Part shown: positions 1-64,000 of the stretch, in pieces
Layout: the number at the start of each line of letters is the position of its first letter
How positions within the stretch are numbered: position 1 is the stretch's first letter
Source of the DNA: Candidatus Binatia bacterium
GTDB taxonomy: Bacteria; Patescibacteriota; Patescibacteriia; SG8-24
Length of the DNA stretch: 64,000 nt
Assembly: GCA_035495855.1 (NCBI GenBank)
Contig: DATJFD010000076.1
Location: 7,185 to 71,184, forward strand
Direction: 5' to 3'
Position numbers and translations under genes: made by a program
The notes under the pieces: generated by a model
Seen by the model: only the letters and a program-made list of their open reading frames with translations
Database searches by the model: none
What the model was told of the DNA's origin: nothing

Positions 1-222
1 CATGCCGACGTCGATGACGTCCGCACCCTGGGACATGACGCCCTTGGCGAGGGCGGCGAAGAGCTTCGGGGTAGTGTCGCGCATGTCCTTTCCGACCACC
101 ACGGTCTTGGCTTTCGTGAACTTCACGACCGCTTGACCGACCCGATAAGCGAAATCCTCGTCGATCTGTTCGGGGGCCAGCCCGCGGATGTCGTAAGCCT
201 TGAAGAGTTTTGGGTCCATCAT
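1..222 (-). CDS. phosphomannomutase/phosphoglucomutase family protein, N-terminal fragment (runs off window start)
   Basis: Reverse-strand translation from ATG at 222 gives MMDPKLFKAYDIRGLAPEQIDEDFAYRVGQAVVKFTKAKTVVVGKDMRDTTPKLFAALAKGVMSQGADVIDVGM. The FKAYDIRG ... VVVG.DMR ... V.D.G pattern is the N-terminal signature of alpha-D-phosphohexomutases. Too short and partial to appear in the ORF track. Confidence 0.75.
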   Translation of the reverse strand, partial: MMDPKLFKAYDIRGLAPEQIDEDFAYRVGQAVVKFTKAKTVVVGKDMRDTTPKLFAALAKGVMSQGADVIDVGM

Positions 223-295
223 AGACGAGAAACGCGGCTAGGTTGCGCCGCATTTTCCACCCTGGCGGGCGTTCGAGTTATGCACCGCGGCCTTT

Positions 296-324
296 TTGCC
301 TGACCGCGCTTTTTTCCGTATAAT
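296..324 (+). promoter_or_regulatory. candidate sigma70-type promoter for lemA
   Basis: TTGCCT (296-301), 17-nt spacer, TATAAT (319-324), with a second TATAAT at 331-336. Lies in the AT-richer divergent gap between the phosphohexomutase start (222, -) and lemA start (373, +). Confidence 0.3.
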
Positions 325-372
325 TCAGGCTATAATAGTGTAGAGATTAATTCCTTCGCTCGCAACGTCCCT

Positions 373-936
373 ATGGGAACTCTTAACGCCATCATGATCG
401 TCCTCGGCCTGCTCGTGGTGGTCGTGGTCGCCTGGCTCATCGCCGTCTACAACGGCCTTATTACGCTGCGAAACCGCACCGACGAAGCCTGGTCCGACAT
501 CGACGTCCAGCTCAAGCGTCGTTACGACCTCATCCCCAACCTCGTCGAGACGGTGAAGGGCTACGCCAAGCACGAATCCGAGACCATGGAGAAGGTCATC
601 CAGGCCCGGGCGGCCGCCATGGGCGCGCAGACCACCGCCGCCAAGGCCGAAGCGGAGAACCAGCTCTCCCAGACCCTCAAATCGCTGTTCGCCATCGCCG
701 AGAACTACCCCGACCTGAAGGCCTCGCAGAACTTCCTCCAGCTGCAGGACGACCTCAAGGACGCGGAGGACAAGATCCAGGCCGCGCGCCGCTTCTACAA
801 CGCCAACGTCCGCGACTTCAACACCAAGATCCAGGTGTTCCCGAACAACCTCATCGCCGAGCGGCTGAGCTTCAAGAAGTACGAGTTCTTTGAGATCGAC
901 AACGCGGAGCGGCAGAACGTGCAGGTGAAATTCTAG
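373..936 (+). CDS. lemA: LemA family membrane protein
   Basis: 187-aa ORF with an N-terminal TM helix, then YNGLITLRNRTDEAWSDIDVQLKRRYDLIPNLVETVKGYAKHE ... YPDLKA ... RFYN..V..FN, the typical LemA pattern. Confidence 0.9.
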   Translation: MGTLNAIMIVLGLLVVVVVAWLIAVYNGLITLRNRTDEAWSDIDVQLKRRYDLIPNLVETVKGYAKHESETMEKVIQARAAAMGAQTTAAKAEAENQLSQTLKSLFAIAENYPDLKASQNFLQLQDDLKDAEDKIQAARRFYNANVRDFNTKIQVFPNNLIAERLSFKKYEFFEIDNAERQNVQVKF

Positions 937-940
937 CCCC

Positions 941-1010
941 AAGCTTCAAGCGCCGAGTTCCGAGGGGCTGAAAAGCAGCTCGAAGCTCTCAGCTCGAAGC
1001 TCGAAGCTCG
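941..1010. repeat. heptamer-periodic imperfect inverted repeat (AGCTCGA/AGCTTCG word family)
   Basis: Between the lemA stop and the htpX ATG. Right arm is CAGCTCGA AGCTCTC AGCTCGA AGCTCGA AGCTCG (7-nt units). Left arm AAGCTTCAAGCGCCGAGTTCCGAGG is partly complementary. Confidence 0.55.
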
Positions 1011-1910
1011 ATGACGACATACGACTTCATCGCCGCCAACAAGAGGAAGACCGTGATCCTCATCGCGGTCTTTTCCGCGCTCGTGCTCGCCATCGGCTGG
1101 ACCATCGACCAGTACTACGGCGGAGGAGGGTTCTTCGTCGGCGTCGCCGCCATCTACTCGACCATCTCGGCGCTGGTGAGCTACTACGCCGGCGACAAGG
1201 TCGCGCTGGCCGTCTCCGGCGCGCGCCCGGTGACCGGCGCGGAATCGCCCTACGTCGTGCGCATGGTCGAGAACCTAGCCATCTCGCAGGGCATGCCGAC
1301 GCCGAAGGTCTATCTGATCGAGGACGAGGCCATCAACGCCTTCGCCACCGGCCGCGACCCGAAGCACGCGTCCATCGCGGTGACGACCGGCGCGGTACGG
1401 AAGCTGGCGAACGAGGAGCTCGAGGGCGTGCTCGCGCACGAGATGTCGCACGTGAAGAACTACGACATCCGGGTGATGACCATCGTGATCGTGCTCGTCG
1501 GCATCATCTCGGTGCTCGCCAACATGATGTTCCGGGCGACCTTCTACGGCGGCCGCCGGCGCGACAACCGCAACAGCGCCAGCGGGGTGTTCCTCCTGAT
1601 CGGCCTGGTACTGATGATCTTCGCCCCTTTCATCGCCCAGCTCATCAAGCTGGCCGTATCGCGAAGGCGGGAATACCTCGCCGACGCGTCCGGCGCGCTG
1701 ATGACGAGATTCCCCGAAGGCCTGGCGCGGGCGCTCAGGAAGATACAGCAGGAATCGATGCCCATGGCCCACGCTTCCGCCGCCACCGCGCACCTGTTCA
1801 TCGCCAACCCTTTCACCGGAAAAACGCTCGAAGGCCTCTTCTCCACGCACCCGCCGATCGAAATGCGCATCGCGGCGCTCGAGAAGATGGCCAGCGTGCC
1901 CGGCACTTAA
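1011..1910 (+). CDS. htpX: zinc metalloprotease HtpX (peptidase M48)
   Basis: 299 aa with multiple TM segments, the HEMSHVKNYD (HExxH) motif, and EY.AD ... THPP...R at the C-terminus. Confidence 0.9.
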   Translation: MTTYDFIAANKRKTVILIAVFSALVLAIGWTIDQYYGGGGFFVGVAAIYSTISALVSYYAGDKVALAVSGARPVTGAESPYVVRMVENLAISQGMPTPKVYLIEDEAINAFATGRDPKHASIAVTTGAVRKLANEELEGVLAHEMSHVKNYDIRVMTIVIVLVGIISVLANMMFRATFYGGRRRDNRNSASGVFLLIGLVLMIFAPFIAQLIKLAVSRRREYLADASGALMTRFPEGLARALRKIQQESMPMAHASAATAHLFIANPFTGKTLEGLFSTHPPIEMRIAALEKMASVPGT

Positions 1911-2018
1911 GTCGAAAGTGGAGAGTCGAAAGTCGAAAGCCCGCCGGGCTCCGCCACTCTCGTCTCTCCGCTTCCCACATCAATCTTTCCACTCTCGACT
2001 TTCCACTTTCTACTCTCG
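1911..2018. repeat. heptamer-periodic inverted repeat (GTCGAAA/GTGGAGA word family)
   Basis: Left arm is GTCGAAA GTGGAGA GTCGAAA GTCGAAA G (1911-1939). Right arm CTTTCCACTCTCGACTTTCCACTTTCTACTCTCG (1985-2018) is built from the complementary words. It fills the htpX-clpC gap. Confidence 0.6.
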
Positions 2019-2019
2019 T

Positions 2020-4579
<2,560 letters not shown>

Positions 4580-4587
<8 letters not shown>

Positions 4588-6313
4588 CGAACTGCAGCAT
4601 TCCGCGACCCTCGATGATCAGCTGCGCTGGAAGCGCGAGCTGGATTCGACGCGCGCCATGGCGCGGCAGACCATCCCCGGCTTCTTTCCGGGCCCTGGCG
4701 CTGCTGCGGGCGGCGGAGGTGGCGGAGTGGCCGCGGGAGGGGGCGGAGGCGCCCCGGCCGGCGGCGGCGCGCCTGCGGCAGGAGGCGGCGGAGCGGGCGG
4801 CGCCCAGGGACAAAAGGGCGGTCCGCAGCAGCCGCAGAAAGGCGGGCTCGGCCAGATGGGCGGTGGCGGAGGCGGCGGCACGCCCGGAACCCCCGGCCAG
4901 CAGTTCAGCGAAGACGAGATCGAGGAGATGCTCGAGCAGGGCTACTCCATGGATGACATCGAGAAAGCGCAGCAAGGCACGCCGGGAACCAAACCCCGAC
5001 GTTCCCTGGCGGACCGCGCCGGCGGCGCCGTCGAGTCGGCCGGCAACCTGACCGAAAAGGGCGGCAAGGCGGTCGAGACGGGCGGCAAAGCCATCGAAGG
5101 CGCGGGCAAAGGACTCGAGACCGCCGGCAAGGGCGTGGAAGCGGCCGGCCAGGCGGCCGAGACCGCCGGCAAAGGCATCGAAGCCGCCGGGTCCGCCGTG
5201 AAGGAAGCCGGCAAGGCCACCATGGAAGCCAGCAAAGGACTGACCGAGGCGGGAGTGGAGCTCTCGTCCACCGGCCTCGGCGCCATCGTCGGCGTGCCGC
5301 TCGCGGCCGTCGGCGTCGTCGGCATGGCCGGCGGCGGCGCGGCCATGGGCGCGGGCGCCGGCATGGAGGCCGGCGGCAAAGGCGCCCAGGCGGCCGGCAA
5401 AGGCGCGCAGTCGGCGGGCAAAGGCATGCAGGAGGGCGGCAAAGGCATGCAGCAGGCCGGCAAGGGCGTCCAGGATGCCGGCAAAGGCATGCAGGACACG
5501 GGCGGCCAGATGCAGCAAATGGGCAAGCAGATGAAGCAGATGACGCCCGGCGCTGAGGGCGCGGACAAGGCCAAGGATTCCATGACCCCGAGCGCGCCGA
5601 CCGGCATCGGCGGCGGAGCGCAGGCCGAGAGCCCGACCGGCAGCATGAAGGACACCGTCGGCGGCGGCCCCGCCAAGGACATCGCCATGAGCGCCGCGGG
5701 TGGCGCAGGCGGCGGAGGAGGCGGGGGCGGAGGAGGAGGCGGAGGAGGCGGGGGCGGCGGCATGCCCGGCGGAGGAGGGATGCCCGGCGGCAAGGTCATG
5801 CAGGCCTACCAGCAGGGCGGCAGCAAGAGCGACCAGATGATGCGGATGGGCGGCGCGGCCGCCGGCGAAGGCGCGGAGGCGGTCGGTTCGGCCTTCGGAC
5901 CCGAAGGCAAGGTGATCGGCAAGGCGGCCTCGGAAGCGATCACGATGGGCACGGAAGGAGCTATCGCCGCGAAGAACCTGGTCATGTCGGGCGGCAGCCT
6001 GGCGTCGCAGAAGGCGGCGGCGAAAGCGTTCAAGCAACAGGTCGTCGACAAGATATGGTGGCCCGGCATGATGCAGTTCCCGATGAACTTCCTCCTCTTC
6101 TTCCCCATGCTCCAGGTGTACTGGTTCGCGAGCATGACGAAGAGCAGCTGGACCACGGAGATGCGGCAATGGGAGCACGGCGTCATCCTGTTCTTCTCCT
6201 TCCTGGAGTTCATGATGGTCATGACCTTCCTCGCCATCATCGGCGCCATCGGATGCCTCATCGACTACTCGAACTGCGGCCACACGTATGTCAGCAATCT
6301 TCTCGGCGTCTAA
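4580..6313 (+). CDS. Gly-rich heptad-repeat protein with hydrophobic Trp/Phe/Met-rich C-terminal membrane region (unknown function)
   Basis: ATG overlaps the clpC stop (ATGCCTGA). Two blocks of 7-aa repeats (GKG.E.A about 5056-5250; GKGMQ.A about 5372-5545) and a long poly-Gly run (about 5695-5790). C-terminus has 3-4 hydrophobic segments (MMQFPMNFLLFFPML..., VILFFSFLEFMMVMTFLAIIGAIGCL). Third codon positions are G/C-biased, as in neighbouring genes. Confidence 0.6.
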
Positions 6314-6325
6314 ACCCTCGATCCT

Positions 6326-7537
6326 ATGAACTGGAAAAGGCTCCTCCTCATCATCTTGTTCATCGGCGTGACCCTCGGCATCGGGTACGCCCTGTTCAGG
6401 CTTTTTTTCGCCGCGCCGCAGGAAGTCGTCCCCACGGAAGAACAGAACGCCAACGGCGCCGTCGGCGGCCTGCCGTCGGCCAACGTCGGCGGCGTGCCCG
6501 GCGCTCCCCCGCCGACCGGTGCGCCGGGGCTTCCCCCGGGCGTCTCCCCCGTCGCGAACGGCGGGCTGACGGTCGTGACGCCGGTCGCTCCGGTGCCGAC
6601 CACCGGCGCGACGCTCAGCGCCAGCGGCCAGCTCAACTATTACAACCGCAATGACGGCAAGTTCTACCGCCTCAACCCCGACGGCACGACCACGTCGCTC
6701 TCCAACAAGACCTTTTTCAACGTGAGCAATGCGAAGTTCGACCCGCAGGGCAACAAGGCCATCCTCGAATATCCGGACGGCTCCAACATCATGTTCAACT
6801 TCCAGACCGGCGAACAGGCGACGCTGCCGGCGCACTGGGAGGGCTTCGACTTCAACCCCACGGGCACGCAGATCGTGGCGAAGAGCGTCGGCGTCGATCC
6901 GGATGCGCGCTTCCTGGTGGTCGCGAACCCCGACGGTTCCGGTGCCAAGGCGGTGCAGGAGCTGGGCGAGAACCAGGACAAGGTGCAGGTGAACTGGTCG
7001 CCGAACAACGAGGTCATCGCGACGGCCACGACCGGCCGGAGCTTCGGCGTCGACCGGCAGGAGGTCTACCTCATCGGCCAGAACGGCGAGAACTTCAAGT
7101 CGATGATCGTCGAGGGCCTGGACTTCCGGCCGAAGTGGGCGCCCGGCGGCGAGCAGCTGATGTACAGCGTGGCCGGCTCGCTCTCCGACTGGAAGCCGCA
7201 GCTCTGGATCGTCGACGCGCAGGGCGACAATATCGGCCGCAACCGCCGCAGCATCGCCGTGAACACCTGGGCGGACAAATGCACGTTCCAGGACAAGGAC
7301 AACCTGTACTGCGCGGTCCCCGACGATCTCCCCCGCGGCGCCGGCCTCCAGCCCGACATCGCCAATGACACGCCGGATTCCATCTACAAGATCAACCTCA
7401 CGACCGGCCTGCAGACCAAGATCGCGGTCCCCGAAGGCTCGCACACGATCGGTTCGGTCATGCTCACCCCGGACAAGAAGAGCCTCTTCTTCACGGACAA
7501 GGGTTCCGGCGTGGTCAACAAGATCGCGCTGCCGTGA
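6326..7537 (+). CDS. membrane-anchored TolB-like/PD40 beta-propeller repeat protein
   Basis: N-terminal TM helix (LLLIILFIGVTLGIGYALFRLFF) followed by a Pro/Gly linker. Then repeated units of the type F.P.G..I....DG...I......G (KFDPQGNKAILEYPDGSNI, FNPTGTQIVAKS, WSPNNEVIATA, WAPGGEQLMYS, LTPDKKSLFFTD), typical of PD40/TolB blades. Confidence 0.6.
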   Translation: MNWKRLLLIILFIGVTLGIGYALFRLFFAAPQEVVPTEEQNANGAVGGLPSANVGGVPGAPPPTGAPGLPPGVSPVANGGLTVVTPVAPVPTTGATLSASGQLNYYNRNDGKFYRLNPDGTTTSLSNKTFFNVSNAKFDPQGNKAILEYPDGSNIMFNFQTGEQATLPAHWEGFDFNPTGTQIVAKSVGVDPDARFLVVANPDGSGAKAVQELGENQDKVQVNWSPNNEVIATATTGRSFGVDRQEVYLIGQNGENFKSMIVEGLDFRPKWAPGGEQLMYSVAGSLSDWKPQLWIVDAQGDNIGRNRRSIAVNTWADKCTFQDKDNLYCAVPDDLPRGAGLQPDIANDTPDSIYKINLTTGLQTKIAVPEGSHTIGSVMLTPDKKSLFFTDKGSGVVNKIALP

Positions 7538-7565
7538 GGCCGCGGCGGCCGGATATGGTAGAGTG

Positions 7566-7595
7566 AAGAGTGGCGGACGTTCCGCCACTCTTTTT
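7566..7595 (+). terminator. rho-independent terminator
   Basis: AAGAGTGGCGGA cgt TCCGCCACTCTT followed by TTT, directly after the stop of the TolB-like gene. It overlaps the track start (7570) of the next ORF, which argues for the later ATG at 7603. Confidence 0.7.
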
Positions 7596-7602
7596 CGGCC
7601 TT

Positions 7603-8292
7603 ATGCGCCATTCGAACGCCTTCCTCGGCGCCGCGATCCTCGCCGCGCTGCTCATCCTGGTCGTCTACGGCATCGCCGCGCTGTCGCCCGTCAATCCGGC
7701 GCCCAAGAGCGTGAACCAGATCGACCTGAGCGCCGCTCCGCTCGACAAGCCGACGGTCTCTTTCGGCAACCCTTCGCGGGGCCCGAAGGACGCCGCGGTG
7801 ACGGTATTCGTGTTCGGCGACTACGTCTGCCCGCCGTGCGCCGAATACGAGGCCACGACCTCCCAGCTCCTGACGGAGTTCCCGAAGGACGTCCGCATCG
7901 TCTGGAAGGACATGCCCAACACGCAGCTCCATCCCGAATCCATCAACGCCGCGGTGGCCGCGCGCTGCGCCGCGGACCAGGGGGCTTTCTGGCAGTATCA
8001 CGACCTTCTGTACCAGGAGCAGGCGTCCATCGGCCCCAAGAACTACACCCCCTTCGCGGCCCAGCTCGGCCTCGACCTCGAAGCCTTCCAGTCCTGTTAC
8101 GACTCCCGCCAGACGCAGCCGCTCGTGCAGCGGGATTACGACGAGGGGCAGCGGCTCCGCGTCGACAGCACGCCGTATACCTTCGTGAACGGCCGCAGGG
8201 TCGCCGGAGCCGTCAGTTACGAGCAGCTGCGCGGCTTCGTCGTCGCCGCGTTGAGCGAAGCGGGCATCCAGCCGGCCCAGGCGGCGCCATGA
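7603..8292 (+). CDS. DsbA-family thiol:disulfide oxidoreductase (membrane-anchored)
   Basis: Start re-picked at MRHSNAFLGAAILAALLILVV (a TM anchor). Thioredoxin-fold CPPC active site (FGDYVCPPCAEYE), then FWQYHD ... P.. and a conserved T-P (VDSTPYTFVNG) cis-Pro loop region. Confidence 0.75.
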   Translation: MRHSNAFLGAAILAALLILVVYGIAALSPVNPAPKSVNQIDLSAAPLDKPTVSFGNPSRGPKDAAVTVFVFGDYVCPPCAEYEATTSQLLTEFPKDVRIVWKDMPNTQLHPESINAAVAARCAADQGAFWQYHDLLYQEQASIGPKNYTPFAAQLGLDLEAFQSCYDSRQTQPLVQRDYDEGQRLRVDSTPYTFVNGRRVAGAVSYEQLRGFVVAALSEAGIQPAQAAP

Positions 8293-8316
8293 TGCCGAAA
8301 ACCGCCGAAAAATAAG

Positions 8317-8337
8317 GCCGGGACCCCGTGTCCCGGC
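8317..8337 (+). terminator. terminator-like GC hairpin (no U-tract)
   Basis: GCCGGGAC cccgt GTCCCGGC, 25 nt after the dsbA-like stop. Confidence 0.35.
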
Positions 8338-8445
8338 ACCCTCCGCAGCACCTCATATCCGCGTCGCAGTAAAGCCGGAGAGGTGCTATTATTTATGGGT
8401 CGGAAGCCCAAACCTTTGGACCGCCCTGAACACCCCGATCGGCTT

Positions 8446-9585
8446 ATGAACGAGAGGAAAATACTCCCTTTTGCGCGGGCGTTCGTCTTCCTCTCTTTGG
8501 CTCTCTTCGCCGCGAATGCTGGCGCGGTCGTCCAGGAACGTCCTGTGCTGGCCATTAACATTCCGACGATCCAGTTCACCAACGTTTCGGTCGTGAACGG
8601 CGACGGTTATCGCAAGATCGACGTGCCCTGGATCGGGCAATACGTTTCCGGCGTGTACAGCTACGCCGTCGCCATCGCCGGCGTGCTCGCGGGGGTCATG
8701 TTCGTCATCGGGGGGTTCCAATACCTGACCGCCGGAGGCGATGCCAGCCGCGTATCGAAGGCCAAAGAACGCATCCGGGACGCGGTCGTCGGACTGCTCC
8801 TGGCCTTCGGCGCCTACACGATCCTTACCACGCTCAACCCCAGCCTCGTGTCGTTCGAAGCGCTCAATGTCAGGACCGTGGCGCGGCGGACCTTCACGGC
8901 GGAGGAACGCGAGGATTACGGGGACAACACCAACCCTCCGGTCGGGGGCGTGGCCTCCACGAACTCGCCGCCGGTCGCGGGCGGCGCGGGCGCGCAGGCG
9001 GTATGCACGACCATCGAATCCTGTCGGACCATGTGCAACGGCACGCATCCCACGAGCACGCCCGGCGTCATGGACGCGTCTCTCGCCAGGCCGATCCCGA
9101 CGCTTCCCGGTCTGGTCGGCGGCGGTCAGTCGGCGTCGCAGGCCGTCATCGACGGTCTGACCCGCGCGGCCGCGGACGCGCACGCCCGCGGACTGACCAT
9201 CGTGGCGGCCTCCGGCTACCGGCCGCTGGCCACGCAGATCGCGCTCGTCTGCGCCCGCATGGGTGATCCCGCCAGGGAGGCCGGCATCGGCTCCGCGGTC
9301 GCCTGGCCGGGAGGTTCGAACCATGGCGCCGGCTATGCGGTCGATATCCAACTGCGCGAGGACAGCTCCGGGCGCACGCTCGTCGGCAGCGGCAACTGCG
9401 CGGCGCAGGCGGCAGGGACCCTCGCCACGCCCGCCAATTCCCAACTTTTCGATCAGATCATGACGGCCGCGGGCGCACGCAGGTACTCGAACGAGATCTG
9501 GCATTATGAGTTCGGCAGCTCGTCCGGATGCCGCTGCACGTATCCGAACTGCCCCCCGCCGCCGAAAGCCTGCAGCGGTTGCTGA
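8446..9585 (+). CDS. VirB2/TrbC-like pilin module fused to M15 (VanY-type) peptidoglycan peptidase domain
   Basis: Start at MNERKILPFARAFVFLSLALFAANAGA (signal-like); upstream in-frame starts at 8383 and 8395 are possible. Pilin module is LAINIPTIQF ... IDVPWIGQYVSGVYSYAVAIAGVLAGVMFVIGGFQYLTAGGDASRVSKAKERIRDAVVGLLLAFGAYTILTTLNPSLVSF. C-terminal domain carries M15 motifs SGYRPLATQ, GGSNHGAGYAVD and EIWHYEF, plus a Cys-rich tail. Confidence 0.8.
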   Translation: MNERKILPFARAFVFLSLALFAANAGAVVQERPVLAINIPTIQFTNVSVVNGDGYRKIDVPWIGQYVSGVYSYAVAIAGVLAGVMFVIGGFQYLTAGGDASRVSKAKERIRDAVVGLLLAFGAYTILTTLNPSLVSFEALNVRTVARRTFTAEEREDYGDNTNPPVGGVASTNSPPVAGGAGAQAVCTTIESCRTMCNGTHPTSTPGVMDASLARPIPTLPGLVGGGQSASQAVIDGLTRAAADAHARGLTIVAASGYRPLATQIALVCARMGDPAREAGIGSAVAWPGGSNHGAGYAVDIQLREDSSGRTLVGSGNCAAQAAGTLATPANSQLFDQIMTAAGARRYSNEIWHYEFGSSSGCRCTYPNCPPPPKACSGC

Positions 9586-9586
9586 T

Positions 9587-10801
9587 ATGAACGTCCCACG
9601 TCATTCCCGCCTTGCCATCGTCCTCCGGCAGATCTTCCTGCCTGCCTTCCTTTTCGCGGCCCTTTTCTCGGTCGGACAGGACGTCCTCGGGCAAGGTACG
9701 GAACAGTTCCGGCCGAACCTCGCCATCAACATCCCGACCGTCACCTTCGAGAAGATCGTGCGCACCACGGTTCCGGGCGAACAGGGCGCGACCGCCCAGG
9801 ACGTCATCGACGTTCCCTGGATCACGAACTACGTCGCGGGCGTCTACCGCTACGCCACTTCCGTCGCGGTCATCATCGCGGGAGTCATGTTCCTCGTCGG
9901 CGCGTTCCAATATCTGACCGCCGGCGGCGACTCGGGCCGCGTCTCGCAGGGACGCGACAGGATCACGAACGCGGTCATCGGCCTGTTCCTGGTGTTCGGC
10001 GCGTACGTGATGCTGCTGACCATCAACCCCGACCTCGTTTCCCTCCGGTCGCTGCAGATCAAAACGGTCGCGAAGAAGACCTTCACCATCATCTCTGCCG
10101 CCGATTACCAGCGCCTGACCGGGCACGCGCCGCCGCCGACCGGCAGCGGAGGCGGGCCCGGCGGCACCGGCGGCACGTCCGCGGGTGGCAGCGGCATGAT
10201 CGGCATGGCCATGGAGGCTGCGCGGGCCACGAACATCCCAGAGCTCCCCTGCTTCGTGAAGGGCTCGATGCTGGAGGAGTCCGGGGGCAAGGCCAACGCG
10301 CTCGGCCATGACGAGAACGCCGCGACGACGGTGTTCAGCGTCGGCGCGCGGCGCCAGTTCATCAATAGCGGCGTTTTCAAGAGCGGCGCGACCTTCCCGC
10401 CGGTCGGCTGCAACGACAAGTCCTGCCAGAACCAGGGCCCGCGCGCCAACGACGACAACTTCACCGCCTCGTCCCCGCCGGACTACGGCCTCGACTGGCG
10501 GTACTCGCACGGCTTCGGCTCGGGACAGTCGACCATCTTCCCCGGCAGCGCGCCCTGCCCCGGCAACGAGGCGCAAGGGCGCGGCTTCCGGATGGGCAAC
10601 CACTGCTACAGCGCCGCGCAGCTGCTCGACCCGCCTTCGCAGGTCGCCGCCATGGTGGACCACTACAAGATGTGCTGGCAGCGCGGCGGCGGCGACCCCG
10701 CCAGGGCCTACGTCTGCTACGCCGGCACCATCGCGCCGGACAACCCCATCATCGTCAAGCGCGTGAACAACTATAATGCCTGCCGCGCCGCCGGGGGCTA
10801 A
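9587..10801 (+). CDS. VirB2/TrbC-like pilin module fused to lytic-transglycosylase (SLT)-like domain
   Basis: ATG lies 1 nt after the previous stop. Signal-like N-terminus, then LAINIPTVTF ... IDVPWITNYVAGVYRYATSVAVIIAGVMFLVGAFQYLTAGGDSGRVSQGRDRITNAVIGLFLVFGAYVMLLTINPDLVSL. C-domain has MLEESGGKANALGHDE (E-S catalytic-type box), HGFGSGQS and AYVCYAG, resembling SLT motifs. That last call is by eye only. Confidence 0.7.
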   Translation: MNVPRHSRLAIVLRQIFLPAFLFAALFSVGQDVLGQGTEQFRPNLAINIPTVTFEKIVRTTVPGEQGATAQDVIDVPWITNYVAGVYRYATSVAVIIAGVMFLVGAFQYLTAGGDSGRVSQGRDRITNAVIGLFLVFGAYVMLLTINPDLVSLRSLQIKTVAKKTFTIISAADYQRLTGHAPPPTGSGGGPGGTGGTSAGGSGMIGMAMEAARATNIPELPCFVKGSMLEESGGKANALGHDENAATTVFSVGARRQFINSGVFKSGATFPPVGCNDKSCQNQGPRANDDNFTASSPPDYGLDWRYSHGFGSGQSTIFPGSAPCPGNEAQGRGFRMGNHCYSAAQLLDPPSQVAAMVDHYKMCWQRGGGDPARAYVCYAGTIAPDNPIIVKRVNNYNACRAAGG

Positions 10802-10805
10802 GCCT

Positions 10806-12299
10806 ATGCGGAAGAGCCATCACGTCGGAGCGCTCGTCGCCCTCATCGTCTTCGCGCCCCTGGTCGCGGCGGCTTTGCTGTTGTCGCCGGAGGCGGACGC
10901 GGCGCTCAAGAACCGCAACGCCAACACGCCCGCCGCCATCGAAGGGTTCCGTCCGACGCTGGCCATCAACATCCCGACCATCACGTTCTCGGGCATCCAG
11001 GTCGACTCGAACACCAATGGCCAGGAGGGTATCAGCGGTTACATCGACATCCCCTGGCTCGGCGAATACATGAAGGGCATCTATTCGTACGCCGTCGGCG
11101 TCGCCGTGGTGCTCGCGGGCGTCATGATGGTCATCGGCGGCTTCTATTACCTGACCGCGGGCGGCGATGCCTCGCGCGTACAGAAGGGTAAGCAGCGCAT
11201 CGCCGACGCGGTCATCGGGCTGTTCCTCGTCTACGCCGCCTACACCATCCTCATCACGGTCAATCCGCAGCTGACGACCTTCGAATCGCTGCGGATCAAG
11301 CGGTTGCGGCAAAGCCCGTTCGAACTCATCGACGAAGCGCTGCGCACGACGCACGCCGATACCGGCACCGAAAGCAGCTCTTCGGGTTCCACGGGCACGC
11401 CGCCCCCCTACACGCCGCCGCCGGGCGCCGTGGACGCGCCGAACAGCCCGCTGCCGCCGCCCAGCGGCCAGAATTACGTGCAGCTCTACGCCAGCTGTCC
11501 CCTCACGTCACTTCCCGACAAGCACGTGGTCCCCTGCCACGGCGCTTGGGGCGCGGGGGTGACATGCGGGGACGAATCGCCCACGGGGCCTCGCGGCGTC
11601 GCTTTCCGGGACGGCATGCGCGCCCTCATCGCCAGCGAACCGGACATGCGCAGGAAGATCGCCATGGTGGCGGAGGCCGGCGTGAAATGCTTCTCGCACT
11701 ACGGTTCCTGCGGCGCGACGGCGACGACCTGGGCCCGCATCGCCGGCGTCGGTCCCGATCAGCTCGGCCAGAACAGCCCCAGCGCCGGGCAGACGACGCT
11801 CTGGAACCACATCAACCATGAGACCCCCAGGGCGATCGCCCAGCAGCTCCTCGGCGTCGCCTGCGAGACCACCTGCTCAGGCTCGGCCTTCGCGACCGCA
11901 TGCGGGGCGCGCTGCGATCCCGCCACGCCCGCCGCCACGGCGTCCGAGTGCGGAGGACACACCCCCTGCAACACGGTCAAAAGGGACTGCGTGACCGGCG
12001 CCGCCGCGAGGGCCGCGGTGCGCGCCATGTTCGAAGGCCCCGGCGGCCCCGCCGGCTGGCCTGACTCCTGGACCACGGGCCTGGAGATCGGCGATCATGT
12101 CCACATCTACAACGGCAACAGCAGCTGCGGTTCTTCCCATGCCATGATCTTCCTCGGCTGGGCGAGCCCCGGACGCGCCAGGACCGCCAACGGGCAGTGG
12201 GCCGGTCCGCAATGGGAGGACACGAAGTGCTTCATGCGCTCATGCGGAAATTTCTCGATCGTCACGCGCATCTACAAACCCTCCTCGCTCGCGCATTGA
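10806..12299 (+). CDS. VirB2/TrbC-like pilin module fused to Cys-rich putative NlpC/P60-CHAP-like (papain-fold) domain
   Basis: Start at MRKSHHVGALVALIVFAPLVAAALLL. Then LAINIPTITF ... IDIPWLGEYMKGIYSYAVGVAVVLAGVMMVIGGFYYLTAGGDASRVQKGKQRIADAVIGLFLVYAAYTILITVNPQLTTF. A Pro-rich linker follows. C-domain has a candidate nucleophile Cys (YGSCGATATTWARIAG) and His (GDHVHIYNGNSSCGSSHAMIFLGW). Confidence 0.65.
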   Translation: MRKSHHVGALVALIVFAPLVAAALLLSPEADAALKNRNANTPAAIEGFRPTLAINIPTITFSGIQVDSNTNGQEGISGYIDIPWLGEYMKGIYSYAVGVAVVLAGVMMVIGGFYYLTAGGDASRVQKGKQRIADAVIGLFLVYAAYTILITVNPQLTTFESLRIKRLRQSPFELIDEALRTTHADTGTESSSSGSTGTPPPYTPPPGAVDAPNSPLPPPSGQNYVQLYASCPLTSLPDKHVVPCHGAWGAGVTCGDESPTGPRGVAFRDGMRALIASEPDMRRKIAMVAEAGVKCFSHYGSCGATATTWARIAGVGPDQLGQNSPSAGQTTLWNHINHETPRAIAQQLLGVACETTCSGSAFATACGARCDPATPAATASECGGHTPCNTVKRDCVTGAAARAAVRAMFEGPGGPAGWPDSWTTGLEIGDHVHIYNGNSSCGSSHAMIFLGWASPGRARTANGQWAGPQWEDTKCFMRSCGNFSIVTRIYKPSSLAH

Positions 12300-12312
12300 G
12301 CCGTCCCCGGAT

Positions 12313-14085
12313 ATGACCGTGCGGAGCCTTCTTCGCAGGATCCTTCCTTCGCTCGCCTTCCTGACGGCGGCCTTCCCGGCCTCGGCCCTGCAGGACAAAC
12401 CCGTCCTCGCCATCGAGATACCGACGGTGCATCTTTCGAATCTCACGTCGGAGAGCGGTTCGTACGGCATCCCCTGGCTCGGCGAGTATGTCGCCGGCGT
12501 TTATTCTTACGCCGTCACGGTCGCCGCGGTCATCGCGGGCATCATGCTCGTGATCGCGGGCTTCCAGTACGTCACGGCGGGCGGCGACGCCTCGCGCGTC
12601 AGCAGGGCCAAGGACCGCATCAAGGACGCCGTCATCGGCCTGTTCCTCGTGTTCGGGGCTTATACCGTCCTCGTCAATCTCAATCCCGAGCTCGTCTCCT
12701 TCAGGCCCATCGCGGTGCAGAAGGTCCTCGGCCATCAGATCGAAATGCAGAACCAGTTCGGCGGCGCCGATCCGGCGTCGTTCACGCGGGGTCCTGCTCC
12801 CGGGGTCGCCTCTCCGGAACAACCCGTGCAGACGGGCGCGACGTTCGACAGCGGCGGCAATTCCAAGATCTCGCTCGACGCGACCCTTCCGCCGAACGTC
12901 GATCCGTACGGCAGCAACGTGGTCCGGGAACCCGTGCCGAACGTCCCGCAGGGAGGCGCGCAGGGCGGGAACGTGAACGCGGGCGAGGGCGGAGGGGCGG
13001 CCACGGGCAGCCAGAACGCGCCGCCGGCGACGCCCGGAAGGCTCGTCGACCTCTATGCCCAGGGGAACCCTTACGGCGTGCGCGTGCAGGGCGATGACAC
13101 CAATTTCGCCAGCAAGATGAACAGCATCTGCGTGGACCGGATGAAGGGCGGCGGGAACCTCTCGAAAGAGGAGGTCATGCAGCGCGCCGCCGCCGTCGTA
13201 CGGGTCTGGATCAACGAATCGATGCGGGGCGGTTCGGCGTACGTCCGCAACCCTTCGGGGAACGGCAACGCGGTGCCGGACTGGGGCTTCGTCGTCGCCT
13301 CGAACGCCGGCGACCCCTGCCAGATCGCCGAGGCGTCGGCACGGGGCGCCGACCCGGCGAAGGTAGAGTCCTGCAAGGCCTGCATGAATCCCGTGCTGCA
13401 GTACCAGGTCAACACCACCGGCGCGTGGGGACACGATGCTGCCGTGCAAAAATACAACGAGATGGGCTGCCCGGGGCTGAACTGCCCGGGCGTGCACGCC
13501 GCGCTGCAGCAGGCGTATTCGGTCTGCTATGCGAAGCCCGCCTTCGATGCGCACATCGTCGGCGGCGACTGCACCAATTGGCTGCTGTCCCTCACGCGCT
13601 GCGCGCTTGGCGCAAAGTTCGTCGGCACGGCGTTCACCGCTCCGCAGAAGGCCGACAAGATCTGGACGAACGGGCCTCCCATCACCGTCGGCAAGAACAA
13701 GAAGGTCGTCAATCCGGGCCCGTGGCGCGACGCCATCCAGCCGCTCGGCGGTCCGCAGTTCATGGATTTCTACCATGGCGGCAACGACAGCCTCTGCCAT
13801 TCGTTCATGTACGTGGGCGGCATGGGCCTCAAGACGACCGCCGGCCAGGTCATCTACTGGATCGAGATGGGCGGCGGCGGCGCCTTCGACACCGTCATCA
13901 GGCCCACGAACGCGCAGGAAGGGTTCCAGGCGGTGGCCAACGTGCCCGGTCACGGCGCCAGCATGGGCATCAAGCTGCATTTCATCCCTTCGATCTCCGC
14001 CATGGTCACCGGATGCTTCCTGGGCGACAAATCGAAGTTCTGGTACTACCGGACGATAGACAAATACATGGCGACGCAGAAATAG
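12313..14085 (+). CDS. VirB2/TrbC-like pilin module fused to large Cys-rich putative NlpC/P60-like domain
   Basis: Signal-like N-terminus, then LAIEIPTVHL ... YGIPWLGEYVAGVYSYAVTVAAVIAGIMLVIAGFQYVTAGGDASRVSRAKDRIKDAVIGLFLVFGAYTVLVNLNPELVSF. C-domain has GGDCTNWLLSLTRC and MDFYHGGNDSLCHSFMYVGG, paralleling the Cys/His boxes of the preceding gene. Confidence 0.65.
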   Translation: MTVRSLLRRILPSLAFLTAAFPASALQDKPVLAIEIPTVHLSNLTSESGSYGIPWLGEYVAGVYSYAVTVAAVIAGIMLVIAGFQYVTAGGDASRVSRAKDRIKDAVIGLFLVFGAYTVLVNLNPELVSFRPIAVQKVLGHQIEMQNQFGGADPASFTRGPAPGVASPEQPVQTGATFDSGGNSKISLDATLPPNVDPYGSNVVREPVPNVPQGGAQGGNVNAGEGGGAATGSQNAPPATPGRLVDLYAQGNPYGVRVQGDDTNFASKMNSICVDRMKGGGNLSKEEVMQRAAAVVRVWINESMRGGSAYVRNPSGNGNAVPDWGFVVASNAGDPCQIAEASARGADPAKVESCKACMNPVLQYQVNTTGAWGHDAAVQKYNEMGCPGLNCPGVHAALQQAYSVCYAKPAFDAHIVGGDCTNWLLSLTRCALGAKFVGTAFTAPQKADKIWTNGPPITVGKNKKVVNPGPWRDAIQPLGGPQFMDFYHGGNDSLCHSFMYVGGMGLKTTAGQVIYWIEMGGGGAFDTVIRPTNAQEGFQAVANVPGHGASMGIKLHFIPSISAMVTGCFLGDKSKFWYYRTIDKYMATQK

Positions 14086-14126
14086 GCATTGCGGCCATTC
14101 CTGCGCCGTGCCACAGTCCATGCGTT

Positions 14127-15500
14127 ATGAAGACCCCCGCGACCGTCTACACGTGCAGTGAATGCGACGCCCAGAGCCCGAAGTGGACCGGCCAATGCCT
14201 CGAGTGCGGGGCCTGGGGCTCGATGGGCGCGGCGCCCGCCGCCCGACGCTCCCCCGCCGCCGCGGCAGCGCGCCCGGCCAAGACCCTCGCCTTCGGCGAG
14301 CTCGCTTCCGAGAAGGAGCGCCGCCTGCCGACCGGCATTGCCGAAGCCGACCGCGTGTTCGGCGGCGGCATCGTGCCCGGTTCGGTCACGCTCCTGGGCG
14401 GCGAGCCCGGCATCGGCAAATCGACGCTCGCCATGATCATCGCCTCGCGGCTCGCGGGCGGCGGCCGCAGGACGCTCTATTGCTCCGGCGAGGAATCGGC
14501 GAGCCAGGTGAAGATGCGCGCCGACCGGCTGGCGCTCGCGCAGCAGGGCCTGTTCTTCCTGAGCGAGACCGACGTGGCGACGCTCATCGCCACGCTCGAG
14601 GCCGAGAAGCCGGCGTTCGCGGTCATCGACTCCGTGCAGATGCTCCGCTCCGACGACATTCCGGCCGAGGCCGGCGCCGTCGGCCAGGTGCGCGCGGCCG
14701 CGGCGCGGCTCGTGGGCTTCGCCAAGGCCTCCGGCATCCCGGTTCTGCTCATCGGCCACGTCACCAAGGACGGCATGGTCGCGGGCCCCAAGACCCTCGA
14801 GCATCTCGTGGACACCGTGCTGTCCTTCGAAGGCGAGCGCACGCATCCGCTCCGGACGCTGCGCGCCCTCAAGAACCGCTTCGGCTCCACCGACGAGACC
14901 GGCATCTTCGAGATGCGGGACGAGGGACTGGCAGAGATCAAGAACCCGTCCGCGTACCTCCTCGAGGCGCGCCAGGAAGGCGTTCCGGGCTCGGCGGTGT
15001 CGTGCATCATGGAAGGCAGCCGGCCGGTGCTCGTGGAAGTGCAGGCGCTCGTCCAGAAGTCCCCCTTTGGCTATCCGGCGCGGAAGTCCTCGGGCATCGA
15101 CCAGTCGCGCATCGACATGCTGCTCGCGGTCCTCGCGCGGCGCGCGGGGCTCGACTTCGGCCAGCACGACGTCTTCGTGAACGTGGTCGGCGGGCTCAAG
15201 ATCAAGGAACCCGCGGCCGACCTGGCCGTGGCGCTGGCGCTCGCGTCCGCCCTGCGGCACGCGCCGCTCCCTCCGCGCTTCGCCGCCTGGGGCGAGATCG
15301 GGCTCGGCGGCGAGCTCCGCCCCGCTCCCGGCCATGACCGCCGCGCCGCCGAAGCCGCGGCGCTCGGCATCGTCCGCGCCGCCGCGCCGGTCCCCCGCTC
15401 CGCGGGCAAGAAAGCGGCCGGCATCACCATCATCGACGTCAGGAACGTGAAAGACGCCGTCGCCGCGGCGCAAGCCCCCGCTCCGCGACAGGTCGCCTGA
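14127..15500 (+). CDS. radA: DNA repair protein RadA/Sms
   Basis: Start re-picked at MKTPATVYTCSECDAQSPKWTGQCLECGAWGSM (zinc finger). Walker A GGEPGIGKST, the KNRFG motif (LRALKNRFGSTDE) and a Lon-like C-terminal domain are present. The track ORF (13425..) carries a spurious N-terminal extension overlapping the previous gene. Confidence 0.9.
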   Translation: MKTPATVYTCSECDAQSPKWTGQCLECGAWGSMGAAPAARRSPAAAAARPAKTLAFGELASEKERRLPTGIAEADRVFGGGIVPGSVTLLGGEPGIGKSTLAMIIASRLAGGGRRTLYCSGEESASQVKMRADRLALAQQGLFFLSETDVATLIATLEAEKPAFAVIDSVQMLRSDDIPAEAGAVGQVRAAAARLVGFAKASGIPVLLIGHVTKDGMVAGPKTLEHLVDTVLSFEGERTHPLRTLRALKNRFGSTDETGIFEMRDEGLAEIKNPSAYLLEARQEGVPGSAVSCIMEGSRPVLVEVQALVQKSPFGYPARKSSGIDQSRIDMLLAVLARRAGLDFGQHDVFVNVVGGLKIKEPAADLAVALALASALRHAPLPPRFAAWGEIGLGGELRPAPGHDRRAAEAAALGIVRAAAPVPRSAGKKAAGITIIDVRNVKDAVAAAQAPAPRQVA

Positions 15501-15523
15501 ACGGAACATATAGAGTAAAAGAA

Positions 15524-15560
15524 AGACCGGCCGAGAAGCATCTCGGCCGGTTTCGTTTTT
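15524..15560. terminator. bidirectional rho-independent terminator
   Basis: AAAGACCGGCCGAGA agca TCTCGGCCGGTTTCGTTTTT, between convergent radA (+) and the 15578..15994 gene (-). Confidence 0.7.
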
Positions 15561-15577
15561 CACGCGATGGTGCGCGA

Positions 15578-15994
15578 TCAGGCGCGGGAACGGCGGGACT
15601 TGCCGTTGGGCGCGGGCGGAGAGGACCGCTCGTCCTCTCCCGCGTCGATGTCGACGTTCAGCTTGGCGCCGATCTCGTTCGCGACCGCGGTCACCGCGCC
15701 CTTCTTGCGCGGATCGTCGAGGCCGTCGCGGTACTTCCTGAGCACCGTCCCCACCAGCTTCCCGAAGTCGCGGGTCGAGACGACCTTGGCGAACTTGATC
15801 TCGAAGGCCCTGGCCTCGAAGTTCGCGCCGCGGGAGAGGAGGAAGGCGGAACAGAGGTTCCGGGCCGCCGCATAGGCGTGCTTGTCGCGCCTGACGCAGC
15901 TGTCATGCGCGGCCTGGCCGGCGTGTTCGATGCGGTCGCTCGCGGCGGGGGCGACGAGAATGTGGCAGAAAGGGCAGTAATCGTTCCTGTTCAT
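15578..15994 (-). CDS. hypothetical protein (N-terminal Cys/His cluster, basic C-terminus)
   Basis: Start re-picked at MNRNDYCPFCHILV (ATG 15994). 138 aa with no recognisable family. G/C-biased third positions support coding. Confidence 0.45.
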   Translation of the reverse strand: MNRNDYCPFCHILVAPAASDRIEHAGQAAHDSCVRRDKHAYAAARNLCSAFLLSRGANFEARAFEIKFAKVVSTRDFGKLVGTVLRKYRDGLDDPRKKGAVTAVANEIGAKLNVDIDAGEDERSSPPAPNGKSRRSRA

Positions 15995-16130
15995 GCGTTG
16001 GCTCCTGTATCGGTGGTCGAAGGGACGGATCCCGGATATTCGGCCGAAGTTGGCCCTTTTCCGGCTTGTGCGACTGCACAAGGCCGCACCTTATCACGGG
16101 CGCGGTTCCGGGTCAACGGGACGTTTTTTG

Positions 16131-16203
16131 CGTTTTCCGTTTTCCGTTTACCGTTTTCAGCGCGGTCCGAAAACCAAAAACGGTAAACGGAAAACGGAAA
16201 ACC
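16131..16203. repeat. heptamer-periodic inverted repeat (CGTTTTC word family), near-perfect hairpin
   Basis: Left arm CGTTTTC CGTTTTC CGTTTAC CGTTTTC (16131-16158). Right arm AAAAACG GTAAACG GAAAACG GAAAACC (to 16203) is complementary at about 26 of 28 positions. It abuts the recG stop (TAG, 16203-16205). Confidence 0.8.
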
Positions 16204-18296
16204 TACTCCAAATGCGCGTCCTCGATCTCCGCCGCCAGAAAGGCCCGGAGCGCGGGGTGGCGGGCGAGGTCGGGATCGCCGTCGAGCAGCGTCGCGGCGG
16301 CGTCCCTGGCCGCGGCGATGAGGTCGAGGTCGGCGAGCGAGGCCATCGCCAGCGCCGGCCGTCCCGACTGGGCGACGCCGAGCAGGTCGCCGGGGCCGCG
16401 CAGCTCGAGGTCCTTTTCGGCCAATGCGAAGCCGTCGGCGTGGGTCGTCATCGCAGAAAGGCGCTCGTCGACGGCAGGCGACGGCGCGCTCGGCAGCAGG
16501 AAGCAGACCGAACGGTGCGCTCCGCGCCCGACGCGGCCGCGGAACTGGTGCAGCTGCGACAGGCCGAAACGCTCCGCTCCTTCGATGCACATGACGGTGG
16601 CGTTGGGCACGTCGACGCCCACTTCGACGACCGAGGTCGAGACGAGCACGGAGACCTTGCCGTCGACGAGGTCGGCCATGACCCGCTCCTTCTCGTCGGC
16701 GGGCATCTTGCCGTGCAGCATGGCCATGGCGATGCCGGGGAACTCGTCCTTGCGCAGGCGCTCGTACGCCTCCGCGACCGATTCGACGCCGAGCGTGTCG
16801 GACGGGTCGATGAGCGGGCAGATGACGAACGCCTGGCGGCCGGCGGCGACCTCCTCACGGATGCGGGCGTAGGCCTGCGCTTTGGCGCGCGGACCGAGCA
16901 CGAAGGTCGCGATCTCCTGCCGGCCCTTCGGCTTCTCGCGCAGGATGGAAAGGTCGAGGTCGCCGAACGCGGTCAGCGCGAGGGAACGCGGGATGGGCGT
17001 CGCGGTCATGGACAGGAGATGCGGCTCGACGCCGGGAATGCCGCTCTTGGTGCACAGCAGCTGGCGCGTGCGCACGCCGAAGCGGTGCTGCTCGTCGATG
17101 GCCGCGAAGGCGAGCGACGAGAAACGCAATTTCTCCTCGACGAGCGCGTGCGTGCCGATGACCGCCGCGACCTCGCCGGCGGCGATGGCGCCGCGCAGCG
17201 CCTCGATCTCCTTCTTGGCGGCGCACTCGATCTCCTTGCCGTCCGCGGCGCTGCGCCGGTAGTTGTTGGTCCAGAGCGCGATGCCGATCCCCTGGCCGGC
17301 GAAGAAGCGCTTGAAGGTCTCGAAATGCTGGCGGGCGAGGATCTCCGTCGGGGCCATGAGCGCGGACTGGAAACCCGCCTTGGCCGCGTTGACCATGGCG
17401 ACCGCGGCGACCGCCGTCTTGCCGCTGCCGACGTCGCCGTCGAGCAGGCGGTGCATCGGCGAATCCTTGGCCATGTCCTTGAGCGCCGCCCAGGCCGCCT
17501 TGCGCTGGTCGTCGGTGAGCGTGAAGGGCAGCGAACGGACGAACGCCTTGGTCCCCTCTTCGTCGAACGGCACGCGCACGGCGCGCTTGGCCCCGCGCAG
17601 CCGCTTGGTGCGACCGATGGACAGCTGCAGCGCCAGGACCTCGTCGAAAGCGAGGCGTCGGCGCGCGGCGTCGCGTTCCTCGAGGGTTTCGGGGAAATGC
17701 GCCCCGCGGACCGCCTCGGCCTTGCCAACGAGGCCGTTGGCCTTGCGGAGCGCCGGCGGGAGCGGATCGCTGATGGCGCCGATCGCTTCCTTGCAGGCGG
17801 CCGCGAGCTTGCGCATGGCGAACTGGCTGAGGCCGCCGACGAGCGGATAGACCGGCATGAGAGGCCGGACGAGGCCGTTGCCGCCGCCGATCGGCTCGTA
17901 CAGCGGGTTCGCCAGCCGCACGCCGAACTTGGTCTTCACCGCCTTGCCGGCGAAACGGAACTCGGCCCCGGGCTTCAGCGACTGCGCCAGGTACGGCTGA
18001 TTGAACCAGATGGCGACCATCTCGCCGCTGTCGTCCTCGATGGCGGCCTCGGTGATGGTCAGGCGTCGCCGGAAGCTCTTGCGGTTGCGCGCGGACACGA
18101 TCCTGGCCGCGACCGTGACCTGGCTGCCCGGCTTCACGGACGCGAGCGGCAGATGCGAGGTGAAGTCCTCGTAGCGGTTGGGGTAGCAGGCCAGCAGGTC
18201 GCCGACCGTGGCGACGCCCGCGGCGCGCAACGCCGAAGCCTGGCGTTTCAGGACGCCCTTGAGCTCGGCGATCGGGGTGGCGAGGTTCGGAGCCAT
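16203..18296 (-). CDS. recG: ATP-dependent DNA helicase RecG
   Basis: OB-fold wedge N-terminus. Helicase motifs GDVGSGKT, DEQHRFGV, TATPIPRSL and QLHQFRGRVGRG. ATG at 18296; the track start at 18299 is a TTG one codon upstream. Confidence 0.9.
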   Translation of the reverse strand: MAPNLATPIAELKGVLKRQASALRAAGVATVGDLLACYPNRYEDFTSHLPLASVKPGSQVTVAARIVSARNRKSFRRRLTITEAAIEDDSGEMVAIWFNQPYLAQSLKPGAEFRFAGKAVKTKFGVRLANPLYEPIGGGNGLVRPLMPVYPLVGGLSQFAMRKLAAACKEAIGAISDPLPPALRKANGLVGKAEAVRGAHFPETLEERDAARRRLAFDEVLALQLSIGRTKRLRGAKRAVRVPFDEEGTKAFVRSLPFTLTDDQRKAAWAALKDMAKDSPMHRLLDGDVGSGKTAVAAVAMVNAAKAGFQSALMAPTEILARQHFETFKRFFAGQGIGIALWTNNYRRSAADGKEIECAAKKEIEALRGAIAAGEVAAVIGTHALVEEKLRFSSLAFAAIDEQHRFGVRTRQLLCTKSGIPGVEPHLLSMTATPIPRSLALTAFGDLDLSILREKPKGRQEIATFVLGPRAKAQAYARIREEVAAGRQAFVICPLIDPSDTLGVESVAEAYERLRKDEFPGIAMAMLHGKMPADEKERVMADLVDGKVSVLVSTSVVEVGVDVPNATVMCIEGAERFGLSQLHQFRGRVGRGAHRSVCFLLPSAPSPAVDERLSAMTTHADGFALAEKDLELRGPGDLLGVAQSGRPALAMASLADLDLIAAARDAAATLLDGDPDLARHPALRAFLAAEIEDAHLE

Positions 18297-18297
18297 C

Positions 18298-18368
18298 AAA
18301 AAAGTGGAAAAGCGGGAAAGCGCGAGAGCGGGTGGCCGCTCTACCGCTCTTCCACTTTTCCACTTTGT
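18298..18368. repeat. 8-nt-periodic inverted repeat (AAAGTGG/AAAGCGG word family)
   Basis: Left arm AAAAGTGG AAAAGCGG GAAAGCGC GAGAGCGG. Right arm CCGCTCTACCGCTCTTCCACTTTTCCACTTT. Lies between the tRNA-Arg 3' end and the recG start. Confidence 0.65.
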
Positions 18369-18379
18369 CGCTTTTTTTG

Positions 18380-18456
18380 TGGTGCGTCCGAGACGATTCG
18401 AACGTCTGACCTCAGCCTTCGCAGGGCTGCGCTCTATCCAACTGAGCTACGGACGC
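18380..18456 (-). tRNA. tRNA-Arg (anticodon GCG)
   Basis: Reverse complement is GCGTCCGTAGCTCAGTTGGATAGAGCGCAGCCCTGCGAAGGCTGAGGTCAGACGTTCGAATCGTCTCGGACGCACCA. It folds as a cloverleaf with a 7-bp acceptor stem GCGTCCG/CGGACGC, anticodon loop CU-GCG-AA, T-loop TTCGAAT and an encoded CCA. Confidence 0.9.
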
Positions 18457-18493
18457 ATGGGTTGTGACGGGGACGAGGCGCCCCGCGCCCGCG

Positions 18494-19021
18494 TCAGATC
18501 TTCAGCACCCTCCCGATGAAATCCGAGAACGGTTCGTCGTCCTCGTTGAAATCCTCGCGCACGAAGTTGGCGAGGACCTGGCGCACCTGGTTCGGGTTCA
18601 TGGACCCCATGTCCACGGTGACGCGCGGACGCAGGGTGTTCTTGAACTCGAAATAGAGAGCGCGGACCGCGGGCGGTTCGTAGATGAACCAGAAACGGCT
18701 GATGTCCCGGTACATGTAGAACGCGTTCCCGATGCGGATGCCCGTATCGGTGATCGCGAACCTGATCTGCTTCGGCTCGGACACGGACGCGAGGTACGTG
18801 ACGAGCGCGAACATGATGATGATCAGCGCGAAGAGAAAATTAGCAGAGACCACCGAGTAAATCAAGAGCCCTCCTCCCAGGAGCCCCATGGTGACGTACC
18901 AGGCCCTGCCCCGCTCGTATTTGGGGTATTCCAGGATGTTCCAGGCGACGTATTCGTTCGAATAATCGCCGACGGGGACCTCGTCCTCGAGGTCCAATTG
19001 TTCGATCATGGCGTCCGCCAT
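18494..19021 (-). CDS. hypothetical membrane protein (two TM helices)
   Basis: Start re-picked at MADAMIEQLDLEDEV (ATG 19021). Has the hydrophobic hairpin WYVTMGLLGGGLLIYSVVSANFLFALIIIMFALVTYL followed by a soluble beta-rich domain. Confidence 0.55.
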   Translation of the reverse strand: MADAMIEQLDLEDEVPVGDYSNEYVAWNILEYPKYERGRAWYVTMGLLGGGLLIYSVVSANFLFALIIIMFALVTYLASVSEPKQIRFAITDTGIRIGNAFYMYRDISRFWFIYEPPAVRALYFEFKNTLRPRVTVDMGSMNPNQVRQVLANFVREDFNEDDEPFSDFIGRVLKI

Positions 19022-19172
19022 AAGGCTGGCTTGAGGGGTTCTCTCCCCCTCTTTATACACGGAAAACGCCGTGCGCGCCAGTTGTCCGGATAAGGCGGAA
19101 AGAGCGTTGACAAAGCCAATTCCGCGTGCTAAAGCTACCCGTTCCTTTCCGCTCTTTTTCCGGAGGTGCCAT

Positions 19173-19889
19173 GTGAGCGAACCCTTGAGCCGGCAGGACA
19201 GGCTGGAGAAGATCAACGGCATCCTGGCCGAATACCGCCTTCCGCCGTGGAAGGACGCCCGCCTCGGCGACCCCGCCGAGGGCCAATGCGAGGTCCTGGA
19301 CCTCGCCGACCTGCAGGAACTGGGCGATCGGCGCATCGCGCTGACGCTCAGGGTGCGAGACCCGCTCGGCGAAGAACGGCGCGTCACCGTCAATGTCGGG
19401 GGCGCGCTCGTCTACGTCGTGCCGCTCCTCAACCTGCTCGACGGGGAGGACGCCGGCAACGGGCCGATGTGCTGCTTCGTGAAACGCTGGCGCATCGAGC
19501 ACGGCGAGTTCTCCTACGAACTGCCGCACGCGCTCGTCCCCGAGGGCTCGCTCGGCGGCACGCTGGACCCGATGGACTCGCCCAGCCACCGCGTGCTCGC
19601 GGCGGCGTTCGGACCGGAGTCCGTCGACGCGCTCACCGCCGCGAAGATCGTCCCCGTCGGGACGTTCCGGGTGAAAGGCGAAGCGCGTCCCGCCGAAGCC
19701 TACATCCTCGCCGCGACGGTGCTGAAACCGTTCATGCGCAGGAAGGGCGACGGCGCGGTCGTGAAGCTGGCCTGGCCGAAGGTCGCGCCGCTCGTCGAGA
19801 GCGGCAAGCACGTCACCGAACCGGTGTCCGCGGCCGCGCTCCATCTCGCGCTGCGCATGTACCCTCCGCAGAAGAAGAACGAACGATAA
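19173..19889 (+). CDS. hypothetical protein
   Basis: GTG at 19173, preceded by GGAGG (19162-19166). 238 aa with no family recognised. Confidence 0.45.
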   Translation: MSEPLSRQDRLEKINGILAEYRLPPWKDARLGDPAEGQCEVLDLADLQELGDRRIALTLRVRDPLGEERRVTVNVGGALVYVVPLLNLLDGEDAGNGPMCCFVKRWRIEHGEFSYELPHALVPEGSLGGTLDPMDSPSHRVLAAAFGPESVDALTAAKIVPVGTFRVKGEARPAEAYILAATVLKPFMRRKGDGAVVKLAWPKVAPLVESGKHVTEPVSAAALHLALRMYPPQKKNER

Positions 19890-19891
19890 GG

Positions 19892-19921
19892 ACGGCGGCC
19901 GCTCGGCCGCCGTTTTCTTTT
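19892..19921 (+). terminator. rho-independent terminator
   Basis: ACGGCGGCC gctc GGCCGCCGT TTTCTTTT, immediately after the stop at 19889. Confidence 0.75.
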
Positions 19922-19958
19922 GTGCCGCCGCGACGTGCGCATAAAAAAAGACCCCCGC

Positions 19959-20582
19959 TCAGGGGGTCGGGGGCTCGTAAGGACGCTGCGCCGGTACCTT
20001 CACGATGACCTCGTCGCCTTCGTGGACGAAGCCGGAGCAGTAGACGCTGCCGACGACGCCGCGCAGGCCCGCCGCGGCCTTCGGGAACTTGGCCGCGAGC
20101 CCGGGGATGCCGGGATGCTGCGCCTGGATGGCCTCGCCGGGCGCGGTGCACGGGCCGTTCTCGCGCCAGACGAGCAGGACCGCGGTCCGCTTCGACGCGT
20201 CGTTCTTCTGGAAGAACAGCATGGTGCCCGTCGGCAGTTCGGTGAGCCGCGGGATGCCGCTCAGCACGAGGTTCTCGCCGAGGCTGCCGGGAACGATCGA
20301 CGGGACGCCCATGGCCGCGGCGATCGCCGCCAGGTCCTCGACGGAGACCGCCGAAAACTCGCGCAGGTTGGCGACCTCGATGCCCTTGGGGAGGCCGAAG
20401 CCGAGCAGCTCGCGCTCGCGGACGTCCGCGAGCCGGACGCCGGCATGGCCGTCCCCTTTCACGCCGTGGCCGCGCAGGAACTGCGCCTTGCGCGCGGGGA
20501 AGGACACGGACGTCGCGGGGTCCCTGGAAACGAGGACGGCCTCGACGCGGCCGCGGAGCTCGAAAGGTGCGATGGTGGTCAT
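19959..20582 (-). CDS. MOSC domain-containing protein
   Basis: Start re-picked at MTTIAPFELRG, with AGGAGG 6 nt upstream. Motifs HGVKGDGHAG and LGENLVLSGI are typical of MOSC beta-barrel proteins. A hairpin GACCCCC gctca GGGGGTC (19950-19968), preceded by an A-run, overlaps the stop. Confidence 0.8.
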   Translation of the reverse strand: MTTIAPFELRGRVEAVLVSRDPATSVSFPARKAQFLRGHGVKGDGHAGVRLADVRERELLGFGLPKGIEVANLREFSAVSVEDLAAIAAAMGVPSIVPGSLGENLVLSGIPRLTELPTGTMLFFQKNDASKRTAVLLVWRENGPCTAPGEAIQAQHPGIPGLAAKFPKAAAGLRGVVGSVYCSGFVHEGDEVIVKVPAQRPYEPPTP

Positions 20583-20655
20583 GATGCCTCCTTTGCGACC
20601 GGTCGAAGGGTAGCGCCTACGCAAAATGACGTCCATCGACGTCACGTCGGAAGCC

Positions 20656-20682
20656 TTGCGAAAATCACCGCGAGCGTATAGT
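20656..20682 (+). promoter_or_regulatory. candidate promoter for the tRNA-Ser cluster
   Basis: TTGCGA (20656-20661), a short 15-nt spacer, TATAGT (20677-20682). It sits 17 nt upstream of the tRNA 5' end. Confidence 0.3.
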
Positions 20683-20699
20683 TTATAAGCACTTTAAGG

Positions 20700-20788
20700 G
20701 GAGGGTTGCGCCGAATGGTAAGGCAGCAGTTTGCTAAACTGCGACCTCGAAAGGGGTCTTGTGGGTTCGATCCCCACACCCTCCGCCA
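20700..20788 (+). tRNA. tRNA-Ser (anticodon GCU)
   Basis: GGAGGGTTGCGCCGAATGGTAAGGCAGCAGTTTGCTAAACTGCGACCTCGAAAGGGGTCTTGTGGGTTCGATCCCCACACCCTCCGCCA. Has a long variable arm, anticodon loop UU-GCU-AA, and acceptor GGAGGGT/ACCCTCC with an encoded CCA. Confidence 0.9.
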
Positions 20789-20790
20789 TA

Positions 20791-20830
20791 GCAAATCGGA
20801 CATGGCCCTGTGCCATGTCCGATTTGCTTT
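20791..20830 (+). terminator. long perfect hairpin after tRNA-Ser(GCU), terminator-like
   Basis: GCAAATCGGACATGGC cctgt GCCATGTCCGATTTGC followed by TTT. Confidence 0.45.
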
Positions 20831-20838
20831 GATGCCGA

Positions 20839-20995
20839 GGAGGGTGTGGGGATCGAACGGGTCGGGGCTGACCCGGGGGTCGCGTCCACCTGACGCGACA
20901 CAGCGAACGGGCGCAAGGAAACGGATATATCCGCCCGTTCCACGCAAACCCCGCCGCGTTCGGCGGCGGGTACGGAATCCCCACACCCTCCGCCA
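20839..20995 (+). other. 157-nt MITE-like or structured element bounded by inverted copies of the tRNA-Ser(GCU) 3' end
   Basis: 5' end GGAGGGTGTGGGGATCGAAC is the reverse complement of the tRNA 3' part GTTCGATCCCCACACCCTCC. 3' end ATCCCCACACCCTCCGCCA is a direct copy. The termini form a 15-bp perfect stem enclosing 3-4 strong internal hairpins: GGGTC/GACCC, GTCGCGTC/GACGCGAC, GAACGGGCG/CGCCCGTTC and CCCGCCGC/GCGGCGGG. Confidence 0.5.
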
Positions 20996-21029
20996 AGAAA
21001 CCGAACAAATAGGCTATGATACGAAGCAT

Positions 21030-21117
21030 GGAGAGGTGGCCGAGCGGTTTAAGGCAGCGGTCTTGAAAACCGCCGTGCTGAAAGGCACCGTGAGTTCGAA
21101 TCTCACCCTCTCCGCCA
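21030..21117 (+). tRNA. tRNA-Ser (anticodon UGA)
   Basis: GGAGAGGTGGCCGAGCGGTTTAAGGCAGCGGTCTTGAAAACCGCCGTGCTGAAAGGCACCGTGAGTTCGAATCTCACCCTCTCCGCCA. Has a long variable arm, anticodon loop CU-UGA-AA and an encoded CCA. Confidence 0.9.
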
Positions 21118-21125
21118 TCGACGTG

Positions 21126-21156
21126 AAGACCCCCGAAAGGGGGTCTTTGCGTTCTT
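21126..21156. terminator. rho-independent terminator (between tRNA-Ser and convergent comF)
   Basis: AAGACCCCC gaaa GGGGGTCTT TGCGTTCTT. Confidence 0.7.
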
Positions 21157-21163
21157 CCGCCCG

Positions 21164-21907
21164 TCATACGGGACGGTTCTTTTGACCGCTGAGCAGCGTC
21201 ACCGCCCGGACGCTCACCGCGCCGGCCGCCCTAAGGGCCGCGGCGCAGGCCGACAAGGTCGCTCCGGTCGTCACCACGTCGTCGATGAGCACGAAGGACC
21301 GGCCGGCCGCCTGCACGGAAGCGCGCACGCTCCCCTGCGCGTTCTTTGCCCGGGCCGCGTCATCCGCGAGCGCGGCCTGCGCCGACCAGCGGAAGCGCCT
21401 CCGGAGGACGCCCGGGGCCGCCGGCGCGCCGGTCACGCCCCGGAACGCCTCGGCCAGGAGCGCCGCCTGGTCGAAGCCGCGATAGGCCTCCCGGAAAGGG
21501 TGCATCGGCACGGGCATGACCGCGGCCGGGCCGGCGAACGCGTCGAACGCGTGCCTGTGCCGACGGACGAAGGCCTCGAAATGGCGGAGCAGCGCCTCCC
21601 CGGCCTCGTCGACCCGTTCGTACTTCCAAAGACGCACCAGCTCTCGCAAAGCGGGGCGGGCGTACGGCGCCGCCGAGGCGATGCCGTCGAGCGGCGAAGC
21701 CGCGCGGCATTTCGGGCGGCCGCACTGCGAACCCAGCGGCGAGCGGGTCCCGCAGCCCGGACAAACAAAGATCCCCTCCAGGGGGACCAGTTCGGCCGCG
21801 GCGCAGCCTTCGCAGAGCACTTTTCCTTCGGCGCCGCAGGAGCGGCAGGAGTGCGGGAACGCGGCCCGGGCGAGAAGGCTCGCGGCCTCCCGTCCGGTCC
21901 GGATCAT
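21164..21907 (-). CDS. comF: ComF family protein (phosphoribosyltransferase-fold competence protein)
   Basis: Start at MIRTGREAAS, in an ATGA overlap with the upstream stop. N-terminal Cys4 zinc finger (CRSCG...CEGC...CPGCG...C). C-terminal PRTase motif FVLIDDVVTTGATL. Confidence 0.8.
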   Translation of the reverse strand: MIRTGREAASLLARAAFPHSCRSCGAEGKVLCEGCAAAELVPLEGIFVCPGCGTRSPLGSQCGRPKCRAASPLDGIASAAPYARPALRELVRLWKYERVDEAGEALLRHFEAFVRRHRHAFDAFAGPAAVMPVPMHPFREAYRGFDQAALLAEAFRGVTGAPAAPGVLRRRFRWSAQAALADDAARAKNAQGSVRASVQAAGRSFVLIDDVVTTGATLSACAAALRAAGAVSVRAVTLLSGQKNRPV

Positions 21908-22521
21908 CGCGGTTGCCAGGTCGCGGTGTTCACCTTCCATGCATCGCCGGCCTTCACGAATTCGAGCTTCAGGTCCTGGTAATACACCACCGCGGCGCCT
22001 CCTGTCGAGCCCGTCTCGCGGCGCTGGGTCTTCACGGTCACGCTGGCCGTCCCCGCCGCCTGGTCATAGGCCGTGATGTCGACGCTGAGCGCCCTGGTGG
22101 TCGTGCCGAAGAAGTTCGCGGCCGGAGGCTTGGCGCGCTGCTCGGCGACGTAGGAATCGGCCCAGGCCTTGAGCGCCGGGGTCATGTAGAATTCCGCGTC
22201 GACGATGTTCTGGTAGTTTCCCTCGGTCGAGAAGCTGCCGAAAAGCTCCGCGAAGGACTTGGCCGTCGCGCGGAGATTGTTGCGCTCGTCCGCCTTCTTC
22301 GGCGGCGGCGCGGGGGCGGGCGCAGGCGCGGTCGTGTTGGTGTTGCCGGTGCCCACGGAGTAGTTGACCCCCAGGCCCGCACGGTTCACGATCACGCCGT
22401 TCTGATTGAGCTCGTCCGGCAGCAGCGGCGCGGACCGCGGCCGCAGCAAGAGCAGCCAGCCCAGGAGCAGGAGCAGCAGGATGACGACGACGGCGATGAT
22501 GATCTTGGTGCGGCGGGACAT
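21904..22521 (-). CDS. membrane-anchored protein, possible VirB8/PrgL-like component
   Basis: N-terminal TM helix (KIIIAVVVILLLLLLGWLLLL), a Pro/Ala linker, and an alpha+beta C-domain of about 120 aa (AKSFAELFGSFS...AWADSYV...SVTVKTQR...YYQDLKLEFVKAGDAWKV) reminiscent of NTF2-like folds. Sits immediately downstream of virB4. The functional call is inference from position and architecture. Confidence 0.45.
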   Translation of the reverse strand: MSRRTKIIIAVVVILLLLLLGWLLLLRPRSAPLLPDELNQNGVIVNRAGLGVNYSVGTGNTNTTAPAPAPAPPPKKADERNNLRATAKSFAELFGSFSTEGNYQNIVDAEFYMTPALKAWADSYVAEQRAKPPAANFFGTTTRALSVDITAYDQAAGTASVTVKTQRRETGSTGGAAVVYYQDLKLEFVKAGDAWKVNTATWQPR

Positions 22522-22527
22522 GGCGGT

Positions 22528-24426
22528 CTATTTCTTCTGGCCTTCCGCGAGCGACGCCTCGTACTCCTTCTTGGCCGCTTCGATCTCGAGCAGCTGCTGC
22601 GGGTTGGTGGTGACGACCTGGTCCTCGGCGTACGACGCGACCACCTTCACCGCCGCGTGCTTGTTGCCCGCGAAGAAGATGCCCTCGCCGACGCCGCACT
22701 CGAGCAGCAGGTACTTCTCGCCCTCGGTCAGGAGGAAGGTCTTGGCGATGTTGTCGATGGCGGCCGGCGACTGCTTGAGCAGCATCTGCATGGCCGAGTT
22801 GGTGACGATGGCCTGCCCGTAGGTGTTGCGGAGGAAGTCGTTGACGTCCTGCGTGATGGTCGTGACGCCGAGATAGTATTTGCGGCAGCGTTTCACCAGC
22901 GCGAAGATGAACTTCGCCGAGTCCTCGTTCTGCATGAGCCACCAGGCTTCGTCGATGACGAGGATGCGCTTCTTGCGCTCGGAGCGGACCACGTTCCAGA
23001 TGTAGTTGACGATGGCGTAGATGGCGAGCGGCCGGAGCTCGTCCTCGAGGTCGCGGACGGAGAAGGTCACGAGGATGTTCTTCATCGTCACGGTCGACGG
23101 CGAGTTGAACAGGCCGGCGAACGTGCCCTCGGTGAACTTCTTGAGGCGGATGACGAGGTCCTTCGTCCCCTCCATGCCCTCAAGCACCTCGACGAAGTCC
23201 TGCATGATCGGCGGCTCCGCCGTGGCGAGGTCGGCGTCCGGCGTGATGTCCTTCTTGGCGTAGGTCTCGAGCAGCGCGCGGTCGAGGATGGAGTCCTCCT
23301 GCGGGGTGACGCTCTGCAGCATGATGCGCAGCAGGCCCTTCACGGTGATGACGGCGCTGCGGATGATGTCCTCGGTGGTGATCTGCTCGCCGACGGCGCG
23401 CGGCAGGTCGAACGGGTTGATCTTCGCGTCCGACGCGAGGGAGATGTTGATGTACGTCCCGCCGACCGCGTCGGACAGGTGCTTGTACTCCATTTCAGGG
23501 TCGATGACGATGACCTCCACGCCCATCATGAGCGAGCGGAGGATCTCCAGCTTGACGGTGTAGGATTTGCCGGCGCCCGAGGTGGCGAACACGATATAGT
23601 TCGCGTTCTGCATCGAGAAGCGGTCGAACAGCACGAGGCTGTTGTTGTGGCGGTTGATGCCGAAAAGGATGCCGTTGTCGGAGGTGAGGTCGGCGGAGAT
23701 GAACGGGAACGACGACGCCACCGGGCTCGAGTTCATGTTGAACGTGATCATGAGCTCGTCGTTGCCCTGGGGGATCGTCGAATTGAAGCCCTGCTCGGCC
23801 TGGTAGAAGACGCGCTTGGTGTAGATGAGCTTGCCGCCGAAGAGCGCTTCGACGTCCTCCGTCTGCTTGTCGAGCTCCTTCTTGTCGGCGCCGTACACGG
23901 TGACGTAGAGCGCGAACTGGAAGAAATGCTCGGTCCCCTGCGAGAGCGAGTCGCGCAGGTCTTCGATGTCGCGGAGCGCGGTCTCCCGGATCGGGTCGCG
24001 CGGCGCGCCCTTCTCGGCGTCGGAGAGGATCTGCGCCTCGAGCGTACCGACCTTCTTCTTGAGCTGCTTCAGGATGACGTCAGGCTTCACCGGATAGAAG
24101 AACATGGCCACGTCGAGCGGGTGGTTCATGTTCACGATCGGCGCGAACCAGCCGAGCGAGATGTAGCGCGGGTACGTGACGACGAAGACCGTCCTCACGA
24201 ACGTCTCGTTGAGGACGAGGTAGGTCGGCTCGACCTTCAGGCCGGCGGGCGCGATGATGTCCTTGATGGAGACGACGCCCTTGCGGTAGATGCGCTCCTC
24301 TTCGAGGAGCTCGCGCTCCTTGGCGATCTGCTCCTGCTCCTGGGCGCCCTTGCCCGGCGGCGCGGCCTTCTTGGGAGGCGCGCCCGCTGCCGGCGACGGC
24401 GTGAATTGTCCGGGCTGGAATGCCAT
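22528..24426 (-). CDS. virB4: VirB4/TrbE-family type IV secretion ATPase, central + ATPase part
   Basis: 632 aa. Walker A FATSGAGKSYT, Walker B ILVIDEAWWLM, and a TQDVNDF motif. The preceding segment (YPRYISLGWFAPIVNMNHPLDVAMFFYP) is typical of the VirB4 middle domain. Confidence 0.9.
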   Translation of the reverse strand: MAFQPGQFTPSPAAGAPPKKAAPPGKGAQEQEQIAKERELLEEERIYRKGVVSIKDIIAPAGLKVEPTYLVLNETFVRTVFVVTYPRYISLGWFAPIVNMNHPLDVAMFFYPVKPDVILKQLKKKVGTLEAQILSDAEKGAPRDPIRETALRDIEDLRDSLSQGTEHFFQFALYVTVYGADKKELDKQTEDVEALFGGKLIYTKRVFYQAEQGFNSTIPQGNDELMITFNMNSSPVASSFPFISADLTSDNGILFGINRHNNSLVLFDRFSMQNANYIVFATSGAGKSYTVKLEILRSLMMGVEVIVIDPEMEYKHLSDAVGGTYINISLASDAKINPFDLPRAVGEQITTEDIIRSAVITVKGLLRIMLQSVTPQEDSILDRALLETYAKKDITPDADLATAEPPIMQDFVEVLEGMEGTKDLVIRLKKFTEGTFAGLFNSPSTVTMKNILVTFSVRDLEDELRPLAIYAIVNYIWNVVRSERKKRILVIDEAWWLMQNEDSAKFIFALVKRCRKYYLGVTTITQDVNDFLRNTYGQAIVTNSAMQMLLKQSPAAIDNIAKTFLLTEGEKYLLLECGVGEGIFFAGNKHAAVKVVASYAEDQVVTTNPQQLLEIEAAKKEYEASLAEGQKK

Positions 24427-24432
24427 AGGTCG

Positions 24433-25137
24433 TCAAACGGTGGTGATCTCTTCCTGCACGCGCAGCTTCGCCGAATCCTGCATCTTCTGGCTGTCGTACA
24501 CCTCCGGGTTGTAGACGCGGTAGAACAGCTCGATGAGGCTCTGGGTGTCGAGCTGCACCGCCTTGAGGCCCATGCTGTTGAGGTTGCCGATGATGTGCTC
24601 GACGCGCACCTGGAGGTCGTTCTTGCGCTGCCGGAACCGCTCCTCGGCGAGCTTGACGAACAGGGCCGGCGTGAAGGCCTCCGACATCCGGGCCACGAAG
24701 CCCTTCTGCTTGTCCGACAGCGGGTTGTACGGGACGATCACGAAGAACGACTTCTGCATGATCTGCCCGAGGGTGACGAGCTCGGTCACGAAGTTCCTGT
24801 AGTCCGCGATCTGGATGCGGAGCAGCTCGTTGGTCTGGTTCTTCTCCGATTCCTTCAGGCGCTCGATGTAGTTGTCGATGTTGAGCTTGCGCGACTGGAT
24901 GACGACCTGCAGCGGGAACTCCAGCGCGTTGAGGAACTGCACGTACGCGGCGATGATGGCGTTCTGCTCGTCCTCCGACTTCAGCGCGAAGTTGATGCTC
25001 GCGACGATGAGCACGGCGCGCAGGGTGCCGTCCTTCATGATCACGACGTCCTCCTTGATCTCGTTGATGTCCAAATAGCGCTGGGTCGCGGGACCCGGCT
25101 TGCTGCCGGCGAGTTTCGGGGATTGCATTTCGGGCAT
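24433..25137 (-). CDS. virB4: VirB4 N-terminal domain protein (separate ORF, in frame with the ATPase ORF)
   Basis: 234 aa. YLDINEIKEDVVIMKDGTLRAVLIVASINFALKSEDEQNAIIAAYVQFLNALEFPLQVVIQSRKLNIDNYI matches the N-terminal pattern of Gram-positive-type VirB4 (PrgJ/TraE-like). The stop TGA (24433-24435) is in frame with the downstream ATG (24426), only 2 codons apart. Confidence 0.75.
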   Translation of the reverse strand: MPEMQSPKLAGSKPGPATQRYLDINEIKEDVVIMKDGTLRAVLIVASINFALKSEDEQNAIIAAYVQFLNALEFPLQVVIQSRKLNIDNYIERLKESEKNQTNELLRIQIADYRNFVTELVTLGQIMQKSFFVIVPYNPLSDKQKGFVARMSEAFTPALFVKLAEERFRQRKNDLQVRVEHIIGNLNSMGLKAVQLDTQSLIELFYRVYNPEVYDSQKMQDSAKLRVQEEITTV

Positions 25138-25206
25138 AGCTGCGAGCTTCGAGCTGCGAGCTTCGAGCTTGTGTCGTCACAAGCTCCAGGCTCACGGCTC
25201 GAGGCT
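25138..25206. repeat. heptamer-periodic inverted repeat (AGCTKCG word family)
   Basis: Left arm AGCTGCG AGCTTCG AGCTGCG AGCTTCG AGCTTGT G. Right arm CACAAGCTCCAGGCTCACGGCTCGAGGCT. It fills the gap between the prgI-like stop and the virB4-N start exactly. Confidence 0.65.
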
Positions 25207-25630
25207 AATCCTCGGGGTTGTAGACTCCGCCGGTGTTCACGACGAGCGAGAGCTCGGTGAGCTTGGTCGCGGCGAGCGGCTCCTTCCGGATGCGCGCGGG
25301 CGGCGGAGGCGGCGGCGGCTTCTTGATGATGTCCATGAGCTCGCCGTCGGTATACTCCTTGTTCCAGATGCGCAGGCCGGGCCGTCGGAACGTCTGGATC
25401 ATGTTCAGCAGGAAGAAGTGGAACGGCTGGCCGTTGACCCGGAAGAAGGCGAAGATGCCGCCGATGACGAAGGTCGTGAGGCCGACGAGGAGGAAGAGGC
25501 CGAAATCCGCGAGCTTGTACTCGATGAACATGATCAGCGTCGTGACGAGCAGGATCAGGAACTGCCGCGTCGTGAGGGGGCCGATGATCTTGTCCTCTAC
25601 GTCGATGAATTGGGGTACGACGTACCGCAT
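25205..25630 (-). CDS. PrgI-family (VirB3-like) T4SS membrane protein
   Basis: Start re-picked at MRYVVPQFIDVEDKIIGPLTTRQFLILL (ATG 25630). Two TM helices. The YxVPxxxxxEDKIxGxLTxRQF opening is characteristic of PrgI/VirB3-like proteins encoded just upstream of VirB4. A poly-Pro tract follows. Confidence 0.7.
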   Translation of the reverse strand: MRYVVPQFIDVEDKIIGPLTTRQFLILLVTTLIMFIEYKLADFGLFLLVGLTTFVIGGIFAFFRVNGQPFHFFLLNMIQTFRRPGLRIWNKEYTDGELMDIIKKPPPPPPPARIRKEPLAATKLTELSLVVNTGGVYNPED

Positions 25631-25684
25631 GGGCGCATTATACCATAGAAGGAGCAGGATTGTCCCCAAGTGAGCCAAAAAACG

Positions 25685-27058
25685 TCAGCCGAACCGCAAT
25701 TTCCGGTTAAGCTCCATGACGGAGTCGAACTCGGCCTTGGAAAGGTAGGGGGCGGCCTTGCTCTCAAGCTCGGCAATGACCTCGGTGACCGGCTTCCCCT
25801 CGAGGCTTTTGCGGAGGATGTCGAGGTACAGCTTATTGACCTCGCTGTCCTGCCAGGCGCGGATGCCCTGCGTTTTGACGTCGAAGGACTGTTCCTCGAG
25901 CAGGTCGATCTTGTCCTTGAGCTTGAGCGTTGCCTCGCGGGGATCCTTGGAGAGCCTCCGGAAGTCCTTGATGGTCATGGAGCGCAGCTCTTCTACGGGG
26001 CCGGTGAGCTTGGGCGAGAATTTCACGTCGGACATGACGGGCTGGGCCTGGGGAGAGGCCTGCGCCGGCTGCTGGGCCGAGGGCTGCGGCGCAGGGCGGA
26101 CGGCGGGCTGGGCTGGCTGCGCCGGCGCGGGGCCGGACGGAGACGCGGGCGGCGGTTCGACGACGACGGTCGTCGGCGTCGGCTTGCCTGAAGAATCGAG
26201 GCCCACCACGGGGACGACCTTCGGTTCGCTGGGCGCCGCATGGACCGGTTCCCGCGGCGGGGCGGCGGCGACGCCGGAAGCGGCGACGCCGGAACGCTGC
26301 AGCAGGTCGCTGAACGTCTGCTCCCTGTTGGCCTGGTCCTTCTTGTCGGCGGTGTCCTGTCCGGTCAGCACCTTCTCGGTCTGCTCGGCGACGTACTTGG
26401 CCTTCTCGCCCGCCTTCTCGCCCGCGAGGCCCGAGTGGAAGTCGCGGTTCTTGCGCTGGAGCTCGTCCATCACGCGATCCGCGTCGGCGTCGCTCATGCC
26501 CATGCCGCCGCTCTGCACCGGCATCGTGAACTTCGATTTGGTCTCCAGTCCGTCACGAAGGTCGCGGAAGAACAGGGAGACGAGCATCCTGAAACGGCGT
26601 TTGACGTCCTCGTCGGGCATGGGCACGCCGCTGGCAGCCACGGCCTCGTCGACGATGGCGTCAAGATGCGTGACCTCGGACTTCTTTTCCGGCTGGACGT
26701 CCTTCTTGGCGATGATGGCTTCGATCTTCTTGAGATCGGCCGCGTCCTTGCCCGCGTCCTGGACGTAGTCGTCCTTGGTGACCTTCGCGAGGGAGACTTC
26801 CGGCTGGGAGGCCGCGACAGGCTCCGCCTTCTCGACCAGGGTAAGGGCGGGCGGCCGCACCGAGGGCGCGGACCCTTCTACCGCGGCGGCGGGGCCGGTC
26901 GGCAGGTTCGGCGGCGGCGCCGCTTCTTTTTTGGCGCCGGAATCGACGAAATCAAGCCCCTTCACGAGGAGCTTCTTGCCGGACTTGTCGACGACGGGGA
27001 TGTCCTCGTCGAGTAGGTCGAGCCAAGGCGTTGGAGGGGTTCCGGGAGCATCAGCCAT
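25685..27058 (-). CDS. hypothetical soluble Pro/Ala-rich protein sharing a domain with the upstream gene
   Basis: 457 aa with no TM segment. Contains DVKRRFRMLVSLFFRDLRDGLETKSKFTMPVQSGGMGMSDADADRVMDELQRK (motif at nt 26468-26509), a long P/A/Q linker, and a conserved-looking C-terminal about 110 aa. Confidence 0.6.
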   Translation of the reverse strand: MADAPGTPPTPWLDLLDEDIPVVDKSGKKLLVKGLDFVDSGAKKEAAPPPNLPTGPAAAVEGSAPSVRPPALTLVEKAEPVAASQPEVSLAKVTKDDYVQDAGKDAADLKKIEAIIAKKDVQPEKKSEVTHLDAIVDEAVAASGVPMPDEDVKRRFRMLVSLFFRDLRDGLETKSKFTMPVQSGGMGMSDADADRVMDELQRKNRDFHSGLAGEKAGEKAKYVAEQTEKVLTGQDTADKKDQANREQTFSDLLQRSGVAASGVAAAPPREPVHAAPSEPKVVPVVGLDSSGKPTPTTVVVEPPPASPSGPAPAQPAQPAVRPAPQPSAQQPAQASPQAQPVMSDVKFSPKLTGPVEELRSMTIKDFRRLSKDPREATLKLKDKIDLLEEQSFDVKTQGIRAWQDSEVNKLYLDILRKSLEGKPVTEVIAELESKAAPYLSKAEFDSVMELNRKLRFG

Positions 27059-27073
27059 ACGCGGGAGGGACGT

Positions 27074-28390
27074 CTAGATCTCGATCTTGTCTTTCCAAGA
27101 GAACGATCCTTTTTCCATGTCGAAAGCGACGAGGTCGGCGTAACGGTCGTAACCCTGCTTCTTGAGGACATTGATGACGCGCAGGCCGAACCGGGCCGAC
27201 TCGCCATCGTCATAGCCCGCGATGCCGCGCAGGATCAGCTGGAAGAGCATGTTCATGAACCTGGGATCGGTGCGCTCGTTCGGATACCGCTCGAGGTCGG
27301 CCTGCATCCCCTTGTCGGCGAGGTACTGGCTCACGATGTTGGCGTAGCGCTCATCGTTGTCGACCGACTCGGAGACCTGGTCGCCGTCGGCCATGGCGAT
27401 CAGCCCGGCCACGACGTACAGAGGGTCGGTGGGGCGGAGGTCCGGCGGGAACAGCACCTGGTAATACGCGTCGCGCATCTTCACCGGGTCCTTCTCCGTG
27501 ACCTGCGTGAAACGCTGGACCCGTTTGGAGAGTCCTTCCTGTTCTTCCGCCGTGCCGCTGTAGAGCTTCTTGATCTCAATGGCGCTGAGCTCTCTTTTTG
27601 GCGCGGGACTTTCGGCGGACGGCGCGGCGCCTTCGGGGCTTTTTTTTTCCTCCTTGGGAGCGGCGTCCTCGCTGAACGCCACCATGCGCATCTTGCTCGA
27701 AAGGATCGACATCACGCGCTCGGCGTCCGCGTCCGACATCTCAAGGCCGCCCGTCTTCTTCGCTTTCATGAGCATCTCCTTCGTGTCGGCGTCGTCGCGC
27801 ACGGCGCGAAGGCGCGATTCGATGATGTGGGCGAGCCGTTTGCGGGCGTCCTCGTCGAGGCTTTCGATGCCCGTCGCCTCGGCGATCTCGCGGGCGCCTT
27901 CCCTGTACCCGACCCGCCGCATCTCGATCTGCTTCTCCGGATACTTCTTGATGTCGCCGCCGAGCTCGGACACGAGGCCCGCGACGTCTCCGAGATACGC
28001 CTGCGCGGGCAGGAAGACGTAGCCGAGGACGTCGGTGATGACCGCCGCGGCCTTCTCTTCCTTGTCGTCCGGCCAATCCAGCCGGATCCACGCGCGGTCG
28101 GGAAAATCGGCGAGCGGAATGTCGGTGAAGAAGGTCTGCAGCTCGGTCCAGTAGATGAGGTCCCTATCGTCCTGCGACAACCCGTGCTCGTCGAAGATCT
28201 TCTTATGCAGGGCCGCGACCTCGTCGGAAAGCAGGTATTTCCGGATGGCGACCGGGACGTCCTGGAGCTTGGCCAGGATGACCTTGAGCGCGTTCGGCTG
28301 CGCGGGCGCCGCCGGGGCGTCCTCCGCGGGAGCGCCCGCGGCTTCGGCCGCGACCGCGCCCTCTTCGGTTGTCATCGTTTCATCGGCCAT
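27074..28390 (-). CDS. hypothetical soluble protein sharing a domain with the downstream gene
   Basis: 438 aa with no TM segment. Contains DARKRLAHIIESRLRAVRDDADTKEMLMKAKKTGGLEMSDADAERVMSILSSK (motif at nt 27710-27751). Confidence 0.6.
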   Translation of the reverse strand: MADETMTTEEGAVAAEAAGAPAEDAPAAPAQPNALKVILAKLQDVPVAIRKYLLSDEVAALHKKIFDEHGLSQDDRDLIYWTELQTFFTDIPLADFPDRAWIRLDWPDDKEEKAAAVITDVLGYVFLPAQAYLGDVAGLVSELGGDIKKYPEKQIEMRRVGYREGAREIAEATGIESLDEDARKRLAHIIESRLRAVRDDADTKEMLMKAKKTGGLEMSDADAERVMSILSSKMRMVAFSEDAAPKEEKKSPEGAAPSAESPAPKRELSAIEIKKLYSGTAEEQEGLSKRVQRFTQVTEKDPVKMRDAYYQVLFPPDLRPTDPLYVVAGLIAMADGDQVSESVDNDERYANIVSQYLADKGMQADLERYPNERTDPRFMNMLFQLILRGIAGYDDGESARFGLRVINVLKKQGYDRYADLVAFDMEKGSFSWKDKIEI

Positions 28391-28402
28391 AGTGCGTGTC
28401 GT

Positions 28403-31108
28403 TTAACGGCGGCGTCCCCTGCGGCCGGCCATCAGCTTCTTCTCCATCGCCTCGCCCGCCTCCGCGAGCTTCCGGGCGGCCTCGGCCTGCTTCGCTTCAT
28501 TGCGGTCGGCCTGCGCGAAGACCTTGTTCCATTTCTCCGCGTCCTTCATCGCGCCCTTGTCGGCGTCGGCGCTGAGCAGCGCGCCCTTGGTCATAACCGC
28601 CTTGAGCTGATCGTTGTTGAGCATCATGCCGGGATTCGCCACCTGGATGGCCTCGAGAGCTTCCTTCGAATCGCTCATCGAACCGAGCTTCTTGGCGACA
28701 TCAAGGACCGCGGCCGCCTGATCGTTGTTCCCGCTTTCGACCATCTTGGTGATGTCCTGGAAGCTGAGGTTGTTGACCATGGAAAGCGCGACCTCGTTCA
28801 TGCCGCCGTTCTTCGTGATGGCGTCCGCGGGCACGGCGCCGGCGCCTTCGGCCTTCTTGTCCTGGATGAAGCTCTCGAACCTGCCGCGGCTCGCGCTGTC
28901 CGCGAAGTTGCCGTCGGCCTCATAGCCTTTGAACGCCTGGCCCATGCTGGCGCCGCCGGCGAGCGCGGTCGCCGCGCCCTGGGCCTCGGCGACGAGCGGC
29001 CGCAGGACGTTGGCGATGTTATCGGGCAGATGGCCGAGCGCGGTGGCGCTGATGCCCTGCGCCACTTTCTGGGCAAGGTCGGTGTTCTCGCGCAGTTTGT
29101 CGTAATCGAGCACGACCGAGACCTTGTCAGCAAGACCGGTCTTGCTGTCCGCGAGCGCGCCGCTGGCGGCCAGCGCGTCGAGCGCGGCGCCCGTCAGGTG
29201 CTCGGGGCGGACGTCGCCGCTCGCGCCGAGCGCTGCCAGCGCCTTCGGGTCCTTCATGCCAGTGATGAGATCGGCGCGCTCCTGCTCGGACAACAGCTTG
29301 AAGTTCTCCGGCCTGGCGCGAAGCCTGTCCTGGTTCTCCATGATCTCCTTTTCGGAGCCGCCCATCTTCTTGAGGGCGGTAAGCTGGTCGCCGCTCGCGG
29401 TCTCCTGCGCCTTGAGCACCGCTTTCGGGTTGGCGAAAGCCAGGAACTGTTCGCTGAGCTCCTTGGGGTCCATGTCCGCCATCCTGGCAGCGTTGAAGCC
29501 GCCGGCCGACTTCCGGAACGACTTCTCCTGCCGCTCACGCTCCTTCGCATCGGCCTCGTTGGGATCCATGATGAGGCTCGGGCGCTTGTTCTCGAAATCG
29601 CCGAGGTCCTTGAGGATGGCGGCGCCGCTGCCCGGTCTCTCCTTGTTGGCCTTGTCGGCGGTCTGCCGCAGGTCTTTGCGCCACTTGTTGAGGTCCTGGA
29701 CGTCCTTCGGATCGGTCGGCGGCTTGTTGGCGGCATCCTTCAGCATGTCGCGCTGCGCCTTCTGCTTCTGCGCCTTGCCCTGGTCGGTGATGGCGAAACT
29801 GTTGGCGACGCGCTTGGTCTGGCCGGGCGAAAGCGTCTCGGCGATGGCCGCGGCCCTGGATTCCTTCTGTTTCCTTTCCTGCGCCCTCGCGAGGCGCGCA
29901 TCGCCGGCGACGCGGCTCACGACCGGGATGCCCGCCGTGGCGAGCCGGCCGCCGGAAGCGCGGTCGACGCCGGAAATGGTCTTCTTCGCGGCCTTCTGGG
30001 CCAGGCTCAACCCCTTCTTGGCAAGTCCCGGCGCGGCGCCCGCGGACTCGGAGCTGATCTGCTTCGAGATCTGGAGGCCGCCCATGAGCAGGCAGATGGC
30101 GATGATGAAGGCCTCGATCTCGCTGCCTTCGAACGCCTGGCTGATGTCGCCGTTGACCTGTTCGGAACCCGCGCCCGTCTGCGCCGCCGGGAAGCCGTTG
30201 GAGAGGTTGTTGCTGGCGACGGAAACGAGAGACAGCCAGAGGAAGAAGGCCATCACGGGGCCGACGACCACCTGGCCGGTGAACATCTTCCACCACATGC
30301 CGTAGTAGCCGGAAGCCGAGCCGCCCGGGACCGCCTTGAGGAAGAACGCCAGCGGCGAAAGCACCACGAGCAGCCAGAGGTAGACGATGCGGATGGCGAG
30401 CGTGATGGTCATGAGGATGACGACCACGAGCGCGATGAGGGTCATGAAGAACGCCAGGATCATCGCGACCGCGATGGACCAGGCGCTGACGCCTCCCCCG
30501 CCGGCGTCGTCCGCGATGCGCGCCTGCATGAGCGAGGTGATGCGGAAGGCGTCGGCGAAGTTGCCGCCCGCCGCTTCCTTGAAGCCGTAGACGAAGGTGA
30601 GCATGACGACCTGCGCGAAGTCGATGAGCAGGCCGCAGATGGTGCGCGAAAAGTTCACGACGACCGCCATGATGAGCAGCCGCGAGAGCATCTTGTTCTT
30701 GTAGCTGTAGGCATCGACGCCGAGGATGGTGCCGAAGGCGATGACGAGCAGCACCAGGATGAAGAACATGTTCGTGACGTCGCGCACGATCGACCAGCCG
30801 TTGGCCACCGGCGCGGAGGTCACGAAGCCGTTGTACTGCGCCACCCAGATGAGCGCGGACACGACGATGAGCAGGAGCTGGCCGACCCAGCCGGTGAAGA
30901 TGTTGAAGATCCAGGCGATGCCGAGCGCGAAGATGTCGCCGATGCCGGCGTGCGCCGGCCTGGTGACGAGGAAAATGCCGCTCGCGACGATGAGCGCGAC
31001 GGCGGCCGCCATGGCGGCGTGGAGGGCGGCTTGGGACGTACGGCCGTCGATGACGGCAACGGCCGCGGCGGGACTGTGCCTGCGGCCCGAGGACGATGAG
31101 GACGGCAT
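28403..31108 (-). CDS. VirB6/TrbL-like polytopic membrane protein with long hydrophilic C-terminal domain
   Basis: Start re-picked at MPSSSSSGRRHS (ATG 31108). About 390 aa with at least 7 hydrophobic helices (IAWIFNIFTGWVGQLLLIVVSALIW, MFFILVLLVIAFGTILG, LLIMAVVVNFSRTICGLLIDFAQVVMLTFVYGF, and others), as in VirB6/TrbL/PrgH-type channel proteins. Then about 500 aa of Lys/Ala/Glu-rich hydrophilic sequence. The family call rests on architecture and context. Confidence 0.6.
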   Translation of the reverse strand: MPSSSSSGRRHSPAAAVAVIDGRTSQAALHAAMAAAVALIVASGIFLVTRPAHAGIGDIFALGIAWIFNIFTGWVGQLLLIVVSALIWVAQYNGFVTSAPVANGWSIVRDVTNMFFILVLLVIAFGTILGVDAYSYKNKMLSRLLIMAVVVNFSRTICGLLIDFAQVVMLTFVYGFKEAAGGNFADAFRITSLMQARIADDAGGGGVSAWSIAVAMILAFFMTLIALVVVILMTITLAIRIVYLWLLVVLSPLAFFLKAVPGGSASGYYGMWWKMFTGQVVVGPVMAFFLWLSLVSVASNNLSNGFPAAQTGAGSEQVNGDISQAFEGSEIEAFIIAICLLMGGLQISKQISSESAGAAPGLAKKGLSLAQKAAKKTISGVDRASGGRLATAGIPVVSRVAGDARLARAQERKQKESRAAAIAETLSPGQTKRVANSFAITDQGKAQKQKAQRDMLKDAANKPPTDPKDVQDLNKWRKDLRQTADKANKERPGSGAAILKDLGDFENKRPSLIMDPNEADAKERERQEKSFRKSAGGFNAARMADMDPKELSEQFLAFANPKAVLKAQETASGDQLTALKKMGGSEKEIMENQDRLRARPENFKLLSEQERADLITGMKDPKALAALGASGDVRPEHLTGAALDALAASGALADSKTGLADKVSVVLDYDKLRENTDLAQKVAQGISATALGHLPDNIANVLRPLVAEAQGAATALAGGASMGQAFKGYEADGNFADSASRGRFESFIQDKKAEGAGAVPADAITKNGGMNEVALSMVNNLSFQDITKMVESGNNDQAAAVLDVAKKLGSMSDSKEALEAIQVANPGMMLNNDQLKAVMTKGALLSADADKGAMKDAEKWNKVFAQADRNEAKQAEAARKLAEAGEAMEKKLMAGRRGRRR

Positions 31109-31302
31109 GTGCTCGGTCACGACATGGCGGAGTTCTTTTTTGGCAGGGTGTGTACAACTCCCTGCTGACTCCGTCTTCCGCCTTATGATACCACGAACGG
31201 CGCTGCCGACGAAGCGGCGGGGATAAGCCCGCGCGACCCATGAAAAATACCGCCTCTCCCTGGCTGGGAAAGGCGGTATTTTCGCTAGATCAAGCGGATT
31301 TT

Positions 31303-34300
31303 TTACGATCTCACCTTGACCGCCGCGCCCTCGGTCCAGGGCTGGAGCTTGCTCGGACCCTGGCGGATGTCGTAATGGGTGTCCTTGAGGTTCCAGCACT
31401 CGTTCCTATTGCCCGTGAACCCGTTCACGGTGCAGGTCGACCCGGCGCACGTGAGCGACGGCGTCGATGCGGCCGGCGTCAGGTTGATCGGGTCGCTCGC
31501 GCTGGTGATGCCGAGGCTGTTGAAGCAGAAGTCACCGCTCTCGCCCGACGCGCCGCCCGGACAGCTGCCGTTGCACATGCCCCAGTTGTCGAGGACCTGG
31601 ACGCGCGGTTTGAAGACGCAGTCGTCGCCGTCGCGGCAAGGGTACGGATGGCCGGGGTCCGTGCAGGCCGGCAGCGTGGCCAGCTTCTGCGGGTTGCACG
31701 TGTAGGTATGGCGGTCCGAGAAGTAGCGCGATTCGCAGGACTGCGGCGTCAGGCCGAACGGTACTGCCGTCTCGCCGCCGGGGATCGTGTTGCACTGCTG
31801 GTCCTCGGGCCCGCAGCCGGCCGGAGCGTTGTCCGTGCCGGTCGCCGGGCAGCCGCGGTGGTTCTTGTAGAAGCCGGGCGTCTCCAGGATGGACGTGCCA
31901 TCGCCGAAGTCGACGATGCGGCGCCTGATCGGCATGTGCTCGCGGTCCGCGAAGGCGTAGTACTTGATCGACGCGGTGACCCTGCCCTGGTAGTCCGTGC
32001 AGCCGCCGCAGTTCGGCAGGTCCACGGTGATGCCCTCGGCGCCCTCCTGACAGAGGCCGTCGGCCGCCTGCGAGCAGTTCCCCGTGGCGACGGTCAGGAT
32101 CTTCGGCGCGTTGCCGACGTTCATGTAGAGCAGGCGCTTGTCGTAGCCGGCGCCGTCGAGGTGATAGACCGGCGCGGTGAGCGAGAGGCCGGTCGGGCTC
32201 GTCGGATCGTAATTGAAGTGGACGAAGCTCTTCACGAACATCCTGCTGAGGAGCGTATAGCCGTCATCGCGCGTCTTGCCGGACATGCCGGCCATGTCGC
32301 ACTGGCCGAGGCAGGCGTAGGGATAACCCGCGGCCGTCCTTTGTGCGTTCGCGTTATACGTTCCCGAATCAGGGTCCTGCGGATGGGCGACGTCGGGCAG
32401 ATGCGGGTCCGCGGCGACGTGCGACCAGCAGTCAGAACCTTCTCCCATCGGAGGATCGTACGGCGAGTTCACGCCGGTCGCGGTCGGATAGCCGCAGAAC
32501 GTCCAGAGCTGCAACCCCTCGCGCCGGAGGACGGTGAACGGACTGCCGCCTTCGGACTTGAACACGGGGAGAGGCCAGCGCACGTCCAGGGTCGTCTGTC
32601 CGTTGTAATTCACCGCGCCGAGGGACGGCGTGACGGGACCGAAGGGCTTGAGGTCGGCGGGATTTGCGTTCGGCCTCGTCGTGTGGTGGTTGTATTCGAA
32701 CGCGGCGGGGAGGCCGACGGCGCCGGCGTTGCCGTTCTGCGCCTTCCACAGGCGATCGGTCCAGGCGATGTTCTGCACCGGATTCGAGGCGTTGTGCGTC
32801 TGCACGACGTCCGTGCAGGCCTCGCGGAGCATGGCGTAGGAGCTCGCGGAGATGTGGTGGCTGAACGTCGATTCGTTATGGCAGAGCACGGTCCTGATCT
32901 TGTCGAGATTGTGGTTCGAGTCGAACACCGCCTCGACGCCGATGCAGTTGTGCATGCCGTCGTCGCCGCCGCGGTCCTCGATGCTCTCGCATTCGTCCTC
33001 GTTGTCGACGCCGCCGCTGAGAATGTGCGCGCACGGGCTGGTGCTGTCGCCATAGTCGCCGATGGCCATGTCCCCTACGCGCTGGTTCCTGCCCGGACCG
33101 GCGGCCGTGCCGAGGCTGCTGTTGTCGTCGAACTCGAAGGTGGACTTCCAATGGCCCGGGTAGAGGTACAGGCGGCCATTGACGCCGCCGTTGGATTCGT
33201 CGGGGAACTGGATCCTGACGGCGACGAGATCGTTCTCCTTGATCCCCTGTCCTCGCATCGTGCAATCCTCCATGACCGTCGCGTCCTGCCAGCTGGTGTC
33301 GAAGTACGAGCCGGCAAGCGTGCAATCGTTGCCGCCCGGCAGCGCCCTGCTGTGGCAGGTCGCGAGGCCGTCGCACCAGCCTGCGATGCCCGAGTAGCAG
33401 AGACCCGCGCCGGCAGCCGCGCCCGCGAACCCTCCGAAGATGCCGCCGAGGATGATGGCCGCGGTGCAATTGTCGTCCGCCGCCTTGAAGGCCGCGCGGT
33501 CGCAAGCGCCGTAGTTGGCGGGCACCTGCGTCTTGTTGTTGAAGTCCGTGTTCCAGGAGCCGTCGCCGGTCATGGTCGCGTTCGGCTGTGCCGGCGGGTT
33601 GTCGGCGTTCGTGAACGCGACGCCGTCGTCGGTCGCGACCTTGTCGACGCACTTCCCGCCGACCACCGCGCACGCGTCGGTGTTCGAAGTGCTCATGTCG
33701 CTGAAGCCGGCGCTGGAGTTGTTCTTGAGCCCCGTGCAGGTGGCCAGGCTCCTGCCGGCGCACTGGTTGTCCGTGACGCAGATGGAATACGGCTGCGACT
33801 TGCCGCCCGATTCCAGATGCAGCGGGAATTCGTAGGTGCCGCTGTGCTTGGCGCCTTCAGCCGCGGCGCAGTAGAGCAGCGACTGCTGGTCGGTGGTGAA
33901 GCCGGCCTCGACGAACTGGTTGAAGTTGTCGGGCGAGCCCGCGAGCTGGTCGACCGGCAGCCAGACGTTGCAATTGAACTGGTCCGGCCTGCCGTTCACG
34001 AGGATCGACTTGTCGGGGTCCATGCAGAAGCCGGACCAGCCGTTCACGTGCGTGAGCTTGGTGAGCTTCTGGCAGGTGCCCGCGTCGGTGGCGTCGTCGG
34101 GGTTCGTGCAGTCCTTGTTCGGCTTGTTCTCGGGATGGCCGATGGCGCGGCAGGGCTTGCCGTCGAGCGAGCCGCCCTGGCAGACGCCGACGTTCGGGTC
34201 GATGTCCGTGTTGGTGGTCCAGGGCTTGATCATCTGGCCGCTCTCCAGGCCGTAGAAGTGGGAGACGCCGGTCTTGCCGTAATCGTAGCGCTGGTAGTTG

Positions 34301-37300
34301 CATTCGCAGTCGTTGTTGAGCGAGCAGACGTTCGATCCGCTGAACTGGGCCTTCTTGTTCAGCGCCTGGCCGTTCGTGCAGTCGAACCCGCGGCAGTTCC
34401 CCGTCCTCTCAAGGACGGATTCCGCGTAAGGAGAGTCTTCCTCCGGATAGGCGCGGCACTGCGCCTGGTTGATGGCATCGGCCGGGTTCAGTATGCCGCC
34501 GCCGTACGGGTAGAAGCACTTGTGCTCGAGGCAGGTGCCGTTGGCGGCCTGGCCGGTCTTGGAACACTGGTTCGTGGCGATGCACTTGGCGATGCGGTTG
34601 GTGGCCGTGCGGCAATTATCGTCGTTGCCGACCGTGCAGGTCCCGCCGCCGCCAGGAGGCGTGCTGGGGCTCTCGTCGCCCGTGCAATCGGTGTCGTCCT
34701 TGCAGACGTAGCCGGGGTCGAGCAGGATGGCGTACCGCGTGGTGGCGAAGAAGCTCTTGGCGCAATAACCGACGCCGCAATCGGAGTTCGCGTCGCACGA
34801 CGTGCCGAGACGGTCGCCGAGGCAGACGCCGGTGTACATCTTGCAATAGTCGGTCGGGGCTCCGCCGCCGGTGGTGCACTTGAGGCTGTCCACGCACTCG
34901 CCGCGCGCGGTCGCCGTGCCGCCCGTGTTCACGCAGCGTCCCTTGACGATGCTGAACGGCGAGAGGTACTGGGCCGGGTAGCGGCCCGGGATCGAGTAAC
35001 CCGAGTACTCGAGGCCCGAGAAGGTCACGTCGCGGGCGGTGTAGTCCCTGTCCGTCAGCACCGTCTTCGGCGGATCGAAGGTATGCGCGCACTCGAAGGC
35101 GCTGGCCGTCTGGCCGCGGATCTCGTCGCAGAGGCTGAAGGCCGAGCAGACCGGCTTGATCTTGTTCTGCTGCTCGTCATAGACCGTGTCGTAGCTCGTG
35201 CAGGTGTACCACTGCGCGCACTCGCGGTCCGGCCGCACCTTGATGATGACGTTCGCGTCGTTCTTGGTGATGCCGGCCTCGGACTTGAGGATGTGGATGT
35301 TCTGCGTGGCCGGGTTCGGCGTGCAGGTCTCGCCGCCGGGGCAGTCACCGTTCACGTCGCAGAACTTCGAGGTCGTGATGGAACAATGCGACACGCCGGC
35401 GCACTGCTCGCCGATGGCCTTGTTGCAATCCTTGTTGGGATTGGCCGTGTCCGACGTGGAACAGCCGTTGCCGTAGCGCTTGCGGCCGGTGCAATAGTTG
35501 GTCGCTCCCGGGCAGCCGAGCTCGGGGTCCTCGGTGTCCTGCTTGCAGAACTTCTCGGGCGTGGCTGAACAGACGCCTTCGGGGATGCTGAAGCAGCGCT
35601 GTTCGCAATACGGGCTGCGCGGATCGCTGTCGCAGTTGACCGGCGGCACGAAGCCGCTCGAGGCCTCGGTCACGCTGCGCAGATAGGACGAAGCGGCGGA
35701 GTAGAGGTTCTGGGTCTTGCTGGTCTGCTTGAAGAGCACGCAGCCCTGCTTGAGGCTCGCTTTGCCGGAGCAGGTCTTGAGGTCCAGCTTCGTGTTCACG
35801 ATGTAGTAGTACGGTTCCCCGGCGGGATGCGCGTTGCTGGTCGAGACCGGATCGACGAACTCCTCGCAGCGGTCGTACTTGGCCTCGCAGACGCCGACCC
35901 AGCCCTGGTAGCCGCAAGTCGTGTTGTCCTTGTACACCTTGCAGGCCGGCACCGGATCGGGCGCGACGAAGCACTGGCAGCCGTCGGCCTTGCAGCGTCC
36001 GGCGTCGATGATCTTGCAGGAGGACGAGCCGTTCGGAATGACGCAGGTCGAGCCGTTGCTGGTGCAGCCGCAACCGGCCGGGTTGGAGCAGAACGAGCCG
36101 GAGCAGGTCGTGGTGATGTTCGGCAGCGTGCAGACGCGGTCCGCGTTCTTGTACAGCGCGTAGTAGTCGCCCGACTGGAGCAGTTCCGGATAGCACGGGA
36201 AGAGCGCGCCGGTCGAGCTGCGGCGGAAGAAGCCGGAGACCGTCTGGCCGTTCACGATGGCGTTGTCCTTATACTCGCAGACCTTGTCGACGGGGTCCCT
36301 GAAGTAGTACGTGCCGTCGGAAGCGGTGTACTCCTCGCAGTTCAGCGTCTTCGACGTGCAGAGCGTCTGCTCGTACTTGGACGGGTCGTCCTTGATGGCG
36401 ATGGCGTTCCATTTGTCGATCACGCCGAGTTCGAACGAGACCTTGCAGCCTTTCTCGCCGTTCGCAACGGGGCAGGTGCCGCCATTGACCGGGCCGCAGA
36501 CGCAGCCGGTGGCGCTGTTGCAGACGCCGTTGACGACCGTGCCCGAAACGGTGAACCCGGGACCGAGATCGCACTGGCCTTCGAAGCCGTAGTGCGGAAG
36601 GCCCATGGCGCGGCAGCCGACCTGGTCGGCGGTGCACTGACCCGCCGAGTTGTCGACGAGGTACACACGGCGGTCAGCCTCGATATTGGCGCGGTCGGGA
36701 TTCTCGTCGGGGCGGGTCGAATCGTCCCAGGCGTCATACTTGAAGCGGCAATCGGTCTCGCCGACCGCGACGCGGCAGACGTCGGCCAGCATCTGGGGAG
36801 CCGTGGACATCGCGGCGGGATGGCGGACGTCGTAGTTGCAGACGCAGGCGGTGCCGGCATCGGCCGCGACGGGGATGTCGCAGGTCGTGCCGTTGTTCGG
36901 GATGAGGCAGGAGCCCTCCGGCTTGGTGCAGGAGCAACCGCCGCCCACGGTGCAGTGGTCCCCCGGGCCCGTGTAATTACAGGCGACGGACCCGCACTTG
37001 CGCGGCGTGACGCCGTCCGTCTCGTACAGGCGGCAGACCGCGTTGAAAGACTCCTCGAAGGGGTTCTGCGGCGTGTTCTGCTGGGCCGAGAAGGCGCGGC
37101 AGCCGACGGCCTTATCGCGGCACAGATTGGTGAACGACCGCAGATAGGCTTTCTCGTTCTTGCTGGTGGTGTATTCCCTGCAGCCGAGCATCTCCTGGGG
37201 CGAAGCGATGCCGTCCGCGGTCTGATCGCAGGAGGCCGGCGTCGTCCACGAATCGCGGACCACATAGACGCTGTCCTGGACCGCCTTGAGATCGACGTTG

Positions 37301-40300
37301 TCGACGAAGACATCGGACGTGCCGACGGCCTCGAAGTTGAGCTTCACCGAGGTCTGGCCCCACGGGGTCTGGCCGGGCGTGGGATTGCAGGCCGCCCCGC
37401 CGCCGCACTCGAGGTTCGTGGCGCAGGCCCTGGTGGCGTCATTGCTGCACCGTCCGGATTCGATGATGACCGGACCGAGCGTGTACTGCTTCCATTCCGA
37501 CGAGAGGGTGATCTTCGGAGCGGTGGTGCGCGGCGGCACGGAAGCTTCGTCGTCGTCGGCGAAGTTCGAGCTTCGCGGCGGAGCGGACGTGGCGGTCGTG
37601 AACGAGCAGGTGCCGTCGGGGCAGTTCGAACCGGTCGTGCAGGCCAGGCCGTTGTTGGCGCCGCCCTTGCAGGTGCCCGGCGAGACGCCCGGCACGCCTG
37701 AGGCGGCCGAAATGGTGCAGGAGGTCGCGACGCCGTTGTTCGGGACCATGCAGGTCAGGCCGGTGCTCGTCGAGCAGGGGCAGCCTTCGGTCGAGGCCAC
37801 GGGGCAAGCCGTATCGATGTTGCAGGTGATCGTCGCGCCGCCGTCGCGGAAGCCGACGTTCAGCGAGCCGGTGCCGCGCGCCCAGAAGGTGAGGATATAG
37901 GCGCTTCTCGGCTGGACCAGGCCGCCGATCTCGCGGCGCGCCAGACGCGTGCCGCCCGTGCCGATCTTCATGGAATGCCCGCCGACGGTGACGGATTCGC
38001 CGGACTGGGTGAGGACCCCGAGGGTCACGTCGCCGCTGCCCTTCCAATTGCCCGGCCAATCCTCGAAATCGTCATGGAGCAGCGACTGGACGTTGGTGGA
38101 AGCGTTGCCTTTGTACGCGCGGCAGCCGTTCTGTTCCTTCGGGCATACGTTGCTCGCGCCGGCGTCGGCGAAGTAGACGCACTGACCCTTCGCGGAATCC
38201 CAGCGGCCGTTGGATTTCTCGCAGTCCGCCTGCGTCGAGGTGGTGATGCGGTACTGAACGCAGGACGAGGACGCGATGATGGTCTTCGACAGCTGGCGGT
38301 AATGGCGGTTGCCGAGCGCATCGTAGAACTCGCGGCAATCGAAGTCGCCTCCGTCGATGGCCGAGCGGTTGCAGTAGCCCGCCGTATCGGAAGAGCCGTT
38401 GCCGATGGCCTGGCTCGCGCAGGCGGTCGCCTGGGCGTTCAGCCTGGTGCACGGCGCGGGACCCGCGTTCGCGCAGCCGGCATCCGCGCAGATGTCGTTC
38501 GCAAGGCCGGCGGTGATGTCGGCGGGCGAGCCGTTCACGACCGGAGCGGCCGTCGTGTTGGTGGTGTCGGTGGTGTTCTTGAGGTTCCAGACGAGCAGCT
38601 GGTAGCCGGTCGTGTCGGAGCCCTCCCAGCTATAGTAGACGCCCTTGGTCGCGTCATCAGGCTTGATGCAAAGACGGAGATGCGAGTAATACTCGACCTT
38701 CTCGGTCTCGAGGTTGGTGAACTCCGAGCATCCGACCTCGTTCTCCGTGCAGGAGGTCGCGGTCGTCGGGATGAAATAGACCGGGAACTTCACGGTGTCG
38801 AAGTCGGACTCTTCCTGTTTGAAGACGTCATACCCGGCGCATTCCTGCGGGCAGCGGTCCTGCGGGCCGGCGATGCCGGGAACCGTGGCGTCGCCGTTCG
38901 TGGGCGTGTAGGCGTCGCAGCCGACCTCGTTCTCGCGGCACACGCCGGCGAACGCGTTGCATTCCGGCCGGTCGCCCTCATCGCCGGTGCAGCCCAGGAA
39001 ATCCGGCGGGACCTTGATGGACGCGGTTTCGCTCGTGTTCGCGCCTCCGTAGGCGGAATGGTAGGAGGATCCGCCGCCTTCCTCGAACTGGACCGCGTCG
39101 GCGTAGACGGTGCCGCTCGTGGTGTAGAGCCAGAGGGTCGCGTGCGAAACGTCCTTGTTGTCGATGACGAACGTGCAGGAAGCGCGCAGGCCCTTCTCGG
39201 TCGCGGCCTTGGTGCCGGACGCGCGCATGTTGATCTCGCCGGAGGCCGCGCCGCCGGAAGTGCCGTCGACGGTGGCGGCGCAGTTCACCGTGGGCGTGGT
39301 CCCTTCCGCCTCGCCCGAGTAGCCGGTCGTGGTGACGACGTCGTCCTGCGCGAGCGTGACGGTCGCGCCGTTCGCGTCCCGGAAGGTCAGGCCGATGCCG
39401 CCGCTGACGTCGTTGCCCGAGTCAGGGATGAAGGTGGCGGAAACGGTGTAGGTGGTCTTCCTTCTCACGGGCAGGCCCTGCTGCGCCACGTTCTCCGTGA
39501 CCGAGCACTTCTGCTGTCCCTTGATGACCTTGCAGGTGTCGTTCAGGACGTTGCCGGCCGTGCCGTACGTGCAGGGGCAGCCGAGATCGGCGATGCAGGT
39601 GCCGGCATTGATGGTGGCGTTCGTGACGAGCGGCAGCGTGCAGGCCGCGACGGTGCCCAGCGTGCCCGGCGGATTGAAACCCGTCGCCAGGACCGGAAGG
39701 CGCATGGCGTTCGCGCCATCCACGGCCTTGCTCCCGTCCTTGCTCAGGAAACCCTTGTTGGCGGACGGAACCTCGCCGAACGGGGTCCAGCTGGTCGCGT
39801 GATCGGGCGTGCCGTCGTTGTCCCCGTCCTCGACGTCCTCGAAGCTCGGGTTGCGGACGAGGTTGAGGGCGTCGCCCGCGTCCAGCCGCACGAGCGAGGA
39901 ACAGCCGTTGCTCGTGGCGCTGCAGGTCTGGGCGTTCTTGTTGAAGAATCGCGACGGGTCGATCTGCCAGTCATCGCCCTCGGCCTTGGCGCCGGTGAGC
40001 GACGAGCAGGAGCGCTGGCCCTTCTCGACCTCGCAGGTCAGGCCGGCGGTGCAGGAGCAGGAAGCGGTGTTGCACGGGTAGGGCTGGCGGCAGACGGCGC
40101 CGTTGGGCGCGGTGCACGACGTGTTGTTCTTCGTGATGGTGCAGGATCCCGTGTTGAACGCCGTGCCCGAGTTCGGCGGGACCGTGCAGGTGCAGGACTT
40201 GATCGGGTCCGAAGCGTCGACGGGATGCGTACAGACCGACGAAAGACTGCAGGTCACGGTGCTCAAATTGAGCGCGTACTGGCGGCAGCCGGCGTTGTCG

Positions 40301-42090
40301 GCGTTGCAGACGCCGTGGTCGATGGTGTTGAGGACGTAGTTCTTGATCTCGCCGGTGCGGGCCTTGAGCGTGCGGCACGTGTTGTAGGCAGCAGGGCAGG
40401 AATCGCCGTTGAAGCGCCAGACGTTCCGCTCGCGCGCGCAGTAGCCCCAGCCGCCGGTGCAGTTGCCGTTGTCGTCCTGCTTGAGGCAGGTCTGCGGATC
40501 CACGCACTGCTCGGCGCGGCTCGCGATCTCGCTCGACAGCGGGACGGGACCGAAGGCCATCGCGCGGCATTGCGTCGGCGGGATCTTCAGCACCCAGTCG
40601 GGGTCGATGAGATGGCACCACGGGTGGGCGGCGTCGATGGTCCCCTGGTCGTTGCAGTTATTGAAGCCGGCCATCACCTCGCGGAGCTTGGTGTTGGGAC
40701 CGGCCTTGCGCGCGGCGATCTCCCAGCCGATCGGCAGGATGCGGGCCGCGCGGAGCTTCTTGATGTTGCTCTCGCAGTACGCGTAGGTATAGCAGAAAGG
40801 ATCCTGGTCCTTGACCGGATCGGAGGACGCCACGAACGGCCAGTCGCCGTGGAGCATGTTCTTGTCGACGGCCTCCCTGACGGTCACCGGCGTGACGTCG
40901 GCCACGCGGACGGCGTTCGCGAACTGCTGATCGATGACGCAATTGTTCGGGCCGCGCTCCGCGCCGGGACAGACGCTGAACTCGAGCAGGGGGTCGATGA
41001 TGCCGGTATCCTTCGGCTGCGCGGCGGTGAACCGCGGCGCCAAGGCTTCGGTCGCGCCGGTGGTCCCCGGCGGCTGCAGCAGGCCTTCGGGGTTCAGGAT
41101 GAGGTCCGGCTGGAGGGCGATGAGCTCCTCCGTCGACATGAGGCCGTTGATGAGCTTGTTGAGCAGGCGCGAAATGAGGGTCATCGCGAACGTCTGCACG
41201 GCGTTCACGACGATGGAGATGACCGCCTTGGAGGCGATCTGGCCGGCGGCGTAGGAAGCCGAATACTGCTGCGGGTTGTCCTGCTGCATCTTCTTCATGC
41301 GCTGGAACTCGTCGTGCGTCACCGACGACGGCGCCTTGGCGCGGCCCGAAACGGGATCACGGACGTCGGAGAACCCGCCGCCCGCGGAAGCGTCCATGAT
41401 GCGTTTCATGACGTCGGCCCTCTTGGCCTCTTCCTTCACTTCATAGAGGCCGCTCTGCGCGCCGAGCGCGACCGACAGCGGGGCTTGTCCCCTCTCGAAG
41501 GTCGGCTTGAGGCCCTTGAGCACCTCGCCGCTCGTGACCGAATCCTTGAAGTTCGACCAGTTGCTCGCGACCGCGTTGAAGTCGCACTTCGGCGGCGGCG
41601 GCTTGATCTCGTCGAGGGCGCCCAGCTGGATCTTGAGGGAGAACTTGATGCCCGGGTTGCAAAGGTCGAAACCGAGCTTGGTGAAACCGCCTTGCGTGGA
41701 AAGGGTGCCGATGGCCTCGCCGATGGCGCCCTGCCATGCCTGCTTGAAGCCGTCTTCGAACGCCTTGCTGTTCCAGCAGACGACCTGGCCGGGGCAGTCG
41801 GACGTGAGGGCGACGGCCGCGGTGTAGGCGAGCTGCGAGGTGAAATAGTTGACGCCGTTGACGACGGCGGTGACGGCCGCCTCGACGAACGCGTCCTTGA
41901 TGGTGGTCCAGACGTTGGTGGTCGTGGTCTGGACGCTGGTGATGGGGTCGGTGTATTGCGCGTTGGCCTGGCGGGGCGACCCGAAGAGGAGGGTCGACGA
42001 GGCCAGGAAGAAGCCGAACAGGAAAAGCAGGAACGTCGCCATCGCCTTCCTCCCCGAGCGTCCGGGGTCCTTGCTGTAGAAAATCCCCAT
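31303..42090 (-). CDS. giant (3595 aa) secreted or surface Cys-rich protein with CBM-like and PKD-like domains
   Basis: Single uninterrupted ORF. Signal or anchor segment MATFLLFLFGFFLASSTLLFGSPRQANA. Very high Cys content with recurring Cys motifs. Two NPSFED/DDFEDW-type jelly-roll (CBM4/9-like) regions (nt about 39079-39861 and 37276-38082). A DFGDGT PKD-like box near the C-terminus (nt about 31711-31983). Confidence 0.85.
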   Translation of the reverse strand: MGIFYSKDPGRSGRKAMATFLLFLFGFFLASSTLLFGSPRQANAQYTDPITSVQTTTTNVWTTIKDAFVEAAVTAVVNGVNYFTSQLAYTAAVALTSDCPGQVVCWNSKAFEDGFKQAWQGAIGEAIGTLSTQGGFTKLGFDLCNPGIKFSLKIQLGALDEIKPPPPKCDFNAVASNWSNFKDSVTSGEVLKGLKPTFERGQAPLSVALGAQSGLYEVKEEAKRADVMKRIMDASAGGGFSDVRDPVSGRAKAPSSVTHDEFQRMKKMQQDNPQQYSASYAAGQIASKAVISIVVNAVQTFAMTLISRLLNKLINGLMSTEELIALQPDLILNPEGLLQPPGTTGATEALAPRFTAAQPKDTGIIDPLLEFSVCPGAERGPNNCVIDQQFANAVRVADVTPVTVREAVDKNMLHGDWPFVASSDPVKDQDPFCYTYAYCESNIKKLRAARILPIGWEIAARKAGPNTKLREVMAGFNNCNDQGTIDAAHPWCHLIDPDWVLKIPPTQCRAMAFGPVPLSSEIASRAEQCVDPQTCLKQDDNGNCTGGWGYCARERNVWRFNGDSCPAAYNTCRTLKARTGEIKNYVLNTIDHGVCNADNAGCRQYALNLSTVTCSLSSVCTHPVDASDPIKSCTCTVPPNSGTAFNTGSCTITKNNTSCTAPNGAVCRQPYPCNTASCSCTAGLTCEVEKGQRSCSSLTGAKAEGDDWQIDPSRFFNKNAQTCSATSNGCSSLVRLDAGDALNLVRNPSFEDVEDGDNDGTPDHATSWTPFGEVPSANKGFLSKDGSKAVDGANAMRLPVLATGFNPPGTLGTVAACTLPLVTNATINAGTCIADLGCPCTYGTAGNVLNDTCKVIKGQQKCSVTENVAQQGLPVRRKTTYTVSATFIPDSGNDVSGGIGLTFRDANGATVTLAQDDVVTTTGYSGEAEGTTPTVNCAATVDGTSGGAASGEINMRASGTKAATEKGLRASCTFVIDNKDVSHATLWLYTTSGTVYADAVQFEEGGGSSYHSAYGGANTSETASIKVPPDFLGCTGDEGDRPECNAFAGVCRENEVGCDAYTPTNGDATVPGIAGPQDRCPQECAGYDVFKQEESDFDTVKFPVYFIPTTATSCTENEVGCSEFTNLETEKVEYYSHLRLCIKPDDATKGVYYSWEGSDTTGYQLLVWNLKNTTDTTNTTAAPVVNGSPADITAGLANDICADAGCANAGPAPCTRLNAQATACASQAIGNGSSDTAGYCNRSAIDGGDFDCREFYDALGNRHYRQLSKTIIASSSCVQYRITTSTQADCEKSNGRWDSAKGQCVYFADAGASNVCPKEQNGCRAYKGNASTNVQSLLHDDFEDWPGNWKGSGDVTLGVLTQSGESVTVGGHSMKIGTGGTRLARREIGGLVQPRSAYILTFWARGTGSLNVGFRDGGATITCNIDTACPVASTEGCPCSTSTGLTCMVPNNGVATSCTISAASGVPGVSPGTCKGGANNGLACTTGSNCPDGTCSFTTATSAPPRSSNFADDDEASVPPRTTAPKITLSSEWKQYTLGPVIIESGRCSNDATRACATNLECGGGAACNPTPGQTPWGQTSVKLNFEAVGTSDVFVDNVDLKAVQDSVYVVRDSWTTPASCDQTADGIASPQEMLGCREYTTSKNEKAYLRSFTNLCRDKAVGCRAFSAQQNTPQNPFEESFNAVCRLYETDGVTPRKCGSVACNYTGPGDHCTVGGGCSCTKPEGSCLIPNNGTTCDIPVAADAGTACVCNYDVRHPAAMSTAPQMLADVCRVAVGETDCRFKYDAWDDSTRPDENPDRANIEADRRVYLVDNSAGQCTADQVGCRAMGLPHYGFEGQCDLGPGFTVSGTVVNGVCNSATGCVCGPVNGGTCPVANGEKGCKVSFELGVIDKWNAIAIKDDPSKYEQTLCTSKTLNCEEYTASDGTYYFRDPVDKVCEYKDNAIVNGQTVSGFFRRSSTGALFPCYPELLQSGDYYALYKNADRVCTLPNITTTCSGSFCSNPAGCGCTSNGSTCVIPNGSSSCKIIDAGRCKADGCQCFVAPDPVPACKVYKDNTTCGYQGWVGVCEAKYDRCEEFVDPVSTSNAHPAGEPYYYIVNTKLDLKTCSGKASLKQGCVLFKQTSKTQNLYSAASSYLRSVTEASSGFVPPVNCDSDPRSPYCEQRCFSIPEGVCSATPEKFCKQDTEDPELGCPGATNYCTGRKRYGNGCSTSDTANPNKDCNKAIGEQCAGVSHCSITTSKFCDVNGDCPGGETCTPNPATQNIHILKSEAGITKNDANVIIKVRPDRECAQWYTCTSYDTVYDEQQNKIKPVCSAFSLCDEIRGQTASAFECAHTFDPPKTVLTDRDYTARDVTFSGLEYSGYSIPGRYPAQYLSPFSIVKGRCVNTGGTATARGECVDSLKCTTGGGAPTDYCKMYTGVCLGDRLGTSCDANSDCGVGYCAKSFFATTRYAILLDPGYVCKDDTDCTGDESPSTPPGGGGTCTVGNDDNCRTATNRIAKCIATNQCSKTGQAANGTCLEHKCFYPYGGGILNPADAINQAQCRAYPEEDSPYAESVLERTGNCRGFDCTNGQALNKKAQFSGSNVCSLNNDCECNYQRYDYGKTGVSHFYGLESGQMIKPWTTNTDIDPNVGVCQGGSLDGKPCRAIGHPENKPNKDCTNPDDATDAGTCQKLTKLTHVNGWSGFCMDPDKSILVNGRPDQFNCNVWLPVDQLAGSPDNFNQFVEAGFTTDQQSLLYCAAAEGAKHSGTYEFPLHLESGGKSQPYSICVTDNQCAGRSLATCTGLKNNSSAGFSDMSTSNTDACAVVGGKCVDKVATDDGVAFTNADNPPAQPNATMTGDGSWNTDFNNKTQVPANYGACDRAAFKAADDNCTAAIILGGIFGGFAGAAAGAGLCYSGIAGWCDGLATCHSRALPGGNDCTLAGSYFDTSWQDATVMEDCTMRGQGIKENDLVAVRIQFPDESNGGVNGRLYLYPGHWKSTFEFDDNSSLGTAAGPGRNQRVGDMAIGDYGDSTSPCAHILSGGVDNEDECESIEDRGGDDGMHNCIGVEAVFDSNHNLDKIRTVLCHNESTFSHHISASSYAMLREACTDVVQTHNASNPVQNIAWTDRLWKAQNGNAGAVGLPAAFEYNHHTTRPNANPADLKPFGPVTPSLGAVNYNGQTTLDVRWPLPVFKSEGGSPFTVLRREGLQLWTFCGYPTATGVNSPYDPPMGEGSDCWSHVAADPHLPDVAHPQDPDSGTYNANAQRTAAGYPYACLGQCDMAGMSGKTRDDGYTLLSRMFVKSFVHFNYDPTSPTGLSLTAPVYHLDGAGYDKRLLYMNVGNAPKILTVATGNCSQAADGLCQEGAEGITVDLPNCGGCTDYQGRVTASIKYYAFADREHMPIRRRIVDFGDGTSILETPGFYKNHRGCPATGTDNAPAGCGPEDQQCNTIPGGETAVPFGLTPQSCESRYFSDRHTYTCNPQKLATLPACTDPGHPYPCRDGDDCVFKPRVQVLDNWGMCNGSCPGGASGESGDFCFNSLGITSASDPINLTPAASTPSLTCAGSTCTVNGFTGNRNECWNLKDTHYDIRQGPSKLQPWTEGAAVKVRS

Positions 42091-42116
42091 CGTCGTTTTC
42101 TTAAAAAGATTGACGG

Positions 42117-42926
42117 CTACGGCGCGTTGACGTTCGTTCCTCCGGCCGGCGCATTCGTGTTGGTCGCGGGTTCGTTGGTGTTCACATCCGGCACGGCGAT
42201 CTCCGACAGCGTGTCGGTGACCAGCTTGCGGAGGGTCGCGTCATCGGCTTTCTGGAGCGCCTGCGCCGGTATGCCCAGCTTGCCCAGGAAGATCCGGAGA
42301 TCGGCCGCCGACATCGTTTCCAATCCGTCCTTGATCTTCTGCGGCGTCAGCGTGGCGACGGGCCCGAAGGTCTCTTCGATGACCGCCATGACCTTGGCCT
42401 CGGCGTCGCTGCTCGTCCCCGTCGTCGGCGCGCCTGCCGCGCCCGTGGCCGGGTTCGAGCTTCCGGTGTTCCCTCCTCCGGTCGTGCCGCCGGTCTCCTG
42501 CTGGGCTGCCGCGAAGATCTTGGCTTGCCGGCAGGTTCGTCCTTTCGGGCAGTTCGGGTCCGTCTCGGCGGCGACCTCGGCGCCGTCGTTGATGCCGTCC
42601 GAGTCCGAATCCTCGAGGAAGGGGCTCGTGCGGAAGACGTAGAGCTCGTCGTAATCAGTCAGGCCGTCGCCGTCCGTGTCCTGCGTGCGCAATTTCTGCG
42701 TCCTCTCCTTCTCGATCTGGTCCGCGGTCTTGAACGTGAACTGCGTGTTGCGCTTGAACGGCAGCACGATCGCTTTGTTCAAGCGAAACAGACCCAGGAC
42801 GATCGTCGAAAGACCAATAACGATAAAAACCCCGAGACTCAACTTCTGATGTGAAGAAAGGGAATCCCAGTTGGTCACATGGTTCGTCGACAGTATAACA
42901 TGCGCGTTCTTCGAGCGTCCACGCAC
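42117..42926 (-). CDS. membrane-anchored protein with thrombospondin-type-3-like Ca-binding repeats
   Basis: GTG start at 42926; the start is uncertain. TM helix LSLGVFIVIGLSTIVLGLF. DTDGDGLTDYDE and DSDSDGINDGAE (D.D.DG..D..E) motifs at nt about 42576-42680. Gly/Thr-rich linker and a helical C-terminus. Confidence 0.55.
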   Translation of the reverse strand: MRGRSKNAHVILSTNHVTNWDSLSSHQKLSLGVFIVIGLSTIVLGLFRLNKAIVLPFKRNTQFTFKTADQIEKERTQKLRTQDTDGDGLTDYDELYVFRTSPFLEDSDSDGINDGAEVAAETDPNCPKGRTCRQAKIFAAAQQETGGTTGGGNTGSSNPATGAAGAPTTGTSSDAEAKVMAVIEETFGPVATLTPQKIKDGLETMSAADLRIFLGKLGIPAQALQKADDATLRKLVTDTLSEIAVPDVNTNEPATNTNAPAGGTNVNAP

Positions 42927-42947
42927 CGTAGCTTACCAAAAATCGGG

Positions 42948-43811
42948 CTAACCGGTAAGCGCAAGCACGAGGCGGCGCCAGTCCTCTACGGAGAGCGTTT
43001 CGGGGCGGGCCTCCGGCCGGATGCCGGCCGCCGAAAAGGCCTTAAATAGGCCCGTTTCGTCGATACCGATGCCCTGGAGCGAGTTCTTGAGCTGTTTCCG
43101 CTTGCCGGCGAAGGCCGCCCGCACGATGGCGAAGAAGCGGTCCTGCCCGAAGCCGGTGAAGAACGCTTCGAGGATGACGGGGTCTTTGCGCGCAATGTGG
43201 ATAACCGACGAATCGACGCGCGGCGGAGGGTAGAACGACCTGGCCGGCACCTTCACCACGCTGCTCGCCTCCCCGATCGAACGGACGAGCACGGCCATGC
43301 CGCTCATGTCGCCCGTCTTGGCGAGCAGGCGGTCGGCCACTTCCCGCTGGATCATCACGGTGACCGATATCGGGTACGGCGGTTCGAGCAGGAATTTCCT
43401 GATGGCGTTCGAAGTGATGGCGTACGGGAGGTTCGCGACCACCTTATAACTAGGAGCTCGGAGCTCGGAGCTCGGAGCTCCGAACGCCGAGACGATCTCG
43501 GCGTTCGAGAAGTTCAGGGCATCGCCTTCAAGGAGATGGAAGCGCGGGTTCGCGCCGAAGCGGTCACGGAGCAGCGCCGCGAGCTTGCGGTCGAGCTCGA
43601 TGGCCGTGACCTCGGCGCCGCGGCCGAGCAGTTCTTCGGTGAGGATGCCGGGGCCGGGGCCGATCTCGACCACGCGTGAGCCGGGACCGACGCCTGCGGC
43701 GTCGACCATGGCCTTCACGACGCGGCCGTCGAGCAGGAAATGCTGGCCGCGGTCGCGGATGGGGCGGATGCCGTAGGGTTCGAGCAGGGCGCGAAGCTCG
43801 TCGGCGGTCAT
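42948..43811 (-). CDS. rsmA: 16S rRNA (adenine1518/1519-N6)-dimethyltransferase RsmA/KsgA
   Basis: Start re-picked at MTADELRALLEPYGIRPIRDRGQHFL (ATG 43811, in an ATGA overlap with the upstream stop). SAM motif VVEIGPGPGILT and the NLPY motif (VVANLPYAITS). Confidence 0.85.
   Translation of the reverse strand: MTADELRALLEPYGIRPIRDRGQHFLLDGRVVKAMVDAAGVGPGSRVVEIGPGPGILTEELLGRGAEVTAIELDRKLAALLRDRFGANPRFHLLEGDALNFSNAEIVSAFGAPSSELRAPSYKVVANLPYAITSNAIRKFLLEPPYPISVTVMIQREVADRLLAKTGDMSGMAVLVRSIGEASSVVKVPARSFYPPPRVDSSVIHIARKDPVILEAFFTGFGQDRFFAIVRAAFAGKRKQLKNSLQGIGIDETGLFKAFSAAGIRPEARPETLSVEDWRRLVLALTG
43453..43480. repeat. (GGAGCTC)x4 tandem heptamer inside the rsmA coding sequence
   Basis: GGAGCTC GGAGCTC GGAGCTC GGAGCTC on the + strand. 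It encodes ...GAPSSELRAPSY... on the - strand, just before the NLPY motif. Confidence 0.8.
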
Positions 43812-44995
43812 GCGGCTTGGGGTCGAGGTTCCTTGAGCGCGGAAAAGAGCAGCGTGAAGCAGGCGCCGAGGACGAACACCGCCCACCACGAATCGTGCCA
43901 GAGCCAGAGGAGCAGGGCGGCGAGCAGCGCGGCGGCGATCTTGCCGAGCGACAGCGACATCTCGAAGAGCACGACGTCGTCCATCACCTCTCCCCTCTTG
44001 GCGCCGTCGTAGAGCCCGGCGAGGAGCGGCACGTTCACCATGTTCTTGGAGATGCGGTAGAAGGAGTCGATGAGGAAGGCGCCGAACCCGCCGCTCACGA
44101 GGATGCGGACGAGCCAGGACGCGGAGGTGTAGAGCGTGCCGCTGCGGAGCACCGCGGTCTTGTCGCCGTCGTCGCTCACGCGGCCCACGTAGAGCGTGGC
44201 GGCGACGTTAGCGAGCATGGCGAAGGAGATGATGGCGCCGAGGAGCGCGGCGTCCGGCACCATGATGGCGAGGAACAGCGGCCAGGCGACGAGCGCGAGC
44301 AGTTCCTCGCCGAAGCCCATGAAGCCGATGACCTTGCGACGGTTCTCCTTCCGGGCGATGCGGCGCATGGCAGGGACGTAGGCGAAGGGCTGCGGCATGT
44401 AGAGCTCAGGCGTGCGCAGGAGCGGGACGTTGGAGAGCAGGATGAGGACGCTCACGCCGATGAACAGGGCCTGATAACCGGCCGCGCGGATAAGCAGGCC
44501 GCCGAAGGCCGGCGCGAAGGTGGCGGCGAGTCCGGCGACCGCGGCCATGGTGGAGACTTCGCGGCCGCCTTCCTTGCCGTCGCTCCAGGTCGCGAAGTTC
44601 GCGTGGTAGCCGGGCCAGTAGAGGATCTTTTGGATGGCGAGCGACAGGATGGCCACGGCGATGAAGGCGGGATGCATCGGAATGGCGAAGAACGCCAGGT
44701 ACCAGACGATGAGGAACGGCGAGCTGAAGAGGATGGTGTGCTCGTAGCCGTGGCGGCGGCAGATCTTGCCGCCGAGAGGGAGGAGCAGGAAGTAGACGAC
44801 GTAGAGCGCGGCGTAGAACAGGAGCACCTGCACGATGGAGAGGCCGACGCTGTGGAGGTAGATCGGCTCGAAGAGCATCACCGCGCCGGTCGCGAAGTTG
44901 AGGAGCGCGCTCGACAGGAAAAGCTCCTTCATCTGCTGGGAAGGATGCGGCGCGAAGTAATGTTCGATGACGTTGCGGAGATGACCGGAGGGCAT
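43808..44995 (-). CDS. MFS-type transporter-like polytopic membrane protein
   Basis: Start re-picked at MPSGHLRNVIEHYF (ATG 44995). About 12 hydrophobic helices in a 6+6 arrangement, with a basic central loop (MRRIARKENRRK). Confidence 0.6.
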   Translation of the reverse strand: MPSGHLRNVIEHYFAPHPSQQMKELFLSSALLNFATGAVMLFEPIYLHSVGLSIVQVLLFYAALYVVYFLLLPLGGKICRRHGYEHTILFSSPFLIVWYLAFFAIPMHPAFIAVAILSLAIQKILYWPGYHANFATWSDGKEGGREVSTMAAVAGLAATFAPAFGGLLIRAAGYQALFIGVSVLILLSNVPLLRTPELYMPQPFAYVPAMRRIARKENRRKVIGFMGFGEELLALVAWPLFLAIMVPDAALLGAIISFAMLANVAATLYVGRVSDDGDKTAVLRSGTLYTSASWLVRILVSGGFGAFLIDSFYRISKNMVNVPLLAGLYDGAKRGEVMDDVVLFEMSLSLGKIAAALLAALLLWLWHDSWWAVFVLGACFTLLFSALKEPRPQAA

Positions 44996-45007
44996 GGGAA
45001 GAGCGTC

Positions 45008-45086
45008 GAGTCGAAAGTCCAAAGTCCAAAGTCGAAAGTTCCGCACGCTTGCGCTCTCGACTTTCGACTATCGACTCTCGACTTTC
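45008..45086. repeat. heptamer-periodic inverted repeat (AGTCGAA/AGTCCAA word family)
   Basis: Left arm GAGTCGAA AGTCCAA AGTCCAA AGTCGAA AGT. Right arm CTCTCGACTTTCGACTATCGACTCTCGACTTTC. The right arm overlaps the last codons and stop of tsaC (45068). Confidence 0.7.
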
Positions 45087-45685
45087 ACGGCACCTGGCCG
45101 CAGCACCACCATCTTACCTCTTTTCAGGGCCGCGATGGTGGAGGGGCGGCGGACGGGCAGCTTGCCGGCGTCGAGCACGAGCGCGGGCGCGGTACGGCGG
45201 CCGCGGAACGACGCGACGACCTTGGCGGCGTCGTAGAGCGTGGCCTCGCCCGAAACGTTGGCGGAGGTCGAGGTGATGAGACCGCCGGCGGCCTTGGCAA
45301 GCGCGCGGGCCCAGACGGAAGCCGGCACGCGCACCGCGGCGGTCGGTCCGGGCGACGCGGGCAGGCGGCCTCCCCTCTTATATGGCAGCACGAGCGTGAG
45401 CGGCCCCGGCCAGTGCGCGGTGGCGAGCTTCCGGGCCGGGCCCGCGAGCACGAACCGCTCGCGGACGTCCGCGGCAGATGCGGCGATGAGCGGCAGCGGC
45501 TTGCCGCCGGGCCGTCCTTTGATGCGGAAGACCGAGGCGACCGCCGCGCGAACGGCGGGGTCCGCGGCGAGGCCGTAGGCAGTCTCGGTCGGCATGACGA
45601 TCACGCCGCCGGCGCGAAGGACCGCGGCGGCTTCGGCGAGCGCCTTCTTCGAGACCCGGCGCCGGTCGATCTTGATGATGCGCAT
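45068..45685 (-). CDS. tsaC: L-threonylcarbamoyladenylate synthase (TsaC/YrdC family)
   Basis: Start re-picked at MRIIKIDRRR (ATG 45685). Motifs GGVIVMPTETAYGLAADP, IFRIKGRP..KPL and LTSTSANVSGE. Confidence 0.85.
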   Translation of the reverse strand: MRIIKIDRRRVSKKALAEAAAVLRAGGVIVMPTETAYGLAADPAVRAAVASVFRIKGRPGGKPLPLIAASAADVRERFVLAGPARKLATAHWPGPLTLVLPYKRGGRLPASPGPTAAVRVPASVWARALAKAAGGLITSTSANVSGEATLYDAAKVVASFRGRRTAPALVLDAGKLPVRRPSTIAALKRGKMVVLRPGAVKVESR

Positions 45686-45690
45686 GCTTT

Positions 45691-45762
45691 TCGAGTCGAA
45701 AGTCCAGAGTCGAGAGCGCACAGATCCACCCTCTCGACTTTCAACTCTCGACTCTCGACTTC
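45691..45762. repeat. heptamer-periodic inverted repeat (AGTCGAA/AGTCGAG word family)
   Basis: Left arm TCGAGTCGAAAGTCCAGAGTCGAGAG. Right arm CTCTCGACTTTCAACTCTCGACTCTCGACTTC. Lies between the epimerase stop and the tsaC start. Confidence 0.7.
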
Positions 45763-45768
45763 AAGTCT

Positions 45769-46698
<930 letters not shown>

Positions 46699-46709
46699 GC
46701 GGGTGCGGG

Positions 46710-47820
46710 TTATTTCTTCATTTGATCCTTGAGCCAGGCCTCGACGAACGCGTCCAGATCGCCGCCGAGCACGCCCTGGGTGTCGGTCGTCTCGTGCTTG
46801 GTGCGGTGGTCCTTCACCATCTGGTACGGATGGAGGACGTACGAGCGGATCTGGTTCCCCCACTCCGCGCTCGTGAACTCGCCGCGCAGCTTCTTCTTCT
46901 CCGCGGCCCGCTCCTCGAGGTACTGCTTATGGAGCTTGGCGCGCAGGATGCGCATGGCGGTCTCCTTGTTCTGCGTCTGCGAGCGCTCGTTCTGGCAGGT
47001 GACGACGATGCCCGTCGGCAGGTGGGTGATGCGCACGGCCGAGTAGGTCGTCTGCACGCCCTGGCCCCCGTGGCCGCCCGCGAGATAGGTGTCGATGCGC
47101 AGGTCCTGGGGATCGATCTTCACCTCTTTGATCTCTCCCAGTTCCGGCAGGACCTCGAGCAGCGCGAAGGAGGTCTGGCGCAGCGCGTCCGAGTTGAACG
47201 GCGACTGCCTGACCAGGCGATGCACGCCGGCCTCTGCCTTGAAATGTCCGTAAGCGTAGCGGCCCTCGATGGATAGCGTCGCGCTCTTGATGCCGGCTTC
47301 AGTGCCGCGGCTCTCGTCGAGCATCTTCACGGTCCAGCCTTTCCGCTCGGCGTAGCGCATGTACATGCGGAGCAGCATCTCGGCCCAGTCCTGCGCGTCG
47401 GTGCCGCCCGCGCCCGCATGGATGGCGATGATGGCGTCGCGTTCGTCGTACTCCTCGCCCATGAGCGTCGCGAACTCGAGGGACGCGAAGTCCTTCTTGA
47501 GCCCGGCGAGCTTTTCGTTGATGTCGGCCTCGGCGTCGGCGTCGACCTCCGACTCTTCCATGAGCAGCTTCGCGAAGGCCTGCAGGTCCGCGGACTCGGT
47601 CCGCAGCCGCTCCCATTTGCCGTAGTAGTCCTTGAGGTCGGCGAGCTTGCGGCTCACTTGCTGCGCGTGGGACTGGTCCTTCCAGAAGTCGGGCTGCTGC
47701 GTTTCCCACTCGGTCGCTTCTATCTCTTTCGCGGTCTTGTCCAGGTCAAAGTAACCCCCAAGTATCGGAGACCTTGCGCACAAGTTCCTCGATGTCCTGG
47801 AGGTTTTGTTTATTCACCAT
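46710..47820 (-). CDS. prfB: peptide chain release factor 2, with programmed +1 frameshift
   Basis: Frame 0 is ATG 47820 ... MVNKQNLQDIEELVRKVSDTWGLL, then CTT TGA C (47751-47745). After a +1 shift it continues DLDKTAKEIEA... through the 46710..47747 ORF. An SD-like GGGGG lies 3 nt upstream of CTT. SPF and GGQ motifs (QSPFNS, GGHGGQGVQTT) are present. Coordinates: complement(join(46710..47747,47749..47820)). Confidence 0.9.
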
Positions 47821-47845
47821 ATGCGTCGAGCTTCGAGCTCCGAGG

Positions 47846-48163
47846 TTAGAGGTTGATCTTCTTGGCGTACCTTCCGAGGACGGGCAATTCCCATTGCCGG
47901 CCCGCGAGCGCCTGCAGCATGCCGTAGAGCGAGGCGATGGCCGGGACGGCGAGCGCGAACCAGCCGATGAACGGCACGGCGGAGAACAGCGCCTCGATCA
48001 CGAACAGCACGATGCCCTGGCGGACGTGGAACTGCAGGAAGGGCGATTTCTTGCGCGCCAGGAAGAGCGGGATGACGAAGAAGATGCCGATGTAGGCGAT
48101 GGCCGCGAGGAAGCGCTCGTTGTCGCGGTCCTTGTCGCCGGTCGGGTACGTTTGGTCGGGCAT
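47846..48163 (-). CDS. small membrane protein (DUF4870-like)
   Basis: 105 aa. ERFLAAIAYIGIFFVIPLFLARKKSPFLQFHVRQGIVLFVIEALFSAV matches the pattern of the small 3-TM DUF4870/TM2-like family. Confidence 0.6.
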   Translation of the reverse strand: MPDQTYPTGDKDRDNERFLAAIAYIGIFFVIPLFLARKKSPFLQFHVRQGIVLFVIEALFSAVPFIGWFALAVPAIASLYGMLQALAGRQWELPVLGRYAKKINL

Positions 48164-48269
48164 AGTGACGTCATTGTAGCGCTTCTTTCGCTGAGTTTCA
48201 AGGAAAAAATATGAGTCCTTATGAGCCGGCCGGCGGGAGACGGCTTGCGGCGGCTTTCATGTATGTACC

Positions 48270-48453
48270 CCGCGGGTCCTGTCACGGTCCACCCCCAATG
48301 GGTGCTCGGGACTCGGCCCTGCGCGCCCATTGGGGGACCCCCGGACCGTGCCACCCGCGGTCCTTGGACCGGCGCTCTCAGGAAATGGGGGCGGAAAGGA
48401 AATCCGGCCTGCGTGTCGCGGACGATCGCCTATGCACGGAAGGGCCGGATTTC
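48270..48453. other. two long imperfect hairpins in a 360-nt non-coding gap (candidate ncRNA, strand unknown)
   Basis: Hairpin A (48270-48360) stacks three helices: CCGCGGGT/ACCCGCGG, ACGGTCC/GGACCGT and CCCCCAATGGG/CCCATTGGGGG. Hairpin B (48399-48453) has an 11-bp stem GAAATCCGGCC/GGCCGGATTTC. Confidence 0.25.
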
Positions 48454-48498
48454 TCGCAGGATCTCAAAACTCAGCTTCGATGGTGCGGCTTTATTGTA

Positions 48499-48524
48499 TG
48501 AAAAAACCCGCGGTGTAGGCGGGT
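48499..48524 (-). terminator. rho-independent terminator (minus strand)
   Basis: On the - strand: ACCCGC ctacacc GCGGGT TTTTTCAT, directly after the stop at 48524-48526. Confidence 0.5.
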
Positions 48525-48835
48525 CAGCTCGCGGCCGAGGCCGGAGAGAGGGCGAGATCGAGCTCGCGGTGGAGAGAGGCGACGATGCGACGCTGCAGCG
48601 TGAAGTGCGGCGTCTCGGTGCCGTTCGCCCAGCGCAGGACGCTGTGCGGCGAGCATTCGAACTCGACGGCGAGCTCGCGGATGAGGGAGGTCCCCTCGTT
48701 CCAGAGCGTCATGAGGAAGAGCGTGTTCTGCATGCAGACCTTGAACGGAAGCCCCGCGGGGCTCCAGCGCTCGATCTGGCTCATGAACTTGCGGGCGTCC
48801 AATTCAAGGTGCACGGAGGTGTCTGATGCTTCCAT
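48524..48835 (-). CDS. hypothetical protein, possible helix-turn-helix
   Basis: 103 aa. IRELAVEFECSPHSVLRWANG looks like an HTH recognition region. No family was recognised with confidence. Confidence 0.4.
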   Translation of the reverse strand: MEASDTSVHLELDARKFMSQIERWSPAGLPFKVCMQNTLFLMTLWNEGTSLIRELAVEFECSPHSVLRWANGTETPHFTLQRRIVASLHRELDLALSPASAAS

Positions 48836-48881
48836 GGTCGGTTACCTCGTGGGCTCAACCTTGCAGAAAAATGACGATCTG

Positions 48882-49100
48882 TCAACCCCCATCGGGACCG
48901 TCCTGCCCGCCGCGCTTGCCGCTCCTGGCGGCGAGCCTGAAGAGGACGACCATGTCGAGCACGAAGAGCGCGCAGCCGATGGCGACCGCGGGCTTCGGGC
49001 CCAGGAAACGCCACAGGACGGCGGTCAGCATGATGATGAGGATGGGCAGATACCGGAACACCGCGAAGTACGCAAGCATCGCCTTGGATCGCTTTTCCAT
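48882..49100 (-). CDS. small membrane protein (2 TM)
   Basis: Start re-picked at MEKRSKAMLAYFAVFRYLPILIIMLTAVLW, with GGGGAG 7 nt upstream. 72 aa. Confidence 0.45.
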   Translation of the reverse strand: MEKRSKAMLAYFAVFRYLPILIIMLTAVLWRFLGPKPAVAIGCALFVLDMVVLFRLAARSGKRGGQDGPDGG

Positions 49101-49159
49101 CGAGTTCTCCCCTTGGTCGAAAGAGCCTGCCAAGGCTACCGAGAACCCCTGCAAAACGC

Positions 49160-49185
49160 AAAAACGGCCCTTTCGGACCGTTTTT
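49160..49185. terminator. bidirectional terminator downstream of groEL
   Basis: AAAAACGGCCC tttc GGACCGTTTTT. Confidence 0.6.
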
Positions 49186-49198
49186 GGCTTGGTTGAGC

Positions 49199-50921
<1,723 letters not shown>

Positions 50922-50926
50922 TGAAA

Positions 50927-51217
50927 TTATTGAAGGACCGCCAGGATGTCCGACTCCTCGAGGATGAGGAGCTCGGCGCCGTCCACCTTGATCTCGTCGG
51001 GGGAATACTTCTTGAAGACGACCTTGTCGCCGGCCTTCACGGTCATGGCGGCGCGCTGGCCGTTCTCGAGCATCTTGCCGGGGCCGGTCGCGACGACCTC
51101 GCCCTTCTCCGGCTTCTCCTTCTCGACGGTGTCGGGAATGATGATGCCCGCCTTCGTCGCCTGCTCCTCGGAGAGCGGCTTCACGAGCACCCTGTCGTTC
51201 AGCGGTTTCACCTGCAT
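50927..51217 (-). CDS. groS: co-chaperonin GroES
   Basis: Start re-picked at [30 protein letters not shown]. 96 aa. Confidence 0.95.
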
Positions 51218-51338
51218 ACGAATGATGAAAGTTTCGGTTGAGTTACGCGCAAAAGAATATACCGTTAGCACTCGAAATAGTCGAGTGCCAATATGATAAA
51301 AAATCCTGACGAAGTGTCAAGAACCGTCCGACAGGCGG

Positions 51339-52683
51339 TCAGCGGGCCTTTTTGAGGTCGAGATAGGCGGCATGGAGGAGGCCGGCGACGCACCAGAACA
51401 ATAGCTGGCCGAACCAGGAGCTCCACAGGAAATGGTCGAAGAGGGAGGCGACGAGCATGGCGAGGAAGGCCGCGGCGTAGACGGTGACGCCGGACGAGAC
51501 CGCGGACTTGTGCATGAGCCGGTCGCGGACCACGAGCAGCGTCGCGCCGACGAAGCCGAGCCAGGCGATCAGGCCGAGGATGCCGGTCTCGACGGCCACG
51601 AGCACGGGGACGTTGTGCACATAGTCGTACTGCCACCAGTTGCGCGCGTTGGCGGATTCGCGGGCCAGCGCGAGCGGCATCTGGCCGATGCCGACGCCGG
51701 TGAAGAGATGGTCGGCGAGCAGCGACATGGCGTCGGTGTACTGGTTGCCGCGGTCCCCTATCGACTGCGCTTCCAGCCTTCCGTTCGCCGTCGCGCGGGT
51801 GAGCAGCGGGTCGCCGTAAAAGAGCGCAAGCGCCGCCGCGGTCACCGCGATGATGATGAACGACGGGACGAGCACGCGGCGGTATTCCGGCGCGGCCACG
51901 CTGCCGTAGGCGCTCACCACCATCCAGAGGAAGCCCGCGGCGACGCCGAGGATGGCGCTCCGCGAGAACGAGAACAGCAGGCCGGCGGCGATGAGCGGCA
52001 TGAGCGCGTAGAAGCGGGTGTGCCGGCCGTGCCCGCGGTAGGCCGCGAGCGCGATGCACATGAGCAGGCCGATGCCGACGTAGAGACCGAAGATGTTCGG
52101 ATGCGAGAGCGAGCCGTAGGCGCGCAGCCAGCGGCCGGATCCCGTCTCGACGACGAAGGCGCCGAGCTGGTCGGCGGAGTGCGTGGCCATGCCGAGCCAC
52201 TTCGAAGCGAACGCCGATTGCGTGAAGAACTGGTAGCCGCCGAGCGCGACCTGGAAGACCGCGCCGCCGACGAAGCCGGTCAGCACTTCGCGCGGGTCCG
52301 GGCGGAACATCTGGATGGCGAGGAAGACGGCCACGGCGGTCACGGCGAACGAGGCGGAGGTCAGCCCCGCGAGCGCGTCCTGGGCCTGGAAGGACGACAG
52401 CATCGCCGCGAGCGCGACGCAGGCGGCGAACATGCCGGCGGGGCGGCGGACCGCGTCCGTGACCCCCTTCCAGCCGTACGCGCCGAACACGAGCGCGGCG
52501 AACGCGATGGCGACGAGCTGCATGCCGAAGACGCTGACCGTGCCCGGCTCGACCGGGTGGCCGGCGATGCTCCCGGTCTTGAGGATCCATCGCGTGCCGC
52601 TCGGCGCGAAGGCCACGAGCACGGTGAAGACCAGCGAGGTGATCTCGCGGAGGGTGAACGTCCGTTTTTTGAGGACGGCCATG
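51339..52683 (-). CDS. O-antigen ligase/polymerase (Wzy_C) family membrane protein
   Basis: ATG at 52683 (MAVLKKRTF); the track start at 52691 is a TTG. At least 10 TM helices. The box FSFSRSAILGVAAGFL is typical of the Wzy_C/O-antigen ligase loop region. Confidence 0.7.
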
Positions 52684-52687
52684 GGGT

Positions 52688-53695
52688 TCAAGCTTCGAGT
52701 GCCGAGCTTCGAGCTTCAAGCTTCGAGCTTCGAGCTTCGAGCTTGGAGCTTGGAGCTTGGAGCTTTTCCACCGTCGGCGCGTCCAAACCCAGTTCGCGCA
52801 ATTTCGCTTCGAAGAGCGCCTGGTATTCGGCCCGGCGGTCGTTGACGTGGAACTTGAGCACGCCGTCCGTCACGACGACGCGGCTGTCCTTGTTGGCCAT
52901 GGCCGCGATGTCGGGCGGGAACATGCGCGTCTGCAGGCGACGGAGCGGCGCTTCGGCCAGACGCAGGAGCGGGAGGAGGGGCGAGGTCCAGCGCGGCGCG
53001 CCGGCGCGCAGCTTGCGGGCGGAAGGCGCCGAGGCTCCGGGGAGCCGCTCGCGCACCCAGGCGTTGGCCGCCGAGAACCGCGCGAAGGCGCCTCCCGCGT
53101 CGTAGAGCGGCACGAGCGTCGCCGTCCAGTAGCGGAGGTAGGTGTCATCGGGAGCGAGCGCGAAGCGGGAAAGGTCCTGTTCGGGCTCGGCCACGTAGAA
53201 GCTCATGCAGACCTTGTCGGCGTGCGTATGCTCGTCCGGCCGCAGCCCCAGCGCGGCGAGCGCGCTCGCGACCACGAACCGCGTGGCCCAGACGGTGCCG
53301 GGCCGCGCCACGACGAACATGTCGATGTCGCTCTCCTCGTCCGCGCCGGAGATCGCCAGGCTGTTGCAGACGGCCGCGAGCCGCACGGACGGCAGCAGGC
53401 GCAGGAACCGCGCGACGCGGCGGGCGCGGGCGAACTTCTTCTCCGACAGGCGGTGCCGGCGCTCGCGTTCGGCGACGAGTTCGTCGCGGCCGGCGAGATG
53501 CCAGAACCCGTCGCGGCCGCCGAACGCGGGATCGTCGAGCGCGTCGAGCGCGTCCGCGGCCGTCGGCGCCTCACCCGTCTCGCCCGGGAAACGGTAACGA
53601 TGCCGCAGGAGCTCGGCGAGCGTCAGCGGATGGTCGAAGAGGTCGAAATAGGCGAGGGTCGCGGCGAGCGAGCGGCGGAGGGCCGGCGTCTCCAT
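52688..53695 (-). CDS. putative nucleotidyltransferase-fold protein
   Basis: Start at METPALRRSL (ATG 53695); a GTG at 53734 is also open. GADEESDIDMFVV resembles the G[SA]x9-12DxD nucleotidyltransferase motif. The C-terminal 20 aa derive from the heptamer array. Confidence 0.5.
   Translation of the reverse strand: METPALRRSLAATLAYFDLFDHPLTLAELLRHRYRFPGETGEAPTAADALDALDDPAFGGRDGFWHLAGRDELVAERERRHRLSEKKFARARRVARFLRLLPSVRLAAVCNSLAISGADEESDIDMFVVARPGTVWATRFVVASALAALGLRPDEHTHADKVCMSFYVAEPEQDLSRFALAPDDTYLRYWTATLVPLYDAGGAFARFSAANAWVRERLPGASAPSARKLRAGAPRWTSPLLPLLRLAEAPLRRLQTRMFPPDIAAMANKDSRVVVTDGVLKFHVNDRRAEYQALFEAKLRELGLDAPTVEKLQAPSSKLEARSSKLEARSSALEA
52691..52767. repeat. eleven tandem heptamers (AGCTTCG/AGCTTGG), direct array
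   Basis: AGCTTCG AGTGCCG AGCTTCG AGCTTCA AGCTTCG AGCTTCG AGCTTCG AGCTTGG AGCTTGG AGCTTGG AGCTTTT. On the - strand it encodes the C-terminal ...KLQAPSSKLEARSSKLEARSSALEA of the 52688.. gene. Confidence 0.85.
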
Positions 53696-53742
53696 AACGA
53701 AAAGCGGGTGGACTTCCACCCGCCACTGTACCACCTACCGCG

Positions 53743-53807
53743 GAGAATTGAGAGTTGAGAGTTCAGGAATGAGAGCCTCTCGATTCTCAATTCTAAACTC
53801 TCATTTC
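53743..53807. repeat. heptamer-periodic inverted repeat (GAGAATT/GAGAGTT word family)
   Basis: Left arm GAGAATT GAGAGTT GAGAGTT CAGGAAT GAGAG. Right arm CTCTCGATTCTCAATTCTAAACTCTCATTTC. The right arm overlaps the stop of the PRC-barrel gene (53801). Confidence 0.7.
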
Positions 53808-54118
53808 TTCAAAGCCATGGTGCTCGTGCCGCCCGCGGCCGGCTCGGCCGCCCGCTTGGCCAGCTGCCGCGCCTCGGCGCGCTCCGTCACCGCCGCGTCC
53901 TCGACCACCATCATCTCCCCGTCGAGCGAGACCACCTGGCCCGGATGGACCAGCAGCTCGTCCGGCATGATGGACGACAGCAGGCTGGCCCGCGCCACGA
54001 CGTACTGCGCGACCTCGTGATGCTCGGCGTCGATGACGAAGGCGGCGAGCTTGCCCACCTTGTCCCCGCTCTTGGTGATGACCGGGATGCCCCGGAGGTC
54101 GGCGTCGCGATAGCGCAT
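53801..54118 (-). CDS. PRC-barrel domain protein
   Basis: 105 aa. LRGIPVITKSGDKVGKLAAFVIDAEHHEVAQYVV matches the PRC-barrel pattern (G..V....G..lG.v.d..id...g.v..l.v). Confidence 0.6.
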   Translation of the reverse strand: MRYRDADLRGIPVITKSGDKVGKLAAFVIDAEHHEVAQYVVARASLLSSIMPDELLVHPGQVVSLDGEMMVVEDAAVTERAEARQLAKRAAEPAAGGTSTMALKK

Positions 54119-54121
54119 AGC

Positions 54122-54877
54122 TCAGGTCTTCGAAGCGGCGGCCGCGGCGGCGTCCGGTCCCTTGTCGGCGTTGCGGAAATACACCTTCTGCTGCAGGACG
54201 GTCAGAAGGTTGGTCAGCAGCCAGTACAGCGCGAGGCCGCCCGGCAGCTTCCAGCCGAGGACGACGGTGAGCGCCGGCATCATGTACAGCATCTGCTTGT
54301 TCATCGTGGCGAGCATGTCCTCGTCCTTGGCCCCCGGGGTCTTCCTCGGCTGCTGCCGCGTGACCATCATCTTGGCCTGGAGGTACTGCGAGGCGCCGGC
54401 GAGGAGCGCGAGCGCGATGTTCGGCTTGGCCAGGTCGATGAAGCCGAAGAGCGACGGGACGATCGTCCCCGGGTTCGTCACGAAGGGGTAGAGCATCTCG
54501 AAGCCGTTCGACTTCAGGCCGTGCGACAGCGCCCGGTAGAGCGCGATGAACACCGGCAGCTGGATGAGCACCGGCAGGCACGACGAGAACGGCGAGACCT
54601 TCTCCTTCGAGTAGAGCGCCATCATCGCCTTGGCGAGCTCTTCCTGCTTCTCTTTGCCTTCGTACTCCTTCTTGAGCGCGTCGAGCTTCGGCTGGATGTC
54701 GGAGAGCGCCTTCTGCGAGCGCAGCGCGCCGTTCGACAGCGGCCAGAGCACGAGCTTGATGATGATCGTCAGCAGGATGATGGCGATGCCGAGGTCATGC
54801 CCCGGGATCGCGTCGTACAGGAAGATCAGCAGGTTGAAGATCGGCTGGTAGAAGATCGCCTGGAAGAAATGCGTCAT
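54122..54877 (-). CDS. yidC: membrane protein insertase YidC (short, Gram-positive type)
   Basis: Start re-picked at MTHFFQAIFYQPIFNLLIFLY. Motifs GIAIILLTIIIKLVLWPL, PKLDALKKEY, SSCLPVLIQLPVFIALY and GLALYWLLTNLLTVLQQ. Confidence 0.85.
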   Translation of the reverse strand: MTHFFQAIFYQPIFNLLIFLYDAIPGHDLGIAIILLTIIIKLVLWPLSNGALRSQKALSDIQPKLDALKKEYEGKEKQEELAKAMMALYSKEKVSPFSSCLPVLIQLPVFIALYRALSHGLKSNGFEMLYPFVTNPGTIVPSLFGFIDLAKPNIALALLAGASQYLQAKMMVTRQQPRKTPGAKDEDMLATMNKQMLYMMPALTVVLGWKLPGGLALYWLLTNLLTVLQQKVYFRNADKGPDAAAAAASKT

Positions 54878-54990
54878 ACGCGCTGCGGCGCCTTTCCGAT
54901 GCCCGCGATGCGGACGGCCGGACACGGGCGAGGCGTGGGATTACGGGAACCGGAACATCGTACTACGTCCTGTCGCGCGACACGAGCCTT

Positions 54991-56283
54991 CTATTCCGCG
55001 GCGGGCTCGGCCGTCTCGTCGGCGGCGCCCTTCTCCTCGGCGGCCTCGGCCTGGGCGACGGCGGACTCTTCCGGCGTCTCCGGCGTCCCTTCGGCCTCCT
55101 CGGCCTTGCCGCGCGCGCCTGACTCGCGGATGTTGATCTTCCAGCCGGTCAGGCGGGAGGCGAGGCGGACGTTCTGCCCGCCCTTGCCGATGGCAAGCGA
55201 GAGCTGGTCCTCGGGGACGATGACCTCGGCGGTGCGCATCTCCTCGCGCAGCTCGATGCTCGTGACCTTCGCCGGCGACAGCGAGTTCATGATGAACTTC
55301 TTGGGGTCCTCGTCGAACTGGATGATGTCGATCTTCTCGCCGCCGAGCTCTCCGATGACGGTCTGGATGCGCGTGCCGCGCTGGCCGATGCAGGAGCCGA
55401 TCGGGTCGACGTTCTCCTGGGTCGACGACACGGCGACCTTCGAGCGCGAACCGGCTTCGCGGGCGATGGCGTGGATCTTCACGACGCCGCCGGCGACCTC
55501 GGGGATCTCGAGGGTGAAGAGCTTGCGGACGATCTCGGGGTGGGCGCGGGAGACGACGACCTCCGGGCCGCGGGTGGTCATGCGGACGTCGGTGACGAAC
55601 ACCTTGATGCGGTCGCCCGGCATGTAGCGCTCGGTCATGATCTGCTCCTCCGGCGGCATCACCGCGGTGGTGCGGCCGAGGTCGATGAGGACCGCGCGGC
55701 CCTCGCGGCGCTGCACGGTGGCGTTGATGAGCTCGCGCTCGCGCTCCTTGAACTCGCCGAACAGCTTGTTGCGCTCGGCCTCGCGGAGCTTCTGGATGAT
55801 GACCTGCTTGGCGGTCTGCGCGGCCATGCGTCCGAAGGCGGCCGGCACCTCGAGCTTGGTGCGGATCTCATCGCCGAGCTCCGCGTCCTTCTTCAGCGTC
55901 TCGCGGGCGGCGGTGACCATGATCTCGGTCTTGGGGTTGAACTTCTTCTCGATGATCGGGTTGCCGGCCTCGTCGAGCAGCGGCGGCGCGGGCGGCGTCG
56001 CGGGCTCCATCCTGTCCATGCGGCGGCCCGGCCTCTCCTCTTCCTCGGGGGCCTCGAGCTCCTCCGGCGGCAGCTCCTGGTCCTCGACCACCGTCTTCAC
56101 GTCGAACACCTCGAAATCGCCCGTCTCGGCGTCGAAGACGACCTTTGCGTTCTGGTTCTTCTGACCGAAGTCCTTGCGGTACGCGGCCGCGAGGGCGGCC
56201 TCGATCGTCTCGATGACCGACTCGGCGGAGATGTTCTTCTCGTCGCTGATCTGCTTGATGGCCTGCAGTATCGGGGATGACAT
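54991..56283 (-). CDS. nusA: transcription termination/antitermination factor NusA
   Basis: Start re-picked at MSSPILQAIKQISDEKNISAESVIETIEAALAAAYRK. S1 domain and two KH domains (GSCIGQRGTRIQ, LAIGKGGQNVRLA), with an acidic C-terminal tail. The 831-aa track ORF is this gene plus a spurious upstream run. Confidence 0.9.
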   Translation of the reverse strand: MSSPILQAIKQISDEKNISAESVIETIEAALAAAYRKDFGQKNQNAKVVFDAETGDFEVFDVKTVVEDQELPPEELEAPEEEERPGRRMDRMEPATPPAPPLLDEAGNPIIEKKFNPKTEIMVTAARETLKKDAELGDEIRTKLEVPAAFGRMAAQTAKQVIIQKLREAERNKLFGEFKERERELINATVQRREGRAVLIDLGRTTAVMPPEEQIMTERYMPGDRIKVFVTDVRMTTRGPEVVVSRAHPEIVRKLFTLEIPEVAGGVVKIHAIAREAGSRSKVAVSSTQENVDPIGSCIGQRGTRIQTVIGELGGEKIDIIQFDEDPKKFIMNSLSPAKVTSIELREEMRTAEVIVPEDQLSLAIGKGGQNVRLASRLTGWKINIRESGARGKAEEAEGTPETPEESAVAQAEAAEEKGAADETAEPAAE

Positions 56284-56369
56284 AGCGTCGTGGGCTTTTG
56301 TGCGCGAATGCGCGTTTTGAGGTAAAAAAATGACCAGTTTCATGCAGAAACAGGTCGATAGAGGGGACT

Positions 56370-56957
56370 CTACACCACTTCGAGGGGCCGCGCAAGGGCC
56401 GACGCGCAGAGCAGGTTGAACCGGTGCTCCATGCGGTCGAAGTGGCCGTTCGCCAGGTGGGGCGAGGCGCGGACCAGGTCCCGTTCGTCGCGGAAGAACT
56501 GCTCGACGGCGCCCTGGTCCACCTTTCCTTCGAGCATGCCGCGCTGGTACAGGCGCGCGACGCGGGCGATGTCGGCGTCGGACATGGACCCGAGGTAGCG
56601 CGCCGCTTCGGCGCGCTTCCGTTCCAGGTGGCCCTCCACGACGGCGAAGGTCGCGAGCTCGCGGGCGGCCCGCAGGCCTTCCTGCCCGAGCTCCTCGGCC
56701 ATGCGCTTCTCGAGCCCGTCGCGGAACTCGACGGCGGTCTCCAGGTCTCCCATGGCGCGCGCGTAGCGGTCGAGCCGGCGCGCATCGGGATCGAAGGCGT
56801 GCCGGAGCGAGGTGAACGCGCGCCGCAGGGCCAGCCGGACGAACGTCCGCCGGAACACGAAGGCCTCGTAGGAAGGCACGTGCTGGTGGATGAGCGCGGC
56901 GGTCGCCATGGCGGCGAGCGCGATGCAAAAGAAGACGGGTGCGGTGCTGGCGTCCAT
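56370..56957 (-). CDS. hypothetical membrane-anchored helical protein
   Basis: Start re-picked at MDASTAPVFFCIALAAMATAALI (TM helix), then an Arg/Glu/Ala-rich helical region. Confidence 0.45.
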   Translation of the reverse strand: MDASTAPVFFCIALAAMATAALIHQHVPSYEAFVFRRTFVRLALRRAFTSLRHAFDPDARRLDRYARAMGDLETAVEFRDGLEKRMAEELGQEGLRAARELATFAVVEGHLERKRAEAARYLGSMSDADIARVARLYQRGMLEGKVDQGAVEQFFRDERDLVRASPHLANGHFDRMEHRFNLLCASALARPLEVV

Positions 56958-57068
56958 CGGACGGTGCTCCTCTCTGAAAAGGACTTGACGCGCACCGTAC
57001 GCCGGATATCGCGGACTGTAAAGCCTGCGAGGCAAAAGAAAAGCCCCCGTGAAGCACGGGGGCTGCGG

Positions 57069-57626
57069 TCATGTGGCCTCGGGCCGGGCCGCGAACCGGG
57101 CGGTCAGGCGCTTCGCGTGGTCGGCGGCGAATTCCGGCGAGCCGGAGATGAGGGCGCGTTCCTCTTCGAGGAAAGCGCGGAGGTCCTCGGCGGGCCGCCG
57201 CCCCTGGAACAGGTCGGCGTTCAGCCGGTCTGCGATGTCGCCGACGACCTCGGCGCCGAGGCCGCGCATGTATTCCTGCGCGACGACCTGCATGCCCTGG
57301 TAGCGGGCGTCCACGTCCTCGGCGAGCGCGTCGAGGAAGCGCGCCGCGGCGTCGCCGGCTTCCCGGCGGTCGCGCGCGATCTTGTCGCGCTGCGCGCGCA
57401 GGACGAGCAGGCTGCCGAAGATCGACAGGTAGTGGTCGACCGACTCCTGCCGCCGGCGGTAGGCGGGATCCCGGAAGCGCTTCCACGCTTCGGGGCGCGA
57501 CCGCAGCCAGCCGCGGAGCCGCCCGTACAGGTAGACGTTCGACGGCCAGGCCGCCTTCGTCACGAGCGCGAACGCGAGGATGGAAATGGCGAGCACCGCG
57601 GCCGCCTGCAAGTACAGAGCCGTCAT
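57069..57626 (-). CDS. hypothetical membrane-anchored helical protein
   Basis: MTALYLQAAAVLAISILAFALV (TM helix), then an Arg/Asp/Ala-rich helical region. 185 aa. Confidence 0.45.
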   Translation of the reverse strand: MTALYLQAAAVLAISILAFALVTKAAWPSNVYLYGRLRGWLRSRPEAWKRFRDPAYRRRQESVDHYLSIFGSLLVLRAQRDKIARDRREAGDAAARFLDALAEDVDARYQGMQVVAQEYMRGLGAEVVGDIADRLNADLFQGRRPAEDLRAFLEEERALISGSPEFAADHAKRLTARFAARPEAT

Positions 57627-57700
57627 GGGTCGCCTCCTTTCGGGACGTGAAAGTACGTCACTTGCGTCGTAGCACCAACGGGCCGCACGGTCAATGCTAA

Positions 57701-57768
57701 GAGTTGAGAATTGAGAGTTTAGAATTGAGGGACGTCTCTAAATTCTCAATTCTCATTTCTCAATTCTC
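57701..57768. repeat. heptamer-periodic inverted repeat (GAGAATT/GAGAGTT word family)
   Basis: Left arm GAGTT GAGAATT GAGAGTT TAGAATT GAGGGA. Right arm TCTCTAAATTCTCAATTCTCATTTCTCAATTCTC. Same word family as 53743-53807. Confidence 0.75.
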
Positions 57769-57779
57769 CGCATGCGCGG

Positions 57780-58154
57780 TCATCCCTCTTCTCCCACCGC
57801 GGAGCGGAAGTGGGCGAGCCGCGCGCCTTCCGGGACGAGCGAGATCGCGACGATGTCGATGCGGAAAGGACGGTGCGCGAGCCGTTTCGCCTGGAGGTAC
57901 GCCGCGGCGCAGGCGCGCAGATGCTCCCGCTTCTTCGCCGTGACCGCCTCCTCGGGCAGTCCGTAGCCCGCGCCGCGCCGCGTCTTCACCTCTACGAAAA
58001 CGATCTCGCCGCGGTCTTCCGCGACGAGATCGATCTCCCCGTAGGCCGAGCGCCAGCGGCGCTCGAGGATCCTGCAGCCGGCGGCAGCGAGGTGGCGGGC
58101 GGCGATGTCCTCGCCGCGCAGCCCCGTCTCGTCCCGGTCGGCATGCAGCGTCAT
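57780..58154 (-). CDS. yraN: YraN family (UPF0102) endonuclease-like protein
   Basis: Start re-picked at MTLHADRDETGLRGEDIAARHL (in an ATGA overlap with the upstream stop). GEIDLVAEDRGEIVFVEVKTR is the family signature. Confidence 0.8.
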   Translation of the reverse strand: MTLHADRDETGLRGEDIAARHLAAAGCRILERRWRSAYGEIDLVAEDRGEIVFVEVKTRRGAGYGLPEEAVTAKKREHLRACAAAYLQAKRLAHRPFRIDIVAISLVPEGARLAHFRSAVGEEG

Positions 58155-58576
58155 TTCTTCTTCGGCAGGTATTTCTCGATGCGATGCTTCTCGGCGTCCT
58201 CGCGCCGCAGCGACGGGTACTCCTGCACGGCGAAGGCGACGGCCCTGCCCGTCTGCCAGGCGAACAGCACGAGCGTGAGCAGGAACCACAGCCGGATGTT
58301 CAGGATCGGGACCTGCTCGAAGGCGCAGAACAGGCAGAGCAGGCCGAGCAGGCCGGCGGTCAGGAGCGGCCCCGCGAACCGCTTGAGCAGGTTCGAGAGG
58401 CGCGGGTCCTTCTTCTTCAGCGTGCGCGCGGCGATCCAGAGCGCCACCGAAGCGACGATGAACCAGGCGAAGAACGAGAAGATCCCGCCCACGAGCGAGG
58501 GCCCGAGCGGGACGGGATGGAGATTGAGCCAGTAGCGATAGTCGAGGAGCGGGGCGTAGCCGCGGAGGGAACCCAT
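58151..58576 (-). CDS. hypothetical membrane protein (4 TM)
   Basis: 141 aa with four hydrophobic helices and a basic C-terminus. Confidence 0.55.
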   Translation of the reverse strand: MGSLRGYAPLLDYRYWLNLHPVPLGPSLVGGIFSFFAWFIVASVALWIAARTLKKKDPRLSNLLKRFAGPLLTAGLLGLLCLFCAFEQVPILNIRLWFLLTLVLFAWQTGRAVAFAVQEYPSLRREDAEKHRIEKYLPKKK

Positions 58577-58718
58577 AGGCGCTCAAAAAAAATCATTGCC
58601 CTGAGGCACGAGTGGGCATTGTAGAGGAAGGCCGCGCGAACTTGCAAGCGGCGCGAAAAAAAAGACGAGGGCCGGACCCGGCCCCCGTCTCTCAATGCTC
58701 ATTTCTCATCGCTTCCGG

Positions 58719-59273
58719 TCACGGTTTCCGGTAGACGAACCCGTAGTGGTACGGGCCGGGCGCGATCTCCTTGAGGAGCTGCAGGCCCGCGTCGGTGCCG
58801 AGCTTCATGGCCGTCTCCGCGCTCACGCGGGTCTTCGGGTCGGGGCCGAACGTCGCGCCGGAGGGCTTCCAGTCGACGAGGACGAAGGTGCCGCCGGGCT
58901 TCACCATGCGGACGCATTCCTTCACCATCTCGCTCTGCTGTTTGGAAAGGTAGAGATTGTTGATGAGCAGGCCGATGTCGAGGACGCCGTCGGCGATCTT
59001 CACGCCGCCCACGCGCTCGAGGTCGCCCCAGACGGTCTCGATGTTGGTGACGCGCTCGATCTTGATCATGCTCTCGACGCCGTCGAGCACGGATTTCAGG
59101 ATATCGACGGCGTAGACCTTGCCGCCCGGCCCGACGAGCTTCGACGCGGCGAAGACGTAATGCCCGAGCGTGCCGCAGCCGAAATCCGCGACCTTCATGT
59201 CGGAGCGGATGCCCGCCTCTTCGAGGACCTTGAACGGATCGATGAGTTCCTTGCCGGTGGGGATGTAGGCCAT
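58719..59273 (-). CDS. class I SAM-dependent methyltransferase
   Basis: Motif I VADFGCGTLGHY, and post-I GKVYAVDI. Confidence 0.8.
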   Translation of the reverse strand: MAYIPTGKELIDPFKVLEEAGIRSDMKVADFGCGTLGHYVFAASKLVGPGGKVYAVDILKSVLDGVESMIKIERVTNIETVWGDLERVGGVKIADGVLDIGLLINNLYLSKQQSEMVKECVRMVKPGGTFVLVDWKPSGATFGPDPKTRVSAETAMKLGTDAGLQLLKEIAPGPYHYGFVYRKP

Positions 59274-59283
59274 AGGTCTGTCG

Positions 59284-59553
59284 TTAGGACTGAGGCTCGG
59301 GCGGCACGAACAGCTTGCCGACGCTGCCGATGAGGGCCGGGCCCAGCATGCCGGTGGCCATCATGATGCCGACCAGGCAGATGATCACGCCGAGGAGTTT
59401 GTAGAAAAGCCGCGTTCCCCCGTCCAGGCCCAGCTTCTCTTCGGCCCACTGGACCTTGCCGAAGTTCTGAAGGAACCACTCGCTCTTGATGACGAGGAGG
59501 ACGCCGATGAAAACGATGAACATGCCGCCGAGGACGCGTAGGACGGTGCGCAT
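59284..59553 (-). CDS. small membrane protein (2 TM)
   Basis: 89 aa. Segments VLGGMFIVFIGVLLVI and LLGVIICLVGIMMATGML. Confidence 0.5.
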   Translation of the reverse strand: MRTVLRVLGGMFIVFIGVLLVIKSEWFLQNFGKVQWAEEKLGLDGGTRLFYKLLGVIICLVGIMMATGMLGPALIGSVGKLFVPPEPQS

Positions 59554-59590
59554 AGTGACGGGTATGCCGCGGTGCGGCGGAAGGCGTTGG

Positions 59591-59667
59591 TGGTGGACGA
59601 TGTAGGGATCGAACCTACGACCTCCTCGGTGTAAACGAGGCGCTCTGACCAGCTGAGCTAATCGTCC
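59591..59667 (-). tRNA. tRNA-Val (anticodon UAC)
   Basis: Reverse complement is GGACGATTAGCTCAGCTGGTCAGAGCGCCTCGTTTACACCGAGGAGGTCGTAGGTTCGATCCCTACATCGTCCACCA. Anticodon loop is UU-UAC-AC. Confidence 0.9.
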
Positions 59668-59732
59668 GTAGGGTCTCCTTGTCCGTCTGTAAGTATAGCG
59701 GAGAAAGCGGTTGCGGGCAATTTCGAGCCTGA

Positions 59733-59759
59733 ACGAAAAAGACCCGGCCTTGCCGGGTC
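59733..59759 (-). terminator. rho-independent terminator after tRNA-Leu (minus strand)
   Basis: On the - strand: GACCCGGC aagg CCGGGTC TTTTTCGTT. Confidence 0.6.
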
Positions 59760-59767
59760 GCTTTCGT

Positions 59768-59854
59768 TGGTGCGGTCGGAGAGATTTGAACTCTCACGAG
59801 GTTGCCCCCGCCAGCCCCTCAAGCTGGTGCGTCTGCCAGTTTCGCCACGACCGC
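59768..59854 (-). tRNA. tRNA-Leu (anticodon GAG)
   Basis: Reverse complement is GCGGTCGTGGCGAAACTGGCAGACGCACCAGCTTGAGGGGCTGGCGGGGGCAACCTCGTGAGAGTTCAAATCTCTCCGACCGCACCA. Has a long variable arm and anticodon loop UU-GAG-GG. Confidence 0.9.
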
Positions 59855-59921
59855 ACGTGATTTCGTTGCCGCCCCAGCGTAACCGAAGATTTCCGGCTTG
59901 GCAAGGCCCCGCGGGCAGAGC

Positions 59922-60007
59922 GCGAAAGGGGTAAAGGAGTAAAGGGTGAAAGCGGGCTTGAACACGCCTTTCGCACTTTCGTCCTCTTCCCCTTTTCCCC
60001 TTTTTTT
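59922..60007. repeat. 8-nt-periodic inverted repeat (GTAAAGG word family)
   Basis: Left arm GCGAAAGG GGTAAAGG AGTAAAGG GTGAAAGC GGG. Right arm GCCTTTCG CACTTTCG TCCTCTTC CCCTTTTC CCC followed by T7. It abuts the stop of the lipid-kinase gene (60006). Confidence 0.7.
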
Positions 60008-60794
60008 AGGCGAACACCCGTTCCCGGCCCGTGATGACCTTGAGCCTGTCCGGCACGATCTCGATGGAAACGACGTTGTTGGAGAACTGGCGCCCGTCCG
60101 CCTCGACCTCGAAGGGCTCCTCGCTCGTGATGGAGAGCTTGCGCAACGGGATGACGGACCTGGAGCCCGGGCCGTTCTTGCGGAACATGCCCATGAACGC
60201 GCCCTGCCGGGGCATGATGAGCGCGTCGAGCCAGCCGTCCATCGGGTCGCCGACGGCATAGCCCTGCGGCGAGCCTTCGGCGCGCTCCCCCGCCCCTTCG
60301 GAGAGCCGGAGGTTGCTCACGACGACGTCGCAGTCGTTCGCGAGCGAGGTGATGCGGAACTTTCCTTCGCCTTCGATGGTGACGTTCGCGCCCGGCATGC
60401 GGACCTGCGACAGGAAAAGGTGGCCGTTGACCATGCCGAGGTCGATCTTCTGCGTAACGCGGCGCGAGAGGATGTCGCAGGCCTCCACGCCCTCGGGAAT
60501 GCCGAGCGAGCGCGCGATCTCGACCGGCGCGCCGACCGGGATGAAGCCCAGAGTGAGCCGCGCGTCGTCGAGGCCGCCGACCACCTTGGCGATGGTCTGG
60601 TCATTGCCGACGACCACGACCGTCTGCACGCCGCGGCGCACCTCGTCACGGATCAGGCCGCGCGCGTTGGTGAACGCCGTGAGCCGCCCGATCTTGCCGC
60701 TGATGCCGAGGTCGGTAAGACGCGTCTCCACCGAGGCGAGGACTCGTTCGTACTTCTTATCGGCCAGGAAGCTGTCGTAGAGGTAGTAATACAC
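60006..60794 (-). CDS. diacylglycerol/lipid kinase family protein (YegS/DagK-like)
   Basis: GTG start. N-terminal DAGK catalytic-domain pattern (VVVVGNDQTIAKVVGGL in place of GGDGT). 262 aa. Confidence 0.75.
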   Translation of the reverse strand: MYYYLYDSFLADKKYERVLASVETRLTDLGISGKIGRLTAFTNARGLIRDEVRRGVQTVVVVGNDQTIAKVVGGLDDARLTLGFIPVGAPVEIARSLGIPEGVEACDILSRRVTQKIDLGMVNGHLFLSQVRMPGANVTIEGEGKFRITSLANDCDVVVSNLRLSEGAGERAEGSPQGYAVGDPMDGWLDALIMPRQGAFMGMFRKNGPGSRSVIPLRKLSITSEEPFEVEADGRQFSNNVVSIEIVPDRLKVITGRERVFA

Positions 60795-60800
60795 GAACGT

Positions 60801-60872
60801 CAGCTGTTAGCTGTCGGCTGAGAAAAGCCGTCGGCGGCGCCTCTGAAAGCTGAGGGCTGAAAGCTAAAAGCT
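60801..60872. repeat. heptamer-periodic imperfect inverted repeat (AGCTGT / CTGAAAG words)
   Basis: Left arm CAGCTGT TAGCTGT CGGCTGA G.... Right arm CTGAAAG CTGAGGG CTGAAAG CTAAAAG CT. Lies between the bactofilin stop and the lipid-kinase start. Confidence 0.6.
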
Positions 60873-61349
60873 CTATCGCGTGATGAACGGCGCCATGATC
60901 TTCTCGACGGCGTCCTCCGTCTTCTTCTCCGCGACCGGCTGCTGCTCGGTCTTCGGACGCGGCTTGCGCTGCTCCTCGGCAGCGGCCTCGGCGCCCATGC
61001 TGATCTTGCCGTTGATGGTCGCGCCGCTCGCGACGACGAGGACCTTCGTGCGCACGTCGCCCTGGACGCGGGCAGTGGGCTCGAGCTCGAGGCGTTCGGC
61101 GACGACGAGGTTGCCGCGCACTTCGCCGGCCACCGTGGCGTTGGCCGCGTGGACGTCGGCCGCGATGCGCGCGCGTTCGCCGACGCGCAGGTCGCGCTCG
61201 GTCTTGAGGCTGCCTTCGACGACGCCCTCGATGAGGACGTTGCCCTGGCTCTGGAAGTCGCCTTCCAGTTTCACCGACGCGGCGATGACGGTCTCGGGTT
61301 CGTGAGCTGCTCCGGGTTCGCGGTTCGGCATAGCGTTCTTCTGAAACAT
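60873..61349 (-). CDS. bactofilin family cytoskeletal protein
   Basis: Start at MFQKNAMPNREPG; a later ATG at 61331 is possible. Beta-helix repeats of the form G.v.G.l.....l.v...a.v.g.v.a..v.v.G.v.G.v. Confidence 0.8.
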   Translation of the reverse strand: MFQKNAMPNREPGAAHEPETVIAASVKLEGDFQSQGNVLIEGVVEGSLKTERDLRVGERARIAADVHAANATVAGEVRGNLVVAERLELEPTARVQGDVRTKVLVVASGATINGKISMGAEAAAEEQRKPRPKTEQQPVAEKKTEDAVEKIMAPFITR

Positions 61350-61484
61350 ATGATTCAGGGCCGCGCGGCCGCGCGGCAGTGTGCGCAAAAATGAATACGC
61401 CTGCAGTATAACAACGAGAAAAGGGCTGTCAAAACGAAAAAAACGGGCTTCCATGTGGATGACGTTCGGGGAACGACTTCCTTA

Positions 61485-61568
61485 CGTTCTCCGTTTTCCG
61501 TTCACCGTTCACCGTTTTCGGTGGACCCGCCCTGAAAACCGGGAACGGCGAACGGAAAACGAAAAACC
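61485..61568. repeat. heptamer-periodic inverted repeat (CGTTTTC word family)
   Basis: Left arm CGTTCTC CGTTTTC CGTTCAC CGTTCAC CGTTTTC. Right arm GAAAACC GGGAACG GCGAACG GAAAACG AAAAACC. Same word family as 16131-16203. It abuts the histidine-kinase stop. Confidence 0.8.
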
Positions 61569-61570
61569 CC

Positions 61571-63238
61571 TCACGCCTCCGGTCGCAGGCACTTCGCCTT
61601 GGGCTGGCTCGGCAAGGTAACCGCCACGACGGTCCCCTCTCCCGGCGCGGAACGCTCGATCCAGACGTCGCCGCCCATGTTGCGCACGAAAATGGCGACG
61701 ATGTAGAGGCCGAGGCCGGTCCCCGTCTCGCGGGCCACGGCGACGTCCTTGGCGCGATAGAACTTCTGGAAGACGTTGGCCGCGGTCTCCGCGCTCATGC
61801 CGAGGCCCTGGTCCTCGACCGTGATCATCGCGCCCTTGGCCTTGGCCATCCTCTTGGCGCGCAGCGTGATGGTCCCCTTCGGCGAATATTTGATGGCGTT
61901 GTCGACGAGGTTGGTGAGGACCTCCTGCAGCTTCTCGCCGTCGACGTACGCCTCGAGCCCCTCGGAACCGGCGGCGTCGAACGCCAGCGCGAGACCTTTC
62001 TGCGAGGCCTTGAACGACATCTCCGTGACCGCGCGCTCCATGATCGGCGCGAGCTCGGTCGTCGCGCAGACGTAATCGATCTTGTTCTTCTCGATGCGCG
62101 TGACGTTGAGCATGTTGTTGATCATCTGCACGAGCCGCTCGTTCATGAGGCTCATGCTCTGGAGCTTCTCGCGGAGCGGGCCGTCGACCTTCCCGTACGC
62201 GCCCTCGAGCATGAGCGAGATGTAGCCCTTGATGACGGAGATCGGCGTGCGCAGCTGGTGCGATGCGATGGAGATGAACTCGCTCTTGAGCTGGTCCATC
62301 TCCTTGAGGTGCTCGTTGGCCTCCTCGAGCTTGAGGGTCAGGACGTGCAGCTCTTCGCGGCGGCGGACCTCGCTCGAGACGCTCTTCACGAGCAGCAGCG
62401 CGACGACGAGCGTGACGAGGAAGAGCAGGCCATGGTAGGCGAACTGGTCGACCGACTGCGCCTGGAAGATGTCCGTGAAGGAGATGAAGACCAGCGCCCC
62501 GGAAAAGAGCTCAGCCGCGATGACCTTCAGGTTCAGCAGGCCGTGGCGGAGGATCGCGTACATGGTGAGCACGACGAAGAAGGCGGTCGCCGCAGGCCCG
62601 ATCACGCTCGATTTCGTATAGTGGAAGACGAGCGGCAATACCAGGTTCGTGAACACGCCAGACACGACCACAAGGATCATGCCGAGGCACAGGAAGATGA
62701 TCTGCTTCTTCACGATCGGGTCCTGGGTCTTCTTGTAGGTGCTGACGAAATGACGGGCCGCGAGGCTGAAGTATAGGAGCAGTTGAACGAATAAGGCCGT
62801 GTAGAGCGGGCCGGGCGTGAAGTCCGTTCCCCAATCACGCAACGTGATCGATTCGATGTTGTAAGGCGTCGCGACGAGCAGCAGCGCGATGATGCTCGGC
62901 AGAAGGATCGCGAACGCCTTGGCGACGCTGATGTGCCCCGTTCTCGCAGGAAAATAGTAGGAGAAGATGAGGAAGGCCGCCGAAAGAAAGAACGGCCCGA
63001 TGATGGCCATGCGCGCCCAGAACAGGGCGACGTCATAGTCGCGGCTAACGTCCGCCATTGTCGATGAGAAGCTCCAGAAACCCGTGTTGAAGGCCACAAG
63101 AAAGAACAGCTGGTGGATCGCGCTGTCTTTCTTTTGCCACAGGACGGCCACGCCGATGAAGAAGGCGAAGGCTGCGGCCGAAAAGTTCACGATGGACGTG
63201 AACGTGACCTGCGTCGGAATGGCCAGAAATATTGACAT
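61571..63238 (-). CDS. sensor histidine kinase (polytopic N-terminal sensor domain)
   Basis: Start re-picked at MSIFLAIPTQVTF. About 8 TM helices. HisKA H-box FISIASHQLRTPIS. HATPase_c N, G1 and G2 boxes (LVDNAIKYSP, DQGLGM, GTGLGLYI). Confidence 0.85.
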   Translation of the reverse strand: MSIFLAIPTQVTFTSIVNFSAAAFAFFIGVAVLWQKKDSAIHQLFFLVAFNTGFWSFSSTMADVSRDYDVALFWARMAIIGPFFLSAAFLIFSYYFPARTGHISVAKAFAILLPSIIALLLVATPYNIESITLRDWGTDFTPGPLYTALFVQLLLYFSLAARHFVSTYKKTQDPIVKKQIIFLCLGMILVVVSGVFTNLVLPLVFHYTKSSVIGPAATAFFVVLTMYAILRHGLLNLKVIAAELFSGALVFISFTDIFQAQSVDQFAYHGLLFLVTLVVALLLVKSVSSEVRRREELHVLTLKLEEANEHLKEMDQLKSEFISIASHQLRTPISVIKGYISLMLEGAYGKVDGPLREKLQSMSLMNERLVQMINNMLNVTRIEKNKIDYVCATTELAPIMERAVTEMSFKASQKGLALAFDAAGSEGLEAYVDGEKLQEVLTNLVDNAIKYSPKGTITLRAKRMAKAKGAMITVEDQGLGMSAETAANVFQKFYRAKDVAVARETGTGLGLYIVAIFVRNMGGDVWIERSAPGEGTVVAVTLPSQPKAKCLRPEA

Positions 63239-63305
63239 TGTAGCGAAAAAATGCTTATATTGGCTCAGTCCTTTCACCCTCATCCTGCAAAAAAGGAGCC
63301 ATACC

Positions 63306-63878
63306 ATGAGCCAGAACGAGCCCGTTTGTGTCTCGACCGTTGCGGTCGAGGACCCCGCCGTGCGTGCAGCCCTGTGGGCCGTCTACGTGGCGGCCTTCGG
63401 CGACGCGGAGACCGCCTGCATCCAGGAGCAGCTCTGCTACTCGCGGGAGACGTTCGATGCTGCCCTCCTCGATCCCGATTACCGGAAGTTCGTGGCTATG
63501 GACGGCGCCGATCCGGTCGGCTTCTTCCTCTGCACCAACGACCTCGAGAAGGCGCGCGTCGCCTACGTGAATCCCAACCGGCTACGCAAGCAATTCCCCG
63601 AGTACGAGGGCCGGATCTGGTACTACACGGCGATCGCCGTGCGGCCGGACCGACAGGGGCGCCGGTTCACGGCGCCGCTCGTGGCCGCGGCGACCGCCTT
63701 CATGGACGAACAGGACGCGCTCGTCGCGTTCGATTACTCCCTGGAGAAGAACCCGATGCTGCCCGAGTTCCTCACCAGGGGCATGGAGGCGGCGCAGGCA
63801 AAGGCGGGCCTGAAGACGAGGACCTCGACGTTCGTGCCGCTGGGAGGCCAGCAGTACGGCGTCATCAAGCTGTCATAG
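63306..63878 (+). CDS. putative GNAT-family N-acetyltransferase
   Basis: ATG preceded by AAGGAG. 190 aa. AIAVRPDRQGRRFTAPLV resembles GNAT motif A (V.P..RG.G....L). Confidence 0.5.
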   Translation: MSQNEPVCVSTVAVEDPAVRAALWAVYVAAFGDAETACIQEQLCYSRETFDAALLDPDYRKFVAMDGADPVGFFLCTNDLEKARVAYVNPNRLRKQFPEYEGRIWYYTAIAVRPDRQGRRFTAPLVAAATAFMDEQDALVAFDYSLEKNPMLPEFLTRGMEAAQAKAGLKTRTSTFVPLGGQQYGVIKLS

Positions 63879-63885
63879 ACCGCGC

Positions 63886-63918
63886 GAGCGGGGACTTCGG
63901 TCCCCGCTCATTTTTTTT
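63886..63918 (+). terminator. rho-independent terminator
   Basis: GAGCGGGGAC ttcg GTCCCCGCTC A TTTTTTTT. Confidence 0.85.
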
Positions 63919-64000
63919 ATCGCTTGCCGCCCGCGAGCCCCGCGGCGGAGTGCACGGTCGGATACGGGAAGCCGTTGTAGTGCTCGTACGCGTTGGTGTA
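63917..64000 (-). CDS. C-terminal fragment of an unidentified gene (runs off window end)
   Basis: Reverse-strand frame is open to the window edge: ...YTNAYEHYNGFPYPTVHSAAGLAGGKR*. Only 27 codons are visible. Confidence 0.3.
   Translation of the reverse strand, partial: YTNAYEHYNGFPYPTVHSAAGLAGGKR

Follow-up and report, generated by a model that had tools for sequence, protein, structure and literature searches.

Patescibacteria account for much of the bacterial diversity that has not been cultured, and they seem to live on the surface of other microbes. The only genetic study available reported that a Saccharibacterium cannot grow as an epibiont without its T4SS, and Saccharibacteria are known to have adhesins, too, that are essential (PMC10633639). 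The stretch of 64,000 nucleotides analysed here (the window) places one giant Cys-rich gene beside T4SS genes, which raises the question of what its product does and whether it belongs to that system. The reading that we favour, at a probability of about one half, is a surface adhesin or fibre that is exported by Sec and stapled by disulfides: its conserved N-terminus would dock to the cell, its variable distal part would bind glycans of the host, and host attachment is its most likely role.

31303..42090, minus strand: giant ORF, ATG start, 3595 aa plus stop codon, no interruption

The single uninterrupted ORF reported in the preliminary description was borne out by an even coding signal and by single ORFs of 2,750-3,840 aa, colinear with the giant protein, in dozens of species-representative Patescibacteria genomes (L005-L084), whose titles name Uhrbacteria, Falkowbacteria and Parcubacteria. 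Because such colinear full-length homologues exist, an assembly artefact is refuted, which also answers the earlier concern that frameshifts or stops might reveal a chimeric assembly. Complete homologues that align in this colinear way as single ORFs number 44. The giant protein is real, intact and secreted, with a mature form of ~376 kDa and a pI of 4.9.

It belongs to an uncurated family common to hundreds of species of the ultra-small Patescibacteria. With a profile of the head domain, at least 567 species genomes and 2,141 protein clusters were found to contain relatives. Identity of the window protein is 74-77% to the relatives P0016 and P0001 and 30-52% to family members of full length, and it has the head motifs KLRxARIxPxGWE(L/I)AA and HL(I/V)DP(D/N)W (within aa ~50-620), a colinear Cys-ladder body and the following upstream gene, as is typical of the family:

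42117..42926, minus strand: TSP3-repeat protein, 269 aa, with an N-terminal TM anchor and two bacterial TSP3 (Ca-binding) repeats (PF18884, E 7e-10)

A homologue of this gene lies directly upstream of the giant gene in every locus extending that far, and a fixed housekeeping neighbourhood (YidC...KsgA) surrounds the giant gene in about 60 species. The giant gene, from a Patescibacterium of the Uhrbacteria/Falkowbacteria/SG8_24 group, is the orthologue of a core gene that this group has passed on vertically; it is single-copy and conserved, and not a polymorphic cassette. Both the comparison with P0016 and the alignment of the whole family show a gradient from a conserved base to a variable tip. 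The homologue search proposed in the preliminary description thus has an answer: the N-terminus and a set of blocks are conserved, and aa 2751-3340 and the mini-module insertions (see below) are variable.

The N-terminal part consists of three segments:

41959..42090, minus strand: Sec-type signal peptide, aa 1-44, read from the sequence, with predicted cleavage between ANA and QY
40987..41958, minus strand: Cys-poor head, aa 45-368, long helices predicted with low confidence
40255..40986, minus strand: family-defining core, aa 369-612, recognized by its motifs and a Cys ladder

A signal or anchor had been suspected here, and a basic n-region and a hydrophobic core followed by the ANA-QY site point to a Sec-type signal; the n-h-c layout and the A-x-A site before Q recur in homologues. 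The Cys-poor head of ~330 aa was also recognized correctly, as only four Cys occur in aa 45-370 and the longest Cys-free gap, after C169, spans 205 aa. This head is the best-kept part between close relatives, with 92-98% identity to P0016 over aa 101-400 compared with 74% for the whole protein; its predicted structure is weak (pLDDT 46) and gave no structural match. The core contains KLRxARIxPIGWEIAA and HLIDPDWVLKxP..C, followed by a Cys ladder ending in CNADNAGCRQY. Mean column identity reaches 49-54% over aa 401-600, the highest in the giant protein, and block-mean pLDDT is 65-88 for aa ~369-505; PDB and Pfam gave no match for aa 369-612.

Two jelly-roll segments follow, separated by Cys-stapled beta blocks:

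39076..39870, minus strand: jelly-roll module 1 (CBM4_9-like), aa 741-1005, based on Pfam matches of orthologues, AF2, Foldseek and hhalign
37285..38085, minus strand: jelly-roll module 2 (CBM4_9-like), aa 1336-1602, based on Pfam, PDB profile and fold matches

The earlier proposal of two CBM4_9-like segments was upheld by Pfam matches of the orthologues and by Foldseek. PF02018 matched (E<0.01) the segments orthologous to module 1 in 24 of 45 homologues (best E 1e-10) and those orthologous to module 2 in 31 of 45 (best E 2.9e-9). The window's own module 1 has no PF02018 match, and its module 2 reaches 14.6-17.7 bits (E 0.044-0.005), below the gathering score of 25.9 bits. By hhalign the modules are homologues of one another (probability 95.6%); a Cys-rich insertion, large and lineage-specific, interrupts module 2 at aa ~1425-1575. 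The AF2 model of the jelly-roll region has a mean pLDDT of 67, with block values mostly 74-93 in module 1 and 65-86 in module 2 when the insertion is excluded. Foldseek retrieved CBM16, CBM22, CBM4 (CBM4-2) and CBM61 structures (probability 1.0, target TM 0.5-0.67), including 4xup, a tandem CBM22-1/CBM22-2 entry that was also found by the PDB profile search with module 2 (E 0.0019). The predicted fold therefore agrees with the CBM4/9/16/22 jelly roll, and the two CBM4_9-type modules are the only recognisable domains in the giant protein.

The remaining body comprises conserved blocks, a variable distal region and a conserved end:

38101..39033, minus strand: Cys-stapled beta blocks, aa 1020-1330, with invariant C-x6-C hairpins at aa 1051, 1114 and 1316
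33841..37284, minus strand: conserved middle body, aa 1603-2750, with five further invariant C-x6-C hairpins
32071..33840, minus strand: variable distal region, aa 2751-3340, column identity 9-23%, occupancy 0.33-0.69
31306..32070, minus strand: conserved C-terminal domain, aa 3341-3595, from the alignment, PKD-like by motif only

In the beta blocks, column identity is mostly 38-53%, falling to 21-32% over aa 1151-1250, and block pLDDT is mostly 62-90 with dips to 37-54; Pfam/NCBIfam and PDB profile searches found no known family there. The middle body contains conserved blocks such as CRAYPExDSPF and GWxGxCLxxDxS..ING...C.TWLPVD, and its profile search returned no PDB relative. The distal region, likewise without a PDB match, includes a non-conserved Gly-rich hydrophobic stretch (aa 2874-2900), and aa 2801-3300 are only 55-74% identical even to P0016, a 74%-identical relative.

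The C-terminal consensus reads FYAxAD..MPIR...VDWGDG...YKNHRG...HxYxC...CVFxPRVxVxDNWGxC...PW...G.I.V.P, and the window protein shows VDFGDGT ... HTYTC ... PRVQVLDNWG. The DFGDGT box noted earlier is present at aa ~3387, where the family consensus is VDWGDG. The order of the PKD signature (WDFGDG, H-x-Y, V-x-V-x-D-x-x-G) can be followed at the motif level, with loops much longer than in PKD. The earlier PKD-like assignment thus stands as a motif resemblance and fails at the profile level (PF00801 / PF18911): aa 3300-3595 of the window protein have no family match even at E<=10, the PDB profile search was empty, and PKD_4 matched one of 40 orthologous C-terminal segments (E 0.0034). A PKD-like C-terminus may be proposed only tentatively. 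Altogether, ~80% of the giant protein has no Pfam, NCBIfam or PDB match, and Pfam searches of 15 full-length members found nothing besides CBMs.

The giant protein has 206 Cys, an even number, amounting to 5.7% of residues versus 0.75% in the 41 other predicted proteins of the window. Of 122 family representatives, 101 have an even count (p ~1e-13), as do 37 of 44 loci, a pattern expected if all Cys pair in disulfides once outside the cell; 97 of the 206 Cys are kept in at least 80% of homologues. About 100 disulfide bonds are probable, a density very unusual for bacterial proteins. The earlier impression of a Cys every few to ~20 residues is roughly true, except for Cys-free runs of 75-107 aa in the jelly rolls and in aa 2943-3340. 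All eight quoted copies of the motif C-x5-6-(G/N)C-x-x-(Y/F) were found (aa 595, 1051, 1114, 1316, 1657, 1819, 1911 and 2068), compared with 0.5 expected by chance and with none of 2000 shuffles reaching eight, and all 16 of their Cys are invariant in 44 full-length homologues. In addition, seven C-x4-7-C-x-C-x5-12-C-x7-10-C mini-modules, absent from the preliminary description, were detected against 2.1 expected by chance (p=0.006), in insertions present in at most 26% of homologues:

40006..40074, minus strand: Cys mini-module, aa 673-695, CNTASCSCTAGLTCEVEKGQRSC, a lineage-specific insertion (occupancy 0.15)
39505..39597, minus strand: Cys mini-module, aa 832-862, inside jelly roll 1 (occupancy 0.14)
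37717..37806, minus strand: Cys mini-module, aa 1429-1458, inside jelly roll 2 (occupancy 0.17)
36880..36954, minus strand: Cys mini-module, aa 1713-1737 (occupancy 0.10)
36445..36522, minus strand: Cys mini-module, aa 1857-1882 (occupancy 0.26)
35914..36090, minus strand: two adjoining Cys mini-modules, aa 2001-2025 and 2033-2059 (occupancy 0.02 and 0.21)

A candidate catalyst for the ~100 disulfides, which may act on the giant protein, is encoded elsewhere in the window:

7567..8289, plus strand: DsbA-like exported thioredoxin-fold protein (PF13462, E 4e-25; PF01323, E 2e-15)

Together, the signal peptide, the even Cys number, the DsbA-like gene and the jelly rolls support the earlier view of a giant surface protein with lectin-like parts. 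In the favoured mechanism, the signal peptide would carry the protein across the membrane, where the DsbA-like protein or another extracytoplasmic oxidoreductase would make the disulfides that stiffen a long string of small beta modules. Conceivably, the conserved helical head and the first Cys ladder would keep the protein on its own cell by docking to the TSP3-repeat membrane protein, whose gene is the constant neighbour, and in this lineage perhaps also to the extracellular face of the VirB6-like protein. The jelly rolls and the fast-evolving C-terminal third could then extend outward and bind glycans or proteins of the host microbe, supplying the contact needed by the epibiont and its T4SS. 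Also in favour of this mechanism are the base-to-tip gradient, the constant TSP3 neighbour, the T4SS genes that follow on the same strand, a survey that met no PrgB-type adhesin in Patescibacteria T4SS (doi 10.1101/2025.01.22.634366), the essential adhesins and T4SS of Saccharibacteria (PMC10633639) and the likeness to phage receptor-binding proteins described below. Surface retention, binding of the partner and of the host or its glycans, and any functional coupling to the T4SS are presumed; against retention, the protein has neither LPXTG nor a C-terminal TM segment (it ends in ...TEGAAVKVRS, with no hydrophobic window after aa 2892).

The relationship to the T4SS depends on the downstream genes:

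28403..31399, minus strand: VirB6/TrbL-like polytopic membrane protein with a TM region and a long charged C-terminal tail
25205-25678, minus strand: PrgI/VirB3-like protein (PF12666, E 1e-8)
24433-25137, minus strand: TrsD-like protein, TraC_F_IV N-terminal part
22528-24426, minus strand: VirB4 ATPase (P-loop_TraG, E 3e-25)

The gene order on the same strand is giant, VirB6-like, two unknowns, PrgI, TrsD and VirB4, the concept of TrsD being taken from a recent survey (doi 10.1101/2025.01.22.634366). The VirB6-like protein, whose translation probably begins only near 31111 or 31012, is 34% identical over 344 aa (E 8e-56) to its counterpart in locus L004, which matches PF04610 TrbL (27.1 bits, cut-off 25.9). 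The location directly upstream of VirB6/VirB4 claimed in the preliminary description holds for the VirB6-like gene, which adjoins; VirB4 lies five genes further downstream. Among the 44 related loci with at least 1.5 kb of downstream flank, the VirB6-like gene adjoins the giant gene in 15; in the other 29 a convergent small lipoprotein-like gene replaces it, and the flanks examined there contain no T4SS gene next downstream or within 10 kb upstream. The T4SS link is real in this genome and, within the flanks covered, not universal in the family. Accordingly, the adjacency may reflect nothing more than gene order, and calling the protein the adhesin of the T4SS is plausible by position, with a weaker case than was first implied.

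These data bear directly on the possibility that the protein forms an extracellular part dedicated to the T4SS, which would stand in for a pilus or for PrgB/PrgC-type adhesins, form a cell-to-cell bridge or conduit and be assembled on the VirB6-like subunit. No terminator-like site was found on the minus strand between the giant stop codon and the VirB6-like coding region, and the adjacency extends to L002 and L004, the most divergent relatives, in which the genes are split. The Patescibacteria T4SS survey, moreover, found no PrgB-type adhesin or PrgB homologue (doi 10.1101/2025.01.22.634366), and these systems are not known to have an adhesin. However, the 29 unlinked loci fit poorly with such a component, the conserved synteny is with the housekeeping and TSP3 genes rather than with T4SS genes, and the Pfam and NCBIfam searches of the giant protein and its homologues found no similarity to any T4SS family. 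The window also has its own VirB2-like pilin-domain genes, and the head profile matched the VirB2-like pilin protein with a probability of only 0.2%. A dedicated T4SS component is thus possible but unlikely. A broader proposal, also doubtful, is that the TSP3-anchor gene and the ~3,000-3,800-aa protein with ~50-100 disulfides constitute an undescribed host-contact organelle of an entire class within the Patescibacteria. It would be the missing extracellular arm (adhesin or conduit) of their monoderm-type T4SS, would ancestrally have headed the T4SS operon, as it does in this window, and would set the host cells to which the epibiont attaches and with which it exchanges material.

As a rule, CBM4_9, CBM16 and CBM22 modules occur together with glycoside hydrolases, so that the protein might instead be a giant extracellular enzyme, with a novel catalytic domain in its conserved blocks that is targeted by the CBMs and degrades host wall or capsule polysaccharide. 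Invariant residues of the head core include E457 (in GWEIAA), D387, R447, R450 and K445, which would suit catalysis, and cell-wall degradation has been proposed for the giant genes of predatory Omnitrophota (doi 10.1101/2023.11.21.568195). On the other hand, neither the giant protein nor any of 15 full-length homologues matched a hydrolase, lyase or peptidase family, every tile searched by profile against the PDB gave CBMs or nothing, and the confident part of the head model resembled no lysozyme-like or other enzyme, which makes an enzyme rather improbable.

A structural envelope protein without a role in host recognition, either an S-layer-like coat or a wall-spanning scaffold, would agree with vertical inheritance in a fixed neighbourhood, with the size and disulfide rigidity, and with the pairing with a Ca-binding TSP3 partner. 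S-layer proteins, however, are usually Cys-poor and much smaller, and the base-to-tip gradient and the lineage-specific insertions in CBM loops resemble diversifying interaction surfaces; this reading is accordingly given little credence. An effector or toxin translocated by the T4SS into the host cell, as the preliminary description also suggested, is very improbable: although VirB4 and VirB6 are nearby and giant polymorphic toxins are known from other systems, a conserved, cleavable Sec signal and ~100 disulfides in an even, conserved Cys pattern imply oxidative folding outside the cytoplasm and, by established T4SS biology, do not fit a cytoplasmic VirB4/VirD4 substrate, Pfam/NCBIfam searches detected no toxin domain in the protein or its homologues, and the gene is a single-copy core gene. 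Finally, it is barely conceivable that the ORF is spurious or stems from a chimeric assembly, since even though high-GC DNA holds many long spurious ORFs (several >1000 aa lie on the strand opposite the giant gene), GC3 is 0.91 versus a GC2 of 0.52 and stays at 0.87-0.93 in every 300-codon block, and dozens of colinear full-length orthologues (30-77% identity) conserve the Cys.

The surface adhesin or fibre therefore remains the preferred reading, and the family is a strong candidate for host recognition or holding in Patescibacteria. This candidacy rests on its being among the largest genes in tiny genomes and part of the conserved core of 567 or more species-level genomes, on the ~80% of its sequence outside curated families and solved structures, on its disulfide density and on its position at the head of a T4SS operon in several lineages. 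If the protein is a host-binding arm, its variable distal region could mark host range from metagenomes. A profile of the family, such as a Pfam entry built on its head, would be worth curating.

Several known systems share features with the giant protein. The fold of the CBM4_9 superfamily (PF02018; CAZy CBM4, 9, 16, 22 and 61) is common to both jelly rolls (TM ~0.65), which also have its N-terminal N-x-S-F-E...W strand and C-terminal Y-x-D-x-V-x-L strand; the copies here differ in falling below the gathering threshold, in lying within a Cys-rich protein of 3.6 kaa where no catalytic partner was detected, and in holding disulfide mini-modules in their loops, and their sugar binding is putative. 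PrgB (aggregation substance) and PrgC of pCF10, the MPF-FATA adhesins, are likewise large secreted surface proteins beside a monoderm-type T4SS (here VirB6-like, PrgI, TrsD and VirB4) with a likely role in cell-cell contact. The giant protein, in contrast, has no sequence or domain similarity to them and no LPXTG sortase signal, is three times larger and extremely Cys-rich, and in two thirds of its family's loci the flanks covered show no T4SS linkage.

Foldseek also listed the reelin N-terminal region and R5-6 (E 9e-5 to 7e-4) and EphA2 LBD-CRD, in which jelly rolls alternate with small disulfide-knotted modules as they do here; with global TM-scores of ~0.1 and no sequence similarity, this likeness is architectural convergence and not membership. 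Many BFVD matches (E 1e-5 to 3e-8, TM ~0.1) were to phage tail-fibre, tip-attachment (protein J) and CenC-CBM proteins, which are beta-sandwich or CBM chains with a conserved proximal and a variable distal end; they arise from generic beta and CBM modules, whereas the giant locus has no phage genes and the giant gene is a chromosomal core gene. SPEARE proteins of Nanohaloarchaeota are giant surface or predation-linked proteins of a similar kind. The giant genes of Omnitrophota, as here, encode very large secreted proteins in an organism presumed to depend on other cells, beside a secretion apparatus, but their sequences are unrelated, their domain set is different and their products, at 30-85 kaa, are far larger (doi 10.1101/2023.11.21.568195). 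The Omnitrophota and SPEARE proteins carry recognisable enzymatic or adhesion domains, whereas Cys richness is specific to the giant family.

The giant gene of the window encodes a protein whose features suit a surface fibre or adhesin exported by Sec and rigidified by disulfides. The following regions were distinguished along it (aa positions of the 3595-aa protein; gene on the minus strand):

aa 1-44: signal peptide, Sec-type, with a signal-peptidase-I site between ANA and QY, read from the sequence
aa 45-368: Cys-poor head, modelled by AF2 as long helices at low confidence (pLDDT 30-50)
aa 369-612: family-defining core, with KLRxARIxPIGWE(I/L)AA and HLIDP(D/N)WVLKxP..C near-invariant, followed by a Cys ladder
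aa 741-1005: jelly-roll module 1, CBM4_9-type
aa 1336-1602: jelly-roll module 2, CBM4_9-type
aa 1020-1330 and 1603-2750: conserved beta-rich blocks, stapled by invariant C-x6-C hairpins
starts at aa 673, 832, 1429, 1713, 1857, 2001 and 2033: Cys mini-modules, by pattern match
aa 2751-3340: poorly conserved region, column identity 9-23%
aa 2874-2900 (window ~33391-33471, minus strand): Gly/Ala-rich hydrophobic stretch AAIILGGIFGGFAGAAAGAGLCYSGIAG, with the look of a TM helix or glycine zipper
aa 3341-3595: conserved C-terminal domain, from the alignment consensus

The N-terminus consists of a basic stretch and a 22-residue hydrophobic core ahead of the cleavage site, a layout that is repeated in the homologues. 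With 206 Cys residues, an even number, the protein reaches a Cys content of 5.7%, compared with 0.75% in the 41 other predicted window proteins. The Cys-poor head of about 330 aa proposed in the preliminary description was recovered (4 Cys within aa 45-370), and the eight quoted copies of the motif C-x5-6-(G/N)C-x-x-(Y/F) are all present; the statement that Cys residues otherwise recur every few to about 20 residues is too smooth, as Cys-free runs of 75-107 residues occur in the jelly-roll cores and in parts of aa 2943-3340. Composition-preserving shuffles contained a mean of 0.5 copies of the motif, and none of 2000 reached eight. Among 44 full-length homologues, all 16 Cys of these motifs are invariant. 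Moreover, 97 of the 206 Cys are kept in at least 80% of homologues despite an overall identity of only ~35%, and the number of Cys is even in 101 of 122 full-length representatives (binomial p ~1e-13) and in 37 of 44 locus ORFs. We infer from these sequence patterns that the cysteines would form about 100 disulfides outside the cell. A plausible candidate for their catalyst is a DsbA-like thioredoxin-fold protein (7567-8289, plus strand; PF13462, E 4e-25; PF01323, E 2e-15), beside whose gene no VKOR or DsbB partner was seen. The 407-aa ORF upstream of the DsbA-like gene has no Pfam match and, by eye, a secreted repeat- or propeller-type look.

Between close relatives, the head is the best-conserved part (aa 101-400 are 92-98% identical to the related protein P0016, the whole protein 74%), and across the family column identity is highest (49-54%) at aa 401-600 of the core. 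An AF2 model of the head from 13 sequences had a mean pLDDT of 46, and aa ~369-505 were the sole part modelled with some confidence (block-mean pLDDT 65-88). Since Foldseek returned only noise (E>3) with this low-confidence model, no fold is claimed for the head. The core (aa 369-612) had no match in Pfam, NCBIfam, PDB sequences or PDB folds. Two proposals were dropped: the head core as a lysozyme/SLT-like substitute for VirB1, which found no structural or profile support, and a kinship between the head and the window's VirB2-like pilins, to which hhalign assigned a probability of 0.2%.

The two jelly-roll, CBM4_9-like segments seen by eye are corroborated by Foldseek, AF2 and Pfam matches of orthologues. 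In the window protein itself, module 1 had no match to Pfam CBM_4_9 and module 2 matched below the cut-off (E 0.005, 17.7 bits versus 25.9); the orthologous segments were matched in 24 of 45 cases for module 1 (best E 1e-10) and in 31 of 45 for module 2 (best E 2.9e-9). An AF2 model of aa 505-1704 had a mean pLDDT of 67, with 10-residue blocks of the jelly-roll cores mostly at 74-93, and Foldseek matched the jelly rolls to CBM16, CBM22, CBM4-2 and CBM61 (probability 1.0, target TM 0.5-0.67); the tandem CBM22 structure 4xup is among these matches. In profile searches of the PDB, the CBM-containing tile alone gave matches, weak ones to CBM22 and CBM16. Judged by predicted fold and orthologue profiles, both modules are members of the CBM4/9/16/22 superfamily. 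Their mutual homology (hhalign 95.6%, E 1e-8) shows at the profile level only, and self-BLAST revealed no internal repeats in the protein at E<0.01. The Cys mini-modules (C-x4-7-C-x-C-x5-12-C-x7-10-C) occur in seven copies versus 2.1 expected (p=0.006), two of them inserted in loops of the two jelly rolls, and their columns are occupied in only 2-26% of homologues. These lineage-specific insertions explain why the window protein is longer and Cys-richer than the family (median length 2,996 aa; mean Cys 4.2%).

Apart from the jelly rolls, no part of the giant protein fits a known family. Relatives of the blocks at aa 1020-1330 and 1603-2750 were not detectable, phmmer with the whole protein found no match among solved structures, and PDB profile searches gave none for the head, aa 1600-2760, aa 2750-3345 or the C-terminus. 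The region aa 2751-3340 is merely 55-74% identical to the closest full-length relative. The hydrophobic stretch within it was considered as a membrane anchor and dropped, being unconserved; the part of the protein that holds it is missing from most homologues (occupancy ~0.4). The C-terminal consensus, FYAxAD..MPIR...VDWGDG...HxYxC...CVFxPRVxVxDNWGxC...G.I.V.P, recalls PKD domains, as had been suggested. Membership of that family was rejected and the likeness is one of motifs only, since PKD_4 matches one of 40 C-terminal segments (E 0.003) and not that of the window. The C-terminus carries neither an LPXTG signal nor a membrane segment.

Homologue searches with three 1200-aa tiles found relatives solely in Patescibacteria/Parcubacteria MAGs. 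These include P0001, a fragment 77% identical to the window protein, and the colinear partial relatives P0006 (aa 894-3516), P0005 (aa 1101-2796) and P0015 (aa 1260-3504). By using a head profile (alignment A1, aa 30-620), relatives were found to be encoded in at least 567 genomes, counting one genome per GTDB species. Against 1.84 billion cluster representatives, the profile retrieved 2,141 proteins at E<=1e-3, of them 1,159 at E<=1e-30; the position of the head is constant (residues ~50-620), and the proteins among the matches listed are mostly 2,500-3,860 aa long. The 80 loci analysed contain 44 complete single ORFs (2,756-3,818 aa) aligning with the window protein from aa ~64 to ~3520. As the preliminary description had envisaged, this comparison separated conserved segments (head and core) from a poorly conserved one (aa 2751-3340). 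Overlapping split ORFs at three loci (L060, L061, L070) probably reflect frameshifts or errors of assembly. In two distant lineages (L002/L003 and L004), 'A' and 'B' genes are separate, with small ORFs between them: the match of 'A' (~1680 aa) to the window protein ends at aa ~1680 in L002 and at aa ~2326 in L004, and that of 'B' (1057-1649 aa) runs from aa ~2280-2670 to 3520. Thus, the single 3-kaa ORF may have arisen by fusion, or else the split forms may be secondary. Record titles of family members name Uhrbacteria, Falkowbacteria, Parcubacteria SG8_24 and 'Patescibacteria group'. Many locus-bearing species-representative MAGs (L005, L008, L010, L016 and others) are titled 'uncultured Gammaproteobacteria bacterium', and a few short locus-bearing contigs fall in Acutalibacteraceae, Vicinamibacterales or Kapaibacterium bins. 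The former titles, on bulk-submitted MAGs, are evidently placeholders, and the names of all these MAGs and bins are likely to be placeholders or to reflect binning contamination. No description of the family was found in the full-text literature, and within the limits of the literature searched it appears to be undescribed.

The genomic surroundings of the giant gene include the following features (window coordinates):

9464-10798 (445 aa) and 12313-14085 (590 aa), plus strand: VirB2-like T4SS_pilin-domain proteins (PF18895, E ~8e-9)
[quoted passage not shown]
21167-21940, minus strand: ComFC-like protein (PRTase and double zinc ribbon), just downstream of the T4SS cluster
22528-24426, minus strand: VirB4
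24433-25137, minus strand: TrsD-like ORF, 234 aa, matching the N-terminal part of TraC/VirB4
25685-27058 (457 aa) and 27074-28390 (438 aa), minus strand: acidic Cys-free proteins between the VirB6-like gene and PrgI
28403-31399, minus strand: VirB6/TrbL-like polytopic membrane protein, longest ORF, adjoining the giant gene 3' end
42117-42926, minus strand: TSP3 protein, 269 aa, N-terminal TM anchor and two bacterial TSP3 repeats
42951-54940, minus strand: conserved upstream neighbourhood, shared by about 60 species-level genomes among loci L001-L082

On the minus strand the order is KsgA, TSP3 protein, giant gene, VirB6/TrbL-like, two acidic paralogues, PrgI/VirB3-like, TrsD-like and VirB4, then a 205-aa single-TM protein, ComFC and, further on, RecG. 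The VirB6-like protein has no direct Pfam match; across its TM region it shares 34% identity (E 8e-56) with a protein of L004, which scores above the TrbL/VirB6 gathering cut-off. The longest ORF of the VirB6-like protein extends 97 nt into the 3' end of the giant gene and begins with ~100-130 Arg/Ser-rich, unconserved residues; translation probably starts at an internal Met, close to 31111 or 31012. No minus-strand terminator-like site lies between the giant gene stop and the VirB6-like coding region. The 438-aa and 457-aa proteins look like paralogous T4SS-cluster proteins, as both carry GG(L/M)xMSDADA(E/D)RVM; the lone Pfam match of the former (TAF, PF02969, 21.6 bits versus a 21-bit cut-off) is probably spurious, and the latter has none. 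The TrsD-like ORF and VirB4 share a frame, with one stop codon and 6 nt between them. A VirB4 split by an in-frame stop was considered and dropped, the upstream ORF being a TrsD-type protein, whose gene is described as distinct from virB4 and commonly adjacent to it in Patescibacteria T4SS (doi 10.1101/2025.01.22.634366). The window gene set with nearby comF and recG agrees with the pattern reported in that survey for 'Magasanikiibacteriota' (doi 10.1101/2025.01.22.634366). The genes of the two VirB2-like proteins lie on the strand opposite to VirB4, at a distance of 8-13 kb; in each protein the pilin domain is close to the N-terminus and a long extension comes after it. One noted peculiarity of Patescibacteria T4SS is the presence of pilin arrays.

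In about 60 loci the order YidC - p348 (a 348-aa protein) - Wzy - GroES - GroEL - RF - epimerase - (MFS) - KsgA - TSP3 - giant gene is kept, which indicates a vertically inherited chromosomal core gene, and across the family loci that extend far enough upstream its invariable partner is the TSP3 gene. The downstream side is not conserved. The position upstream of VirB6/VirB4, emphasized in the preliminary description, holds in the window. Among the 44 loci that have 1.5 kb or more of downstream flank, 15 have a VirB6-like gene next, namely the clade of the window and the divergent L002-L004. The other 29, mostly Uhrbacteria-type, have a convergent small lipoprotein-like gene instead, and no T4SS gene was seen within 10 kb upstream. 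Examples of this gene (minus strand, locus coordinates) are L025:14551-15369, L031:19798-20424, L041:19213-19929, L055:10255-10980 and L063:19445-20263, among others; its product shows a hydrophobic stretch then Cys, as in lipoprotein N-termini, and Asp-rich repeats. Thus, the T4SS association is real in the genome of the window and possibly ancestral, but it does not define the family. The giant protein may serve the T4SS as a dedicated extracellular component, a reading that the 29 unlinked loci weaken.

The protein could also be a novel enzyme targeted by its CBMs, as 80% of its length has no assignment and invariant acidic and basic residues occur in the core, although no search supported this; a purely structural envelope protein is possible as well. 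Of the earlier proposal of an 'adhesin or effector of the system', an adhesin is plausible, with a weaker tie to the T4SS than had been implied, whereas the signal peptide and the predicted disulfides argue against a translocated effector. An artefact, either a chimera or a spurious ORF of the kind that DNA at 62-70% G+C, the G+C of the window, yields in number (several ORFs >1000 aa lie on the opposite strand), is excluded by the codon-position signature and the colinear family of homologues. The giant gene is a single 3595-codon ORF with an ATG start (31303..42090, minus strand), GC1/GC2/GC3 of 0.55/0.52/0.91 as in real genes of the window, and GC3 of 0.87-0.93 in all 300-codon blocks. The uninterrupted ORF first described was thereby borne out, and the chimeric assembly feared at that stage is contradicted by the 44 complete single ORFs that align with it. 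Exact-sequence look-ups of the giant protein and of P0004 matched no record.

For the surface fibre or adhesin, the conserved proximal end (head and core) would stay with the producing cell, tethered most plausibly by the co-conserved membrane-anchored TSP3 protein and possibly, in this lineage, by the VirB6-like subunit. The distal jelly-roll lectin-type modules and the fast-evolving C-terminal third would contact the host surface. The gradient of conserved base and variable tip, seen in family columns and in identity to P0016, is together with the structural matches consistent with a binding function. We rate the protein as a putative giant bacterial surface adhesin or fibre. Its unusual features are the predicted ~100 disulfides, a conserved head of a novel kind, the constant pairing with the TSP3 protein, the status of a core gene throughout the class and, in some lineages, a place at the head of a T4SS operon.

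Structural matches to the giant protein include phage tail-fibre, tip-attachment and CenC-CBM proteins, as well as reelin and EphA2, eukaryotic receptors of the 'jelly roll plus Cys-rich module' type; since global TM-scores are low (~0.1), the likeness to all of these is an architectural analogy only. PrgB-type adhesins were not found in the survey of Patescibacteria (doi 10.1101/2025.01.22.634366). The surface adhesins of Gram-positive conjugative T4SS are a functional analogue, to which the giant protein shows no homology and whose sortase signal it lacks. Its nearest functional analogues also include phage receptor-binding proteins and the giant surface proteins of other host-dependent microbes.
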